In this document: positions 1 through 64,000 of the stretch, piece by piece
How the letters are laid out: the number at the start of each line of letters is the position of its first letter
Numbering within the stretch: the first letter of the stretch is position 1
NCBI RefSeq assembly: GCF_058153355.1
Contig: NZ_CM177019.1
Strand: one strand, 5' to 3'
Length of the DNA stretch: 64,000 bases
Notes under the pieces: generated by a model
The model's input: only the letters and a program-made list of their open reading frames with translations
Told to the model about the DNA's origin: nothing
Database searches by the model: none
Position numbers and translations under genes: made by a program

Positions 1-717
1 TTGAACATTCATCACGGTGAAATGGTGGCTCTGCTTGGGCCGTCGGGTTCCGGCAAATCCACCCTTTTACGTCATTTAAGCGGTTTGATTACCGGCGATA
101 AATCTGCCGGTAGCCATATCGAGCTGCTGGGCCGCACAGTCCAGCGCGAAGGCCGCCTGGCCCGCGATATCCGCAAAAGCCGCGCCAACACCGGCTACAT
201 CTTCCAACAATTCAACCTGGTGAATCGCCTGAGCGTACTGGAGAACGTGCTGATTGGCGCGCTCGGCAGCACGCCATTCTGGCGCACCTGTTTTAGCTGG
301 TTCACCCGCGAGCAGAAACAGCGCGCGTTACAGGCGCTGACCCGCGTTGGCATGGTGCACTTTGCCCATCAGCGCGTTTCCACCCTCTCCGGCGGGCAAC
401 AGCAGCGTGTGGCGATTGCCCGCGCGCTGATGCAGCAGGCGAAGGTGATTCTGGCCGATGAACCCATCGCCTCGCTGGACCCGGAATCGGCGCGCATCGT
501 GATGGACACCCTGCGCGACATTAACCAGAACGACGGCATTACCGTGGTCGTCACGCTGCATCAGGTGGATTACGCCCTGCGCTATTGCGAACGCATCGTC
601 GCCCTGCGTCAGGGGCACGTCTTTTACGACGGCAGCAGCCAACAGTTTGATAACGAACGTTTTGACCATCTCTACCGCAGCATTAATCGCATCGAAGAGA
701 ACGCGAAAGCTGCCTGA
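1..717 (+). CDS. phnC: Phosphonate ABC transporter ATP-binding subunit PhnC, 5'-truncated by window edge
   Basis: Frame-1 ORF open from position 1; Walker [13 protein letters not shown] signature LSGGQQQR, Walker B ILADEP; phnD follows 24 nt later. The leading M in the track is an internal TTG codon. Confidence 0.9.
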
Positions 718-741
718 CATCCCCATCATTGAGGAAAACGA

Positions 742-1758
742 ATGAACGCTAAGATAATTGCCTCGCTGGCCTTCACCAGCATGTTCAGCCTCAGCACCCT
801 GTTAAGTCCGGCGCACGCCGAAGAGCAGGAAAAGGCGCTGAATTTCGGCATTATTTCAACGGAATCACAGCAAAACCTGAAACCGCAATGGACGCCGTTC
901 TTACAGGATATGGAGAAGAAGCTGGGCGTAAAGGTCAACGCCTTCTTTGCCCCGGACTACGCGGGCATTATCCAGGGGATGCGCTTCAATAAAGTGGATA
1001 TCGCCTGGTACGGCAATCTATCGGCGATGGAAGCGGTGGATCGCGCCAACGGTCAGGTCTTCGCCCAGACGGTCGCGGCGGATGGATCGCCGGGTTACTG
1101 GAGCGTGTTGATCGTCAACAAAGACAGTCCGATCAACAACCTGAACGATCTGCTGGCGAAGCGTAAAGATCTCACCTTTGGCAATGGCGATCCTAACTCC
1201 ACCTCTGGCTTCCTCGTCCCCGGCTACTACGTCTTCGCCAAAAACAATATCTCCGCCAGCGACTTCAAGCGCACCGTCAACGCCGGGCATGAAACCAACG
1301 CGCTGGCCGTCGCCAACAAGCAGGTGGATGTGGCGACCAACAACACCGAGAACCTCGACAAGCTGAAAACCTCCGCACCGGAGAAGCTCAAAGAACTGAA
1401 GGTGATCTGGAAATCGCCGCTGATCCCAGGCGATCCGATCGTCTGGCGCAAAAATCTTTCCGAAACCACCAAAGACAAGATCTACGACTTCTTTATGAAC
1501 TACGGCAAAACGCCGGAAGAGAAAGCGGTGCTGGAGCGCCTGGGCTGGGCCCCGTTCCGCGCCTCCAGCGACCTGCAACTGGTGCCGATTCGCCAGCTCG
1601 CGCTGTTTAAAGAGATGCAGGGCGTGAAAGGCAATAAAGGGCTGAATGAGCAGGACAAGCTGGCAAAAACCAGCGCCATTCAGGCGCAACTGGATGACCT
1701 GGACCGCCTGAACAACGCGTTAAGCGCGATGAGTTCGGTGAGTAAAGCGGTGCAGTAA
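742..1758 (+). CDS. phnD: Periplasmic phosphonate-binding protein PhnD
   Basis: 338-aa ORF with N-terminal signal peptide (…LLSPAHA/EE), GAGGAAAA RBS upstream, operon position after phnC. Confidence 0.92.
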   Translation: MNAKIIASLAFTSMFSLSTLLSPAHAEEQEKALNFGIISTESQQNLKPQWTPFLQDMEKKLGVKVNAFFAPDYAGIIQGMRFNKVDIAWYGNLSAMEAVDRANGQVFAQTVAADGSPGYWSVLIVNKDSPINNLNDLLAKRKDLTFGNGDPNSTSGFLVPGYYVFAKNNISASDFKRTVNAGHETNALAVANKQVDVATNNTENLDKLKTSAPEKLKELKVIWKSPLIPGDPIVWRKNLSETTKDKIYDFFMNYGKTPEEKAVLERLGWAPFRASSDLQLVPIRQLALFKEMQGVKGNKGLNEQDKLAKTSAIQAQLDDLDRLNNALSAMSSVSKAVQ

Positions 1759-1773
1759 TGTGCTCGATCGGTC

Positions 1774-1860
1774 CCCTCTCCCTTGAGGGAGAGGGTTAGG
1801 GTGAGGGGGGAAATACGCACGCTGATGCCCTCACCCCGGCCCTCTCCCACAGGGAGAGGG
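1774..1860. repeat. Three nested GC-rich stem-loops in the phnD-phnE intergenic region
   Basis: CCCTCTCCC-TTGA-GGGAGAGGG (about 1774-1795), GGGTGAGGG…CCCTCACCC (about 1799-1807 with 1828-1836) and CCCTCTCCC-ACA-GGGAGAGGG (about 1840-1860). Confidence 0.75.
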
Positions 1861-1884
1861 AGAAAACATTAAACGGAGCCAAAC

Positions 1885-2664
1885 ATGCAAACCATCACCA
1901 TCGCCCCACCCAAGCGCAGCTGGTTCTCGCTTCTGAGCTGGGCCATTGTTCTCGCCGTGCTGGTCGTCTCGTGGCAGGGCGCGGAAATGGCCCCGCTCAC
2001 GCTGATTAAAGACGGCGGCAACATGGCGACGTTCGCCGCCGACTTCTTCCCGCCCGATTTCAGCCAGTGGCAGGATTACCTCACCGAAATGGCCGTCACG
2101 CTGCAAATCGCCGTCTGGGGCACCGCGCTGGCAGTCGTTCTCTCCATCCCCTTCGGCCTGATGAGCGCCGAAAACCTGGTGCCGTGGTGGGTGTACCAGC
2201 CCGTGCGCCGTCTGATGGACGCCTGCCGCGCCATTAACGAAATGGTCTTCGCCATGCTGTTCGTGGTCGCCGTCGGTCTCGGGCCGTTCGCTGGCGTGCT
2301 GGCGCTGTTTATTCACACCACCGGCGTGCTTTCCAAACTGCTTTCCGAAGCGGTGGAAGCGATTGAACCCGGCCCGGTGGAAGGTATTCGCGCCACTGGT
2401 GCCAACAAGCTCGAAGAGATCCTCTACGGCGTGCTGCCGCAGGTGATGCCGCTGCTGATCTCCTACTCCCTCTATCGCTTCGAATCCAACGTCCGTTCGG
2501 CCACCGTTGTTGGCATGGTCGGCGCTGGCGGGATCGGCGTCACGCTGTGGGAAGCGATTCGCGGTTTCCAGTTCCAGCAAACCTGCGCCCTGATGGTGCT
2601 GATTATCGTCACGGTCAGCCTGCTGGATTTCCTCTCTCAACGGTTGCGTAAGCACTTTATCTGA
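1885..2664 (+). CDS. phnE: Phosphonate ABC transporter permease PhnE (intact reading frame)
   Basis: 259-aa hydrophobic ORF with GGAG RBS, uninterrupted; lies between phnD and phnF. Confidence 0.85.
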
Positions 2665-2684
2665 TAAGCGAGGCATTGATATCT

Positions 2685-3410
2685 ATGCACTTGTCTACAC
2701 ATCCGACCAGCTACCCAACACGCTATCAGGAGATAGCCGCAAAACTTGAGCAGGAGCTTCGTCAACACTACCGCTGCGGCGACTATCTTCCCGCCGAGCA
2801 GCAACTGGCAGCGCGCTTTGAGGTGAATCGCCACACCCTGCGCCGTGCCATCGACCAACTGGTGGAAAAAGGCTGGGTACAGCGCCGTCAGGGCGTCGGC
2901 GTGCTGGTGCTGATGCGCCCGTTCGATTACCCGCTCAACGCTCAGGCGCGTTTTAGCCAGAACCTGCTGGATCAGGGTAGCCATCCCACCAGCGAAAAAC
3001 TGCTGTCCGTGCTGCGCCCGGCCTCCGGTCACGTCGCTGACGCGCTGGGGATAACCGAGGGCGAGAACGTTATCCACCTGCGCACCCTGCGCCGGGTCAA
3101 CGGCGTCGCGCTCTGTTTAATCGACCACTACTTTGCGGACCTCACCCTCTGGCCGACGCTGCAACGCTTCGACAGCGGCTCGCTGCACGATTTTCTGCGT
3201 GAGCAAACGGGGATTGCGCTGCGCCGCAGCCAGACGCGGATCAGCGCCCGCCGCGCCCAGGCCAAAGAGTGCCAGCGTCTTGAAATCCCGAATATGTCGC
3301 CGCTGCTGTGCGTGCGCACCCTTAACCACCGTGACGGTGAAAGCAGCCCGGCGGAGTACTCCGTCAGCCTGACGCGCGCCGACATGATTGAATTCACTAT
3401 GGAGCACTGA
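2685..3410 (+). CDS. phnF: GntR-family transcriptional regulator PhnF
   Basis: Track ORF 2676-3410 trimmed to ATG giving 241 aa; N-terminal HTH region; operon context. Confidence 0.85.
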   Translation: MHLSTHPTSYPTRYQEIAAKLEQELRQHYRCGDYLPAEQQLAARFEVNRHTLRRAIDQLVEKGWVQRRQGVGVLVLMRPFDYPLNAQARFSQNLLDQGSHPTSEKLLSVLRPASGHVADALGITEGENVIHLRTLRRVNGVALCLIDHYFADLTLWPTLQRFDSGSLHDFLREQTGIALRRSQTRISARRAQAKECQRLEIPNMSPLLCVRTLNHRDGESSPAEYSVSLTRADMIEFTMEH

Positions 3411-3863
3411 ATGCACGCAGATACCGCGACCCGCCAGCACTGGATGTCCGTGCTGGCGCACAGCCAACCGGCTGAACTGGCTAACCGCCTTAAAGCGCTA
3501 AACATCACCGCCGACTATGACATTATCCGCGCCGCCGAAACCGGCCTGGTACAGATTCAGGCGCGGATGGGTGGCACCGGCGAACGCTTTTTTGCCGGCG
3601 ACGCCACGCTCACCCGCGCCGCCATACGCCTGACTGACGGCACGCTCGGCTACAGCTGGGTGCTGGGGCGCGACAAACAGCACGCCGAACGCTGCGCGCT
3701 GATTGACGCGCTGATGCAGCAATCTCGCCACTTTCAAAACTTATCAGAAACCCTTATTGCCCCGCTGGACGCTGACCGTATGGCACGCATTGCCGCACGC
3801 CAGGCCGAAGTGAACGCCAGTCGGGTCGACTTCTTTACGATGGTTCGCGGAGACAACGCATGA
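3411..3863 (+). CDS. phnG: C-P lyase core complex subunit PhnG
   Basis: 150-aa ORF; start abuts phnF stop; recognised PhnG sequence. Confidence 0.9.
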
Positions 3864-4444
3864 CCCTGGAAACCGCTTTTATGCTTCCCGTGCAGGATGC
3901 CCAGCACAGTTTTCGTCGCCTGTTAAAGGCCATGAGCGAGCCGGGCGTGATTGTCGCCCTACATCAACTCAAACGCGGCTGGCAGCCGCTGAATATTGCC
4001 TCTACCAGCGTATTGCTGACGCTGGCTGATAACGACACGCCGGTGTGGCTTTCCGCGCCATTAAGTAACGATATCGTCAGCCAGAGCCTGCGTTTTCATA
4101 CCAACGCCCCGCTGGTCAATCAGCCGGAACAGGCGACCTTCGCAGTGACGGATGAGGCGATTGCCAGCGAGCAGCTCAACGCCCTTTCCACCGGCACCGC
4201 CGTTGCGCCGGAAGCCGGTGCGACGTTGATTTTACAGGTCACCAGCCTGAGCGGCGGACGCATGCTGCGCCTCACCGGCGCGGGTATTGCCGAAGAACGG
4301 ATGATCGCCCCGCAACTGCCGGAGTGCATTCTGCACGAACTCACCGAGCGCCCGCACCCGTTCCCGCTCGGCATCGACCTGATCCTGACCTGCGGCGAGC
4401 GCCTGCTGGCTATTCCGCGAACCACTCATGTGGAGGTGTGCTGA
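3860..4444 (+). CDS. phnH: C-P lyase core complex subunit PhnH
   Basis: 194-aa ORF overlapping phnG stop by 4 nt (translational coupling). Confidence 0.9.
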
Positions 4445-5508
4445 TGTACGTTGCCGTGAAAGGGGGCGAGAAGGCGATCGACGCCGCCCACGCCCTGCAA
4501 GAGAGCCGACGCCGGGGCGATACCGATTTGCCTGAACTGAGCGTCGCCCAGATTGAACAGCAGCTTAATCTCGCGGTGGATCGCGTGATGACCGAAGGCG
4601 GCATTGCCGACCGCGAACTGGCCGCACTGGCGCTGAAACAGGCCAGTGGCGATAACGTTGAAGCAATTTTCCTGCTGCGCGCCTACCGCACGACGCTGGC
4701 AAAACTGGCGGTAAGCGAGCCGCTCGACACCACCGGGATGCGTCTCGAACGCCGTATCTCCGCCGTTTATAAAGACATTCCTGGCGGCCAGCTGCTTGGC
4801 CCGACCTACGACTACACCCATCGCCTGCTGGATTTCACCCTGCTGGCGAATGGCGAAGCGCCGACGCTGACCACCGCCGACAGCGAGCAAGCCCCATCGC
4901 CGCACGTTTTCAGCCTGCTGGCGCGTCAGGGGCTGGCGAAGTTTGAAGAGGATAGCGGCGCACAGCCGGATGACATCACCCGTACACCGCCGGTTTACCC
5001 TTGCTCTCGCGCCTCCCGCCTGCAACAGCTCATGCGCGGCGACGAAGGCTACTTGCTGGCGCTGGCCTACTCCACCCAGCGCGGATATGGTCGCAATCAC
5101 CCCTTCGCAGGTGAAATCCGCAGCGGCTATATCGACGTGTCGATTGTGCCAGAAGAGCTGGGATTTTCAGTAAACGTCGGCGAACTGCTGATGACCGAGT
5201 GTGAAATGGTCAACGGTTTTATCGACCCGCCGGATGAGCCGCCGCACTTCACGCGCGGCTACGGGCTGGTGTTCGGCATGAGCGAGCGCAAAGCGATGGC
5301 AATGGCGCTGGTTGACCGTGCGTTGCAGGCTCCGGAGTACGGCGAGCACGCGACAGGCCCGGCGCAGGATGAAGAGTTCGTGCTGGCGCATGCCGACAAC
5401 GTCGAAGCCGCAGGCTTTGTCTCGCACCTCAAACTCCCGCACTACGTCGATTTCCAGGCCGAGCTGGAGCTACTCAAACGTCTGCAACAGGAGCAGAACC
5501 ATGGCTAA
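4444..5508 (+). CDS. phnI: C-P lyase core complex subunit PhnI
   Basis: Track ORF 4324-5508 trimmed to the ATG overlapping the phnH stop ([13 protein letters not shown]…), giving 354 aa. Confidence 0.88.
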   Translation: MYVAVKGGEKAIDAAHALQESRRRGDTDLPELSVAQIEQQLNLAVDRVMTEGGIADRELAALALKQASGDNVEAIFLLRAYRTTLAKLAVSEPLDTTGMRLERRISAVYKDIPGGQLLGPTYDYTHRLLDFTLLANGEAPTLTTADSEQAPSPHVFSLLARQGLAKFEEDSGAQPDDITRTPPVYPCSRASRLQQLMRGDEGYLLALAYSTQRGYGRNHPFAGEIRSGYIDVSIVPEELGFSVNVGELLMTECEMVNGFIDPPDEPPHFTRGYGLVFGMSERKAMAMALVDRALQAPEYGEHATGPAQDEEFVLAHADNVEAAGFVSHLKLPHYVDFQAELELLKRLQQEQNHG

Positions 5509-6346
5509 TCTGAGCGGCTACAACTTTGCCTACCTCGACGAGCAGACCAAACGCATGATCCGCCGCGCCATCTTAAAAGCGGTGGCGATCCCCGGCTATC
5601 AGGTGCCGTTTGGCGGGCGCGAGATGCCGATGCCATACGGCTGGGGAACCGGCGGCATACAGCTTACCGCCAGCGTGATTGGCGAAAGCGACGTGTTGAA
5701 GGTGATTGACCAGGGCGCGGATGACACCACCAACGCCGTATCAATTCGCAACTTTTTCAAGCGCGTGACCGGGGTAAACACCACTGAACGTACGGATGAT
5801 GCGACGCTTATCCAGACGCGCCACCGCATCCCCGAAACGCCGCTGACCGAAGATCAGATCATTATTTTCCAGGTGCCCATCCCCGAACCGCTGCGCTTTA
5901 TCGAGCCGCGCGAAACGGAGACCCGCACTATGCACGCGCTGGAGGAGTACGGCGTGATGCAGGTGAAACTGTATGAAGATATCGCCCGCTTCGGTCATAT
6001 CGCCACCACCTACGCCTATCCGGTGAAGGTGAACGGACGCTACGTAATGGACCCATCGCCGATCCCGAAATTTGATAACCCGAAAATGGACATGATGCCC
6101 GCCCTGCAACTGTTCGGCGCGGGGCGCGAAAAGCGTATTTATGCGGTGCCGCCGTTTACCCGCGTGGAAAGCCTCGATTTCGACGATCATCCGTTCACCG
6201 TTCAGCAGTGGGATGAACCCTGCGCGATTTGCGGATCAACCCACAGCTATCTTGATGAAGTGGTGCTGGATGACGCCGGAAACCGCATGTTTGTCTGCTC
6301 CGATACCGATTATTGCCGCCAACAGAGCGAGGCGAAAAGCCAATGA
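5501..6346 (+). CDS. phnJ: C-P lyase catalytic subunit PhnJ (radical SAM-dependent)
   Basis: Track ORF trimmed to MANLSGYNFAYLDEQ… (281 aa); C-terminal Cys cluster CAICGSTHSYLDE…CSDTDYC; overlaps phnI by 8 nt. Confidence 0.9.
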   Translation: MANLSGYNFAYLDEQTKRMIRRAILKAVAIPGYQVPFGGREMPMPYGWGTGGIQLTASVIGESDVLKVIDQGADDTTNAVSIRNFFKRVTGVNTTERTDDATLIQTRHRIPETPLTEDQIIIFQVPIPEPLRFIEPRETETRTMHALEEYGVMQVKLYEDIARFGHIATTYAYPVKVNGRYVMDPSPIPKFDNPKMDMMPALQLFGAGREKRIYAVPPFTRVESLDFDDHPFTVQQWDEPCAICGSTHSYLDEVVLDDAGNRMFVCSDTDYCRQQSEAKSQ

Positions 6347-7101
6347 ATCAACCGTTACTTTCGGTCAATAACCTGACCCACCTCTACGCGCCGGGCAAAG
6401 GCTTTAGCGATGTCTCTTTTGATTTATGGCCGGGGGAAGTGCTGGGCATCGTCGGGGAATCCGGCTCCGGGAAGACCACGCTGCTGAAATCAATCTCCGC
6501 GCGCCTGACGCCGCAGCAGGGGGAGATTCGCTATGAAAACCGCTCCCTCTATGGCATGAGCGAAGCCGACCGCCGCCGTTTGCTGCGCACCGAATGGGGC
6601 GTGGTGCATCAGCATCCGCTCGACGGCCTGCGCCGTCAGGTGTCAGCAGGCGGCAATATCGGCGAACGGCTGATGGCGACCGGGGCGCGTCATTACGGCG
6701 ACATTCGCGCCACCGCGCAGAAGTGGCTGGAAGAGGTGGAGATTCCCGCCAACCGTATCGACGATCTGCCGACCACTTTTTCCGGCGGCATGCAGCAGCG
6801 TTTGCAGATTGCCCGCAACCTGGTGACGCATCCGAAGCTGGTGTTTATGGACGAGCCAACCGGCGGGCTGGATGTGTCAGTGCAGGCACGCCTGCTCGAC
6901 CTGCTGCGCGGTCTGGTGGTGGAGCTGAACCTGGCAGTGGTGATTGTCACCCATGATCTGGGTGTCGCACGCCTGTTGGCAGACCGTTTGCTGGTGATGA
7001 AACAGGGGCAAGTGGTGGAGAGTGGCTTAACCGACCGCGTGCTCGACGACCCGCATCACCCGTATACCCAGTTGCTGGTGTCATCGGTTTTGCAGAATTG
7101 A
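6343..7101 (+). CDS. phnK: ABC-type ATPase PhnK (C-P lyase accessory)
   Basis: Trimmed to MNQPLLSVNNL… (252 aa); Walker A GESGSGKTT, signature FSGGMQQR, Walker B VFMDEP. Confidence 0.9.
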   Translation: MNQPLLSVNNLTHLYAPGKGFSDVSFDLWPGEVLGIVGESGSGKTTLLKSISARLTPQQGEIRYENRSLYGMSEADRRRLLRTEWGVVHQHPLDGLRRQVSAGGNIGERLMATGARHYGDIRATAQKWLEEVEIPANRIDDLPTTFSGGMQQRLQIARNLVTHPKLVFMDEPTGGLDVSVQARLLDLLRGLVVELNLAVVIVTHDLGVARLLADRLLVMKQGQVVESGLTDRVLDDPHHPYTQLLVSSVLQN

Positions 7102-7104
7102 GCC

Positions 7105-7250
7105 GGTGCCGGATGCGGCGTAAACGCCTTATCCGGCTTTTCAGGCCGCAACGCCTGATGGCGCTTCGCTTATCAGGCCTACAAAACCATCGTAATACGT
7201 TGATATTGATTCATTTGTAGGCCGGATAAGGCGCAGCCGCCATCCGGCAA
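7105..7250. repeat. REP palindromic units between phnK and phnL
   Basis: GCCGGATGCGGCGTAAACGCCTTATCCGGC, GCCTGATGGCGCTTCGCTTATCAGGCCTAC and TAGGCCGGATAAGGCGCAGCCGCCATCCGGC in the 167-bp phnK-phnL gap. Confidence 0.85.
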
Positions 7251-7268
7251 AAACACGAAGAGGCCAAA

Positions 7269-7949
7269 ATGATCCGCGTCGAAAACGTCAGTAAAACCTT
7301 CATCCTGCACCAGCAAAACGGCGTGCGCCTGCCCGTCTTACAACGCGCCTCGCTCACCGTCAACGCGGGCGAATGCGTGGTGCTCCACGGTCACTCCGGC
7401 AGCGGCAAATCAACTCTGCTACGCTCGCTGTACGCCAACTATCTGCCCGACGAAGGGCAAATTCAGATCAAACATGGTGACGAGTGGGTAGACCTGGTCA
7501 CCGCGCCAGCGCGCAAAGTGGTGGAAATCCGCAAAACCACCGTCGGCTGGGTGAGCCAGTTTCTGCGGGTCATCCCGCGTATTTCAGCGCTGGAAGTGGT
7601 AATGCAGCCGCTGCTCGATACCGGCGTTTCGCGTGATGCCTGCGCCGCTAAAGCCGCGCGTCTGCTCACCCGCCTGAACGTGCCGGAACGTCTGTGGCAC
7701 CTGGCGCCATCGACCTTCTCCGGCGGCGAACAGCAGCGCGTCAACATCGCGCGCGGCTTTATCGTCGATTACCCCATTCTGCTGCTCGACGAACCTACTG
7801 CCTCGCTGGACGCCAAAAACAGCGCCGCGGTGGTGGAACTGATCCGCGAAGCTAAAACCCGCGGCGCAGCCATCGTCGGCATCTTCCACGACGAAGCCGT
7901 ACGCAATGACGTCGCCGACCGCCTCCACCCAATGGGAGCCTCTGCATGA
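7269..7949 (+). CDS. phnL: ABC-type ATPase PhnL (C-P lyase accessory)
   Basis: 226-aa ORF; Walker [10 protein letters not shown], signature FSGGEQQR, Walker B LLLDEP; preceded by a REP cluster. Confidence 0.9.
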
Positions 7950-9082
7950 TTATCAATAACGTCAAACTGGTGCTGGAAAACGAAGTGGTACACGGTTCGC
8001 TGGAGGTGCAGGACGGCGAAATTCGCGCCTTTGCCGAAAGCCAGAGCCGCCTGCCAGAGGCGATGGACGGCGAAGGCGGCTGGCTGCTGCCGGGGCTGAT
8101 TGAGCTGCATACCGACAACCTCGATAAATTCTTCACTCCGCGCCCAAAAGTGGACTGGCCTGCCCACTCGGCGATGAGCAGCCACGATGCGCTGATGGTG
8201 GCGAGCGGCATCACCACCGTGCTGGACGCCGTGGCGATTGGCGACGTGCGCGACGGCGGCGATCGGCTGGAGAATCTGGAAAAGATGATCAACGCCATCG
8301 AAGAGACGCAGAAACGCGGCGTCAACCGCGCCGAGCACCGCCTGCACCTGCGCTGCGAACTGCCGCATCACACTACGCTGCCGCTGTTTGAAAAACTGGT
8401 GCAGCGCGAGCCGGTCACGCTGGTGTCGCTAATGGACCACTCACCGGGCCAGCGCCAGTTCGCCAATCGCGAGAAATATCGCGAATATTATCAGGGCAAA
8501 TACTCGCTCACCGATGCGCAGATGCAGCAGTATGAAGGGGAACAACTGGCGCTTGCCGCACGCTGGTCGCAGCCGAATCGCGAAACCATCGCCGCAATGT
8601 GCCGCGCGCGACAAATTGCCCTCGCCAGCCACGATGACGCCACGCACGCGCACGTTGCCGAATCCCACCAGCTTGGCAGCGTAATCGCCGAATTTCCCAC
8701 CACGTTCGAAGCGGCGGAAGCTTCGCGCAAGCATGGCATGAATGTATTGATGGGCGCGCCGAATATTGTGCGCGGCGGTTCGCACTCCGGCAACGTGGCG
8801 GCCAGTGAACTGGCACAGCTTGGTCTGCTGGATATCCTCTCTTCCGACTACTACCCCGCCAGCCTGCTCGATGCGGCATTTCGCGTCGCCGATGACGAGA
8901 GCAACCGCTTTACGCTGCCGCAGGCGGTGAAGCTGGTGACTAAAAATCCGGCCCAGGCGCTTAATCTTCAGGATCGCGGGGTGATTGGCGAGGGCAAACG
9001 CGCCGACCTGGTGCTGGCGCATCGCAAGGGCAACCACATTCATATCGATCACGTCTGGCGTCAGGGTAAAAGGGTGTTCTGA
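7946..9082 (+). CDS. phnM: Amidohydrolase-family phosphonate pathway protein PhnM
   Basis: 378-aa ORF overlapping phnL stop by 4 nt; recognised PhnM sequence. Confidence 0.9.
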
Positions 9083-9639
9083 TGACGGGAAAACTGATTT
9101 GGTTAATGGGGGCCTCTGGCTCCGGAAAAGACAGTCTGTTGACGGAACTCCGCCAGCGGGAACAAACTCAGCTACTGGTAGCGCATCGCTACATCACGCG
9201 CGCCGCCAGCGCCGGAAGTGAAAACCATATCGCCCTGAGCGAGCAGGAGTTTTTTACCCGCGCGGGGCAGAACCTTCTGGCCTTAAGCTGGCACGCCAAC
9301 GGCCTGTATTATGGCATCGGCGTCGAGATTGACCTCTGGCTGCACGCTGGATTTGACGTGGTGGTCAACGGCTCACGCGCCCATCTACCGCAGGCGCGGG
9401 CGCGCTATCAATCGGCGCTGCTGCCCATCTGTTTACAGGTTTCGCCAGAGATCCTGCGCCAGCGCCTGGAAAACCGTGGCCGTGAAAACGCCAGTGAAAT
9501 TAACGCCCGCCTGGCGCGCGCCGCCCGCTATACTCCTCAGGATTGTCTTACGCTCAATAATGACGGCAGCCTGCGCCAGTCGGTCGACAAGCTGCTGACG
9601 CTGATTCATCAGAAGGAGAAACACCATGCCTGCTTGTGA
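9082..9639 (+). CDS. phnN: Ribose 1,5-bisphosphate phosphokinase PhnN
   Basis: 185-aa ORF with P-loop GASGSGKDS; start overlaps phnM stop. Confidence 0.9.
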
Positions 9640-10060
9640 GCTTCGCCCGGCCACGCAGTACGACACCGACGCAGTTTACGCGCTGATTTGTGAGCTAAAA
9701 CAGGCGGAGTTTGACCACCACGCGTTTCGCGTGGGGTTTAACGCCAATCTGCGCGACCCGAACATGCGCTACCATCTGGCGCTGCTGGATGGCGAAGTTG
9801 TCGGCATGATCGGCCTGCATTTGCAGTTTCATCTGCATCATGTCAACTGGATCGGCGAAATTCAGGAACTGGTGGTGATGCCGCAGGCGCGCGGTCTGAA
9901 CGTCGGCAGTAAATTACTGGCATGGGCCGAAGAAGAAGCCCGCCAGGCCGGGGCCGAAATGACCGAGCTTTCCACCAACGTCAAGCGCCACGACGCGCAC
10001 CGTTTCTATCTGCGCGAAGGCTACGAGCAGAGCCACTTCCGCTTCACCAAGGCGCTGTAA
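9626..10060 (+). CDS. phnO: GNAT-family aminoalkylphosphonate N-acetyltransferase PhnO
   Basis: 144-aa ORF overlapping phnN by 14 nt; recognised PhnO sequence. Confidence 0.88.
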
Positions 10061-10061
10061 C

Positions 10062-10820
10062 ATGAGCCTGACCCTCACACTTACTGGCACTGGCGGCGCA
10101 CAGGGCGTTCCCGCATGGGGCTGTGAGTGTGCGGCCTGCGCCAGAGCGCAGCGCTCACCGCAGTATCGCCGCCAGCCATGCAGCGGCGTCGTGAAGTTTA
10201 ACGAGGCGATCACCCTGATCGACGCCGGGCTGCACGATCTCGCCGATCGCTGGTCGCCCGGATCGTTCCAGCAGTTTTTGCTGACGCACTACCATATGGA
10301 TCACGTGCAGGGGCTGTTTCCGCTGCGCTGGGGCGTGGGCGATTCTATCCCGGTCTACGGCCCGCCGGATGAACAGGGCTGCGACGATCTGTTTAGACAT
10401 CCGGGCCTGCTTGATTTCAGCCACACGGTGGAGCCATTTGTGATGTTTGATTTGCAGGGATTACAGGTCACGCCGCTGCCGCTCAACCATTCGAAACTCA
10501 CTTTCGGCTATCTACTGGAAACGGCACATAGCCGGGTGGCGTGGCTGTCTGACACCGCAGGCCTGCCGGAAAAAACGGTGAAATTTTTACGCAATAATCA
10601 GCCGCAGGTGATGGTGATTGATTGCAGCCACCCACCGCGCGCGAATTCGCCACGCAATCACTGTGATTTAAACACCGTGCTGGCGCTGAATGAAGTTATC
10701 CGCTCGCCGCGCGTGGTTCTGACACATATCAGCCATCAGCTTGATGTGTGGCTGATGGAGAACGTACTGCCGTCAGGGTTTGAGGCGGGGTTTGATGGGA
10801 TGGAGATTGGGGTGGAGTAA
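10062..10820 (+). CDS. phnP: Metallo-beta-lactamase-fold phosphodiesterase PhnP
   Basis: 252-aa ORF with HxHxDH metal motif ([10 protein letters not shown]); last gene of the operon. Confidence 0.9.
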
Positions 10821-10854
10821 TGGGTGAGGGGCGATGCCTGCTCTAAACTCAACA

Positions 10855-11184
10855 TCACCGCCCATACTCATCTTCCATTCTCCGCTCTTCATCTTCTAGC
10901 TGCCGACGCTCCTGATCCAGCTGGCGCTGGCGATCGTCCAGCTGCCTGCGGCGATCTTCAAACTGGCGGCGGCGATCGTCATATTGTCTGCGCCGATCGT
11001 CGTTCACTTCACGCTGCCAGCCGTCGTCGCGCGAATCTTCATAGTCTCGCCCACGGTCAGGGTTATAAGCATCGTTAATCGCCTGCTGAATATTGCCAAT
11101 GGTGTCGTCGATAATATCGGCCTGGGCCGGAACGGTGGACAGCGTGAGCAGGGTGAATAAAAGAAATAGCGGAAAACGTTTCAT
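10855..11184 (-). CDS. yjdP: Small secreted low-complexity protein YjdP
   Basis: 109-aa ORF with signal peptide (…TVPAQA/D) and Asp/Arg/Gln-rich repeats (DDRRRQYDDRRRQFEDRRRQLDDRQRQL); position next to phnP as in K-12. Confidence 0.75.
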   Translation of the reverse strand: MKRFPLFLLFTLLTLSTVPAQADIIDDTIGNIQQAINDAYNPDRGRDYEDSRDDGWQREVNDDRRRQYDDRRRQFEDRRRQLDDRQRQLDQERRQLEDEERRMEDEYGR

Positions 11185-11252
11185 TAGCCAACCTCAAAAA
11201 GAAACTCTATCCACATTAGTCATTACTCATCCATGCAAGTAGTGGATGAATC

Positions 11253-11570
11253 TCAATTTTTCCGCTGCTCTATTGCCGTAATCGCCTCCACGCGTTGTTG
11301 ATGACGACCGCCTTCGTACTGCGCGCCCAGCCACGCATCCACAATCATTTTTGCCAGTTCGAGGCCAACCACTCGTGAACCAAAAGCCAGTGCAACTTCA
11401 CTGGCGTAATGCGGATAATCAGTGCGCTCTGACGACCTGGTTTCTTTATCAATCCCCTCACTCATTGACCATGAATAAAAGGCTGGCACAGCAACGCAGA
11501 ATCCTGCGGTGCCAGCGACATGACCGCCCATTGCTCCGGTACGTTTTTTAATAAGAAATACCGGTTGCAT
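11253..11570 (-). pseudogene. rpiB: Truncated ribose-5-phosphate isomerase B (rpiB) remnant
   Basis: 105-aa ORF whose C-terminal ~65 aa (…SSERTDYPHYASEVALAFGSRVVGLELAKMIVDAWLGAQYEGGRHQQRVEAITAIEQ) resembles the RpiB/LacAB C-terminus; the central Gly-rich catalytic segment is missing and the N-terminal 39 aa look unrelated or frameshifted. Full RpiB is about 149 aa. Confidence 0.55.
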
Positions 11571-11822
11571 TGATTAATTGTGCTCAGTATTTGCCGAAGT
11601 ACAATATATATAATAAATATATAAAACACCTCATATTATTTACAGAGATAATAAATTCGCGTACTTTTCCCTCTTCAGCACAAATGCCTAATAAAATGGC
11701 TCGTTCCGCTCACACTTCCACTTATTAAAATCGCAATTTCCCAATTATGATAACGCCAGCTTTAAATGACGTATTTTGCATGGATTACATATTTACGACA
11801 CAAATGATAAATGGAGATTTAT

Positions 11823-13808
11823 ATGAATAACTCTCGGTTATTCCGTTTGAGCAGGATTGTTATTGCGTTAACTGCCGCCAGCGGCATGATGGTAAATACC
11901 GCTCACGCAACAGATGAAGCGAAAGCCGCCACTCAATATACCCAACAGGTTAATCAGAATTACGCCAAATCATTACCGTTTAGCGATCGTCAGGATTTTG
12001 ACGATGCCCAGCGTGGATTTATCGCTCCGCTGCTGGATGAAGGTATTCTGCGTGATGCGAATGGCAAAATTTACTACCGCGCGGATGATTACAAATTTGA
12101 TATTAATGCCGCTGCGCCGGAAACCGTAAACCCCAGCCTGTGGCGTCAGTCGCAGATCAACGGCATTTCTGGCCTGTTCAAAGTCACCGATAAAATGTAT
12201 CAGGTGCGCGGCCAGGATATCTCTAACATTACATTCGTTGAGGGCGAGAAAGGCATTATTGTTATCGACCCACTGGTGACGCCGCCTGCCGCAAAAGCCG
12301 CACTTGACCTTTACTTCCAGCATCGTCCGCAAAAACCGATTGTTGCTGTTATTTACACCCACAGCCACGCCGACCATTATGGCGGTGTGAAAGGCATTAT
12401 CTCTGAAGCGGATGTTAAATCTGGCAAAGTGCAGGTGATCGCTCCGGCAGGCTTTATGGACGAAGCCATCAGCGAAAACGTGCTGGCGGGTAACATCATG
12501 AGCCGCCGTGCACTTTACTCTTACGGCCTGTTACTGCCGCACAACGCGCAAGGTAACGTGGGCAATGGGCTTGGCGTGACGCTGGCAACGGGCGACCCGA
12601 GCATTATTGCGCCAACCAAAACGATTGTCAGAACTGGCGAGAAGATGGTCATCGACGGTCTGGAGTTTGACTTTCTGATGACTCCGGGTAGCGAAGCTCC
12701 AGCCGAAATGCACTTCTATATTCCGGCCCTGAAAGCCCTGTGTACCGCCGAAAACGCCACGCATACCTTGCACAACTTCTACACCCTGCGCGGCGCGAAA
12801 ACCCGCGACACCAGCAAGTGGACAGAGTATCTGAACGAAACGCTGGATATGTGGGGTAACGACGCGGAAGTACTGTTTATGCCGCACACCTGGCCGGTCT
12901 GGGGCAATAAGCATATCAATGATTATATTGGTAAATATCGCGATACTATCAAATACATTCACGACCAGACCCTGCACCTGGCGAACCAGGGTTACACCAT
13001 GAATGAAATCGGCGACATGATTAAGCTGCCACCTGCGCTTGCCAATAACTGGGCCAGCCGCGGCTATTACGGTTCTGTTAGCCACAACGCCCGTGCAGTG
13101 TATAACTTCTATCTCGGCTATTATGACGGCAATCCAGCTAACCTACATCCGTACGGTCAGGTGGAGATGGGCAAACGTTACGTGAAAGCGCTGGGCGGTT
13201 CCGCCCGTGTCATCAACCTGGCGCAAGAAGCGAACAAGCAAGGGGATTACCGCTGGTCAGCAGAGTTGCTGAAACAGGTGATTGCTGCCAATCCGGGTGA
13301 CCAGGTGGCGAAGAATCTGCAAGCGAATAACTTTGAGCAGTTGGGTTATCAGGCCGAGTCCGCCACCTGGCGCGGTTTCTACCTGACCGGCGCAAAAGAG
13401 CTGCGCGAAGGGGTGCATAAGTTCAGCCACGGCACCACCGGTTCTCCGGACACCCTTCGCGGGATGTCGGTCGAAATGCTGTTCGACTTTATGGCCGTTC
13501 GCCTCGATAGCGCGAAAGCCGCAGGTAAGAATATCAGCCTGAACTTCAATATGAGCAACGGCGATAACCTCAACCTGACGCTGAACGATAGCGTGCTTAA
13601 CTACCGTAAAACGCTGCAACCTGAAGCCAACGCCTCTTTCTACATCAGCCGTGAAGATCTGCACGCCGTGCTGACCGGACAAGCCAAAATGGCCGATCTG
13701 GTGAAAACGAAGAAAGCCAAAATTATTGGCAATGGCGCGAAACTGGAAGAAATTATTGCCTGTCTGGATAATTTTGATTTGTGGGTGAATATCGTAACCC
13801 CAAATTAA
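11823..13808 (+). CDS. yjcS: Metallo-beta-lactamase-fold alkyl/aryl-sulfatase-like protein YjcS
   Basis: Track ORF trimmed to MNNSRLF… (661 aa); signal peptide; HSHADHYGG metal-binding motif; AT-rich promoter region upstream. Confidence 0.85.
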
Positions 13809-13818
13809 TGCCACTCAC

Positions 13819-13848
13819 TTTTGGGGGCGCTTAAGCCCCCAAAAGCAT
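13819..13848. terminator. Rho-independent terminator after yjcS
   Basis: TTTTGGGGGC-GCTTAA-GCCCCCAAAA hairpin 11 nt after the yjcS stop, followed by an AT-rich tract. Confidence 0.75.
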
Positions 13849-14016
13849 TTATTTTAAAAATACATACAACAAATTAATACATAAAATATATAAGTTATGA
13901 ATGCGGTGGCTGAATATAGCTATTTTTATTCATCGAGAAAATAGCCATACTGACGCCTTCAATGGATATTGATATTCACTACAGATATTGTTCGCAGCAG
14001 ACAGGATGTATTTAAT

Positions 14017-14292
14017 ATGCCAACAGTTCTCTCTCGCATGGCGATGCAACTAAAAAAAACAGCCTGGATAATTCCCGTCTTCATGGTTTCGGGATGCTCA
14101 TTATCTCCGGCAATCCCGGTGATCGGCGCTTATTATCCCTGCTGGTTTTTCTGCGCCATTGCCAGCCTTATTTTGACGCTCATCACGAGGCGAATTATTC
14201 AGCGGGCAAATATCAATCTGGCATTTGTCGGAATTATTTATACCGCCCTTTTTGCTCTCTACGCCATGCTGTTCTGGCTGGCATTTTTCTAA
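14017..14292 (+). CDS. ytcA: Small lipoprotein YtcA
   Basis: Track ORF 13969-14292 trimmed to MPTVLSR… (91 aa); lipobox-like VSGCS; two hydrophobic segments; immediately upstream of mdtN. Confidence 0.7.
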   Translation: MPTVLSRMAMQLKKTAWIIPVFMVSGCSLSPAIPVIGAYYPCWFFCAIASLILTLITRRIIQRANINLAFVGIIYTALFALYAMLFWLAFF

Positions 14293-14310
14293 TCTATTTG
14301 AGACGCGCTC

Positions 14311-15342
14311 ATGGAAAGTACGCCGAAAAAAGCTCCTCGCAGTAAATTCCCTGCTCTGTTAGTGGTTGCGTTGGCGCTGGTTGCCCTTGTTTTCGTTATC
14401 TGGCGCGTAGACAGTGCGCCATCAACTAATGACGCCTACGCGTCAGCAGATACCATTGATGTGGTGCCGGAAGTCAGCGGTCGCATTGTAGAACTGGCGG
14501 TCACCGACAACCAGGCGGTGAAACAGGGCGATTTGCTGTTCCGCATCGACCCGCGCCCGTACGAAGCCAATCTGGCGAAAGCCGAAGCCTCCCTCGCGGC
14601 GCTGGATAAGCAAATTATGCTCACCCAGCGTAGCGTTGACGCACAACAGTTTGGTGCCGACTCGGTTAATGCCACGGTAGAAAAAGCCCGTGCCGCCGCG
14701 AAACAGGCCAGTGATACATTACGCCGCACCGAGCCATTACTGAAAGAAGGTTTCGTCTCAGCGGAAGACGTTGACCGCGCAAGAACCGCACAGCGTGCGG
14801 CAGAAGCCGATCTTAACGCCGTATTGTTACAGGCGCAGTCAGCCGCCAGCGCTGTCAGCGGCGTTGATGCACTCGTTGCCCAACGTGCAGCTGTTGAAGC
14901 GGATATCGCCCTGACCAAGTTGCATCTGGAAATGGCAACCGTTCGCGCGCCGTTTGATGGCCGAGTCATTTCCCTCAGAACTTCGGTTGGGCAATTTGCT
15001 TCTGCCATGCGCCCTATTTTCACCCTAATCGACACCCGTCACTGGTACGTGATCGCCAACTTCCGCGAAACCGATCTGAAAAATATTCGCTCGGGTACAC
15101 CCGCAACGATTCGCCTGATGAGCGACAGCGGCAAAACCTTTGCAGGTAAAGTGGATTCGATTGGCTACGGCGTGCTACCGGATGACGGCGGCCTGGTACT
15201 GGGCGGCCTGCCGAAAGTGTCTCGTTCTATTAACTGGGTCCGCGTTGCCCAGCGTTTTCCGGTCAAAATCATGGTTGAAAAACCTGACCCGGAAATGTTC
15301 CGCATCGGCGCTTCGGCAGTCGCTAATCTTGAGCCGCAATAA
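14311..15342 (+). CDS. mdtN: Multidrug efflux membrane fusion protein MdtN (HlyD/EmrA family)
   Basis: 343-aa ORF with N-terminal membrane anchor and Ala/Gln-rich coiled-coil region; first gene of mdtNOP. Confidence 0.88.
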   Translation: MESTPKKAPRSKFPALLVVALALVALVFVIWRVDSAPSTNDAYASADTIDVVPEVSGRIVELAVTDNQAVKQGDLLFRIDPRPYEANLAKAEASLAALDKQIMLTQRSVDAQQFGADSVNATVEKARAAAKQASDTLRRTEPLLKEGFVSAEDVDRARTAQRAAEADLNAVLLQAQSAASAVSGVDALVAQRAAVEADIALTKLHLEMATVRAPFDGRVISLRTSVGQFASAMRPIFTLIDTRHWYVIANFRETDLKNIRSGTPATIRLMSDSGKTFAGKVDSIGYGVLPDDGGLVLGGLPKVSRSINWVRVAQRFPVKIMVEKPDPEMFRIGASAVANLEPQ

Positions 15343-17393
15343 TGAGCGCGCTCAACTCCCTGCCATTACCGGTGGTCAGGCTGCTGGCGTTCTTTCATGA
15401 AGAGTTAAGCGAGCGGCGACCAGGCCGCGTGCCGCAGACTATGCAACTCTGGGTAGGCTGCTTGCTGGTGATTCTGATCTCGATGACTTTTGAGATCCCT
15501 TTTGTGGCGTTATCACTGGCAGTGCTGTTTTACGGTATTCAGTCGAACGCGTTTTACACCAAATTTGTCGCGATCTTGTTTGTGGTCGCCACGATGCTGG
15601 AAATCGCCAGCCTGTTTTTGATCTACAAATGGTCATATGGCGAACCGTTGATCCGATTGATCATTGCCGGACCGATCCTGATGGGCTGTATGTTTTTGAT
15701 GCGCACCCATCGGTTGGGGCTGGTTTTTTTCGCCGTCGCCATTGTCGCCATTTACGGGCAAACCTTCCCCGCCATGCTCGACTATCCGGAAGTGGTCGTG
15801 CGCTTAACCCTGTGGTGTATCGTTGTCGGCCTCTACCCGACGTTATTGATGACGTTAATCGGCGTGCTGTGGTTTCCCAGCCGCGCTATCACGCAGATGC
15901 ATCAGGTGCTTAATGATCGGCTTGATGATGCCATTAGCCACCTGACGGACAGCCTCGCACCGCTACCCGAAACGCGGATTGAAAGAGAGGCGCTGGCGCT
16001 GCAAAAACTCAATGTCTTTTGCCTCGCGGACGATGCCAACTGGCGAACTCAGAGCGCATGGTGGCAAAGCTGCGTGGCAACGGTAACCTACATTTACTCG
16101 ACGCTGAATCGCTACGATCCCACCTCTTTTGCTGATTCTCAGGCAATTATTGAATTTCGGCAAAAATTAGCCTCAGAAATCAACAAACTGCAGCATGCCA
16201 TTGCCGAAGGTCAGTGCTGGCAAAGCGACTGGCGGATCACTGAAAGTGAAGCGATGGCGGCACGGGAATGTAACCTGGAGAATATCTGCCAGACATTGTT
16301 GCAACTGGGTCAGATGGACCCGAATACGCCGCCAACGCCCGCCGCCAAACCGCCATCAATGGTCGCCGATGCTTTTACCAATCCAGACTATATGCGCTAC
16401 GCGGTAAAAACGCTGCTCGCCTGTTTGATCTGTTACACCTTTTACAGCGGCGTGGACTGGGAAGGCATTCACACCTGTATGCTGACCTGCGTGATCGTCG
16501 CTAACCCCAATGTCGGTTCGTCGTACCAGAAGATGGTGTTGCGTTTTGGCGGGGCTTTTTGCGGCGCAATTCTGGCGCTGTTATTCACGTTACTGGTCAT
16601 GCCCTGGCTGGACAATATTGTCGAATTGCTATTTGTGCTGGCACCGATTTTCCTGTTGGGCGCATGGATTGCCACCAGCTCTGAACGCTCTTCTTATATC
16701 GGCACACAGATGGTGGTCACCTTCGCGCTCGCCACGCTCGAAAACGTTTTTGGCCCGGTGTACGACCTGGTGGAAATTCGCGATCGCGCCCTGGGTATCA
16801 TCATTGGTACCGTGGTGTCCGCGGTGATTTACACCTTTGTCTGGCCTGAAAGTGAAGCGCGCACACTGCCGCAAAAACTGGCTGGCGCGCTGGGTATGTT
16901 GAGTAAAGTAATGCGGATCCCACGCCAGCAGGAAGTCACGGCTCTGCGCACTTATCTGCAAATTCGTATAGGTCTGCATGCGGCGTTTAATGCCTGTGAA
17001 GAGATGTGCCAACGCGTGGCGCTGGAGCGTCAACTGGACAGCGAAGAACGCGCGTTACTGATTGAACGTTCGCAAACGGTTATTCGTCAGGGCCGCGATA
17101 TTCTTCACGCCTGGGATGCAACCTGGAACTCGGCGCAGGCGCTGGATAACGCACTACAGCCGGACAGAGCAGGCCTGTTTGCCGACGCACTGGAGAAATA
17201 CGCCGCCGGCCTGGCAAGCGCATTCAGTCGTTCTCCTCAAATAACGCTTGAAGAAACACCCGCCTCGCAGGCCATTCTGCCGACCTTATTAAAACAGGAG
17301 CAACACGTCTGCCAGCTTTTCGCCCGCTTGCCAGACTGGACAGCCCCGGCATTAACGCCCGCCACGGAACAGGCACAAGGAGCCACGCAATGA
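15342..17393 (+). CDS. mdtO: Multidrug efflux inner-membrane protein MdtO (FUSC/AaeB-like)
   Basis: 683-aa polytopic membrane ORF; start overlaps mdtN stop by 1 nt. Confidence 0.88.
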   Translation: MSALNSLPLPVVRLLAFFHEELSERRPGRVPQTMQLWVGCLLVILISMTFEIPFVALSLAVLFYGIQSNAFYTKFVAILFVVATMLEIASLFLIYKWSYGEPLIRLIIAGPILMGCMFLMRTHRLGLVFFAVAIVAIYGQTFPAMLDYPEVVVRLTLWCIVVGLYPTLLMTLIGVLWFPSRAITQMHQVLNDRLDDAISHLTDSLAPLPETRIEREALALQKLNVFCLADDANWRTQSAWWQSCVATVTYIYSTLNRYDPTSFADSQAIIEFRQKLASEINKLQHAIAEGQCWQSDWRITESEAMAARECNLENICQTLLQLGQMDPNTPPTPAAKPPSMVADAFTNPDYMRYAVKTLLACLICYTFYSGVDWEGIHTCMLTCVIVANPNVGSSYQKMVLRFGGAFCGAILALLFTLLVMPWLDNIVELLFVLAPIFLLGAWIATSSERSSYIGTQMVVTFALATLENVFGPVYDLVEIRDRALGIIIGTVVSAVIYTFVWPESEARTLPQKLAGALGMLSKVMRIPRQQEVTALRTYLQIRIGLHAAFNACEEMCQRVALERQLDSEERALLIERSQTVIRQGRDILHAWDATWNSAQALDNALQPDRAGLFADALEKYAAGLASAFSRSPQITLEETPASQAILPTLLKQEQHVCQLFARLPDWTAPALTPATEQAQGATQ

Positions 17394-18856
17394 TCAATCG
17401 TCAACTTTCACGCCTGCTGTTGTGCAGCATTCTCGGCAGCACGACGCTGATTTCGGGCTGTGCCCTGGTACGTAAGGATTCTGCCCCGCATCAACAGCTC
17501 AAACCGGAACAAATCAAACTGGCCGATGATATTCATCTTGCCAGCTCCGGTTGGCCGCAGGCGCAGTGGTGGAAACAACTCAATGACCCGCAGTTGGATG
17601 CTTTGATCCAACGGACGCTAAGTGGTTCACACACCCTCGCCGAAGCGAAACTGCGGGAAGAAAAAGCGCAGTCGCAGGCCGATTTGTTAGATGCCGGTTC
17701 ACAATTACAGGTCGCAGCGTTAGGGATGCTCAACCGCCAACGTGTCTCGGCGAACGGCTTTTTAAGCCCTTATGCTATGGATGCGCCAGCACTGGGTATG
17801 GACGGGCCGTACTATACGGAAGCCACAGTCGGTTTGTTTGCCGGACTGGATCTTGATTTGTGGGGTGTGCATCGCTCAGCGGTTGCCGCCGCCATTGGCG
17901 CGCATAATGCAGCGCTGGCAGAAACCGCAGCAGTAGAGCTATCGCTGACCACGGGCGTAGCGCAGCTTTATTACAGTATGCAGGCCAGCTATCAGATGCT
18001 CGATCTGTTAGAACAAACACGCGATGTTATTGATTACGCGGTGAAAGCGCATCAGAGTAAAGTGGCGCACGGTCTGGAAGCGCAAGTGCCTTTCCACGGC
18101 GCGCGGGCACAGATTCTGGCGGTCGATAAACAAATTGCTACCGTTAAAGGGCAAATCACCGAAACGCGAGAATCTCTGCGCGCATTAATGGGTGCTGGAG
18201 CCAGCGATATGCCGGAGATCAAACCGGTGGCATTACCGCAAGTCCAGACCGGTATTCCGGCGACACTCTCTTATGAGTTGCTCGCCAGACGCCCGGATCT
18301 GCAAGCCATGCGCTGGTATGTTCAGGCGTCATTAGATCAGGTGGATTCCGCGCGGGCGCTGTTCTATCCGAGCTTTGATATCAAAGCGTTTTTCGGCCTG
18401 GATTCTATCCACCTGGATACCTTATTCAAAAAAACCAGTCGCCAGTTCAACTTCATTCCTGGTCTGAAATTGCCGCTGTTTGACGGTGGACGGTTGAATG
18501 CCAATCTCGAAGGCACGCGCGCCGCCAGCAACATGATGATTGAACGTTACAACCAGTCAGTGCTGAATGCGGTGCGCGACGTTGCCGTCAACGGCACGCG
18601 TCTGCAAACGCTCAACGACGAGCGAGAGATGCAGGCTGAACGCGTGGAAGCAACGCGCTTCACCCAGCGCGCTGCCGACGCCGCCTACCAACGAGGCTTA
18701 ACCAGTCGCTTACAGGCCACCGAAGCCCAGTTGCCGGTGCTTGCCGAAGAGATGTCATTACTGATGCTGGACAGCCGCCGGGTGATCCAAAGCATTCAGT
18801 TGATGAAATCGCTGGGTGGCGGGTATCAGGCAGGTCCGGTCGTCGAGAAAAAATAA
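17390..18856 (+). CDS. mdtP: Outer-membrane efflux lipoprotein MdtP (OMF/TolC-like)
   Basis: 488-aa ORF with lipoprotein signal (LISGCA); overlaps mdtO by 4 nt. Confidence 0.88.
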   Translation: MINRQLSRLLLCSILGSTTLISGCALVRKDSAPHQQLKPEQIKLADDIHLASSGWPQAQWWKQLNDPQLDALIQRTLSGSHTLAEAKLREEKAQSQADLLDAGSQLQVAALGMLNRQRVSANGFLSPYAMDAPALGMDGPYYTEATVGLFAGLDLDLWGVHRSAVAAAIGAHNAALAETAAVELSLTTGVAQLYYSMQASYQMLDLLEQTRDVIDYAVKAHQSKVAHGLEAQVPFHGARAQILAVDKQIATVKGQITETRESLRALMGAGASDMPEIKPVALPQVQTGIPATLSYELLARRPDLQAMRWYVQASLDQVDSARALFYPSFDIKAFFGLDSIHLDTLFKKTSRQFNFIPGLKLPLFDGGRLNANLEGTRAASNMMIERYNQSVLNAVRDVAVNGTRLQTLNDEREMQAERVEATRFTQRAADAAYQRGLTSRLQATEAQLPVLAEEMSLLMLDSRRVIQSIQLMKSLGGGYQAGPVVEKK

Positions 18857-18864
18857 AATGTCAG

Positions 18865-18898
18865 CCGCGTGATGGCTGTCACGCGGTATTTCGTTTCG
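18865..18898 (+). terminator. Hairpin downstream of mdtP (CCGCGTGA-TGGCTG-TCACGCGG) followed by T-rich tract
   Basis: Perfect 8-bp inverted repeat 9 nt after the mdtP stop, then TATTTCGTTTCG. Confidence 0.45.
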
Positions 18899-18986
18899 TC
18901 ACGTCAAAACTGACGACAGCCTGTTTTTCGTCAGAGTTTTGAATAAATAGTGCCCGTAATATCAGGGAATGACCCCAAATAAAATG

Positions 18987-19002
18987 TGGCATAAAAGATG
19001 CA
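18987..19002 (+). promoter_or_regulatory. Sigma-54 (-24/-12) promoter of fdhF
   Basis: TGGCATAAAAGATGCA matches the GG-N10-GC sigma-54 consensus about 50 nt upstream of the fdhF ATG; fdhF is a classic sigma-54/FhlA-dependent gene. Confidence 0.6.
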
Positions 19003-19053
19003 TACTGTAGTCGAGAGCGCGTATGCGTGATTTGATTAACTGGAGCGAGACCG

Positions 19054-21201
19054 ATGAAAAAAGTCGTCACGGTTTGCCCCTATTGCGCATCAGGTTGCAA
19101 AATCAACCTGGTCGTCGATAACGGCAAAATCGTCCGGGCGGAGGCAGCGCAGGGCAAAACCAACCAGGGTACCCTGTGTCTGAAGGGGTATTATGGCTGG
19201 GATTTCATTAACGATACCCAGATCCTGACCCCGCGCCTGAAAACCCCCATGATTCGTCGCCAGCGTGGCGGCAAACTCGAACCTGTTTCCTGGGATGAGG
19301 CACTGAATTACGTTGCCGAGCGCCTGAGCGCCATCAAAGAGAAGTACGGTCCGGATGCCATCCAGACGACCGGCTCCTCGCGTGGTACGGGTAACGAAAC
19401 CAACTATGTAATGCAAAAATTTGCGCGCGCCGTTATTGGTACCAATAACGTTGACTGCTGCGCTCGCGTCTGACACGGCCCATCGGTTGCAGGTCTGCAC
19501 CAATCGGTCGGTAATGGCGCAATGAGCAATGCTATTAACGAAATTGATAATACCGATTTAGTGTTCGTTTTCGGGTACAACCCGGCGGATTCCCACCCTA
19601 TCGTGGCGAATCACGTAATTAACGCTAAACGTAACGGGGCGAAAATTATCGTCTGCGATCCGCGCAAAATTGAAACCGCGCGCATTGCTGACATGCACAT
19701 TGCACTGAAAAACGGCTCGAATATCGCGCTGTTGAATGCGATGGGCCATGTCATTATTGAAGAAAATCTGTACGACAAAGCGTTCGTCGCTTCCCGTACA
19801 GAAGGCTTTGAAGAGTATCGTAAAATCGTTGAAGGCTACACGCCGGAGTCGGTTGAAGATATCACCGGCGTCAGCGCCAGTGAGATTCGTCAGGCGGCGC
19901 GGATGTATGCCCAGGCGAAAAGCGCCGCCATCCTGTGGGGCATGGGTGTAACCCAGTTCTACCAGGGCGTGGAAACCGTGCGTTCTCTGACCAGCCTCGC
20001 GATGCTGACTGGTAACCTCGGTAAGCCGCATGCGGGTGTAAACCCGGTTCGTGGTCAAAACAACGTGCAGGGGGCCTGCGATATGGGCGCACTGCCAGAT
20101 ACTTACCCTGGCTACCAGTATGTGAAAGATCCGGCTAACCGCGAGAAATTCGCCAAAGCCTGGGGTGTAGAGAGTCTGCCTGCTCATACCGGTTATCGCA
20201 TCAGCGAGCTGCCGCACCGCGCAGCGCATGGTGAAGTGCGTGCCGCGTACATTATGGGCGAAGATCCGCTACAAACTGACGCGGAGCTGTCGGCAGTACG
20301 TAAAGCCTTTGAAGATCTGGAACTGGTCATCGTTCAGGACATCTTTATGACCAAAACCGCGTCGGCGGCGGATGTCATTTTACCGTCAACGTCGTGGGGC
20401 GAGCATGAAGGCGTGTTTACTGCGGCTGACCGTGGCTTCCAGCGTTTCTTCAAAGCAGTTGAACCGAAATGGGATCTGAAAACGGACTGGCAGATTATCA
20501 GTGAAATCGCCACCCGTATGGGTTATCCGATGCACTACAACAACACCCAGGAGATCTGGGATGAGTTGCGTCATCTGTGCCCGGATTTCTACGGTGCGAC
20601 TTACGAGAAAATGGGCGAACTGGGCTTCATTCAGTGGCCTTGTCGCGATACTTCAGATGCCGATCAGGGGACTTCTTATCTGTTTAAAGAGAAGTTTGAT
20701 ACTCCGAACGGTCTGGCGCAGTTCTTCACCTGCGACTGGGTAGCGCCAATCGACAAACTCACCGACGAGTATCCGATGGTACTGTCAACGGTGCGTGAAG
20801 TCGGTCACTACTCTTGCCGTTCGATGACCGGTAACTGTGCGGCACTGGCGGCGCTGGCTGATGAACCTGGCTACGCACAAATCAATACCGAAGACGCCAA
20901 ACGTCTGGGTATTGAAGATGAGGCATTGGTTTGGGTGCACTCGCGTAAAGGCAAAATTATCACCCGTGCGCAGGTCAGCGATCGTCCGAACAAAGGGGCG
21001 ATTTACATGACCTACCAGTGGTGGATTGGTGCCTGTAACGAGCTGGTTACCGAAAACTTAAGCCCGATTACGAAAACGCCGGAATACAAATACTGCGCCG
21101 TGCGCGTCGAGCCGATCGCCGATCAGCGCGCCGCCGAGCAGTACGTGATTGACGAGTACAACAAGTTGAAAACTCGCCTGCGCGAAGCGGCATTGGCGTA
21201 A
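19054..21201 (+). CDS. fdhF: Formate dehydrogenase H (selenocysteine-containing, molybdopterin) FdhF; in-frame UGA at 19471-19473 decoded as Sec
   Basis: Track ORFs 19054-19473 and 19522-21201 are in the same frame, separated only by a TGA; merged length is 715 aa; N-terminal Cys cluster CPYCASGC; the UGA sits in CCARV-U-HGPS and is followed by a hairpin. Confidence 0.92.
19474..19515 (+). promoter_or_regulatory. SECIS stem-loop directing selenocysteine insertion at the fdhF UGA
   Basis: Sequence immediately 3' of the TGA (CACGGCCCATCGGTTGCAGGTCTGCACCAATCGGTCGG…) can fold into the stem-loop expected for a bacterial SECIS. Confidence 0.7.
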
Positions 21202-21215
21202 TACAGTCCTTTCTA

Positions 21216-21243
21216 CAGCCTCCTGTCGGAGGCTGTTTTTTTA
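21216..21243 (+). terminator. Rho-independent terminator of fdhF
   Basis: CAGCCTCC-TGTC-GGAGGCTG hairpin followed by an 8-T run, 15 nt after the fdhF stop. Confidence 0.8.
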
Positions 21244-21294
21244 TCCATTCGAACTCTTTATACTGGTCACTCCCTACCCAATCGTATTATCAAA

Positions 21295-21984
21295 ATGAAA
21301 AAAATTATCGCATTGATGTTGTTTTTGACATTCTTTGCCCATGCGAACGGCTCCGAGCCTGGCAGTCAGTATCTCAAGGCTGCAGAGGCTGGAGACCGAC
21401 GCGCACAATATTTTCTTGCCGACAGCTGGTTTAGCTCCGGCGATTTGAGCAAAGCCGAATATTGGGCACAGAAAGCCGCCGACAGCGGTGATGCTGATGC
21501 CTGCGCGCTGTTGGCGCAGATCAAAATCACCAATCCGGTCAGTCTGGACTATCCACAAGCAAAAGTTCTTGCAGAGAAAGCGGCGCAAGCGGGCAGTAAA
21601 GAAGGTGAAGTGACGCTGGCGCATATTCTGGTGAATACTCAAGCGGGTAAACCGGATTATCCAAAGGCGATTTCGCTGTTAGAAAACGCCTCGGAAGATC
21701 TGGAGAACGACTCCGCCGTCGATGCCCAAATGCTGCTTGGTTTGATTTACGCCAACGGCGTGGGCATTAAGGCCGACGATGACAAGGCAACCTGGTATTT
21801 CAAACGCAGCTCTGCGATTTCACGAACCGGTTATTCCGAGTACTGGGCGGGAATGATGTTCTTAAATGGTGAAGAAGGTTTTATCGAGAAGAACAAACAG
21901 AAGGCGCTGCACTGGCTGAACCTGAGCTGTATGGAAGGGTTTGATACCGGGTGTGAAGAGTTTGAAAAATTAACTAACGGTTAA
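21295..21984 (+). CDS. yjcO: Sel1-repeat (TPR-like) periplasmic protein YjcO
   Basis: 229-aa ORF with signal peptide and repeated Sel1-like A-x-Y/W-x-x-K-A-A-x-x-G motifs. Confidence 0.85.
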   Translation: MKKIIALMLFLTFFAHANGSEPGSQYLKAAEAGDRRAQYFLADSWFSSGDLSKAEYWAQKAADSGDADACALLAQIKITNPVSLDYPQAKVLAEKAAQAGSKEGEVTLAHILVNTQAGKPDYPKAISLLENASEDLENDSAVDAQMLLGLIYANGVGIKADDDKATWYFKRSSAISRTGYSEYWAGMMFLNGEEGFIEKNKQKALHWLNLSCMEGFDTGCEEFEKLTNG

Positions 21985-21986
21985 TG

Positions 21987-22250
21987 TAGGCCTGATAAGA
22001 CGCGGTAAGCGTCGCATCAGATATTAATGTCGGATGCGGCGTAAACGCCTTATCCGACCTACAAAATCACCCTAAATCAAGCTATTGCGCAGTCTGGCGT
22101 AGGCCTGATAAGACGCGGCAAGCGTCGCATCAGGCATTGATGTCGGATGCGGCGTAAACGCCTTATCCGACCTACAAAATCACGCTAAATCAGGCTATTG
22201 CGCAGTCTGGCGTAGGCCTGATAAGACGCGGCAAGCGTCGCATCAGGCAT
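21987..22250. repeat. BIME/REP array: five REP palindromic units in alternating orientation, about 113-bp period
   Basis: Repeated units TAGGCCTGATAAGACGCGGCAAGCGTCGCATCAGGC and GTCGGATGCGGCGTAAACGCCTTATCCGACCTAC, with near-identical 113-bp repeats starting near 21987, 22100 and 22213. Confidence 0.85.
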
Positions 22251-22288
22251 CCACACATTGCCGGGTGTATGTCCCCGGCAATCCTCAA

Positions 22289-23602
22289 TTATTGATCCGC
22301 AGTTTTATCAAATTTGCCCAGCACTTCGCGCTCATAAGCCAGCGCTTTCTTACGGTCAAATTTGTGTTCCCACTTGGCAATCACCAGCACCGCCAGCGCA
22401 TTACCCACCACGTTCAGCGCAGTACGCGCCATGTCGAGGATACGGTCAACACCGGCAATAAACGCCAGACCTTCCAGCGGGATCCCTACGCTGCCCAGCG
22501 TTGCCAGCAACACCACAAACGACACGCCCGGCACGCCAGCAATCCCTTTCGAGGTCACCATCAGCGTCAGCACCAGAATGATTTCCTGCCAGATGGACAG
22601 GTCAATACCATACAGTTGAGCGATGAAGATAGCGGCAATACTTTGATATAGCGTTGAACCATCAAGGTTAAAAGAGTAACCGGTCGGCACCACGAAACTG
22701 GTGATCGACGCCGGTGCACCGTAGGCTTCCATCTTCTCAATAATTCGCGGCAGCACGCTTTCAGAACTGGCAGTGGAGTACGCCAGAATCAGCTCATCTT
22801 TCAGAATACGAATCAGGATCCAGACGCTTAACCCGCACAGGCGCGCCACAATTCCCAGCACTACCAGCGCGAAGAACAGAATGGCGAAATGCACCAGCAG
22901 CACCAGTTTCGCCAGTGGCCACAGAGACGAGAAACCAAAGTTAGCCACCGTCACCGCAATCAGCGCAAACACACCTACCGGCGCGTAACGCATCACCATG
23001 TGAGTCACTTTAAACATGGTTTCAGAAATGGAGCGGAACACGGTCACCAGCGGTTCACGATGCGTTGCGGGCAGGGAGGAAAGCCCCAGACCAAACAGTA
23101 CCGAGAAGAAGATGATCGGTAACATTTCGCCTTTCGCCATCGACGCCACAATATTCGTCGGCACCAGAGACAAAATCGTGCCCATAATACCGTGGGAACT
23201 GCTCTGTACCGCTTCTGTAGTGCTCTGATATTTCGAGATATCGACGGTCGCCAGCTGCGACATATCCACCCCGGCACCGGGCTGGAAGACGTTCGCCAGG
23301 GTGATCCCCAGAATGATGGCGACAGTGGTGATCACCTCGAAATAGATAATGGTTTTCGCGCCAATACGCCCGAGCTGTTTGGCATCACCAACACCCGCGA
23401 TACCCACCACCAGCGTGGAGATCACAATCGGCACAACAATCATTTTGATCAGATGGATGAAGATATCACCCGCCGGAGAGAGCAAATTGACGACCAGCCA
23501 TTCGCGACTGTCGCTATGGTAGTGCAGGTAGCTTCCCAGGAGAATGCCCAGCACCATAGCAAACAGAATCTGCCAGGCCAGGCTGAATTTTATATTTTTC
23601 AT
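22289..23602 (-). CDS. gltP: Proton/glutamate-aspartate symporter GltP
   Basis: 437-aa polytopic membrane ORF recognised as GltP (dicarboxylate/amino-acid:cation symporter family). Confidence 0.92.
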   Translation of the reverse strand: MKNIKFSLAWQILFAMVLGILLGSYLHYHSDSREWLVVNLLSPAGDIFIHLIKMIVVPIVISTLVVGIAGVGDAKQLGRIGAKTIIYFEVITTVAIILGITLANVFQPGAGVDMSQLATVDISKYQSTTEAVQSSSHGIMGTILSLVPTNIVASMAKGEMLPIIFFSVLFGLGLSSLPATHREPLVTVFRSISETMFKVTHMVMRYAPVGVFALIAVTVANFGFSSLWPLAKLVLLVHFAILFFALVVLGIVARLCGLSVWILIRILKDELILAYSTASSESVLPRIIEKMEAYGAPASITSFVVPTGYSFNLDGSTLYQSIAAIFIAQLYGIDLSIWQEIILVLTLMVTSKGIAGVPGVSFVVLLATLGSVGIPLEGLAFIAGVDRILDMARTALNVVGNALAVLVIAKWEHKFDRKKALAYEREVLGKFDKTADQ

Positions 23603-23943
23603 CAGAATAACTTCCTCAATGGAGCGCCGTTCCCCGTTCAGAAACGCGAGAACGTGACATACTGCCAGGGCATGAATTGTGTTGCGTTGGTTTGTAGATT
23701 TTTTTAACGCTTATGATCAGTATCATTTGCGCGGTATGTTGCGCAACCCTTTAACAACAGAGCTTTTCGCTGCATTAATGCATAATAACGCGAGTTTATG
23801 GCAGGATTAATGAATAACCATTTGTTATGGAAAGATTTTTATTTGTTTAACCTGCAATAATACTGATTAGTGATTATTTTGGGCATATGTTCATTCGATT
23901 ATTTTTTATGCAGCTCAATAACATAATCTTCATCACCAGATGA

Positions 23944-24540
23944 TTAATCTGATCTCCGCTGCAACAGTTTCGCCAAATTAATCGACTCGACCAGCTGTGT
24001 CCGGTTGATCCGGGGTGAGTTGAGATCCATCACTTTTTGCCATAGTTCGATGGCTTGCGCGTAATTCGCCTGCATAAACGCATCGGAAGCCAGCAGCATC
24101 AGAGCGGTGATTTCGTTAGAGTCCAGCGCGAGGGCTTTGTCGATCATTGCGCGAGTCTGGACGGTCATATGCTGGCTGCCCTGGTAATACAGCACCGTCG
24201 CCAGCGCCGCATACAGTTCAGCGTTATCGCCACGTAGTTGCAACGCCTGACGGTACGCCAGCAGCGAATTACTGTAATCGTTTTGCCACAAATAGTACTC
24301 ACCCAGTAACGCCCACTGTTCGCTGTTTTGTGGATAAGCGCGGATTTTATCCTGCAATGCCTGAAGCTGCGCTTCCGGGGTTTGCTGGCTGGCAAACTGA
24401 TATAGCGGATCGCGCTGACGCTGATACTCCGCACGTACCGCCTGCCATTTTGGGCTTAACAGATAACTGCCGACACAGAGAAATACCATCAATATCGTGA
24501 GTGTTGTCAGCATTTTCACCGGTATTTGAGGCTGTTTCAT
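23944..24540 (-). CDS. nrfG: TPR-repeat cytochrome c nitrite reductase biogenesis protein NrfG
   Basis: Track ORF trimmed to [13 protein letters not shown]… (198 aa); TPR-like repeats; overlaps nrfF by 4 nt. Confidence 0.85.
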
Positions 24541-24920
24541 CGCTTCGCCCTTACCCGCCAGAGGATCAGTATCATCAGCAGTAACAACACCACTGGCAGC
24601 GCCCACAACACCAACGTCTGACCGGTTAACGGTGGGTTATAGCGAACAAAATCTCCGTAGCGTTCGGTCATCCAGCCAATGATTTCGACTTCACTTTTCC
24701 CCTCCGCCACCATGCTGTAAACCTGATGGCGCATACTGACTGCCACCGGCGCATTGGATTCCAGTAAGTTCTGATTCTGGCACTGCGGGCAGCGTAACTG
24801 GCTGGCAATAGTTAACGCCTGTTCCTGTTGTTGCGGATTGGCGAATTGCCAGGTGTCTACAACCTGAGCGCGCGCAAAACAGGTAAATAACAGCAGTAGC
24901 GTGAGAAGCCCTTTATTCAT
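24537..24920 (-). CDS. nrfF: Cytochrome c-type biogenesis protein NrfF (CcmH-like)
   Basis: 127-aa ORF with signal peptide and LRCPQCQNQ motif. Confidence 0.88.
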
Positions 24921-26571
24921 CGCGCTTCCTCCCCCGCCATCCGCTTAACAATGCGCCCGCAATCATCAACAATCCTCCCCCCCAGATCCAGCGCACACCG
25001 CGTTGTACATACAAACGAAAAGCGTAACGATCCGCTCCGGTTTTCTCGCCCATGACCGCATACCAGTCATGGATGCCGTTCCAGCGAATTGCCGGTTCCA
25101 TCATTTGCTGACGACGTGCTTCGTAAAAACGCCGCTCCGGCGTCAGTTCACCAATGCGTTGCTGATGGTCAAACAGCGCCACTATCGCTTTTTCGCTGGT
25201 GTAATTACCTTTGGCTTGCAGATCGAGGCGCTCAAAACGGAAGGTATATCCTGCCAGAGTCACCTGCTGACCCGGCTGTAAATTCAGGCTGCTCTCCTGA
25301 CGGCTGACGCTTGAAACCACGATCCCCGCGGCAAATAACAGCACGCCCGCATGAGCCAGCAGCGCCGGAAGCTGCACGCGTTTGCCAGAGACAAACGTCG
25401 CCAGCACAATCACCACCAGCATCAACAGACCAAACGGTAACGTCGCGCGGTTAAAATACGGCGCGCCAACGGAGAGGCGTCCCCAGCCCAGCAGGCCGTA
25501 AATCATCGGATAAAGCGTTCCCACCAGCACTATCAGTAGCACTGCGCAAAACAGCAACAGCGTAGCGAGGATTAACATTTCCCGCGATAACCCCGAAAAA
25601 CGCACCGCCGGGCCACCGTCCCGCGCTCGCCAGCCATACAGAGCCAGAGACGCAAGGCTAATCAGTGCAAACAGGCTGAACAACGGCACGGCGCGGACGT
25701 TATCCAGTGCGAACGCATGAACCGAAACCAGAATGCCAGAACGGACAATTAAGGTGCCCAGCAGCGACAGCATCAGAGTAACTATCGCCAGTAACAGCGA
25801 CCAGTGGCGGAAAATCCCCCGCTGGCGTGTCAGGGACAAACTGTGCAGCAGCGCAGTGGCAGAAAGCCAGGGTAATAAAGAGGCGTTTTCCACCGGGTCC
25901 CAGAACCACCAGCCGCCCCAGCCCAGTTCGCAATAGGCCCACCAGGAACCAAGGATGATCCCCGCCGTTAATGCGCTCCAGCCAGGTAGTGCCCAACGCC
26001 AGCAAATTCGGGCGTTGACACCATCAAACTCGCCGCGCAGTAGACTCGCCAGCGCCACGCTCGCCGCTACCATCAAACCGCCATAGCCAAGATAAAGCAG
26101 CGGTGGATGAAAGATAAGACCGGGATGTTGCAGCATCGGATTGAGATCTCGGCCTTCGATTGCTGGTGGAAATATCCGCACGAAGGGATCGGACCACAGC
26201 ACCACAAACAGTAGCAGTGCGGCGAGCATGAGAGATAAAACGGCTAGCGTCAGCGGAAATAGCGGATCGGTTTGCTGCCGATAATGCCAGGCAAACAGCG
26301 CGCTCCACGCGGAAAGGAGTAGCACCCAAAGTAGCAGCGAACCTTCATGCCCTCCCCACACTGCCGCCAGTTTGAGTTCCCACGACAGCAGGCTGTAGCT
26401 ATGTTGGGCGACATAAATGACCGAGAAATCGCTGATGAGAAAACAATACGTCAGTACGCCAAAGGCGAGCAGCAGGAGCGCGAACTGCGCCAGAATGCCG
26501 ATGCAAGTGAGTCGCATCATGGCAGGCCAGCGCAACCGCACTCCCGCAAAGGTTGTCAACGGGGTCAACAC
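24913..26571 (-). CDS. nrfE: Haem lyase NrfE (CcmF-like)
   Basis: Large polytopic membrane ORF; track start 26595 trimmed to a GTG giving 552 aa; start choice is tentative. Confidence 0.85.
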   Translation of the reverse strand: MLTPLTTFAGVRLRWPAMMRLTCIGILAQFALLLLAFGVLTYCFLISDFSVIYVAQHSYSLLSWELKLAAVWGGHEGSLLLWVLLLSAWSALFAWHYRQQTDPLFPLTLAVLSLMLAALLLFVVLWSDPFVRIFPPAIEGRDLNPMLQHPGLIFHPPLLYLGYGGLMVAASVALASLLRGEFDGVNARICWRWALPGWSALTAGIILGSWWAYCELGWGGWWFWDPVENASLLPWLSATALLHSLSLTRQRGIFRHWSLLLAIVTLMLSLLGTLIVRSGILVSVHAFALDNVRAVPLFSLFALISLASLALYGWRARDGGPAVRFSGLSREMLILATLLLFCAVLLIVLVGTLYPMIYGLLGWGRLSVGAPYFNRATLPFGLLMLVVIVLATFVSGKRVQLPALLAHAGVLLFAAGIVVSSVSRQESSLNLQPGQQVTLAGYTFRFERLDLQAKGNYTSEKAIVALFDHQQRIGELTPERRFYEARRQQMMEPAIRWNGIHDWYAVMGEKTGADRYAFRLYVQRGVRWIWGGGLLMIAGALLSGWRGRKRDE

Positions 26572-26650
26572 GTTGACCCCAAGACTTAACAACAACGCCA
26601 GAAAACCGACTTCAGGAAGGAATACGTCCAGAAACCACCTCTTTTCTGGC

Positions 26651-27607
26651 TTACGCCACCGTCAACTGCCCAGCGTAGAGAATGAAAAAGCGCAGCATCA
26701 ACACCCCGACCAGGCTGGCCCCACACGCTGCCAGCACGGCAGGAATTCCGGAACTGCGATTGACCCACGGTTTGAGCAACATTGGCACAATCAGCCCCAA
26801 CCCGGCGACACCAAGCCAGAACCACCACGTCCAGAAACCACCGCCCAATGCTGCCACCAGCGCACGCACTTTGCCGTCATCGCCCAGCGCCAGTCCAACA
26901 AAAAACGCCACCAGCAAGAAGATTTCGCCCCATACCACAGGGATTTCCATACGGTGAACAAAGTGCGCTTCCGTGGAATGCGGGTTACTGCGTTGGCGTA
27001 TCGCCATAGCGATCAACGCCACCGCCGCACCGGACGAAATGCCGGAGAAGAGGAATAGCACCGGTAAAATCGGATTATTGAGGAACGGATATGATTTCAG
27101 CGCAGACAGCAGAAAGCCGGTATAAGCCCCCAGCAACACCGCCAGCACCAGCATTAGCGTTTCCAGTCCGCGGTGAACGGGCGTCAGCAGGCTCAGAACC
27201 TTTTGCACAATTCCCAGCTTCGGCAACCAGCGTTGTTGCAGGGCAAGCAAATCGTGTTCAAAGATTTTCGCCAGCCACAACACCAGCACCACCATGTAGA
27301 GCTGAAACAGCATCACCCCCATCGACATCACCGAGGTAAAACTGTAATGGAACATCAGCTTCCAGAAGGTCCACGGTCTTGTCAGGTGGAAGACGAGAAT
27401 CAACAGACCGAGGATCACCGCGCCAGGCCCGACAATCAGCGTGGTTCGCAGCAACGTACTGTCTGCACCACCCGCCTGCGGGTAGAAGCGACGTAACAGC
27501 ACGGCCAGCGTCACCAGACCGGCAGAAATACCAATCAAAAACAGGTAGATGGCAATCGGCCAGTCCCACACCAGCGATTCAAAATGAAATGCGGAAGTCT
27601 GCGTCAT
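26651..27607 (-). CDS. nrfD: Nitrite reductase membrane subunit NrfD (quinol-interacting)
   Basis: 318-aa polytopic membrane ORF; overlaps nrfC stop. Confidence 0.9.
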   Translation of the reverse strand: MTQTSAFHFESLVWDWPIAIYLFLIGISAGLVTLAVLLRRFYPQAGGADSTLLRTTLIVGPGAVILGLLILVFHLTRPWTFWKLMFHYSFTSVMSMGVMLFQLYMVVLVLWLAKIFEHDLLALQQRWLPKLGIVQKVLSLLTPVHRGLETLMLVLAVLLGAYTGFLLSALKSYPFLNNPILPVLFLFSGISSGAAVALIAMAIRQRSNPHSTEAHFVHRMEIPVVWGEIFLLVAFFVGLALGDDGKVRALVAALGGGFWTWWFWLGVAGLGLIVPMLLKPWVNRSSGIPAVLAACGASLVGVLMLRFFILYAGQLTVA

Positions 27608-28275
27608 TGGCTCACCTCCCCGTATTTAAACGGTACGCGGTACAGCTTCGGTTTGGTTCCCAGCGCCAGCTTGTAGCGGTAAGTGGGCTTCTGGCGTAGC
27701 AGTTGTGAAATCTCACTGTTGGGATCGTCCAGATTGCCAAACGTCAGCGCCTTCGTCGGGCAAGCCTCAACGCACGCGGGGAGCTTACCGGCCTGCAAAT
27801 TGGTCTTACGGCAGAAATCGCATTTGTCCGCCGTCTTCGTGACCGGATGGATAAAGCGCACACGGTACGGACAGGCGGCGATGCAGTACTGACAACCGAC
27901 GCAGAGATCCGGGTTAACATCGACAATCCCGCTGGCAGCATCGCGAAAAGACGCACCCGTTGGGCAGACGTCAACGCACGGTGCATGGTCGCAGTGCTGG
28001 CAAGACTTACGAAAGAAGCGATATTTCACATCAGGAAATTCGCCCTGCGGCTCGCTACGAATAATTGTCAGGCGCGAGACGCCTTCCGGCACCTTGTTCA
28101 CTTCCCGACAAGCATCCATACAGGCAGTACAGCCGATGCATAACGACTCGTCATGCACCATGCCGTAACGCACCCCATTGATATTCAACGTTTTCGCCAC
28201 CACGCGTCCTGCGGTGCCGCTGACGGCTGCCAGCACGCCGACGCCGGTGAGAAACTGGCGACGAGACCAGGTCAT
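27604..28275 (-). CDS. nrfC: Nitrite reductase 4Fe-4S ferredoxin subunit NrfC
   Basis: 223-aa ORF with Tat-like signal (RRQFLTG) and four CxxCxxCxxxCP iron-sulfur motifs. Confidence 0.9.
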
Positions 28276-28838
28276 GGCTGCTCCTTAAGCAACGGAACAG
28301 ACGCTGGGTTAAAGTTCGGATTGGTGCGCTGATCGCTGTGGCAATCGACGCAAATCTTAATCCGTCCTTTGTCACTTAACGTCTGCATCGTATCTTGCTG
28401 TGGATGCAGGGAATGGCAGCTGGCGCACGCCACTTTGGTTACGTGGACATCGTGCGGCCAGAACGCTTTTTGCAACTGTTCCGGCAGATGGCAGGACATA
28501 CAGACGCTGTTCTGCTCTCCAACCTTGTACATCGGCTCGTTAAAGCGCATCACATCTTTCACCCCTTCGCGGTGTTGCGGTGATGGCTGGCCGTGACAGT
28601 TGGTGCAGGTGACCGGCAGTTTGTTATTCGGGTTGATAACGGAAGCATGTTTGCCATGCATACCTTCGGTATCTGGTTTATGACAGTCCAGACAGGCGGC
28701 ATCCGGGTTACGCTGCTGGGTAACTTCGTAGCGATCACCAGATGCCTGCGACGCAGGGGTAGCGGTAATTCCGTTCAGGCTCCACAACAGGCCCGACGCC
28801 AGCACCCCGGCAGTTAATAACGAACGTAATACGCTCAT
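28272..28838 (-). CDS. nrfB: Pentahaem cytochrome c NrfB
   Basis: Signal peptide plus five CxxCH haem motifs; track start trimmed by two codons to ATG (188 aa). Confidence 0.9.
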
Positions 28839-28882
28839 ATTCACTCCATTGTGTTTTCCGCCCCTTGCGAGGCGGAACGGGG

Positions 28883-30711
<1,829 letters not shown>

Positions 30712-32670
30712 ATGAGTCAAATTCACAAACACACCATTCCTGCCAACATCGCAGACCGTTGCCTGATAAACCCTCAGCAGTACGAGGCGATGTATCAACA
30801 ATCTATTAACGCACCAGATACCTTCTGGGGCGAACAGGGAAAAATTCTCGACTGGATCAAACCGTACCAGAAGGTGAAAAACACCTCCTTTGCCCCCGGT
30901 AATGTGTCCATTAAATGGTACGAGGACGGCACGCTGAATCTGGCGGCAAACTGCCTTGACCGCCATCTGCAAGAAAACGGCGATCGTACCGCCATCATCT
31001 GGGAAGGCGACGACGCCAGCCAGAGCAAACATATCAGCTATAAAGAGCTGCACCGCGACGTCTGCCGCTTCGCCAATACCCTGCTCGGGCTGGGCATTAA
31101 AAAAGGTGACGTGGTGGCGATTTATATGCCGATGGTGCCGGAAGCTGCGGTCGCAATGCTGGCCTGCGCCCGCATTGGCGCGGTGCATTCGGTAATTTTC
31201 GGCGGCTTCTCGCCGGAAGCCGTTGCCGGACGCATTATCGATTCTAACTCACGACTGGTGATCACTTCCGACGAAGGCGTGCGTGCCGGGCGTAGTATTC
31301 CGCTGAAGAAAAACGTTGATGACGCGCTGAAAAACCCGAACGTCACCAGCATTGAACATGTGGTGGTACTGAAGCGTACTGGCGGAAAAATTGACTGGCA
31401 GGAAGGGCGCGACCTCTGGTGGCACGACCTGGTTGAGCAAGCCAGCGATCAGCACCAGGCGGAAGAGATGAACGCCGAAGATCCGCTGTTTATTCTCTAT
31501 ACCTCCGGTTCTACCGGTAAGCCGAAAGGCGTGCTGCACACTACCGGCGGTTATCTGGTGTACGCGGCGCTGACCTTTAAATATGTCTTTGATTATCATC
31601 CTGGCGATATCTACTGGTGCACCGCCGATGTGGGCTGGGTTACCGGGCACAGTTATTTGCTGTATGGCCCGCTGGCCTGCGGCGCGACCACGTTGATGTT
31701 TGAAGGCGTACCGAACTGGCCGACGCCTGCCCGTATGGCCCAGGTGGTGGACAAGCATCAGGTCAATATTCTCTATACCGCGCCCACGGCGATCCGCGCG
31801 CTGATGGCAGAAGGCGATAAAGCGATCGAAGGCACTGACCGTTCGTCGCTGCGCATTCTCGGTTCCGTAGGCGAGCCAATCAACCCGGAAGCGTGGGAGT
31901 GGTACTGGAAGAAGATCGGCAACGAGAAATGTCCGGTAGTCGACACCTGGTGGCAGACCGAAACTGGCGGTTTCATGATCACGCCGCTGCCTGGCGCTAC
32001 CGAGCTGAAAGCCGGTTCTGCAACGCGTCCGTTCTTCGGCGTGCAACCGGCGCTGGTCGATAACGAAGGTAACCCGCTGGAAGGGGCTACCGAAGGCAGC
32101 CTGGTGATCACCGACTCCTGGCCGGGTCAGGCGCGTACATTGTTTGGCGATCATGAGCGTTTTGAACAGACCTACTTCTCCACCTTCAAAAATATGTATT
32201 TCAGTGGCGACGGCGCGCGACGTGATGAAGATGGCTATTACTGGATCACCGGGCGTGTGGACGACGTGCTGAACGTCTCCGGTCATCGTCTGGGAACAGC
32301 GGAGATTGAGTCGGCGCTGGTGGCACATCCGAAGATTGCCGAAGCCGCTGTCGTCGGTATTCCGCACAATATTAAAGGTCAGGCGATCTACGCCTACGTC
32401 ACGCTTAATCACGGGGAGGAACCGTCACCAGAACTGTACGCAGAAGTCCGCAACTGGGTGCGTAAAGAGATTGGCCCGCTGGCAACGCCAGACGTGCTGC
32501 ACTGGACCGACTCCCTGCCAAAAACCCGCTCCGGCAAAATTATGCGCCGTATTCTGCGCAAAATTGCGGCGGGCGATACCAGCAACCTGGGCGATACCTC
32601 GACGCTTGCCGATCCTGGCGTAGTCGAGAAGCTGCTTGAAGAGAAGCAGGCTATCGCGATGCCCTCGTAA
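30712..32670 (+). CDS. acs: Acetyl-CoA synthetase (AMP-forming) Acs
   Basis: 652-aa ORF with AMP-binding signature [11 protein letters not shown] and C-terminal SGKIMRR; strong RBS AGGAGA. Confidence 0.95.
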
Positions 32671-32678
32671 CTCTCAAT

Positions 32679-32795
32679 TGCCGGATGCGATCCGGGCAAC
32701 AAGTCGGAAACGATTTGTAGGCCTGATAAGACGCGACAGCGTCGCATCAGGCATTGATTGCCGGATGCGGCGTATAACGCCTTATCCGGCCTACA
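32679..32795. repeat. REP palindromic units between acs and yjcH
   Basis: TAGGCCTGATAAGACGCGACAGCGTCGCATCAGGC and GCCGGATGCGGCGTATAACGCCTTATCCGGCCTAC. Confidence 0.8.
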
Positions 32796-32882
32796 TAAGG
32801 CAAGGGTTACCTGGGCGTTAACCCGCTCCCATAAGGGCGCGGGAATTAAAACAATCCCTACATTACCTCTGGAGAATCTGTG

Positions 32883-34843
<1,961 letters not shown>

Positions 34844-35020
34844 TCTCTACCCTTCCCCGGTCGCTTGATCGGGGAATACTCTTCCTCTCCAATATGCATC
34901 ACCTTTTCTAATAATATTAAACAAATAAACTCAATAAAAAATGAGCGATTTTTGACAGTCGTAGAAAAAGATAATGCAGAGAATATGCCTTTTCTTTCTT
35001 GTTAATTATAAGGATATTTT

Positions 35021-36313
35021 ATGCGCTATAATGGTTTAAATAATATGTTTTTCCCTCTTTGCCTGATTAACGATAACCACCCTGTCACAAGTCCATCACA
35101 TACAAAGAAAACAAAATCAGATAATTATAGCAAACATCATAAAGACACGTTAATTGACAATAAAGCCCTCTCTCTTTTCAAAATGGATGATCATGAAAAA
35201 GTGATAGGCTTGATTCAGAAAATGAAAAGAACTTATGATACTTTACCATCAGGAAAAATCACTAAAGAAACGGACAGGAAAATTCATAAATATTTTATAG
35301 ATATAGCTTTATACGCAAGTAATAAATATGACGATAGAATTACGAGAAGAGTTTACCTTAATAAAGATAAGGAAGTATCAATTAAGGTAGTGTATTTTAT
35401 AAATAATGTCACTGTCCATAATAATACTATCGAAATCCCACAGACAGTAAATGGTGGTTACGATTTTTCATACCTTAGCCTGAAAGGTATCAGGATTAAA
35501 GATGAAGATTTATCCAATTCGGATTTTGCAGGTTGCAGACTACAAAATGCTATTTTCCAGGGCTGTAATATGTATCAAACGAATTTTAATTTTGCCATAA
35601 TGGAAAAAATAATTTTTGATAATTGTATTCTCGATGACTCAAATTTCGCTCAGATAAAAATGACTGACGGAACTCTAAATGCATGCTCCGCTATGCATGT
35701 TGAATTCTTCAATGCAACAATGATTAGAGCTAAAATTAAAAATACCTTCCTTGACTATTCAAATTTTTATATGGCGTACATGGCTGAGGTGAATCTTTAT
35801 AAAGTAATAGCGCCATATGTTAATTTATTTAGAGCCGACCTTAGTTTCTCTAAACTCGATTTAATTAACTTTGAACATGCTAATCTTTCTCGCGTCAACC
35901 TGAACAAAGCAACCCTCCAGAATATAAACTTAATTAATAGCAAACTCTTTTTTACGCGGCTGACAAATACGTTCCTCGAAATGGTTATATGTACCGATTC
36001 TAATATGGCTAATGCTAATTTTAATAATGCCAATTTAAGCAATTGCCATTTCAACTGTTCTATTTTAACAAAAGCCTGGATGTTTAATACCCGTTTCTAT
36101 CGGGTTAATTTCGATGAGGCTATCGTCCAGGGAATGGGCATATCCATTCTCCGTGGGGAGGATAATATTCCCATTAATAGTGATATCCTGATAACACTAC
36201 AGCAACTCTTTGAAGAGGATTGTGCCACTCATACTGGCATGTCACAAACTGAGCATAATATTCAGGAAGTGTCTATGAATACCACTGAAGATACTATGCA
36301 ATACGCAGATTGA
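35021..36313 (+). CDS. yjcF: Pentapeptide-repeat protein YjcF
   Basis: 430-aa ORF in strongly AT-rich DNA; C-terminal two-thirds made of tandem pentapeptide-like repeats (…NFNFA…, …ANLSRVNLNKATLQNINLINSKL…, ANANFNNANLSNCHFN…). Confidence 0.8.
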   Translation: MRYNGLNNMFFPLCLINDNHPVTSPSHTKKTKSDNYSKHHKDTLIDNKALSLFKMDDHEKVIGLIQKMKRTYDTLPSGKITKETDRKIHKYFIDIALYASNKYDDRITRRVYLNKDKEVSIKVVYFINNVTVHNNTIEIPQTVNGGYDFSYLSLKGIRIKDEDLSNSDFAGCRLQNAIFQGCNMYQTNFNFAIMEKIIFDNCILDDSNFAQIKMTDGTLNACSAMHVEFFNATMIRAKIKNTFLDYSNFYMAYMAEVNLYKVIAPYVNLFRADLSFSKLDLINFEHANLSRVNLNKATLQNINLINSKLFFTRLTNTFLEMVICTDSNMANANFNNANLSNCHFNCSILTKAWMFNTRFYRVNFDEAIVQGMGISILRGEDNIPINSDILITLQQLFEEDCATHTGMSQTEHNIQEVSMNTTEDTMQYAD

Positions 36314-36402
36314 GATTAAGCCGAAGAATAGCCAATGAATTGACTTTAAAAGAGAGATACTCACGGACTTCTGACTTATTTATTTTAGAATCATGAATGT
36401 TA

Positions 36403-36460
36403 GCCCGAGGTAATCTGAAAAAGGTGCAAAAGATTGCACCTTTTTCAGATTACCTCGGGC
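36403..36460. terminator. 58-nt perfect palindrome between convergent yjcF and yjcE; likely bidirectional terminator
   Basis: GCCCGAGGTAATCTGAAAAAGGTGCAA-AAGA-TTGCACCTTTTTCAGATTACCTCGGGC: 27-bp arms with no mismatch, 20 nt from the yjcE stop. Confidence 0.6.
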
Positions 36461-36480
36461 CTGGTTACGTCGCTTTCGGC

Positions 36481-38130
36481 TTACTGATTTTCCTCAATCA
36501 ACAACGCTTCAAGCAAATCGAGATCGTGCAATAATTTTTGCAGCGTTTCGTTACTGATCTCCCGCGTGGCGCGCAGGTGGTAAAGTTCAGCTCGTTCAGA
36601 ACGCAATGCTGCCAGACGGAAGCGACGCTCCAGATTCTCTTCCTGCACGGAACTTTCAACGTCGTTACGTCCATCGGCGCGACGACGCAGGTTACCAATG
36701 ACGCGAGAACTGACCTCCGTGAGCAGCTGGTTATCGATATTCTCTTCGGTATCCGCCGCCAGACGCTCCTCCATTTTCTGGATTGCCACAATCGCCACTT
36801 CTGCCGTTGCCGCTCGCGCAATACGCTCCTCTTTCAACTGCTGCGAATGGTCTGCGACTTCAATGTGTTGCAGCAGAATGGGCAACATCACCACGCCGAC
36901 AAACAGCGAGAAGAGAATGACGCCAGCCGCCAGGAACACCAACTCATAGCGCGCCGGGAAGACGTTGCCATCCGGCAAGAGCAGCGGGATAGAGAGCACA
37001 CCGGCTAGTGTGATCGCCCCACGCACCCCGGCAAAAGACGCAATCAGGATTTCTCGTGTGGTCCACGAACCAAACTCCATCGGCTTCTTCTTCAGAAAAC
37101 GGTTGCTGAACTTTTTCATCGTCCACAGCCAGCCAAAACGGACCAGCATCAGCGCCGCATAAATCAGAATGATATCGGTAAACAGCATCCAGATTTCGAC
37201 GTTAGGGTCGATTTCTGCCGCCATCAGCGACGTCTCCAGAATACCCGGCAACTGCAGACCTAACAGCAGGAATACCATGCCGTTGAAGACAAATTCCAGC
37301 ATCGCCCAGGTGCTGTTTGCGCGCAGGCGCATCGCCAGCGGCGCACGGCGCATTACACCGGAGCGGGTGATGGTCATCCCAGCGGCAACCGCAGCAAGAA
37401 TACCGGAAACGCCAATATGTTCGGCAATCAGATAAGAAGCGAATGGCAGCAGGAACAGCAGTACAATCTGCGTCGCGGGTTCATCACCGCCCCAGCGGCT
37501 GAGGAATCGCAGCGAACGACCATACAGCCAGCTCACCACAAAACCGGCGAGAATACCGCCAATGGCCACTTTCATAAATTCCACCGTTGCACCGCCGACG
37601 GTGAAGATCATCGTCCCCATCGCCACTGCCACAGCAAACTTTAATGACACCAGGCCGGAGGCGTCATTCATCAACGCTTCGCCCTGCAAAATACCCATGA
37701 TTTTTTTCGGGATGCGCCCTTCGCCAACAATACCGGAAAGCGCCACAGCATCGGTCGGAGAAAGCACCGCCGCCAGCGCAAAGGCGGGAATCAGCGGAAT
37801 GCCCGGCACCACCCAGTAAATAAGGAAGCCAATGCCAACCACGGTGACCACCACCAGCGCCAGCGCGAGGCCGAAAATCTCCCGACCATGTTCGAGAAAT
37901 TCACGGGTCGGCGTTTTCCAGCCATCTGCGAACAGCAACGGCGGGATAAACAAGACTAAAAAGAGTTCAGGATCAAACTCCACATGCAAACCAAACGTCG
38001 GCCACGCCAGTAGCGCACCGATGGCGATTTGCATAAGCGGAAGCGGGATCTGAAAGGGCATGACACGAGTGACCACCCCGGACAGCGAGACCACGAGGGT
38101 CATTATCAGTATGGTGAAGAAGATTTCCAT
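36481..38130 (-). CDS. yjcE: CPA1-family Na+(K+)/H+ exchanger YjcE
   Basis: 549-aa ORF with hydrophobic N-terminal transporter domain and charged coiled-coil-like C-terminal tail. Confidence 0.88.
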   Translation of the reverse strand: MEIFFTILIMTLVVSLSGVVTRVMPFQIPLPLMQIAIGALLAWPTFGLHVEFDPELFLVLFIPPLLFADGWKTPTREFLEHGREIFGLALALVVVTVVGIGFLIYWVVPGIPLIPAFALAAVLSPTDAVALSGIVGEGRIPKKIMGILQGEALMNDASGLVSLKFAVAVAMGTMIFTVGGATVEFMKVAIGGILAGFVVSWLYGRSLRFLSRWGGDEPATQIVLLFLLPFASYLIAEHIGVSGILAAVAAGMTITRSGVMRRAPLAMRLRANSTWAMLEFVFNGMVFLLLGLQLPGILETSLMAAEIDPNVEIWMLFTDIILIYAALMLVRFGWLWTMKKFSNRFLKKKPMEFGSWTTREILIASFAGVRGAITLAGVLSIPLLLPDGNVFPARYELVFLAAGVILFSLFVGVVMLPILLQHIEVADHSQQLKEERIARAATAEVAIVAIQKMEERLAADTEENIDNQLLTEVSSRVIGNLRRRADGRNDVESSVQEENLERRFRLAALRSERAELYHLRATREISNETLQKLLHDLDLLEALLIEENQ

Positions 38131-38281
38131 GCGTTCCCTGTTTGCGATGTTTTTTTATGATCTGAGAAAGGCGTTATGCCTGAATTCTCATTTTTTCAGA
38201 ATATCGCAAAAGCTCACACAATGTGCGGAGAAAATAAAAACGGGCAGCCATTGCCACCCGTTTTCAGAATCTTATTAAAGC

Positions 38282-39631
38282 TTAGATAGCCCAGCCGCCC
38301 GCATAGAAGGTCACCAGCGCCACGGCAATGACGACCGTACCGATGTTCAACTTGCGCCATTCTCCGGAAACCAGACGACCAATCACCAGAGTCGCGAAGC
38401 CGATCATAATACCCGTTACGATGTTACAGGTCAGTACGATGAATACTGCTGTTACCAGACCCGCCATCGCATCAACAAAATCAGCAAAGTCAATTTTCGC
38501 CACATTACTCAGCATCAGCAGGCCAACGTACATCAGCGCCGGAGCCGTTGCGTAACCCGGAACGAGGTAAGAGAGTGGAGAGAGGAACAGAATCAGCAGG
38601 AACAACACGCCAACGGTGATAGCCGTCAGACCGGTTTTTCCGCCCGCCGCTGTACCCGCCGCAGACTCGATGTATACCGCTGCCGGAGCTGCCCCCACCA
38701 GACCAGAGAAAACACTGCTCATGGAGTCGGTGGTCAGTGCTTTCCCGCCGTCGATAATTTGCCCGTCTTTATCCAGCAGGTTTGCCTGGCCCGCGACGGC
38801 CCGGATGGTTCCGGTGGCATCGAAAACAGCAGTCATCACCAGTGCCAGCACGCTCGGCAGAACCACAGGGTTCAGCGCGCCCATAATGTCCAGGCTGCCA
38901 ATCAGTGAATTGCCGTTTTCATCGCTCAATGAAGGCATGGCGAAAACGCCAGAGAAGTGGACGTTAGGATCGAAGATCAAACCGACAATTGAGATACCGA
39001 TAATGGTCAGCAGAATGCCACCGGGGACTTTCAGTTTTTCCAGGCCGATGATCACAGCCAGACCTACCAGTGACATAATCACCGGGAAGGTCGCGAAATC
39101 ACCCAGCGCAACAGGCAGACCATCAAGCGGGTTTTTAATCACCAGACCGACACCATTAGCAGCAATCAGCAGCAGGAACAGACCGATACCGATCCCCGTG
39201 CCGTGCGCCACACCGTGCGGCAAGTTGCGCAAAATCCAGCTACGAATACCCGTGGCAGAAATTACCGTAAACAGTACACCCATCAGGAACACGGCACCCA
39301 GCGCGACAGGTACGCTAATATGTTGCCCCAGCACCAGACTGAATGCGGTAAACGCCGTCAGGGAGATGGCGCAACCAATCGCCAACGGCAGATTAGCCCA
39401 CAGACCCATCACGATAGAACCGAGTCCGGCAACCAGACAGGTCGCAACGAAAACTGCCGCAGGCGGGAAGCCTGCTTTACCCAACATGCCTGGAACGACG
39501 ATAACCGAGTAGACCATCGCCAGAAATGTTGTTAACCCGGCAACCACTTCCTGACGGACAGAGCTTCCACGTTGTGAAATTTTAAACCAGGCGTCGAGTG
39601 AACCGCCGGTACGCGCTGATGGCGTAGACAT
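38282..39631 (-). CDS. ghxP: NCS2-family guanine/hypoxanthine permease GhxP (YjcD)
   Basis: 449-aa polytopic membrane ORF recognised as YjcD/GhxP. Confidence 0.88.
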
Positions 39632-40044
39632 AAGAAAACATCCCCTGAGAGTTTAATTTTCGTCAAGATGCGTGGCGGACATTCCCCTGCCAGCGAAACG
39701 TTATCTTCCTGTTCCAGGTTTGCGACAATTTGGTGCGTCGCAAAAAAGCAAACGTTTAGCTCCGCGCATACAAAACGGGTGGTAAAAAAAAGCAAACGAT
39801 TATCCGGCGATCATAGCGGCTTTTTCAACCGAAGTTTGCTGCTTTTTTCTCTTTTATGGTCTTGACGATGAAAAACCAGGCAATTGATGCGCAAACGTTA
39901 TCGTCGATGCGCAAGATTGCAGCGTTATCGAGCCGCATACCGTTCAGGATTGCGATAAAAAATCGTCTGAGATGACAAAAATATTGCGGCTAAAAAGCGT
40001 CCTTTTACACTGGCGAAGAAACGCCGGTGACATACAATTAAAGC

Positions 40045-40186
40045 ATCAACACCAACCGGAACCTCCACCACGTGCTCGAATGAGGTGTGTTGACGTCGGG
40101 GGAAACCCTCCTGTGTACCAGCGGGATAGAGAGAAAGACAAAGACCGGAAAACAAACTAAAGCGCCCTTGTGGCGCTTTAGTTTTG
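40045..40186 (+). ncRNA. ryjA: Small RNA RyjA (SraL), converging on the soxR 3' end
   Basis: Known K-12 sRNA location between ghxP and soxR on the strand opposite soxR; a TACAAT -10-like element near 40033-40038; ends at a hairpin TAAAGCGCC-CTTGT-GGCGCTTTA plus GTTTTGTT that overlaps the soxR stop. 5' end is approximate. Confidence 0.45.
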
Positions 40187-40642
40187 TTCATCTTCCAGCA
40201 AGCGTGCGCCTGTGCCTTCTTCTCCTAAGCAGTCGCCCGGGTTACGCAATGGGCAATCACTGCGCGAAAGGCAGCCGCAACCAATACATCCGTCCAGTTC
40301 GTCACGCAGTGCCACTAAGGTATGAATACGCCGATCCAACTCTTCTCGCCATTGGGACGAAAGCTGTTTCCACTCTTTCGCACTTAATGTATGCCCTTCG
40401 GGCAACACGCCAAACGCTTCACGAATGGTCGCCAGCGGAATGCCAATACGCTGAGCAATTTTGATGATTGCGACATATCGCAACACATCACGCTTATATC
40501 GCCGCTGATTACCGCTGTTACGAATACTGGTAATCAACCCTTTGCTTTCATAGAAATGCAGCGCCGATACCGCCACACCGCTGCGTTTTGCCACTTCGCC
40601 GGGGGTTAGCAGCGCTTTAATGCGGGGTAATTTCTTTTCCAT
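40178..40642 (-). CDS. soxR: Redox-sensing MerR-family regulator SoxR ([2Fe-2S])
   Basis: 154-aa ORF with C-terminal [12 protein letters not shown] iron-sulfur cluster motif. Confidence 0.95.
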
Positions 40643-40653
40643 AAATCGCTTTA

Positions 40654-40671
40654 CCTCAAGTTAACTTGAGG
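40654..40671. promoter_or_regulatory. SoxR operator in the soxS promoter
   Basis: Perfect 18-bp palindrome CCTCAAGTTAACTTGAGG in the 85-bp divergent soxR-soxS intergenic region. Confidence 0.85.
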
Positions 40672-40727
40672 AATTATACTCCCCAACAGATGAATTAACG
40701 AACTGAACACTGAAAAGAGGCAGATTT

Positions 40728-41051
40728 ATGTCCCATCAGAAAATTATTCAGGATCTTATCGCATGGATTGACGAGCATATTGACCAGCCGCTTAACATTG
40801 ATGTCGTCGCAAAAAAATCAGGCTATTCAAAGTGGTACTTACAGCGGATGTTCCGCACGGTGACGCATCAGACACTTGGTGATTACATTCGCCAACGCCG
40901 CCTGTTACTGGCCGCCGTTGAGTTGCGCACCACCGAGCGTCCGATTTTTGATATCGCAATGGACCTTGGTTATGTCTCGCAGCAGACTTTTTCCCGCGTT
41001 TTCCGTCGGCAGTTTGATCGCACTCCCAGCGATTATCGCCACCGCCTGTAG
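40728..41051 (+). CDS. soxS: AraC/XylS-family superoxide-response activator SoxS
   Basis: 107-aa ORF divergent from soxR; recognised SoxS sequence. Confidence 0.95.
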   Translation: MSHQKIIQDLIAWIDEHIDQPLNIDVVAKKSGYSKWYLQRMFRTVTHQTLGDYIRQRRLLLAAVELRTTERPIFDIAMDLGYVSQQTFSRVFRRQFDRTPSDYRHRL

Positions 41052-41053
41052 TT

Positions 41054-42640
41054 TTATTGCCCGCGCGTTAACTCCTGCGCGGGTGATTGCTCCATCCATT
41101 GCATGAACACCTGCGGTGGCATCGCCTTAGCAAAGAACCATCCCTGGCAATAGCGCACGCCGCGTTTACGCAACCAGTTAACCTGATCCTCAGTTTCTAC
41201 CCCTTCTGCAATCGTTTTCAGCCCCAGGCTGTGCGCCAGCTCGATGATGTGTTCCGCAATCAAATGACTGGTTTTATGGGTGGTCAGCGTCTCAACAAAC
41301 GATTTATCGATTTTCAAAATATCGACATTCAATGATTTAAGGTTATGCAAGTTAGAGTAGCCAATACCAAAATCATCAATTGCCACTTCGTAACCAGCCT
41401 GGCGGAAAGCCAGAATAATTGGTGTCATTTTGTCGACATCAAGAAATGCATGTTCAGTCACTTCAAATTTAATTTGCTGTGGACGCACCGCGTATTGCTC
41501 TGTTTTCTGATTGGTTCGCGCTATCAACCGGGACGTATGAAAATCGGAGGCCGACAGGTTAATAGAAACATAGCGATCGGCATGTGTTGCCAGGTACGCG
41601 CCCAGATCGCGGAAGACATTATCAATAACATAATCAGTTACCTGTCCGATCATCCCCTCCTTTTCTGCCAGCGGAATAAACTCTGCCGGATTCATTACTT
41701 GCCCCTGCTCACCAGGCCAACGTAACAATGCTTCAGCGCCGATACATTTTTCTGTTTTGATATCGATTATTGGCTGGTAATAAAGGCAAAGTTGATGTTT
41801 TTCGAGGGCGCGTTGCAATTTGCGTTTGGGAGACAAATAGTTTTGTCGAATACGTAGCCAGAGTAATAACAGAACAAGACTCCCCAAAATGCCGGCGGGT
41901 AACGCAAAAATAAGATGATTATAAAAATGCGCTATAAGACGTTGATATGAAGTCGCAACAATGGCTGCAATTGGGCGTTTTGTCGAATAAACTGTCGCAT
42001 ATAAATAGCCATTTCTTTGTACGGTTAAATCATTCAAATGAATCAGTGGAGAAAACGTTGCTGCCGAGGCCTCGTTGCTTAACGAGAAAAAGGTTTTCGT
42101 TACCGTATCATACACACCCCATTGCAATGTCGGATCATCAGACATCACTTCACTCCAGAATAGAGGGTTGATGACCGCCACATAATTTCCCCGCTGCATA
42201 TAGGTCATTTTATAGCCAGAGAAAAAAGGCGTATCGCGGTAATAATAGATAGAAACGTTAGGTGCACGCTTATAATCGGCCGGTGCAATCGTATAACCGT
42301 TTACAGGCGCTATCAGCGATGAGCATAAAAAATGGTTATCACGGGCATAGATCAATTCATTAATATAAAGATAGCCACGAATAATATTCAACATTCGCTT
42401 TTGATGGGCCGGAGTGCAAACTTGCCCCTGATAGCGTTCTGCTGCATCGCTCACTAAATCTGCCTGGCGAATGACCAGCTCGGATTTATCCAGCGCCAGC
42501 TGAGCAAAAGTTTGGAGCTGACTATTCACTTCTGATTTTGCCCAAAGGAAAGCAATCCATAGCGACAGAATGATGGGAAAGAGAACTAAAAAGATAATGC
42601 CCGGCAACGCCAGTAATTGGTGTCGTGCATGATGACTCAT
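41054..42640 (-). CDS. pdeC: c-di-GMP phosphodiesterase PdeC (YjcC), membrane-anchored EAL domain
   Basis: Two TM segments flanking a periplasmic region, then an EAL domain ([19 protein letters not shown]); track ORF trimmed by 3 codons to MSHHARHQ…. Confidence 0.85.
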
Positions 42641-43069
42641 TGCTATCAATTTCCTGCCTGTTTATACCCGGTCATTGCAAGGCGAGAACCCTGGTTATCG
42701 ACGTCTTTAGATAAATCTTACGGTATAAATAGCACTTTTGCCTGATTTGAAATTGATACCTTTTTAATCGTCACCTGAATAAAAATAATTCATTGATATT
42801 CAAAATTAATTTCCTACAGGAATGCAGAGGCGGCGGGAAGATATGCCCTTAATGCCGCTGAAAAAACACATAATCTGTACGGCAATAAAAGTCACGGCCT
42901 AATCTGGCTAACAAACAATCAATTGTGATATAGTTCACAAAATTAATGAAACAAACAGAGTGTTTCTTTTTTGTGTTCTGCAAGCCCCGCGATAGCCAGA
43001 TTGTATCACGCCTCCCGTGAACAACGCCGCGCTGTCCAGGGCATCGGCTCTTTTCAGAGGAATTGTTTG

Positions 43070-43351
43070 ATGGCTACCCTCACCACTGGCGTGGTTCTTC
43101 TTCGCTGGCAACTTCTTAGTGCCGTAATGATGTTTCTGGCCAGCACGCTCAACATCCGTTTTCGTCGGTCTGATTATGTCGGGCTTGCAGTGATCAGCAG
43201 CGGTCTGGGCGTGGTTTCCGCCTGTTGGTTCGCAATGGGGTTGCTTGGCATCACAATGGCGGACATCACCGCCATCTGGCACAACATCGAGTCGGTGATG
43301 ATAGAAGAGATGAATCAGACACCGCCACAATGGCCAATGATTTTGACTTGA
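43070..43351 (+). CDS. yjcB: Small inner-membrane protein YjcB
   Basis: Track ORF 42971-43351 trimmed to MATLTTGVVLL… (93 aa); three hydrophobic segments; followed by a terminator. Confidence 0.7.
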   Translation: MATLTTGVVLLRWQLLSAVMMFLASTLNIRFRRSDYVGLAVISSGLGVVSACWFAMGLLGITMADITAIWHNIESVMIEEMNQTPPQWPMILT

Positions 43352-43357
43352 TATGTA

Positions 43358-43387
43358 GAAGCCTCCATAACGGAGGCTTCTTTTTTT
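43358..43387. terminator. Rho-independent terminator between yjcB and ssb
   Basis: GAAGCCTCC-ATAAC-GGAGGCTTC hairpin followed by TTTTTTT. Confidence 0.8.
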
Positions 43388-43450
43388 ATGGCTGGCAGAT
43401 GCTTTAATCATCCACCTTAAAACAATATAACCTATTGGTTTAATGACAAA

Positions 43451-43987
43451 TCAGAACGGAATGTCGTCATCAAAGTCCATCGGCGGCTCGTTAGACGGCG
43501 CTGCCGGAGCGGACTGCTGCGGGCGAGACTGCGCGCCGCCGCTGAACTGATTGCCGCCCTGCGGCTGCTGAGGCTGACCCCAACCGCCCTGCGGCTGACC
43601 ACCACCGATATTGCCACCTGCAGGAGCGCCACCACCCTGACGACCACCCAGCATCTGCATGGTGCCGCCAACGTTCACCACGACTTCTGTGGTGTAGCGA
43701 TCCTGACCGGATTGATCGGTCCATTTGCGGGTACGCAGCTGACCTTCGATATAAACCTGAGAACCTTTACGCAGATATTCGCTGGCTACTTCTGCCAGTT
43801 TGCCGAACAGCACAACGCGGTGCCATTCAGTCTGCTCTTTCATCTCGCCGGTCGCTTTATCACGCCAGGATTCGGAAGTAGCCAGCGTAATGTTGGCAAC
43901 TGCGCCACCATTTGGCATGTAGCGTACTTCCGGGTCCTGACCCAGATTACCAACGAGAATAACCTTGTTTACGCCTCTGCTGGCCAT
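43451..43987 (-). CDS. ssb: Single-stranded DNA-binding protein SSB
   Basis: 178-aa ORF: OB-fold N-terminus, Gly/Gln/Pro-rich linker, acidic C-terminal tail DFDDDIPF. Confidence 0.97.
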
Positions 43988-44140
43988 GTTCGTGTCTCCT
44001 GAAAAAAAATCGTTCTGAATAAGTGTAAACGCGCGATTGTACCATTACCAATAGCGCTTTTACTATGTTGTGACCTCGGTTCAGGGAAACAAACCTGGCC
44101 AGACATTGTTACACAACACTCCGGGTAATGCATTCCAATA

Positions 44141-44156
44141 CTGTATATTCATTCAG
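44141..44156. promoter_or_regulatory. LexA (SOS) box in the divergent ssb-uvrA promoter region
   Basis: CTGTATATTCATTCAG matches the CTGT-N8-ACAG SOS box, about 85 nt upstream of the uvrA ATG. Confidence 0.8.
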
Positions 44157-44241
44157 GTCAATTTGTGTCATAATTAACCGTTTGTGATCGCCGGTAGCAC
44201 CATGCCACCGGGCAAAAAAGCGTTTAATCCGGGAAAGGTGA

Positions 44242-47064
44242 ATGGATAAGATCGAAGTTCGGGGCGCCCGCACCCATAATCTCAAAAACATCAACCTCGT
44301 TATCCCCCGCGACAAGCTCATTGTCGTGACCGGGCTTTCGGGTTCTGGCAAATCCTCGCTCGCTTTCGACACCTTATATGCCGAAGGGCAGCGCCGTTAC
44401 GTTGAATCCCTTTCCGCCTACGCGCGGCAGTTTCTGTCACTGATGGAAAAGCCGGACGTCGATCATATTGAGGGGCTTTCTCCTGCCATCTCGATTGAGC
44501 AGAAATCGACGTCTCATAACCCGCGTTCTACGGTGGGGACAATCACCGAAATCCACGACTATTTGCGTTTGTTGTTCGCCCGCGTCGGTGAGCCGCGCTG
44601 CCCGGACCACGATGTACCGCTGGCGGCGCAAACCGTCAGCCAGATGGTGGATAACGTGCTGTCGCAGCCGGAAGGTAAACGCCTGATGCTGCTCGCGCCA
44701 ATCATTAAAGAGCGCAAAGGCGAACACACCAAAACGCTGGAAAATCTGGCAAGCCAGGGTTACATCCGTGCTCGTATTGATGGCGAAGTCTGCGATCTTT
44801 CCGATCCGCCGAAACTGGAATTGCAAAAGAAACACACCATTGAAGTGGTGGTTGATCGCTTCAAGGTGCGTGACGATCTTACCCAACGTCTTGCCGAGTC
44901 GTTTGAAACCGCGCTGGAGCTTTCCGGTGGTACAGCGGTGGTTGCTGATATGGACGATCCAAAAGCGGAAGAGCTGCTTTTCTCAGCGAACTTCGCTTGT
45001 CCAATTTGCGGCTACAGTATGCGTGAACTGGAGCCGCGACTGTTTTCGTTTAACAACCCGGCGGGGGCCTGCCCGACCTGTGACGGCCTTGGCGTACAGC
45101 AATATTTCGATCCTGATCGCGTGATCCAAAACCCGGAACTGTCGCTGGCTGGCGGTGCGATCCGAGGCTGGGATCGCCGCAACTTCTATTATTTCCAGAT
45201 GCTGAAATCGCTGGCAGATCACTATAAGTTCGACGTCGAAGCGCCGTGGGGCAGCCTGAGCGCGAACGTGCATAAAGTGGTGCTGTACGGTTCAGGCAAA
45301 GAAAACATTGAATTCAAATACATGAACGATCGCGGCGATACCTCCATTCGTCGTCATCCGTTCGAAGGCGTGCTGCACAATATGGAGCGCCGTTATAAAG
45401 AGACGGAATCCAGTGCGGTACGCGAAGAATTAGCCAAGTTTATCAGCAATCGCCCGTGCGCCAGCTGCGAAGGAACGCGTCTGCGTCGGGAAGCGCGCCA
45501 TGTGTATGTCGAGAATACGCCGCTGCCTGCTATCTCCGACATGAGCATCGGTCATGCGATGGAATTCTTCAACAATCTCAAACTCGCAGGTCAACGAGCG
45601 AAGATTGCGGAAAAAATTCTTAAGGAGATTGGCGATCGCCTGAAATTCCTCGTTAACGTCGGCCTGAATTACCTGACACTTTCCCGCTCGGCAGAAACGC
45701 TTTCTGGCGGTGAAGCCCAGCGTATCCGTCTGGCGAGCCAGATTGGTGCGGGCCTGGTTGGCGTGATGTACGTGCTGGATGAGCCGTCTATCGGCCTGCA
45801 CCAGCGCGATAACGAGCGTCTGTTGGGTACGCTTATCCATCTGCGCGATCTTGGTAATACCGTGATTGTGGTGGAGCACGACGAAGACGCGATTCGTGCG
45901 GCTGACCATGTGATCGACATCGGTCCTGGTGCGGGTGTACATGGCGGTGAAGTGGTCGCGGAAGGTCCCCTGGAAGCGATTATGGCGGTGCCTGAGTCGT
46001 TAACCGGGCAGTACATGAGCGGCAAACGCAAGATTGAAGTGCCAAAGAAACGCGTTCCGGCGAATCCGGAAAAAGTGCTGAAGCTGACCGGCGCACGTGG
46101 CAACAACCTCAAAGACGTGACGCTGACGCTGCCGGTGGGTCTGTTTACCTGCATCACAGGGGTTTCAGGTTCCGGTAAATCGACGCTGATTAACGACACA
46201 CTGTTCCCGATTGCCCAACGCCAGTTGAATGGTGCGACCATCGCCGAACCGGCACCTTATCGCGATATTCAGGGGCTGGAGCATTTCGATAAAGTGATCG
46301 ATATCGACCAAAGCCCAATTGGTCGTACTCCGCGTTCTAACCCGGCGACCTATACCGGCGTGTTTACGCCTGTGCGCGAACTGTTTGCGGGCGTACCGGA
46401 ATCCCGTGCGCGCGGTTATACACCAGGACGATTCAGCTTTAACGTTCGCGGCGGACGCTGCGAAGCCTGTCAGGGCGATGGCGTGATCAAAGTGGAGATG
46501 CACTTCCTGCCGGACATTTACGTACCGTGCGACCAGTGCAAAGGTAAACGCTATAACCGTGAAACGCTGGAGATTAAGTACAAAGGCAAAACCATCCACG
46601 AAGTGCTGGATATGACCATCGAAGAGGCGCGTGAGTTCTTTGATGCGGTACCAGCTCTGGCACGTAAGCTGCAAACATTGATGGACGTTGGCCTGACGTA
46701 CATTCGCCTGGGGCAGTCCGCAACCACACTTTCTGGTGGTGAAGCCCAGCGCGTGAAGCTGGCGCGTGAGCTGTCAAAACGCGGCACCGGGCAGACACTG
46801 TATATTCTCGACGAGCCGACCACCGGTCTGCACTTCGCCGATATTCAGCAACTGCTCGACGTATTGCATAAACTGCGCGATCAGGGCAATACCATCGTGG
46901 TGATTGAGCACAATCTCGACGTGATCAAAACCGCTGACTGGATTGTCGACCTGGGGCCGGAAGGCGGCAGTGGCGGCGGCGAGATCCTCGTCTCCGGTAC
47001 ACCAGAAACCGTCGCGGAGTGCGAAGCTTCGCATACGGCGCGCTTCCTCAAGCCGATGCTGTAA
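44242..47064 (+). CDS. uvrA: Excinuclease ABC subunit UvrA
   Basis: 940-aa ORF with two ABC ATPase modules (GLSGSGKSS and GVSGSGKST Walker A; two LSGGEAQR signatures) and zinc-finger Cys clusters. Confidence 0.97.
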
Positions 47065-47098
47065 TCGTTAAGGCCGCTTTCTGAGCGGCCTTTTTCTT

Positions 47099-47455
47099 TC
47101 AGAGTTGCACCAGCAATTTACGTTTTTCTTCCGGCAGTAAATTCACCGCCTGCTGATAAGACGCATCCACCAGATAATAGATTTGCGAATCTGGCAGCGA
47201 ACCGTCGAGATACACGGTGCTCCAGTGCGCTTTATTCAGATGGCGGCTTGGACGCACATCGCTGTGCTGCTGACGTAGCAGCTCCGCCAGCTCCGGGCTG
47301 GTTTTCAGCGAAACAGCTGGGCGATTTTCTACTTCTTTCACCATCGCAAACAGTACATCTTCCACTTTGATCTGCGTCGCTTTCCAGTCGTTATGCACGC
47401 TCTGTTCTGCGCCTGGTTTTGCCATGCAATATTGTAGCAACTCCGAAATGGTCAT
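47099..47455 (-). CDS. yjbR: Uncharacterised protein YjbR
   Basis: 118-aa ORF recognised as YjbR; co-oriented and adjacent to yjbQ. Confidence 0.8.
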   Translation of the reverse strand: MTISELLQYCMAKPGAEQSVHNDWKATQIKVEDVLFAMVKEVENRPAVSLKTSPELAELLRQQHSDVRPSRHLNKAHWSTVYLDGSLPDSQIYYLVDASYQQAVNLLPEEKRKLLVQL

Positions 47456-47458
47456 TTT

Positions 47459-47875
47459 TTACTCCCCTTGTAGTGTCGCGATGATGCGACGCGATCCGCC
47501 GTGGATGCGATGTTCCCCCAGCCAGATGCCTTGCCAGGTGCCGGTCTGAATACGCCCTTTATGCACCGGCAATACAAGCGATGTTCCCAACATTGAGGAT
47601 TTGATATGAGAAGGCATATCGTCGGCCCCCTCATAGTCATGCTCATAATTTCCGTTATCGGGAACGGTGCGGAGGAAAAAACGCTCCATGTCCTGGCGTA
47701 CGGTGGGATCGCAGTTCTCATTAAGTGTCAGAGAGGCGGAGGTATGTTGCAGCAACAGATGCAGTAAGCCGATGTTAACACGCGGCATATCAGCCAGCTG
47801 ATGCAGTATTTCATCCGTTACCAGATGAAATCCACGAGATTTGGCGCTAAGCGTGAGCGTCTTTTGATACCACAT
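47459..47875 (-). CDS. yjbQ: UPF0047-family protein YjbQ
   Basis: 138-aa ORF recognised as YjbQ. Confidence 0.8.
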
Positions 47876-47985
47876 GTGCTGCTCCTTGATAAAACTCTCT
47901 TAATCAGTTTGCAGCAAGACAGCGAAAGGATAAAGGTGTGATTAAAAAAACAGCATTCGGGAGAGTGTCACGCTCTCCCGCTCTG

Positions 47986-48840
<855 letters not shown>

Positions 48841-64000: not shown

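Follow-up and report, generated by a model that had tools for sequence, protein, structure and literature searches.

yjcF (espX5) of Escherichia coli: a foreign, AT-rich single-gene islet encoding a predicted pentapeptide-repeat protein between actP and yjcE

The yjcF gene and its composition

The window analyzed here is a stretch of 64,000 nucleotides in which actP and yjcE are separated by a single open reading frame of 430 amino acids (35021 to 36313, + strand; GC 0.334), with a Shine-Dalgarno sequence, AAGGA (35010 to 35014), lying 6 nt 5' of its start. By sequence, this frame is an already known gene, yjcF (b4066), which is EspX5 (ECs5048) of O157. PGAP calls the gene at the actP-yjcE locus either espX5 or yjcF, and the allele in the window bears a generic name only, without “EspX5.” The encoded protein shares with K-12 YjcF and O157 EspX5 the same site, the length of 430 amino acids, and the domain layout, at 89 to 90% protein identity over 100% coverage; its differences from K-12 YjcF are concentrated in the C-terminal tail. 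At the DNA level, yjcF is ~94% identical to its K-12 counterpart, in step with the flanking genes. Only 18 of 5,426 complete E. coli genomes carry the allele at 99.3 to 99.8% DNA identity, while 4,089 carry one at 90 to 95%. A tblastn search found no YjcF paralogues in the 64-kb window; EspX4/yjbI sits just past its right end.

The gene stands out by composition. Its GC content by codon position is 0.38/0.29/0.33, against 0.55 to 0.57 overall and 0.65 at third positions for acs, actP, and yjcE, and the low GC corresponds to a z score of -3.9 relative to 47 equal-length, nonoverlapping segments of the stretch. Besides the interval 34712 to 36561, the window has only one other long run with GC below 0.40. 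Asparagine makes up 11.4% of YjcF residues (3.2% in the neighbors) and lysine 6.7% (3.3%), and codon choice is similarly shifted: AAT accounts for 86% of Asn codons (31% in the neighbors), ATA for 32% of Ile codons (2%), and AGA for 47% of Arg codons (1%). The first-pass annotation, made from the letters of the window, had described yjcF as an AT-rich island with Asn/Ile/Lys-biased codon usage; the contrast of 0.33 with ~0.55 GC in the neighbors bears out the former, and the Asn and Lys shares together with the AAT and ATA excess bear out the latter. It had placed the island at 34844 to 36313, an interval that is indeed AT rich (the intergenic part at 34844 to 35020 has GC 0.33) but that ends too early, as AT-richness reaches 36480 (GC 0.40 over 36314 to 36480).

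A three-state site between actP and yjcE

In ~60 of 80 Enterobacterales species, the genes lysR-lrgA-lrgB lie between yjcE and actP, in an interval whose GC is mostly 0.51 to 0.62. Within E. coli, the site was found in three states that together cover 5,413 of the 5,426 complete genomes: yjcF (4,110), the lysR-lrgA-lrgB cassette (1,038, with phylogroup B2-type genomes having this state), and empty (265). An AT-rich yjcF at a position held elsewhere by lysR-lrgA-lrgB genes with host-like GC marks the gene as foreign DNA in place of the ancestral cassette. We conclude that yjcF replaced this three-gene cassette in the E. coli lineage.

Both edges of the islet could be placed. The left boundary is the terminator hairpin of actP (34858 to 34877, + strand; CCCCGGTCGC-TTGA-TCGGGG; -17.1 kcal/mol, z = -4.2), which is common to genomes that have the lrgAB-lysR cassette instead; past actP, ST131 and the window are identical to position 34877, at which point the yjcF and cassette states diverge. 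The AT-rich upstream region of yjcF follows (34878 to 35020, + strand; GC 0.33). On the other side, yjcF and yjcE are convergent across an intergenic region (36314 to 36480) that is 87% identical to that of K-12 and contains a perfect 27-bp inverted repeat with a 4-nt loop (36403 to 36460; -50.5 kcal/mol, z = -11), probably a bidirectional terminator for the two genes. From the core of this hairpin through the yjcE stop, the sequence is homologous to the intergenic region of the empty site in Escherichia albertii and in empty-site E. coli, and by this homology the right arm of the repeat is ancestral. At its left junction the islet is thus akin to cassette-bearing genomes, and at its right junction to genomes with an empty site. 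Judged from these sequences, the order of events may have been cassette to empty to yjcF, or yjcF may have replaced the cassette directly.

The islet so defined spans 1.6 kb (~34878 to 36480) and holds no other credible gene. Classical island marks (integrase, tRNA, IS element, or direct repeats at the boundaries) were not found at the islet, and Rfam, whose library includes tRNA models, had no match over 34700 to 36600. A simple sigma-70 scan of the upstream region returned no good promoter, with promoter-like sites outnumbered by those in shuffled sequence; a simple terminator scan returned no canonical terminator, leaving the inverted repeat at 36403 to 36460 unflagged. The gene has also been lost repeatedly, by an IS1-associated deletion, by a short-repeat deletion, and through truncated alleles. 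With its three states, the yjcE-actP site cleanly marks the history of Escherichia lineages.

Distribution of yjcF

The 4,110 carriers, 76% of complete E. coli genomes, include K-12 derivatives, BL21, and DH5alpha, and at least 80% of the gene is covered in 4,094 of the 4,110 matches (a measure of DNA coverage, not of reading frame). All full-length homologues of the protein came from E. coli, Shigella, or an Escherichia sp. strain, with N-terminally truncated forms of 359 to 370 amino acids in Shigella flexneri. An HMMER search with the N-terminal 156 residues against 1.84 billion protein representatives returned only YjcF fragments. A scan of species genomes with the single protein gave no match, and the yjcE-anchored scan that later took its place found yjcF at the locus in 0 of 80 Enterobacterales species. 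Clear orthologues of host-like composition across the family would have spoken against the first-pass annotation; no orthologue, host-like in composition or otherwise, was found beyond E. coli, Shigella, and closely related Escherichia strains.

Neither plasmids nor phages were found to carry yjcF. The full-length “plasmid” matches are records of 0.37 to 4.9 Mb, which are taken to be mislabeled chromosomal DNA; the other 1,265 plasmid records, mainly from Klebsiella, Enterobacter, and Escherichia, have <60% identity to yjcF and are assumed to be largely Qnr genes. Phage matches to YjcF were generic repeat proteins only.

H-NS context, divergence, and selection

In K-12, the yjcF locus is bound by H-NS (10.1101/559138), and the counterpart of the upstream region is an H-NS-bound “promoter island” (PMC3661553). 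With AT-richness computed here and H-NS occupancy taken from the K-12 literature, yjcF fits H-NS-silenced xenogeneic DNA. The K-12 promoter island status and the EspX5 label were both absent from the first-pass annotation.

Synonymous divergence of yjcF (dS 0.14) matches that of the flanking genes (0.16 to 0.25), which shows that the gene has been inherited vertically since its arrival. Its dN/dS is 0.31 to 0.38, some 25 to 60 times higher than that of the neighbors (0.005 to 0.013). Such values, together with an H-NS-bound promoter island showing little productive transcription, repeated loss of the gene, and its absence from 24% of complete E. coli genomes, would suit a functionless relic, that is, foreign DNA tolerated while silent and slowly decaying. 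Two parts of the protein do evolve in that manner: the tail (residues 373 to 430; pN/pS 0.44 to 1.5) is indistinguishable from neutral, as are residues 1 to 54, for which very few substitutions are available to judge. Against decay, neutrality was rejected for the whole gene (P = 1e-3 to 1e-6) and separately for residues 55 to 145 and for the repeat helix. For residues 55 to 145, pN/pS was 0.16 to 0.24 in those four allele pairs whose substitutions were numerous enough to judge; for the helix it was 0.11 to 0.40, with the K-12/O157 comparison at 0.11. The 430-codon frame is moreover intact in all four full-length alleles translated (K-12-like, EC1, O157, and window lineage), despite dS of ~0.14 and a stop-prone GC content of 33%. 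The relic explanation is, accordingly, one that we find quite improbable: yjcF is under purifying selection, relaxed relative to its neighbors, and a gene so maintained does something. In the tail, 27.6% of residues differ from K-12, compared with 5.5% in the N-terminal region.

Protein architecture and predicted fold

Four regions were distinguished in YjcF, all encoded on the + strand. Residues 1 to 54 (35021 to 35182) form a polar leader predicted to be disordered, with pLDDT of 24 to 42. Residues 55 to 145 (35183 to 35455) are a conserved orphan module predicted to consist of two helices followed by strands that lead into the beta-helix; AlphaFold2 gave pLDDT of ~55 to 62 for the helices (55 to 97) and <50 for residues 100 to 143. 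Residues 146 to 372 (35456 to 36136) are predicted to form a pentapeptide-repeat, right-handed quadrilateral beta-helix of ~11 coils, and residues 373 to 430 (36137 to 36310) a tail that is variable and acidic (net charge -10), with a weak helical prediction and pLDDT <50. The low-confidence regions of the model are residues 1 to 49, 100 to 143, and 375 to 430.

Pfam cutoffs and the predicted fold agree in making YjcF a pentapeptide-repeat protein, with tandem repeats of the A(D/N)LXX type. Over residues ~148 to 370, PF00805 scored 75 bits (cutoff 20.2), PF13599 72 (38), and PF13576 43.5 (27), and 51 pentapeptides run in one register from residue 122 (nucleotide 35384), with L, F, M, I, or V at the center of 45. 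In the AlphaFold2 model, pLDDT is 84 to 98 over residues ~160 to 350, with short strands regularly spaced at five residues. Tandem pentapeptide repeats after a leader of roughly 130 amino acids had been read from the letters at first pass, and this description stands, the nonrepeat leader measuring ~120 to 145 amino acids; the structure prediction proposed there as a check likewise yielded a right-handed beta-helix, with pLDDT >90. That annotation was silent on the 58-residue acidic, nonrepeat C-terminal tail (373 to 430).

HetL of the cyanobacterium Nostoc, which functions in protein-protein binding, is both the best curated model for YjcF (72 bits) and the top Foldseek match (E = 2.6e-11). 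Its score is far under the cutoff of 260, however, and HetL, whose 237 residues are all helix, comes from an unrelated organism; the match therefore reflects repeat regularity only. Foldseek assigned a probability of 1.0 alike to HetL, QnrB1, AlbG, MfpA, EfsQnr, and NleL; it was dropped as a functional discriminator, as all pentapeptide structures match, with large root mean square deviations from register slippage. A defense-system reading was also rejected: PADLOC gave no match, and the weak NCBIfam match to HalA is at the level of the repeat only.

Comparison with topoisomerase-directed repeat proteins

The first-pass annotation had raised Qnr and MfpA, pentapeptide-repeat proteins that can mimic DNA, as a frame for yjcF. 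In this reading, YjcF would be a DNA mimic of the Qnr/MfpA/AlbG type, whose binding to gyrase or topoisomerase IV would modulate or protect the enzyme. The right-handed quadrilateral beta-helix is indeed held in common with the topoisomerase-directed proteins Qnr, MfpA, AlbG, and McbG, and QnrB1, AlbG, MfpA, and EfsQnr fall in the same fold class as YjcF (the Foldseek matches above). There are weak sequence matches to Qnr and MfpA in NCBIfam and the PDB, and the helical C-terminal segment, predicted at low confidence, might dimerize as in those proteins.

In size, added domains, and neighborhood, YjcF departs from them. It scores 30.4 bits against the Qnr model NF033086 (cutoff 240), at most 25 against the Qnr subfamily models (cutoffs 425 to 500), and 21 against the MfpA model NF000349 (cutoff 360). 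HetL and synthetic repeat proteins match it better than any topoisomerase-directed member, which argues that the similarity to Qnr and MfpA is generic to the repeat. At 430 amino acids, YjcF is twice the size of the nearly all-helix Qnr (~215 amino acids), with an extra leader of 145 residues and a tail of 58. By a crude residue count (19 K+R versus 20 D+E), the helix carries a net charge of -1, which is not markedly acidic or obviously DNA-like. The C-terminal segment that might dimerize is less conserved than any other part of YjcF. The flanks of yjcF are actP and yjcE, with no mfpB-like or microcin/albicidin gene nearby. Nothing specific favors the Qnr/MfpA framing, and we consider it very improbable that YjcF acts in this way.

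Comparison with type III effectors

On the strength of its resemblance to SopA and PipB, EspX5 received its name as a type III effector candidate, and specialist annotation calls it a “T3SS effector.” YjcF/EspX5 could be a type III substrate, with the disordered N terminus as secretion signal and the beta-helix binding a host target once injected by the LEE or ETT2 system; it would then amount to an effector of the SopA/NleL type minus the ligase domain. The name and the annotation favor this reading, and the layout of YjcF is that of the N-terminal half of NleL. The starts of the two helices align (BLASTP, 24% identity, E = 3e-5), and in NleL an unstructured stretch (residues 1 to 169) precedes a pentapeptide helix at 170 to 370 (PMC3013003). 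Residues 1 to 49 of YjcF are predicted to be disordered, and S, T, P, or N make up 12 of the first 30 residues in a protein that is Asn rich throughout. The repeats have subthreshold NCBIfam matches to PipB2 and PipB (E ~1e-9), the GC content of 0.33 is comparable to that of espX1, espX4, and nleL (0.32 to 0.355), the gene is H-NS bound like many virulence genes, and it evolves faster than its core neighbors.

NleL (EspX7) and SopA, HECT-like E3 ligase effectors found in EHEC and Salmonella, have, like YjcF, a long nonrepeat N terminus followed by a pentapeptide beta-helix of ~200 residues and are encoded by AT-rich genes, but their N-terminal regions show no similarity to that of YjcF, and their C-terminal HECT-like domain, bilobed and with a catalytic cysteine, is absent from YjcF, in which only 58 residues follow the helix. 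The corresponding models score 16.9 bits (PRK15377; cutoff 500) and 12.9 (PRK09718; cutoff 326), NleL ranks 46th among the Foldseek matches of the YjcF model, and NleL is phage borne, whereas yjcF lies in the chromosome backbone. PipB and PipB2, Salmonella SPI-2 effectors, also combine pentapeptide repeats with a nonrepeat leader, yet their models score 38 bits with YjcF (cutoffs 274 to 354), and the repeat segments alone align. Members of EspX are 20 to 24% identical to YjcF within the repeats only; EspX as a true family was therefore rejected, given that EspX1, EspX4, EspX5, and NleL are mutually only 20 to 27% identical, again in the repeats only. For the YjcF leader, no homologue turned up among effectors or other proteins, EspX1, EspX4, and NleL included. 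These comparisons show that the “T3SS effector” label derives from repeat-level resemblance only.

Occurrence of yjcF is not tied to injectisome-bearing genomes, its carriers including K-12 derivatives, BL21, and DH5alpha, which are not known to have the LEE or a working injectisome, and the purifying selection visible between K-12 and O157 (the helix value above) counts against the type III reading, as do the N-terminally truncated forms in S. flexneri. A single match to a MxiE-box-like motif has 3 mismatches, lies downstream of yjcF, and is at chance level. EspX5 is not in the effector table of Ogura 2007, in which EspX2, EspX7, and the backbone-encoded EspY1 are listed (PMC2323221), and no secretion test of EspX5 was found in the literature examined. 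We regard the type III reading as rather unlikely, and the label as no better proven than the DNA-mimic idea.

Proposed role and implications

For yjcF, a DNA-mimic role and an effector role are both putative. As an overall account, to which we lend about even confidence, the window carries a divergent allele of a foreign single-gene islet that has been kept vertically and encodes a protein-binding scaffold. The rigid beta-helix and the conserved 55 to 145 module would together constitute the scaffold, a generic assignment made from the predicted fold alone, and the gene would normally be silenced by H-NS, whose binding is known from K-12, and expressed only under particular conditions. Two observations are weak signs of activity in the bacterial cell: a single high-throughput copurification of YjcF with RF2 and YbeB, and the appearance of yjcF in lists from overexpression screens.

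As to how the scaffold would act, selection has been maintained across lineages sharing no working injectisome (those of K-12, O157, and the window), which favors a mode in which YjcF binds a partner within the bacterium without need of a type III system; we see this as the most likely mode, if only tentatively. Next in rank is delivery through a type III system, itself doubtful, and action as a Qnr/MfpA-type DNA mimic is highly unlikely. A bolder extension, which we judge to be a long way from probable, is that selection in most E. coli, commensal strains among them, keeps a beta-helix protein that is lineage specific, gated by H-NS, and directed at a real cellular target. The target would be either bacterial (gyrase, or factors of translation termination and ribosome silencing such as RF2 and RsfS) or in the host, reached via ETT2, a system that is widespread but usually degraded; in this extension the gene displaced an lrgAB-type cassette that B2 genomes retain.

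For annotation, the consequences are more immediate. Virulence-gene pipelines routinely report yjcF, present in about three-quarters of E. coli genomes, as “T3SS effector espX5,” and the listed papers that mention EspX5 are mostly genome surveys. Given a label derived at the level of the repeat, presence in K-12, BL21, and DH5alpha, and an orphan N-terminal module, counting EspX5 as a virulence factor is unsupported. The gene does lend itself to study as an example of one that is conserved, silenced, and species specific.

An AT-rich gene of known identity

The region keeps the gene order acs-yjcH-actP-yjcF-yjcE-ghxP, as in E. coli, and the yjcF open reading frame (35021-36313, + strand, 430 amino acids) is preceded, at a spacing of 6 nt, by an AAGGA ribosome-binding site. 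The first-pass annotation had described yjcF and its flanks as an AT-rich island with biased codon usage, and the measurements bear this out: GC content was 0.334 for yjcF versus 0.55 to 0.57 for acs, actP, and yjcE (third-position GC, 0.33 versus 0.65 in the neighbors), the intergenic regions on either side were also AT rich (0.33 and 0.40), and yjcF fell at z = -3.9 relative to 47 non-overlapping windows as long as the gene. Asparagine made up 11.4% of YjcF residues versus 3.2% in the neighbors, and AAT, ATA, AGA, and TTA codons were strongly overused. Besides 34712-36561, just one other long run in the window lies below 40% GC. The observation was correct, and the gene is an already known one, named by PGAP either “yjcF: pentapeptide repeat-containing protein” or “espX5: T3SS effector pentapeptide repeat protein EspX5”. 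In O157 Sakai, the locus tag for EspX5 is ECs5048 (PMC5931665).

By megablast, yjcF was present in 4110 of 5426 complete E. coli genomes, single copy and chromosomal in every case. The window allele was at least 99% identical in only 18 of these and approximately 93 to 95% identical in the remainder. The gene itself is not unusually divergent, since the whole window is approximately 95 to 98% identical per kb to O157 (loci L010 and L011) over 50 kb and its actP, yjcE, ghxP, and acs are 94 to 96% identical to those of K-12. The window lineage is nearer to E. coli than to E. whittamii, E. albertii, or either of two further Escherichia species representatives. The strain that the window comes from represents a divergent lineage within E. 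coli, and only a handful of complete genomes (e.g., 2020CK-00188 and EC42405) are at least 99% identical to it at the locus.

Three states of the yjcE-actP site

In a scan anchored on the conserved neighbor YjcE, with one genome per species, yjcF was found at none of 80 Enterobacterales loci, a distribution in keeping with the first reading of an island. Genes for a LysR regulator, LrgA, and LrgB (protein identities confirmed by Pfam) instead lay between yjcE and actP in approximately 60 of the 80, including those of Citrobacter, Enterobacter, Klebsiella, Raoultella, Kluyvera, Kosakonia, Cedecea, Erwinia, Mixta, and Escherichia whittamii; the interval holding this cassette spans 6439-8519 in comparison locus L007, and the cassette recurs in L013 and about 60 other loci. 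Interval GC is mostly 0.51 to 0.62 where it is present, and the lysR-lrgA-lrgB cassette is therefore the ancestral occupant of this site throughout Enterobacterales. In E. albertii and two further Escherichia representatives, the interval was short and “empty.” Of the 5426 complete E. coli genomes, 5413 could be assigned a state: 4110 carried yjcF, 1038 the cassette (counted at ≥99% identity; CFT073 and ST131 among them), and 265 were empty (~81 bp).

The left edge of the island lies directly beyond the actP terminator hairpin (34858-34877), a hairpin common to cassette-state genomes. On the right, the island closes with a hairpin that has a perfect 27-bp stem (36403-36460; -50.5 kcal/mol, z = -11); the right arm of this hairpin and the sequence beyond are homologous to the terminator at the empty site in E. 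albertii. The island has neither an integrase nor a tRNA, and IS elements and boundary repeats are likewise absent; yjcF was not found on any true plasmid or phage. We conclude that yjcF is a foreign single-gene islet that replaced the ancestral cassette. It has also been lost secondarily, in two independent events: in PSJ-23 (L005, 2901-3212) the coding sequence was cleanly deleted between short ATGCAGA-like repeats and a 310-bp remnant is left, and in LF3-1 (L002, 5088-6107) there was an IS1-associated deletion, an IS1A element now standing where the gene was. The K-12 yjcF/actP region has been listed as a “promoter island” tied to H-NS and predicted foreign DNA (PMC3661553), and yjcF, which is H-NS bound in K-12, has served in ChIP as a known H-NS-bound locus (10.1101/559138).

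Divergence and selection

Between the window lineage and K-12, dS was 0.14 for yjcF and 0.16 to 0.25 for its neighbors; given this similarity, yjcF has co-diverged with them by vertical inheritance since their common ancestor. The dN/dS of yjcF was 0.31 to 0.38 versus 0.005 to 0.013 for the neighbors. Neutral evolution could be rejected both for the gene as a whole (p between 1e-3 and 1e-6) and, separately, for residues 55-145 and the helix, where pN/pS between K-12 and O157 was 0.11. Residues 1-54 and the tail were indistinguishable from neutral evolution, the tail being the most variable part (27.6% of residues differ from K-12). Thus, selection maintains yjcF, albeit with much less constraint than on core genes, and it is quite improbable that the gene has no function.

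Protein architecture and named families

YjcF consists of a leader (1-54), an orphan module (55-145), a beta-helix (~146-372), and a tail (373-430). The earlier description of a tandem pentapeptide-repeat protein stands for the repeats (Pfam, residues ~148-370; 51 pentapeptides in one register starting at residue 122) but had left out the C-terminal tail of 58 nonrepeat, acidic residues. AlphaFold2 (36 sequences) returned the beta-helix for which the first-pass annotation had proposed a structure prediction, with confidence (pLDDT 84 to 98 over ~160-350); residues 1-49 were predicted to be disordered, two helices of moderate confidence were placed at 55-97, and regions 100-143 and 375-430 were of low confidence. 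Foldseek matched all solved pentapeptide proteins (among them HetL, designed solenoids, QnrB1, AlbG, MfpA, EfsQnr, and NleL) without discriminating between them. Residues 1-156, searched with HMMER against 1.84 billion cluster representatives, recovered only YjcF's own fragments, and a word-indexed search of 5.8 billion proteins passed from E. coli alleles (≥81% identity) directly to 25%-identical cyanobacterial repeat proteins. All the cluster members read came from E. coli, Shigella, or a single Escherichia sp. strain; in Shigella flexneri, forms truncated at the N terminus occur.

YjcF reached the cutoff of none of the curated models (bits/cutoff: HetL, 72/260; PipB2, 38/354; PipB, 38/274; Qnr, 30/240; MfpA, 21/360; HECT effector, 17/500; SopA family, 13/326). 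The Qnr/MfpA-like DNA mimicry raised at first pass fared poorly: besides those scores, YjcF is of doubled size, with a neutral helix charge, a poorly conserved C terminus, and no partner genes, and we regard a DNA mimic as highly improbable. EspX1, EspX4, and NleL/EspX7 of O157 shared only 20 to 24% identity with YjcF, confined to the repeats, with no similarity in the first 170 residues; EspX was therefore rejected as a homologous family and is a name given to pentapeptide proteins of AT-rich genes (GC, 0.32 to 0.355). NleL, unstructured over 1-169 and then helical over 170-370 (PMC3013003), parallels YjcF in the layout of its N-terminal half, but its HECT-like domain is absent from YjcF. EspX4/yjbI (O157 locus L011, 9393-10973), between ubiC and malM just past the right end of the window, is a “SopA family protein” per PGAP; its alignment with NleL extends across 473 residues (E = 8e-16), which places it much nearer to NleL than YjcF is. 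What the analysis adds to a known gene is its evolutionary context and the finding that the two functional labels, Qnr-like and T3SS effector, both reflect similarity at the repeat level alone.

Candidate role of YjcF

Together with the conserved module at 55-145, the helix may form a protein-binding scaffold, which would be expressed only once silencing is lifted. The lineages between which selection on yjcF is seen, as in the low helix pN/pS between K-12 and O157, are not known to share a working injectisome. For that reason we tentatively favor a target inside the bacterium; delivery by type III secretion, as the EspX5 name implies, is rather unlikely. A type III effector table lists EspX2, EspX7, and the backbone gene EspY1 but not EspX5 (PMC2323221), and no EspX5 secretion experiment was found in the literature examined. 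High-throughput studies report co-purification of YjcF with RF2 and YbeB (PMC2672614) and recovery of yjcF in a persister-waking selection (10.1101/486985), with further mentions in an oxidant-resistance list and genomic SELEX tables.

Other features of the window

The second long AT-rich stretch (55513-57510, GC 0.33) holds a gene for a DUF2713 protein (56035-57039, - strand; Pfam, 184 bits). Because its DNA is only 70.5% identical to the O157 counterpart versus 96 to 97% for the flanks, this gene is hypervariable or has had its allele replaced; the K-12 zur/yjbL region is likewise listed as an H-NS “promoter island” (PMC3661553). A selenocysteine insertion element (19466-19520, + strand; Rfam SECIS_2, 88 bits) directly precedes an open reading frame (19522-21201) consistent with fdhF and an in-frame UGA codon. 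The sRNA sraL (40045-40185, + strand; Rfam RF01408, 153 bits) adjoins soxR. Rfam naRNA4 matches (REP-type nucleoid-associated RNA elements) occur at 21989-22059, 22102-22172, and 32720-32791, all on the - strand, one of the three within the acs-yjcH intergenic region. Positions 1-11000 have a GC content of 0.57 to 0.63 versus a window mean of 0.526.

Follow-up and report, generated by a model that had tools for sequence, protein, structure and literature searches.

The 64-kb stretch of DNA analyzed here (hereafter the window) carries a perfect 58-nt palindrome between the convergent genes yjcF and yjcE. We consider it probable that the perfection of this hairpin arose through quasipalindrome template switching, the window's allele having been derived by conversion. 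Comparison of the locus across Escherichia coli revealed a series of alleles that recur on different haplotypes, that have been converted in both directions, and in which the changes are restricted to mismatches. This allelic pattern is the signature of quasipalindrome template-switch mutation, and it is from the pattern that we infer the molecular mechanism. Our verdict is that a known mutational process has acted on an ordinary 3′-end hairpin, rather than that the locus represents a new kind of element. Both the locus and its bidirectional, recurrent allelic series appear to be undescribed in the literature.

A perfect palindrome between convergent genes

The palindrome and the two open reading frames that flank it are placed in the window as follows:

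35021 to 36313, plus strand: yjcF (espX5), pentapeptide-repeat protein gene
36403 to 36429, no strand assigned: left palindrome arm, GCCCGAGGTAATCTGAAAAAGGTGCAA; it is here that the common E. coli allele has a different sequence
36430 to 36433, no strand assigned: loop AAGA, identical in all alleles examined, with no inversion of the spacer
36434 to 36460, no strand assigned: right arm of the palindrome, TTGCACCTTTTTCAGATTACCTCGGGC; same as the right arm of K-12
36481 to 38130, minus strand: yjcE, Na+/H+ antiporter gene, convergent with yjcF

The names of both genes come from the RefSeq annotation of E. coli genomes that match the window. Transcription of yjcF proceeds into the hairpin, and the gaps from stop codon to hairpin are 89 nt for yjcF and 20 nt for yjcE, which bears out the convergent setting described in a first-pass annotation made from the sequence alone. 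Its coordinates and its claim of perfect arms also held on exact re-reading: both the letters themselves and a repeat finder give two arms of 27 nt each, complementary at 27/27 positions, separated by a 4-nt loop, for a total of 58 nt. The palindrome is real and statistically extreme, far beyond chance; the expectation for a perfect inverted repeat of 27 bp with a loop of 0-10 nt is ~4e-11 per 64 kb and ~3e-9 per 5 Mb. Folding yields -52.8/-53.0 kcal/mol for RNA of the two strands (z = -9.9/-10.7) and -34.5 kcal/mol per strand for DNA (z = -13.4). Within the window, this is the longest inverted repeat, and the sole perfect one of at least 14 nt. The second longest, at positions 1781-1854, is imperfect (27-nt arms, 81% complementary, with a 20-nt spacer) and is rich in GGG/CCC runs.

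A 45-aa open reading frame (36397-36534, plus strand) starts 6 nt ahead of the hairpin, crosses it and runs antisense to the 3′ end of yjcE. We rejected it as a gene, since it is a mechanical reading frame with no Shine-Dalgarno sequence upstream. Membership in a known RNA family was likewise discarded: a search of Rfam gave only sub-threshold, generic miRNA-hairpin matches.

Allelic states of the hairpin in E. coli

Our survey set comprised 5,426 complete E. coli genomes, ~4,110 of which carry the yjcF-yjcE hairpin. Searching them for further copies, a check that the first-pass annotation had proposed, found the hairpin to be single-copy, at a median of one place per genome. K-12 has an imperfect form, paired at 23/27 stem positions, which matches exactly in 3,367 genomes; its left arm reads GCCCGAGcTAAcCTGttAAAGGTGCAA, and its right arm and loop are as in the window. 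A second imperfect type has five mismatches (22/27 paired). The window's perfect form was found in 17 genomes, and an intermediate with AA in the left arm (25/27 paired) in 23 genomes among the matches listed. On the other arm, a reciprocal perfect form is present in 8 genomes and a right-arm dinucleotide intermediate in 4. There are thus six allelic states at one locus, and the corrected alleles together account for ~1.3% of the locus-bearing genomes.

The differences between the window and K-12 are confined to a short tract of the left arm:

36410 to 36419, no strand assigned: 10-nt tract of window-versus-K-12 differences (36410, G versus C; 36414, T versus C; 36418-36419, AA versus TT)

These four differences in 58 nt fall exactly on the four unpaired stem positions of K-12, all of them in the left arm, and at each of the four the window has the base that pairs with the right arm. 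Over 44 kb, the window and K-12 are ~96.4% identical, and near the locus they are ~5% diverged. Given a divergence of ~3.6% throughout, four differences in 58 nt are not in themselves an excess. Those members of the window-type clade that we examined have either the perfect hairpin or one that is a single substitution short of perfect. The first-pass annotation had taken the unusual length and perfection of the stem as a hint of some function beyond termination. The structure is real, but the comparison of alleles across strains shows its length and perfection to be a polymorphic mutational state that is generated recurrently.

Near-isogenic haplotypes and conversion of either arm

Three pairs of haplotypes (L73/CFSAN061761, AH25/ECCRA-119 and FORC_041/CH423) differ in 3,096 nt solely at a TT/AA dinucleotide, at left-arm positions 16-17. 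The AA form is the rarer one in each pair, with 3, 9 and 3 genomes, respectively, versus 25, at least 49 and 4 genomes of the otherwise identical TT haplotypes. Backgrounds 1 and 2 differ from each other at 74 sites, the nearest markers lying 55 nt upstream and 146 nt downstream of the dinucleotide. On these backgrounds, 74 differences apart, we count at least two apparent origins of the left-arm AA, with the caveat that very short recombination tracts could have contributed.

The series is mirrored on the other arm. A degenerate-pattern scan of metagenomes retrieved a contig (L065) with a second perfect palindrome, whose left arm is that of K-12 and whose rewritten right arm reads TTGCACCTTTAACAGGTTAGCTCGGGC. 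We considered whether this contig was a fold-back assembly artifact or a chimera, and rejected this since both flanks are authentic and 8 complete genomes have the allele too. Compared with its nearest neighbor, PS10-3, which has the 5-mismatch allele, EC1515 differs at all five mismatch positions, within 10 nt, and at one other site outside them in the first 2,184 nt; under random substitution, the probability of this pattern is ~2e-15. The metagenome contig differs from AH25, over ~3 kb, at the four right-arm mismatch positions and at one distant SNP, and from EC1515 at 71-81 positions. Being so near to AH25 and so far from EC1515, it indicates that the reciprocal perfect allele arose at least twice, and that its two origins lie in different alleles, one with five mismatches and one with four. 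At most one of two distinct perfect palindromes can be the ancestor, so the locus demonstrates that an imperfect form has been converted to a perfect one.

Four features of the pattern lead us to template switching: multi-base changes at mismatches only, complementarity to the other arm, contiguous tracts and recurrence. In the left-arm AA, the right-arm AA and both perfect alleles, mutation is restricted to positions that were formerly mismatched. In every sampled allele, the corrected tract is contiguous from the inner stem, and tracts of both kinds are seen, comprising the innermost dinucleotide only or all mismatches, with either arm as the recipient. The starting allele is able to fold back, the K-12 type being paired at 23/27 positions with a perfect inner stem of 10 bp. 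During DNA synthesis, the nascent strand would fold back on this always-perfect inner stem and copy the first arm, and the second arm would in this way be rewritten outward from the loop. The rewritten tract could be short, reaching the innermost dinucleotide, or long, covering all mismatches. The window's allele would then be the product of a left-arm conversion along the full tract (36410-36419) that became fixed in its diverged lineage, and by analogy with the conversions observed elsewhere in E. coli we hold such a derivation to be likely.

Two related possibilities were dropped. An inversion between the arms is at odds with the AAGA loop and the opposite arm, which are unchanged in all alleles. 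A leading-strand bias was first hinted at by the GC skew and was abandoned after right-arm conversions were found; as these are about as frequent as left-arm ones, we make no claim of strand bias. The skew sets the replication orientation at the locus only; both arms act as recipients, and a bias is not evident. Laboratory quasipalindrome reporters do show strand bias (PMC7202029), and template switching has been put forward as a process by which hairpins arise and are maintained in evolution (PMC8794818; PMC5941160).

Termination and transcript 3′ ends

Inside the long stem, a shorter module resembles an intrinsic terminator on each strand:

36418 to 36448, plus strand: terminator-like inner module in the yjcF direction (A5, 7-bp stem GGUGCAA/UUGCACC, loop AAGA, tail UUUUUCAG; -9.5 kcal/mol)
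36415 to 36445, minus strand: terminator-like inner module in the yjcE direction (A5, 7-bp stem, loop UCUU, tail UUUUUCAG; -10.4 kcal/mol)

The window's inner module provides the stem and the U-rich tract of an intrinsic terminator on both strands, and the hairpin is located just beyond both stop codons, as a terminator would be. In K-12 the tail in the yjcE direction is weaker (UUUAACAG). A scan with a consensus terminator model found nothing at the palindrome; the scan misses the inner module because it takes the maximal stem, and the U-run then lies inside the full stem.

Published data are available for K-12, in which the hairpin (4281650-4281707) is the imperfect allele. DirectRNA-seq with and without bicyclomycin identified Rho-termination regions at 4281854(+) and 4281402(-) (PMC7815308), 150-250 nt past the hairpin on either side, and supplement 1 of that study lists no curated Term-seq 3′ end at the hairpin (42816xx-42817xx). 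The K-12 hairpin is thus upstream of both Rho regions, as a protective stem-loop would be, but a 3′ end at the base of the stem, which would be expected of one, is not seen (PMC7815308). With Rho regions beyond the hairpin and no 3′ end at it, the imperfect allele is leaky at best, with Rho as the backup. The proposal of the first-pass annotation that the palindrome terminates both convergent transcripts therefore survives in part: it is plausible for the inner 7-bp module, whereas in the 27-bp stem as a whole the U-tract is buried, and none of the curated K-12 3′ ends falls at the hairpin. The K-12 Rho regions at 4281402(-) and 4281854(+) correspond to window positions ~36700 and ~36250, antisense within yjcE and yjcF, which indicates that the convergent transcripts of K-12 overlap across the hairpin. 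Such overlapping transcripts could form sense-antisense duplexes.

The length of the U-tracts depends on the allele: U5/U5 in the window, U5/U3 in K-12 and U3/U3 in the reciprocal perfect form, which has UUUAAC tails on both strands. From the location and the inner module, we infer that this single-copy element is a 3′-end hairpin common to yjcF and yjcE. In such a hairpin, the inner stem with its A5/U5 flanks would act as a weak bidirectional intrinsic terminator and as a barrier to 3′ exonucleases, and Rho would terminate the read-through further downstream. The 15-bp outer extension of the stem and its perfection are probably near-neutral by-products; the rarity of the corrected alleles and the persistence of the U3/U3 allele in 8 genomes point to a perfection that is near-neutral rather than selected.

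A more speculative proposal is that the locus works as a bidirectional template-switch toggle, in which arm conversions would shift the terminator U-tracts among U5/U5, U5/U3 and U3/U3. We think it doubtful that this is so. If true, it would mean a heritable retuning of Rho dependence and of antisense read-through into yjcF (espX5) or yjcE, in other words a mutational switch between intrinsic and Rho-dependent termination in wild populations.

Flanking genes and the surrounding region

The low GC content of yjcF/espX5 (29-36%, as compared with 52-57% for its neighbors) suggests that the gene was acquired horizontally. The YjcF protein of the window type is 89% identical to the common type and falls in a separate cluster, one member of which is labelled 'Escherichia sp.' by NCBI. 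In many strains the gene has been replaced or broken by IS1 or IS3 (L003, L005, L020; hits H181-H184), and in some it has a frameshift or an internal stop (L011, L114). About 1,300 genomes have neither yjcF nor the hairpin, and there a LysR regulator and CidA/LrgB-family genes adjoin yjcE, with another, GC-rich hairpin, GGTTGGCGGGCTCGCCCGCCAACC, right after the yjcE stop. When positions 36403-36480 of the window are compared with one such strain, U12A (L004:1440-1530), homology stops at the yjcE stop codon.

A 14-nt segment upstream of the hairpin (CTCACGGACTTCTG, window positions 36360-36373) is shared by the window lineage and three haplotypes that otherwise resemble K-12 (L022-L024), and is missing from most E. 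coli. We looked for a copy that could have templated it and found none locally, the sole match being an 8-nt reverse complement 350 nt off, which does not account for the segment as a templated insertion. Probably the segment is ancestral and the main lineage has lost it by deletion. Two further length differences were seen nearby: a window-type relative (L026:1448-1603) has an 11-nt deletion right after the yjcF stop, and the metagenome contig with the reciprocal perfect palindrome has a 63-nt gap within yjcE, which is either real or an assembly artifact. At the start of the window, positions 1-11598 did not align to the K-12 region used for comparison, which takes in the side of the als operon, and the first 8 kb have a GC content of ~60%. 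On the evidence of this alignment, positions 1-11598 are a lineage-specific replacement or insertion relative to K-12.

Alternative explanations

The history of the window's allele could also be read in the opposite direction, with a perfect palindrome as the ancestor, the K-12 type as its decayed descendant, three or four left-arm point changes away, and the window as the keeper of the original. The ancestral palindrome would have formed in a single event that predates the divergence of the window lineage, or would have arrived with the low-GC yjcF segment. We regard this history as rather unlikely, if well worth weighing: decay of a perfect ancestor along the main lineage would fit the numbers about equally well, a local divergence of ~5% makes four differences in 58 nt unremarkable, the window-type clade is all perfect or one step away, and single-base decay of the perfect form is found in both arms (L007, L028/L029). 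Nor does any outgroup contradict it. A scan for the 20-nt core in one genome per species gave only a chance match, in a Kuenenia MAG, and a search with the YjcF protein found homologues solely in E. coli clusters; a metagenome scan for the window-type flank returned nothing. However, the decay would require a tandem AA>TT double transversion together with two other changes, the whole set crowded into 10 nt of a single arm with the rest of the 58 nt unaltered, and the original perfect repeat of 27 bp would itself still need a templated origin. The imperfect arm is widespread, being found on backgrounds both with the 14-nt segment (L022-L024) and without it, though this does not root the tree. 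Moreover, the passage from imperfect to perfect took place in one step at least twice in ordinary E. coli, and these events make a conversion on the long window branch at least as likely.

Recurrence, for its part, might reflect short-tract homologous recombination that spread one or two original variant hairpins, which we find improbable as a general account. Backgrounds 2 and 3, and likewise background 1 and LR-06, are identical for ~1.2 kb around the hairpin, and a tract of normal length could have carried the AA between them; some spreading of alleles between close backgrounds may well have happened in this way. Between diverged backgrounds, however, the markers 55 nt upstream and 146 nt downstream leave room for a tract of 201 nt at most, the reciprocal perfect allele began from different alleles at its two origins (with five and four mismatches), and recombination cannot create the alleles that it spreads. 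We assign a very low probability to selection for a stronger structure, be it a bidirectional terminator, an RNase III substrate or a stable 3′ end, acting through stepwise compensatory substitutions. The left-arm change of TT to AA does turn the yjcE-direction tail from UUUAAC into UUUUUC, and the window's perfect allele carries U5 at either side of a -49/-50 kcal/mol stem, versus -33/-39 kcal/mol in K-12; the predicted perfect stem of 27 bp is also long enough for RNase III, exceeding the ~20 bp of uninterrupted dsRNA expected of a substrate. Against this stands the rarity of the corrected alleles, at ~1.3% of locus-bearing genomes. After reciprocal conversion the U5 of the yjcF side is gone and both tails are weak, and such conversions nevertheless recur and persist; and multi-base changes with no other substitutions in 2-3 kb are impossible for stepwise selection. 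Least credible of all is a dedicated element acting at the DNA level, such as a protein-binding operator, a relic of a mobile or REP-like element, or a hotspot of cruciform formation or recombination. In its favor, the hairpin is highly stable as DNA (-34.5 kcal/mol per strand) and adjoins a variable region, many strains having an IS-disrupted yjcF or other sequence in its place. It is, however, single-copy in E. coli; we found no other arm copies in the 64-kb window at up to 3 mismatches, no such palindrome in phages, no Rfam family above threshold and no repeat annotation at the hairpin in K-12. The class of REP/BIME, dispersed repeats and MITEs was rejected on the same ground, the hairpin having one place per genome (median) rather than many copies. 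Members of a diverse clade have stably inherited the perfect form, no signs of instability were seen at the palindrome, and a length of 58 bp falls far short of what is known to make palindromes SbcCD-sensitive. The protein-binding site suggested in the first-pass annotation found no support, as the sole reported binding site nearby, an SrsR gSELEX site, falls inside yjcE and off the hairpin.

Significance and comparison with known systems

Quasipalindrome template switching, the explanation that we favor, gives the locus an interest beyond its own history. Quasipalindrome correction is known from laboratory reporters and from statistical comparative genomics, and clean natural cases, with near-isogenic haplotypes from before and after the event, are uncommon. 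The locus could serve as a natural calibration point for the rates and tract lengths of template switching. It also calls for caution in genome scans, where exceptional length and perfection of a hairpin can be by-products of mutation and where clustered 'compensatory' changes need not mean selection on structure. Because the conversions also alter the U-tracts, they provide a ready-made allelic series on the trade-off between intrinsic and Rho-dependent termination.

Like REP/BIME and other dispersed extragenic palindromes, the hairpin is an intergenic palindrome between convergent genes; unlike them, it is single-copy, has no REP annotation in K-12 and bears no family resemblance. Bidirectional intrinsic terminators share with it a short stem, a 4-nt loop and flanking A- and U-tracts, on both strands and past two convergent stop codons. 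Here, however, the stem runs 15 bp past the A/U tracts, the strength of the U-tract varies by allele, and in K-12 termination by Rho takes place downstream with no 3′ end at the hairpin (PMC7815308). The presence of a stable stem-loop upstream of a Rho region also recalls the protective 3′ stem-loops of Rho-dependent transcripts (PMC6061677). Unlike those stem-loops, the yjcF-yjcE hairpin has no steady-state 3′ end mapped to it (PMC7815308), and a protective role here is putative. Dar and Sorek (2018) noted that terminators could switch between Rho-dependent and intrinsic modes through a changed uridine content after the stem (PMC6061677), and this content is what the yjcF-yjcE alleles vary.

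Other parallels are mutational. In the quasipalindrome hotspots described by the model of Ripley (1982) and by the Lovett laboratory's work on the natural hotspot in thyA and the QP5/QP6 reporters in lacZ (PMC7202029), multi-base perfection is likewise reached in one event, one arm is rewritten, and the same site is hit recurrently. The evidence there is from selected laboratory reporters, whereas the present case is population-genomic, drawn from wild isolates and metagenomes, with both arms as recipients and with short and full-length tracts coexisting as standing alleles. Studies of hairpin template switching in evolution (PMC8794818; PMC5941160) describe, as we do, multi-base 'compensatory' changes that restore pairing at once and a cycle of decay and correction. 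Their evidence is statistical, gathered across rRNA genes or many intergenic repeats, and the inverted repeats of K-12 that were analyzed have arms of <20 bp (PMC5941160), shorter than the 27-bp arm described here. At the yjcF-yjcE locus, by contrast, the events are seen at a single site, in near-isogenic haplotypes, and with two alternative perfect end states.

Follow-up and report, generated by a model that had tools for sequence, protein, structure and literature searches.

The small RNA gene ryjA (sraL) between ghxP and soxR in an Escherichia coli strain and the terminator hairpin that it most likely shares with soxR

SdsR, GadY and SdsN are sigma-S-dependent small RNAs (sRNAs) of enterobacteria. 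GadY is encoded in cis and overlaps the 3' end of gadX, and in this pair the overlap is the functional pairing region with a demonstrated effect on the mRNA. Full-length RNA profiling has revealed bidirectional intrinsic terminators of convergent genes across the E. coli genome. The closest described counterparts of the locus studied here are SraL of Salmonella and RyjA of E. coli K-12. SraL levels rise in stationary phase; Hfq stabilises the RNA, and ProQ associates with it (PMC3753932, PMC6315103, PMC7237705). Its RpoS dependence was established with a Salmonella rpoS mutant, a lacZ fusion and ChIP (PMC3753932), and sigma-S-type features of the sraL promoter, including an extended -10 motif TAA, have been described across enterobacteria (Silva et al., PMC3753932). 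A 7 + 3 bp interaction between SraL and tig was validated by compensatory mutations in Salmonella (PMC3753932), and the antitermination exerted by SraL on the rho leader has been reviewed (PMC6582626, PMC12360218). Salmonella, and not E. coli, is the organism in which sigma-S dependence, the repression of tig and antitermination at rho were shown. SraL decays after polyadenylation by PAP I (PMC2190706) and RyjA in E. coli does likewise (PMC5389530). A 2026 study gives E. coli ryjA its own promoter and an A at +1 (PMC12956327). According to Viegas et al. (2007), the terminators of SraL and soxR overlap (PMC2190706).

We analysed a 64-kb stretch of genomic DNA from an E. coli strain, hereafter the window, and scanned its full length with Rfam covariance models. 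The sraL model (RF01408) matched between ghxP and soxR with 153.3 bits (gathering threshold 39; E = 1.1e-34) and over its full length (model positions 1-142 of 142), as expected from an earlier reading of the letters alone (the sequence-only reading), which had placed ryjA here. With an E value of 1e-34 over a 64-kb window, the match is far beyond chance. The matched segment is identical to K-12 ryjA (b4459) at 141 of 141 positions, and the coordinates of the ncRNA annotated in K-12 MG1655 (4277926-4278066, between soxR and ghxP) map onto it exactly. The position and orientation proposed relative to ghxP and soxR are thus those of K-12 base for base, and the gene order yjcE-ghxP-ryjA-soxR-soxS-pdeC is also that of K-12. 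Against K-12, the intergenic DNA around the gene diverges by ~2%, and every difference in the alignment of the two strains falls in the region upstream of the -10 element; the RNA itself has none. A permissive Rfam search (E < 1) of the gap at 39550-40300 returned sraL and, on the opposite strand, its palindromic terminator, and nothing else. The element is therefore ryjA/sraL, an ordinary known feature and an already catalogued E. coli sRNA; K-12 annotation, Rfam and published papers all contain it, and the papers also record that its terminator overlaps that of soxR. One detail of the earlier reading needs correction. The interval 40030-40190 had been given for the sRNA; the RNA and its plus-strand placement hold from 40045 to about 40185-40189, whereas 40030-40044 is promoter and not RNA. 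The transcript probably reaches a few nucleotides further into the U tract than the annotated end, to about 40189. The features of the locus are listed in Table 1.

Table 1. Coordinates of features at the ghxP-ryjA-soxR locus (window positions)
Feature	Position	Strand	Basis
ghxP ORF	38282-39631	-	ORF list
PurR-box-like motif GCGAAACGTT	~39694	+	Sequence motif
PurR-box-like motif GCAAACGTT	39748, 39891	+	Sequence motif
PurR-box-like motif GCAAACGAT	39792	+	Sequence motif
Upstream block TGCGGCTAAAAAG (-60 to -48)	39985-39997	+	Ungapped alignment of 43 upstream sequences
Degenerate -35 TGGCGA, 16-nt spacer to -10	40011-40016	+	Conserved block
-10 TACAAT (-12 to -7) and TAA (-6 to -4), sigma-S-type extended -10	40033-40041	+	Direct reading, conservation
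ryjA/sraL gene, 141 nt	40045-40185	+	Rfam match, K-12 identity
5' domain closed by helix P1 (40046-40052 with 40087-40093)	40046-40093	+	4 of 7 P1 pairs compensatory (38 homologues)
tig-pairing segment CCACGUGCUCGA, sRNA nt 24-35	40068-40079	+	Sliding-window duplex scan
Internal stem-loop (40109-40114 with 40121-40126)	40109-40126	+	3 of 6 pairs compensatory (38 homologues)
Terminator hairpin, 13-bp stem 40154-40166 / 40172-40184, 5-nt loop CTTGT	40154-40184	both	Terminator scan
Overlap of sRNA 3' end and soxR CDS, 8 nt (stop TAA and last codons)	40178-40185	both	ORF list; K-12 annotation alike
soxR CDS, 154 aa, convergent neighbour	40178-40642	-	ORF; RefSeq annotates soxR there

With RyjA/SraL as described, this copy shares length, fold, promoter layout, terminator and the position convergent on soxR, and its tig-pairing nucleotides are those of the validated Salmonella interaction. 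The surroundings differ: in Salmonella and many other genera a further gene separates sraL from ghxP (see also PMC3753932), and some have a spacer before soxR. The gap between ghxP and soxR, put at roughly 550 bp by the sequence-only reading, measures 546 bp between the ORF ends at 39631 and 40178. It was said to hold no credible plus-strand protein ORF, and we agree: the plus-strand ORFs of 62, 65, 39 and 37 aa are without a Pfam match, K-12 annotates none, and the one that overlaps the sRNA lacks conservation. Nor did the minus-strand ORFs of 87 and 88 aa or the plus-strand ORF of 125 aa antisense to soxR give a Pfam match above noise.

We scanned one genome per species for two blocks conserved in the Rfam consensus. 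This survey yielded 43 loci, all from Enterobacteriaceae by sequence, and an alignment of 38 distinct homologues from ~20 genera (alignment A2), in which columns 10-22 and 54-65 are invariant by construction, since the search required them. Of 43 other species, 42 have a convergent soxR downstream of sraL, in 39 of them no more than 50 nt from the hairpin, and in some genera ghxP lies ~1.1-1.3 kb from sraL as opposed to ~420 bp. Within E. coli, 5420 of 5426 complete genomes contain a 569-bp interval around the gene, at up to 99.6% identity. Taken alone, the sRNA reaches 99% identity or more in 5400 of the 5420 matching genomes, and the whole interval does so in 3 only, which indicates stronger constraint on the RNA than on its surroundings. 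The +1 nucleotide (column 1 of alignment A2) is A in Escherichia, Salmonella, most Citrobacter (Citrobacter sp. 18056 excepted) and one Enterobacter cloacae strain, and G in the remaining genera. Work on NAD capping, which needs an A at +1 (PMC12956327), touches on this split.

Three loci deserve separate mention. Two stand in assemblies labelled otherwise, a contig of a 'Bacillota bacterium' MAG (L022) and 'Chryseobacterium sp. 18061' (L040), and show typical enterobacterial ghxP-sraL-soxR arrangements; the GhxP and SoxR of L022 are 100% and 99% identical to the proteins of the window. Both are probably contamination or mis-binning of public assemblies. The third, from E. coli strain 405 (NZ_CM132948.1, 2501-3345 of locus L048), has an IS200C transposase gene between sraL nt 112 and soxR. 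This placement implies an IS200 insertion at or just before the sraL terminator, by which the body of the sRNA is parted from its terminator and from soxR, and provides a natural variant usable for testing terminator sharing.

The sequence-only reading had pointed to a -10-like TACAAT at 40033-40038. The hexamer is present there, at -12 to -7 of the annotated 5' end, and its layout is conserved across genera. In an ungapped alignment of the upstream regions, 43 distinct sequences from Enterobacteriaceae, TAnAnT and the TAA after it are kept, and a cTGGCaAA block at -35 to -28 is strongly conserved. These promoter elements and the block at -60 to -48 are retained even in genera with a different upstream neighbour. 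Conservation of the promoter despite a changed distance to ghxP, or a changed neighbour, argues that the gene is an autonomous transcription unit. The -60 to -48 block may possibly be a UP-element-like A tract or a regulator site.

We assessed the fold of the RNA by mapping the Rfam structure onto the 38 distinct homologues. Across the alignment 95.6% of cells are paired, as compared with 40-54% in controls with slid pairing partners. The paired share is 96.2% in helix P1 and 97.8% in the internal stem-loop. Compensatory double changes occur in 8 pairs, of which 4 are in P1, 3 in the stem-loop and 1 in the terminator. None of 500 shuffles attained the value observed. Not all of the model is equally well founded. 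Its inner helix 3 is poorly supported (78.9% paired, 0 compensatory changes), and RNAalifold favours an invariant CCUC/GAGG pairing there instead.

The 3' end of the gene is as the sequence-only reading described it, a hairpin with a U-tract overlapping the soxR stop codon: a 13-bp stem is followed on the plus strand by the tail TGTTCATCTT, and the stop TAA, the reverse complement of 40178-40180, lies in the 3' arm of the stem. This hairpin is the sole plus-strand terminator-like site in 39500-40800. The layout is symmetric, with an A-rich run (GGAAAACAAAC) before the hairpin and a U-rich run after it. RNA of either strand folds into the hairpin; that of the minus strand forms an equal stem followed by GUUUUCCGGUCUUUG (-34.2 kcal/mol, z = -4.4), and the sraL model gives a sub-threshold match to that strand at 40154-40189. 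In all 36 distinct variants of the hairpin, the 9 nt after the GC core include 6-7 T on the plus strand and 5-7 T on the minus strand, and 9 of the 13 stem pairs never vary across genera. From these features of the letters, the hairpin is most likely a bidirectional intrinsic terminator that would also end the convergent soxR mRNA. Like other bidirectional terminators, it is a GC-rich stem between an A tract and a U tract and sits between two convergent units. It is unlike the usual ones in that one partner is an sRNA, for which the terminator doubles as a protein-binding 3' module, and in that the stem is near-invariant across genera and contains the stop codon of the partner.

Two comparisons bear on function. 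SraL resembles SdsR, GadY and SdsN in stationary-phase induction, in the combination of a degenerate -35 with a strong -10 and in chaperone-assisted pairing in trans; their sequences and targets are unrelated, and SraL is in addition a ProQ ligand and acts in rho antitermination. With GadY in particular, RyjA shares its convergence on a regulator gene, its complementarity to a 3' end and the implication of RNase III. It is unlike GadY in that the overlap is confined to the terminator hairpin and that the validated targets (tig, rho) lie elsewhere.

For the trans targets, whole-molecule RNAduplex runs against the tig and rho leaders gave unrealistic duplexes with long loops, and we used a sliding-window scan instead. 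The tig pairing was computed with the K-12 leader, the strain's own tig gene lying outside the window. The segment CCACGUGCUCGA pairs with positions -30 to -18 of that leader (CCGAGCACUGUGA) through 7 + 3 bp (-16.4 kcal/mol), just upstream of the GAGG Shine-Dalgarno sequence. Because this matches the 7 + 3 bp pairing of Salmonella, the validated tig interaction is encoded in this copy. Beyond Escherichia, Salmonella and Citrobacter this segment (alignment columns 23-42) varies, so that tig regulation may not be universal. By analogy, we infer that the Salmonella-based functions (sigma-S, tig, rho) transfer to this E. coli strain. As the published work, mostly on Salmonella, describes it, RyjA would then be made by sigma-S RNA polymerase when cells are in stationary phase or osmotically stressed. 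Its 5' domain would bind the tig leader immediately before the ribosome-binding site and reduce the amount of trigger factor, and pairing with the rho leader would prevent premature Rho-dependent termination. The RNA would associate with Hfq and ProQ, and its turnover would proceed by PAP I polyadenylation followed by PNPase and the degradosome.

We are highly confident that RyjA/SraL is a ~141-nt, independently transcribed, trans-acting sRNA of Enterobacteriaceae, whose terminator is most likely bidirectional and shared with soxR through compaction. Other explanations of the same DNA were weighed against this one. If there were no independent sRNA, the interval would consist of the soxR terminator and non-functional intergenic DNA, with TACAAT occurring by chance. 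It is true that the RefSeq/PGAP records under the match list soxR only and that a sigma-70 consensus scan found no plus-strand promoter at ryjA, but the -35 is too degenerate for such a scan and we do not count its blank result against the gene. The Rfam match is full length, the K-12 ncRNA annotation is curated, the promoter elements stand at fixed spacing across genera, and covariation extends beyond the terminator to P1 and helix 6. Northern blot and reporter data come from both E. coli and Salmonella (PMC3753932, PMC5389530, PMC12956327). Covariation and the published transcripts already refute this explanation, which retains practically no credence. That the transcript is a dual-function RNA is very improbable. 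An in-frame AUG (40080-40082) and UAA (40158-40160) within it would delimit a 26-aa peptide, MRCVDVGGNPPVYQRDREKDKDRKTN, yet no Shine-Dalgarno sequence precedes the AUG, most genera have CUG or ACG in its place, and single-nucleotide indels in alignment columns 43, 82, 104 and 114 disrupt the frame. The peptide has no Pfam match, and substitutions track base-pairing and not codon structure. We also rejected the 62-aa plus-strand ORF (39972-40160) that contains the 26-aa ORF, on the same grounds of an unconserved AUG, frame-breaking indels and the lack of both a Shine-Dalgarno sequence and a Pfam match.

A different question is whether the overlap with soxR is regulatory. RyjA could act mainly in cis, with convergent complementary transcripts across the common terminator forming a duplex or causing transcriptional interference; RNase III cleavage or altered soxR 3' ends would follow, and sigma-S would be coupled to SoxR levels. 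Antisense interplay with the soxR mRNA, which the sequence-only reading also drew from the overlap, is possible from the complementarity and was already raised by Viegas et al. in 2007. The hairpins and tails are perfectly complementary, with a cofold energy of -90.7 kcal/mol as compared with -55.7 kcal/mol for the separate folds, but intramolecular hairpins lock the complementary region in both RNAs (-18 to -20 kcal/mol). Longer SraL species appear without RNase III, and Viegas et al. suggested cleavage in the terminator (PMC2190706); the validated SraL targets are nevertheless acted on in trans. Strain DGF-298, which lacks ryjA and the last 8 soxR codons, has a constitutively active SoxS iModulon (PMC11481515), although this phenotype is confounded by the C-terminal truncation of SoxR. 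The unusual invariance of the stem, with its 9 fixed pairs of 13, could also speak for a role in cis. The geometry across species speaks against it: of 43 species, only 9 (Escherichia species, C. amalonaticus and two others) have the soxR stop within the hairpin; in 20 it stands 0-3 nt beyond the stem, and in 13 it is 10-513 nt off. In Salmonella (Salmonella diarizonae) it is 34 nt away, and in C. sedlakii the sRNA lies beside a different gene. CDS overlap is not conserved beyond Escherichia and a few Citrobacter-like lineages, and this lineage specificity argues against a conserved role in cis; overlap of the transcripts themselves would depend on where soxR mRNAs end. The hairpin is equally invariant where soxR is distant, so that soxR does not explain its conservation. 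In the literature that we searched, we found no experiment that asked whether the sRNA alters the mRNA or protein of soxR, and a search for RIL-seq chimeras of RyjA/SraL with soxR returned nothing usable. On balance we regard a mainly cis-acting RyjA as unlikely. A more specific proposal, that the invariant symmetric terminator is itself a regulatory device through which stationary-phase sraL transcription or a duplex would alter soxR 3' ends, soxR stability or SraL decay, strikes us as distinctly unlikely, and so does the involvement of an RNase III substrate duplex with complementary 5-nt loops that it would entail. If true, such a device would link the set-point at which superoxide is sensed with the general stress response. 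Sharing of the terminator is best read as genome compaction around the terminator of the sRNA and not as a dedicated antisense circuit.

The C. sedlakii locus (strain NBRC 105722, positions 698-1742 of locus L024) carries sraL, and soxR is absent from the 1.6 kb of DNA examined downstream. An unannotated 303-aa ORF converges on the sRNA and ends in the hairpin in the place of soxR. It terminates at 1609, ~10 nt inside the sRNA extract (1599-1742, which includes 6 nt past the stem). From its length and N-terminal sequence, the product is a putative LysR-like protein.

Where the stop codon is within the hairpin, SoxR aligns to residue 154; in most other lineages it aligns to residues 151-152. 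This suggests a short C-terminal extension of SoxR into the hairpin, which in the window would correspond to the C-terminus encoded at 40178-40201. C-terminal truncations of SoxR are a classic class of constitutive soxR alleles. SoxR truncation is a plausible cause of the SoxS activity in DGF-298; the authors of that work dismissed it (PMC11481515). Deletion of ryjA by genome engineers necessarily clips soxR, as the 8 codons lost from DGF-298 illustrate (PMC11481515).

Several other features of the window were recorded. PurR-box-like motifs cluster upstream of ghxP at 39692-39905, every one of them on the plus strand. Two of the boxes lie within a 17-19-nt direct repeat (AAAAAAGCAAACGTTTA / ...GATTA), 44 bp apart, and the exact motif GCAAACGTT has only one further copy in the 64-kb window. 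For the region upstream of ghxP, an iModulon analysis has predicted a PurR motif (PMC6892915). The best sigma-70-like promoter of the gap is on the minus strand at 39799-39828 (TTGAAA-18-GATAAT, 10 of 12 matches). From this match it is a candidate ghxP promoter, whose leader of ~160 nt would span two PurR-like boxes. Elsewhere, Rfam SECIS_2 matched the plus strand at 19466-19520 with 87.9 bits (threshold 70) and a perfect consensus match, presumably the selenocysteine insertion element of fdhF. Three matches to naRNA4 (RF02564; 68-79 bits), at 21989-22172 and 32720-32791 on the minus strand, are intergenic repeats of the REP/BIME type.

The conserved terminator belongs to the sRNA and its overlap with soxR varies by lineage, which lowers the prior for an antisense circuit between the two. 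As RefSeq/PGAP records list soxR alone at this place, the sRNA is easily missed, and the main value of the finding is the correct annotation of ryjA.

Follow-up and report, generated by a model that had tools for sequence, protein, structure and literature searches.

[quoted passage not shown] One and the same site makes SoxR both the activator of soxS and the repressor of soxR, and promoters regulated by SoxR typically have a spacer of 19 bp (PMC4411124). [quoted passage not shown]

The window, which is the whole 64-kb stretch of DNA analysed, carries a divergent soxR-soxS pair. It was concluded with high confidence that this is the canonical E. coli soxRS two-stage oxidative-stress switch and that its control DNA is unchanged. 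As such it is a textbook switch, already known, and the result matters little beyond annotation: the genome has the standard soxRS switch for oxidative-stress and multidrug tolerance, with control DNA untouched. Only a rare, independently recurring SoxR allele, R138C, may be of practical interest.

The soxRS locus and its control region

The two genes were assigned as soxR and soxS on the basis of curated equivalog models and of synteny with K-12. The soxR coding sequence (positions 40178 to 40642, minus strand, stop codon included) encodes a MerR-family [2Fe-2S] redox sensor and activator of 154 residues, which scored 246.6 bits against the NCBIfam SoxR equivalog TIGR01950 (cut-off 116.9). 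The soxS coding sequence (positions 40728 to 41051, plus strand, stop codon included) encodes an AraC/XylS-family regulon activator of 107 residues, which scored 228 bits against the SoxS equivalog NF007584 (cut-off 174). Pfam MerR and MerR-DNA-bind domains were found in SoxR and AraC-type helix-turn-helix domains in SoxS. SoxR was about 99% identical to the crystallised E. coli protein (PDB 2ZHG/2ZHH) in a match that spans all 154 residues, and it weakly matched structures and models of CueR, MerR and ZntR. A 1-kb query around soxRS was matched in 5,425 of 5,426 complete E. coli genomes, the annotation always being soxR, soxS and pdeC, and the order of the neighbourhood, pdeC-soxS-soxR-ryjA (RyjA/SraL sRNA)-ghxP, is that of K-12. 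The entire window was collinear with an ordinary E. coli chromosome from the phn operon to ubiA, at 97.4 to 99.0% identity to the closest complete genome, 2020CK-00188 (NZ_ABACVG020000001.1; loci L124 and L125). The genes for SoxR re-reduction, rsxABCDGE and rseC, were absent from the window's gene list and are sited elsewhere on the chromosome.

At the other end of soxR lies the gene for the Hfq-binding sRNA SraL/RyjA (positions 40045 to 40185, plus strand; Rfam RF01408, 153 bits), which is transcribed convergently with soxR and shares 8 nt with the soxR 3' end. A hairpin with a 13-bp stem (positions 40154 to 40184, both strands) includes the stop codon of soxR and resembles a bidirectional terminator common to soxR and this convergent sRNA.

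Identity to 2020CK-00188 was uneven along the window: the phn end reached 97.4%, the uvrA-ubiA end 99.0% and the soxRS kilobase 99.8%, while most E. coli genomes were just 95 to 99% identical to the window at soxRS. This suggests that the window comes from a sparsely sampled lineage whose history may have been mosaic and recombined. Between gltP and yjcO (positions 21980 to 22260), the window carries tandem REP/BIME-type palindromic units and is about 190 bp, or one extra unit, longer than the closest complete genome. Similar small intergenic indels were observed at about 32689 to 32757 (yjcH/acs) and about 7102 to 7260, and at about 47071 to 47091, between yjbR and uvrA, where about 150 bp are missing from the window.

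The open reading frame list leaves a gap of exactly 85 bp between the two divergent genes (positions 40643 to 40727, both strands), as had been stated in the sequence-only reading. That reading had also placed in this gap a perfect 18-bp SoxR operator overlapping the spacer of the soxS promoter, and both statements were borne out to the base. The palindrome CCTCAAGTTAACTTGAGG occupies positions 40654 to 40671 on both strands, with its centre between 40662 and 40663. As a loopless dyad of 9+9 bp it reads the same on either strand, and PMC4411124 gives exactly CCTCAAGTTAACTTGAGG as the SoxR box of E. coli. It was the sole match in the 64-kb window even with three mismatches tolerated, against an expectation of 0.03.

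The soxS promoter comprises a -35 hexamer, TTTACC (positions 40650 to 40655), a spacer of 19 bp (positions 40656 to 40674), which is over-long as in MerR-type promoters, and a -10 hexamer, TATACT (positions 40675 to 40680), all on the plus strand. The Shine-Dalgarno sequence AGAGG (positions 40716 to 40720, plus strand) lies 7 nt ahead of the soxS ATG. Analysis of the element spacing found the dyad overlapping the -35 hexamer by 2 bp, covering 16 bp of the 19-bp spacer and ending three bases short of the -10 hexamer, so that its centre is 7.5 bp from the end of the -35 and 12.5 bp from the start of the -10. The palindrome is thus neither imperfect nor displaced from the soxS -35/-10 spacer. 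A generic sigma-70 scan of positions 40100 to 41200, restricted to spacers of 16 to 18 bp, found no promoter. This was not deemed to be evidence against the promoter because the soxS spacer of 19 bp falls outside the range that the scan admits; the empty scan is the signature expected of a MerR-type promoter.

On the minus strand, a candidate soxR -10 hexamer, TATAAT (positions 40673 to 40678), stands back-to-back with the soxS -10. A weak candidate -35, TCGTTA (positions 40696 to 40701, minus strand), has 3 of 6 matches and a 17-bp spacer, and its TCGT is kept in most of the 12 enterobacterial loci, among the matches listed, that are described below. The exact transcription starts of soxS and soxR are inferred; given the opposite-strand TATAAT, the soxR start would lie at about 40666, inside the operator. 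This placement agrees with the account in PMC4411124, in which soxR is repressed from the same single site.

Two longer perfect palindromes, of 20 and 24 bp, were found in the window besides CCTCAAGTTAACTTGAGG. The 20-bp palindrome CGTTATTGGTACCAATAACG (positions 19431 to 19450) lies inside fdhF, which starts at 19054, and stops 21 nt short of the in-frame UGA for selenocysteine (codon 140, positions 19471 to 19473). It was excluded as the fdhF SECIS hairpin, since the SECIS is downstream of the UGA, and it may be a chance occurrence. The 24-bp palindrome AAAGCCGGATGATCATCCGGCTTT (positions 63438 to 63461), between the convergent ubiA and plsB, is most likely a bidirectional terminator.

SoxR and SoxS proteins and the R138C allele

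Alignment with the soxRS region of K-12 MG1655 gave 0 differences in the 85 intergenic bp, 16 in the 465 bp of soxR and 10 in the 324 bp of soxS. All 10 of the latter are silent, and SoxS is 100% identical to that of K-12; its stop codon is TAG here and TAA in K-12. Of the 26 differences in the two genes together, 24 are silent, and SoxR retains 152 of 154 residues, the exceptions being G74R and R138C. The helix-turn-helix region (residues 1 to 73) and the cluster motif were identical to both K-12 and 2ZHG. The four cysteines of this motif, C119-IG-C122-G-C124-LSRSD-C130 (CX2CXCX5C; codons at positions 40253 to 40288, minus strand), are all present, as had been proposed, and were invariant in 23 of the 23 homologues that cover the region. 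The claim that the switch is fully intact held with one reservation: the control DNA, SoxS, the helix-turn-helix and the cluster cysteines are all K-12-like, while SoxR itself carries one common and one rare substitution.

The two substitutions fall at positions that are both variable among orthologues. Codon 74 (positions 40421 to 40423, minus strand) encodes Arg here and Gly in K-12. The SoxR protein bearing G74R was found on at least 1000 contigs and the closest genome carries this change too; G74R is a common lineage polymorphism. Together with T38S, it has been reported in both fully susceptible and highly resistant isolates (PMC4317672). A different kind of variation was seen in Shigella sonnei, where a widespread form of SoxR (P0005; 377 contigs) is annotated with 145 residues, 9 fewer than here, and differs at the N terminus (MTLTPGEV...). 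As annotated, this short form implies an altered soxR 5' end beside the operator in that lineage.

Codon 138 (positions 40229 to 40231, minus strand) reads TGC (Cys) in the window, where K-12 and the closest genome have CGC (Arg); the nucleotide change is at 40231. The substituted residue lies eight positions beyond C130. When a 31-mer centred on this codon was searched in the 5,426 complete E. coli genomes, the Arg allele was found in 4,960 and the Cys allele in one. This other R138C genome is that of strain JMF1, from a wildebeest, in which soxR (locus L126, 2963 to 3427) is K-12-like, differing by 1 nt from K-12 and by 15 nt from the window. Since the JMF1 allele sits on a K-12-like background, R138C is deduced to have arisen at least twice. 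In the same strain, the pdeC gene beside soxRS is split by an IS903B insertion (locus L126, 3839 to 6031). The exact SoxR protein of the window was present on about 2 to 5 contigs, one of which was 100% identical to the window across 6.5 kb.

Exact-sequence counts for the K-12 SoxR with a single change at this position gave 74 contigs for R138H, 29 for R138C, 4 for R138L, 2 for R138S, 1 for R138P and 0 for R138G, compared with 32 for the known constitutive allele R20C and 5 for G143D, contigs here not being equivalent to independent lineages. Among 23 orthologues, position 138 was occupied by R, K, Q, A, H, E or I, and Cys was not found there in any of them. Few positions in the C-terminal part of SoxR vary as much; G143, by contrast, is nearly invariant. 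A literature search on soxR R138C or R138 found no relevant mention. An AlphaFold2 model of SoxR had a mean pLDDT of 76 that dropped to about 50 past residue 120, as is to be expected of a chain modelled with neither cluster, dimer partner nor DNA, and it was uninformative on residue 138.

Conservation of the promoter-operator core and alternative readings

Of 5,420 complete E. coli genomes, 5,380 carried the 85-bp control region at an identity of 99% or more, a cut-off that a single mismatch fails but under which end-trimmed alignments could hide a few terminal differences. For the comparison beyond the species, one genome per prokaryotic species was scanned for both operator half-sites with a free 4-bp centre, and the half-sites are thus invariant by construction in a set of at least 120 loci, which constitutes a sample rather than a census. 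Among the matches listed, a SoxR homologue lay within 400 bp in 28 of 121 sites, nearly all within 75 bp, and a SoxS homologue was also present at 12 of these 28; all 12 were Enterobacterales with a TTAA centre.

These 12 enterobacterial soxRS loci, among the matches listed, were from Citrobacter, E. albertii, Enterobacter, Superficieibacter, Rosenbergiella, Pantoea and Klebsiella sp. When they were aligned with the window on the operator, a 32-bp core (positions 40649 to 40680, plus strand) consisting of a C, the -35, the 19-bp spacer and the -10 was invariant in all of them, 14 of its 32 positions being fixed by the search pattern and 18 free. It was the sole long invariant run in the alignment of 13 sequences; the flanks and the soxS leader diverge freely, and the leader varies in length from about 40 to more than 110 nt. 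SoxR of the 12 loci was only 66 to 97% identical, yet the core was unchanged. The comparison thus illustrates a tight constraint on the promoter-operator core, which is constant across genera in which SoxR is only about 66% identical.

The geometry extended to the non-enteric loci in which soxR adjoins the box. In 15 of 15 of these, among the matches listed, TTGACC or TTTACC occurred at the -35 position, pointing away from soxR, and in most of the same 15 a TAnnnT-like hexamer followed 19 bp after the -35. In many Streptomyces genomes these half-sites flank a CATG or CGCG centre, frequently two or three times in one genome and with no soxR close by (loci L012, L017, L022, L026, L053, L089, L092, L095 and others). 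These sites are presumably direct targets of the SoxR regulon.

Dyad symmetry by itself was rejected as evidence for an operator. In first-order Markov simulations of the window, loopless perfect palindromes of at least 18 bp appeared in 28 of 100 simulated windows, so that the 18-bp dyad could in principle be a chance inverted repeat or a site for another factor rather than a working SoxR operator. This reading is effectively refuted by the exact match to the published SoxR box, which has no second copy in the window, by its location in the soxR-soxS gap, where the promoter geometry is as expected, and by its invariance in seven other genera, among the matches listed, while the flanks diverge; it is on the match, the location and the invariance that CCTCAAGTTAACTTGAGG was placed above chance. 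The proportion of half-site occurrences adjoining a SoxR gene among the prokaryotic matches listed argues against chance in the same way. The dyad might alternatively work mainly as a nucleic acid structure, for instance by extruding as a cruciform or by forming a hairpin in the 5' leader of soxR, and not as a protein site. Its perfect, loopless 9+9 form would suit such a structure, and a soxR start at about 40666 would put part of it in the leader, where GAGG stands 11 nt ahead of the soxR AUG. A start inside the dyad, however, would leave only one arm and a few bases in the RNA, from which no hairpin is possible, and the non-enteric loci among the matches listed keep the half-sites and leave the central 4 bp free, which is the pattern of a dimer-binding site. 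Together with the existence of a SoxR-DNA co-crystal structure (2ZHG family), this renders a primarily structural role of the dyad extremely improbable.

The remaining alternative accepts the canonical switch and proposes that R138C shifts its set-point, SoxR being partly constitutive, hypersensitive or harder to re-reduce, with raised basal soxS and hence more AcrAB-TolC efflux and tolerance of antibiotics and oxidants. The substitution lies in the same C-terminal region as the constitutive G143D, a second Arg-to-Cys change, R20C, is constitutive as well (PMC13223516), the same C-to-T change occurred independently in JMF1, and the contig counts of R138C and R138H are comparable to those of the constitutive alleles. 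The recurrence, however, is expected from mutation alone because TGC and CAC are the two transition products of CGC, and the contig counts do not represent independent lineages. Position 138 is furthermore highly variable where G143 is nearly invariant, and neither the literature nor the structure model lends the proposal support. A shifted set-point was therefore considered unlikely. Slightly less credit still was given to the more specific proposal of a recurrent change under selection, R138C and perhaps also R138H, that borders the cluster-binding loop and retunes the sensor, either through a fifth nearby thiol or through a lost positive charge affecting the cluster potential or the docking of the Rsx/RseC reductase; it would then be a natural low-level constitutive or hypersensitive allele with separate origins in two or more E. 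coli lineages. Since position 138 varies between species, R138C is probably neutral, and R138C and G74R together would be expected to leave the switch working normally. Changes towards the C terminus of SoxR can keep the regulon switched on and so add to fluoroquinolone and multidrug resistance; nothing in the present data shows that R138C does either.

Proposed working of the switch and comparison with known systems

For the canonical switch, the identity and position of the elements, their identity to K-12 and their conservation were observed directly. SoxR binding, the redox chemistry and the distortion of the DNA are carried over from established knowledge of identical DNA and a 99%-identical protein (PMC4411124, PMC13223516; PDB 2ZHG), and the mechanistic steps draw also on what is generally known of MerR-family activators. 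By this analogy, a SoxR homodimer with a [2Fe-2S] cluster on C119, C122, C124 and C130 of each subunit would sit permanently on the single dyad at 40654 to 40671. The soxS -35 (TTTACC) and -10 (TATACT) hexamers, 19 bp apart, would be too far from each other for efficient formation of the open complex. Oxidation of the clusters by redox-cycling compounds, superoxide or nitric oxide would cause SoxR to distort and shorten the spacer in the MerR-family fashion, allowing RNA polymerase to fire, and the soxS transcript would then yield SoxS and activation of the regulon. The same bound dimer would lie over the region in which transcription starts from the soxR promoter on the opposite strand (TATAAT, 40678 to 40673), and because of this, expression of soxR would be low in both redox states.

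The locus is closest in its features to E. coli K-12 soxRS (b4063/b4062), with which it shares the gene order, the neighbours pdeC, ryjA/sraL and ghxP and all 85 intergenic bp, the operator, -35, 19-bp spacer, -10 and SoxS protein all being identical. It differs from K-12 in the G74R and R138C substitutions of SoxR, in the 26 nucleotide changes of the two genes and in the soxS stop codon (TAG instead of TAA). The promoters of the MerR family (MerR, CueR, ZntR) resemble that of soxS in having a dyad operator within an over-long spacer of 19 to 20 bp, and SoxR has the MerR helix-turn-helix and MerR-DNA-bind domains. The signal for MerR, CueR and ZntR is metal binding, whereas for SoxR it is the one-electron oxidation of the [2Fe-2S] cluster. 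In enteric bacteria, the only known target of SoxR is a second regulator, soxS. In the non-enteric systems (Stenotrophomonas mfsA-soxR, Pseudomonas, Streptomyces), SoxR instead controls effector genes directly, with no SoxS intermediary. These systems share with the present locus the half-sites CCTCAAG/CTTGAGG, the overlap with the -35 (TTGACC) and the 19-bp geometry, and they are also alike in that a divergent soxR is autorepressed from the same site (PMC4411124). They are distinguished from it by the central 4 bp of the operator, which are variable there and TTAA here, and by the -35 hexamer, which is TTGACC there and TTTACC here.

Follow-up and report, generated by a model that had tools for sequence, protein, structure and literature searches.

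The window analysed here, a stretch of 64 kb of DNA, carries ssb and uvrA as divergently oriented neighbours that are separated by an intergenic gap of 254 bp (43988-44241). A 1-kb query across ssb-uvrA matched 5,425 of the 5,426 complete Escherichia coli genomes, with a best identity of 99.6% and an identity of 99.0% to K-12, and it is the matching records that provide the gene names in the table below. The gap is bounded by the ssb ATG at 43987 (minus strand) and the uvrA start at 44242, in agreement with the 254-bp divergent region described in the initial annotation, and a ribosome-binding site for ssb, AGGAG, is read on the minus strand at 44000-43996. Within the gap lies the LexA box CTGTATATTCATTCAG, which had been placed at about 44141-44156; a direct read of the window puts it at exactly these positions, with the CTG at 44141-44143 and the CAG at 44154-44156. 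The box is located 152-171 nt upstream of ssb, its far edge being 171 nt from the ssb ATG.

Table 1. Genes, operators and promoter elements of the ssb-uvrA and lexA regions (positions within the window)
Feature	Position	Strand	Remarks
ssb CDS, 178 aa	43451..43987	-	ORF list; named ssb1 in matching E. coli records (RefSeq)
Candidate proximal constitutive ssb promoter, TTGGTA-18-TACACT	44022..44051	-	9.42 bits, best of its strand; predicted start near 44015
Candidate constitutive ssb promoter, extended -10 TGG-TACAAT (TGGTACAAT)	44036..44044	-	8.53 bits; predicted start near 44029
Candidate distal LexA-controlled ssb promoter "P1", TTGACC-18-TGGAAT	44132..44161	-	8.17 bits; predicted
LexA operator (SOS box), 20-mer TACTGTATATTCATTCAGGT	44139..44158	.	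Core CTG-N10-CAG at 44141-44156
Predicted uvrA promoter, extended -10 TGT-CATAAT (TGTCATAAT)	44166..44174	+	Sigma-70 matrix scan, conservation
uvrA CDS, 940 aa	44242..47064	+	ORF list; named uvrA in matching E. coli records (RefSeq)
Putative lexA, 202-aa ORF	59636..60244	-	LexA-like translation; about 16 kb from the box
Two tandem LexA operators of lexA	60251-60270, 60272-60291	.	18.56 and 19.23 bits, pattern matches; directly upstream of the lexA start

The box was evaluated with a LexA matrix of 20 nt, for which 21 E. coli sites known from the literature were assembled and the uvrA/ssb and lexA sites deliberately excluded. In a scan of the whole window the 20-mer spanning the box ranked first, at 19.75 bits, and this value falls within the range of 13.0-27.8 bits covered by the training sites (21 sites, the box excluded), a range that is approximate. 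Our own approximation of the heterology index, which takes the box in the ssb orientation, is 6.97 versus a published value of 6.98 (PMC9505508). The box is also single, as had been claimed: no second LexA site was found in the 254-bp gap, where the runner-up matrix score is only 3.75 bits, and the sole other comparable matrix matches in the window are the two operators that precede lexA (60251-60291). A weak LexA-like sequence, TATTGTTTTTCACGACAGTA, is present at 30363-30382 in the gap between nrfA and acs, where it precedes nrfA by about 45-65 nt; it was rejected as a LexA site, as the CTG of its left arm is missing and its score of 12.7 bits is at the level of chance, the mean best score of simulated sequences being 12.07 bits.

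A palindrome of this kind might arise by chance in AT-rich intergenic DNA and have no regulatory role, and the minimal pattern CTGT-N9-CAG is indeed no commoner in the window than expected, with 8 matches versus 5.4; this count, which is not significant alone, was left out of the evidence. However, the full-length score of the box was reached in none of 200 simulated 64-kb sequences (first-order Markov; mean maximum 12.07 bits). The consensus 16-mer CTGTATATATATACAG, when up to three mismatches are allowed, matches the window three times versus 0.09 expected, a number that none of 100 shuffles attained; the box itself differs from this consensus at three positions. Moreover, hardly any E. coli genome departs from this site, the 20-mer being unchanged in at least 5,406 of 5,426 records, and its fixed spacing to a -10 element has been kept across several orders, as detailed below. 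In the literature, too, it is through this SOS box that LexA is taken to act on uvrA and ssb (PMC9505508). A fortuitous origin of the box is therefore exceedingly improbable.

The window encodes the cognate repressor as well, and the operators of lexA serve as internal positive controls. The names lexA and dinF are those that we take to be correct from our own reading of the translation and from the K-12 gene order, the position of dinF after lexA being occupied by an ORF of 459 aa (58238-59617). The two operators upstream of lexA and the box between ssb and uvrA belong to the same motif class and have similar scores (18.6 and 19.2 versus 19.75 bits), all three deviating moderately from the consensus. 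They differ in their arrangement: at lexA two tandem boxes act on one promoter in autoregulation, whereas in the ssb-uvrA gap one box is associated with two divergent promoters.

A stock promoter and terminator scan of positions 43900-44330 found nothing, its thresholds being too strict for non-consensus promoters; all of the promoters proposed for the gap therefore deviate from the consensus. A matrix-based sigma-70 scan was substituted for it. On the uvrA strand this position-weight scan, which included a bonus for an extended -10 element, placed the -10 hexamer CATAAT at 44169-44174, with the TG at 44166-44167, and the transcription start is predicted near 44181. Only weak -35 matches accompany the uvrA promoter, and the LexA box encloses the stretch where they fall (about 44146-44153). 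With respect to the predicted start the centre of the box is at approximately -32.5, and the box spans approximately -42 to -23; the distance from the end of the box to the conserved extended -10 element TGTCATAAT is 12 nt. An overlap of the SOS box with the -35 element of uvrA has been reported previously (PMC9505508), and the predicted geometry agrees with that report and supports the view that the operator overlaps the core promoter elements of uvrA. A potential hairpin in the presumptive uvrA leader (CCGGTAGC...GCCACCGG, about 44191-44211) was also considered and was rejected, as it folds no better than shuffled sequences (z = -0.19).

On the opposite strand of the gap exactly three candidate promoters score at least 8 bits with the sigma-70 matrix; elsewhere in the window the frequency of such candidates is about 0.55 per kb per strand. 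The most distal of the three has a -35 hexamer TTGACC at 44161-44156, a spacer of 18 nt, a -10 hexamer TGGAAT at 44137-44132 that is without the usual A at position 2, and a predicted start near 44125. The LexA 20-mer occupies the spacer of this candidate and 3 nt of its -35 hexamer. In this geometry the box both covers the presumed -35 region of uvrA and sits in the spacer of the distal ssb candidate, with the two predicted starts about 56 bp apart, back to back, and one LexA dimer between them. The two other candidates are closer to ssb, and in one of them the block GATTGTA.CATTAC, which corresponds to the candidate constitutive promoter with the extended -10 element, is conserved in Escherichia, Citrobacter, and Enterobacter. 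According to PMC9505508, ssb has three promoters, and LexA controls only the most distal of these. The combination TTGACC-18-TGGAAT is a candidate for this LexA-controlled promoter and fits that description, the assignment of the hexamers being a prediction. For a shared operator one would look for promoters on both strands; the evidence is good on the uvrA side, and the ssb side consists of an 8.17-bit prediction together with a statement from a secondary source (PMC9505508).

Conservation beyond E. coli was examined by pattern searches over loci and by alignments, using a genome scan with one genome per species in which the first 200 residues of UvrA served as the query and which returned 80 gammaproteobacterial loci. 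About 22 of the 80 loci have the pattern CTG-N10-CAG in the interval of 30-130 nt ahead of the uvrA start, where approximately 2 would be expected by chance (100 positions × 1/4096 × 80). Enterobacterales, Vibrio, Aeromonas, and Pasteurellaceae contribute 15 loci, of which 14 have the box in this interval; in the fifteenth, that of Photorhabdus cinerea, it is displaced to -207 by an insertion of 129 nt in the uvrA leader (positions 1343-1471 of that locus, L008) with imperfect inverted ends of 28 nt. This insertion separates the uvrA promoter from the start codon, and P. caribbeanensis lacks it; the core of the insertion (GTGAATCCCCGGGAGC...GACCGGGGTGAGCG) resembles the consensus of an ERIC-type miniature repeat. 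None of the 11 loci from Pseudomonas and Stutzerimonas has a box in this interval upstream of uvrA, and the uvrA gene of Pseudomonas is not known to be regulated by LexA.

Alignment of the gaps from Enterobacterales showed that their most conserved part is the box together with the downstream block TGTG(T/C)(C/A)ATAAT, and when Pasteurellaceae and Aeromonas are considered along with Enterobacterales, no other block of the gap is as well conserved as the box plus the extended -10 element. A common layout is shared by 24 box-anchored sequences, in which the box is followed by 12-14 nt and then by TGn and the -10 hexamer. The extended -10 element takes the form TGn(C/A/G)ATAAT in Enterobacterales and Pasteurellaceae, the individual variants being TGTCATAAT, TGCCATAAT or TGTAATAAT in the former and TGCGATAAT in the latter, and it appears as TGCCATACT in Aeromonas. 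Among the related Enterobacteriaceae of the sample one or two positions of the box differ, and the -35 hexamer TTGACC of the distal ssb candidate is partly conserved in Enterobacterales.

In Enterobacterales, Pasteurellaceae, and a small number of further lineages, a conserved SSB motif marks a divergent ssb gene that adjoins uvrA. In Vibrio hepatarius the upstream neighbour of uvrA is galU-like and has the orientation of uvrA, and in Aeromonas caviae a gene for a LuxR-type regulator intervenes, on the same strand; the regions concerned are 491-1433 of locus L009 and 749-1446 of locus L010, and both species have kept the box. The box is therefore primarily the operator of uvrA. From the sampled sequences it can be stated that the box follows uvrA and is common to ssb only where ssb is the divergent neighbour, sharing of the operator being lineage-specific.

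These observations lend themselves to another interpretation, namely that the box serves uvrA alone, that 152-171 nt is too far for it to affect ssb meaningfully, and that ssb is effectively outside of the SOS regulon. Retention of the box next to galU in Vibrio and next to the LuxR-type regulator gene in Aeromonas, where a divergent ssb is not adjacent, is what one would expect of a box that is ancestral to uvrA, and the two best candidate promoters of ssb are near the gene and far from the box. Expression data can be cited on the same side. In response to AZT, uvrA was up 3.9-fold with a LexA dependence of 4.4-fold, and the corresponding values for ssb were 1.5-fold and 1.0-fold (PMC11228462). 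Several transcriptome studies failed to record an effect of LexA on ssb (PMC11228462, and studies reviewed in PMC9505508), and earlier work with microarrays and immunoassays was likewise negative with regard to SOS induction of ssb (reviewed in PMC9505508). Nevertheless, LexA-dependent induction of ssb has been observed by RT-qPCR, and the gene is overexpressed in an SOS-constitutive mutant (PMC9505508). After exposure to ciprofloxacin the maximum log2 change was 3.2 for uvrA and as much as 1.8 for ssb (PMC11002266). In Salmonella both genes are among the SOS loci and share one ssb-uvrA box with an index of 6.99, and the SOS table lists similar values for them, 9.63 for ssb and 11.16 for uvrA, which are read here as fold induction (PMC8072944). 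Moreover, the ssb strand has the promoter-like sequence TTGACC-18-TGGAAT on either side of the box, and its TTGACC is partly conserved in spite of being located in the otherwise unconstrained spacer of the uvrA promoter. Taken together, a role restricted to uvrA seems unlikely. The initial annotation had proposed that one operator can regulate uvrA and potentially an ssb promoter, and this proposal is supported, including the word "potentially", which is a fair hedge because the induction of ssb is weak and inconsistently detected (PMC11228462, PMC11002266).

We are thus highly confident that the box is the classical SOS operator that uvrA and ssb, as divergent neighbours, have in common in E. 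coli. This interpretation builds on a site that is statistically significant, conserved, and the only one of its kind in the gap, and on where it stands relative to the conserved promoter-like elements; LexA dependence and the induction ratios come from the literature on the identical K-12 sequence, and the exact starts and the hexamers of P1 are predictions. In undamaged cells a dimer of LexA (encoded at 59636-60244) would bind the imperfect palindrome at 44139-44158 and keep RNA polymerase off the uvrA promoter, leaving uvrA at a moderate basal level. Such exclusion would be effective because the uvrA promoter has a poor -35 element and relies on the extended -10 element TGTCATAAT. The same dimer would fill the spacer of the distal ssb candidate (44161-44132), which fires in the opposite direction. 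Upon DNA damage, RecA assembled on single-stranded DNA would promote the self-cleavage of LexA, and both promoters would be freed. Expression of uvrA would be predicted to rise several-fold and that of ssb only slightly, the latter because most ssb transcription would originate from the two LexA-independent promoters nearer to the gene. Since the site is only a moderate match to the consensus, repression would be incomplete and both genes would have substantial basal expression (PMC9505508, PMC11002266).

The arrangement can be compared with those of known systems. One SOS box with a heterology index of 6.98 is common to uvrA and ssb in E. coli K-12 (PMC9505508), and the 20-mer, the entire sequence from the box to the uvrA start, and the flanking genes are identical in K-12 and the window; on the ssb side the published position in K-12 is about -170 nt (PMC9505508) and the distance in the window is 171 nt. 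Salmonella enterica, although a different genus and compared here by description, has divergent ssb and uvrA genes with one common box as in the window. A more remote case is provided by the alphaproteobacterium Sinorhizobium meliloti, in which the LexA motif differs in being a direct repeat of the type GTTC-N7-GTTC. Divergent promoters of the same uvrA-ssb pair in that species are the subject of Tapias and Barbe (1999), which is cited in PMC2248561.

The observation is confirmed and its interpretation supported, and what lies in the gap is the textbook SOS box of uvrA and ssb, which is already known. Descriptions of this operator go back to the early 1980s, and lists of the SOS regulon of E. 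coli invariably include it. It has little weight as a discovery and is chiefly a positive control, with the lexA operators in the window available for calibration. The extent of LexA control over the essential ssb gene, and the promoter through which it is exerted, are still debated in recent papers. A search of the supplement of a genome-wide study of start sites gave no entry for ssb, uvrA, b4058, or b4059.

Variation within E. coli may bear on the ssb side of this arrangement. Of the E. coli records, 4,700 match the window exactly over a segment of 30 nt that includes the box (44134-44163), and 706 more differ from it solely by a C to T change at 44159, one base outside of the 20-mer, which makes this a common polymorphism. 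The window carries the C, and the T allele turns the -35 hexamer of candidate P1 from TTGACC into TTAACC. If TTGACC is the real -35 element of P1, lineages would differ in how much of their ssb transcription is SOS-inducible, and it is conceivable, though rather doubtful, that this polymorphism may tune the coupling of ssb to the SOS response while control of uvrA stays intact. One rare variant among those sampled is changed at 44139 and 44157 and has an intact CTG-N10-CAG core.

The gap of K-12 MG1655 differs from that of the window at two places, which are located between the box and ssb: a run of seven A residues versus eight in the window, and a C versus an A in the window at 44083. The A at 44083 is rare, as nearly all E. 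coli have the C of K-12 and an exact match to 44064-44124 was found in 7 of 5,413 records; the position sits between the candidate distal and proximal promoters of ssb. The A-run (44003-44010) belongs to the ssb leader, where on the ssb strand it immediately precedes the ribosome-binding site, and from the aligned sequences it is a length-variable homopolymer, with eight residues in the window and in GN06098 and seven in K-12 and Z1322HEC0010. The rare A at 44083 and the run of eight in the ssb leader could have further strain-specific effects.
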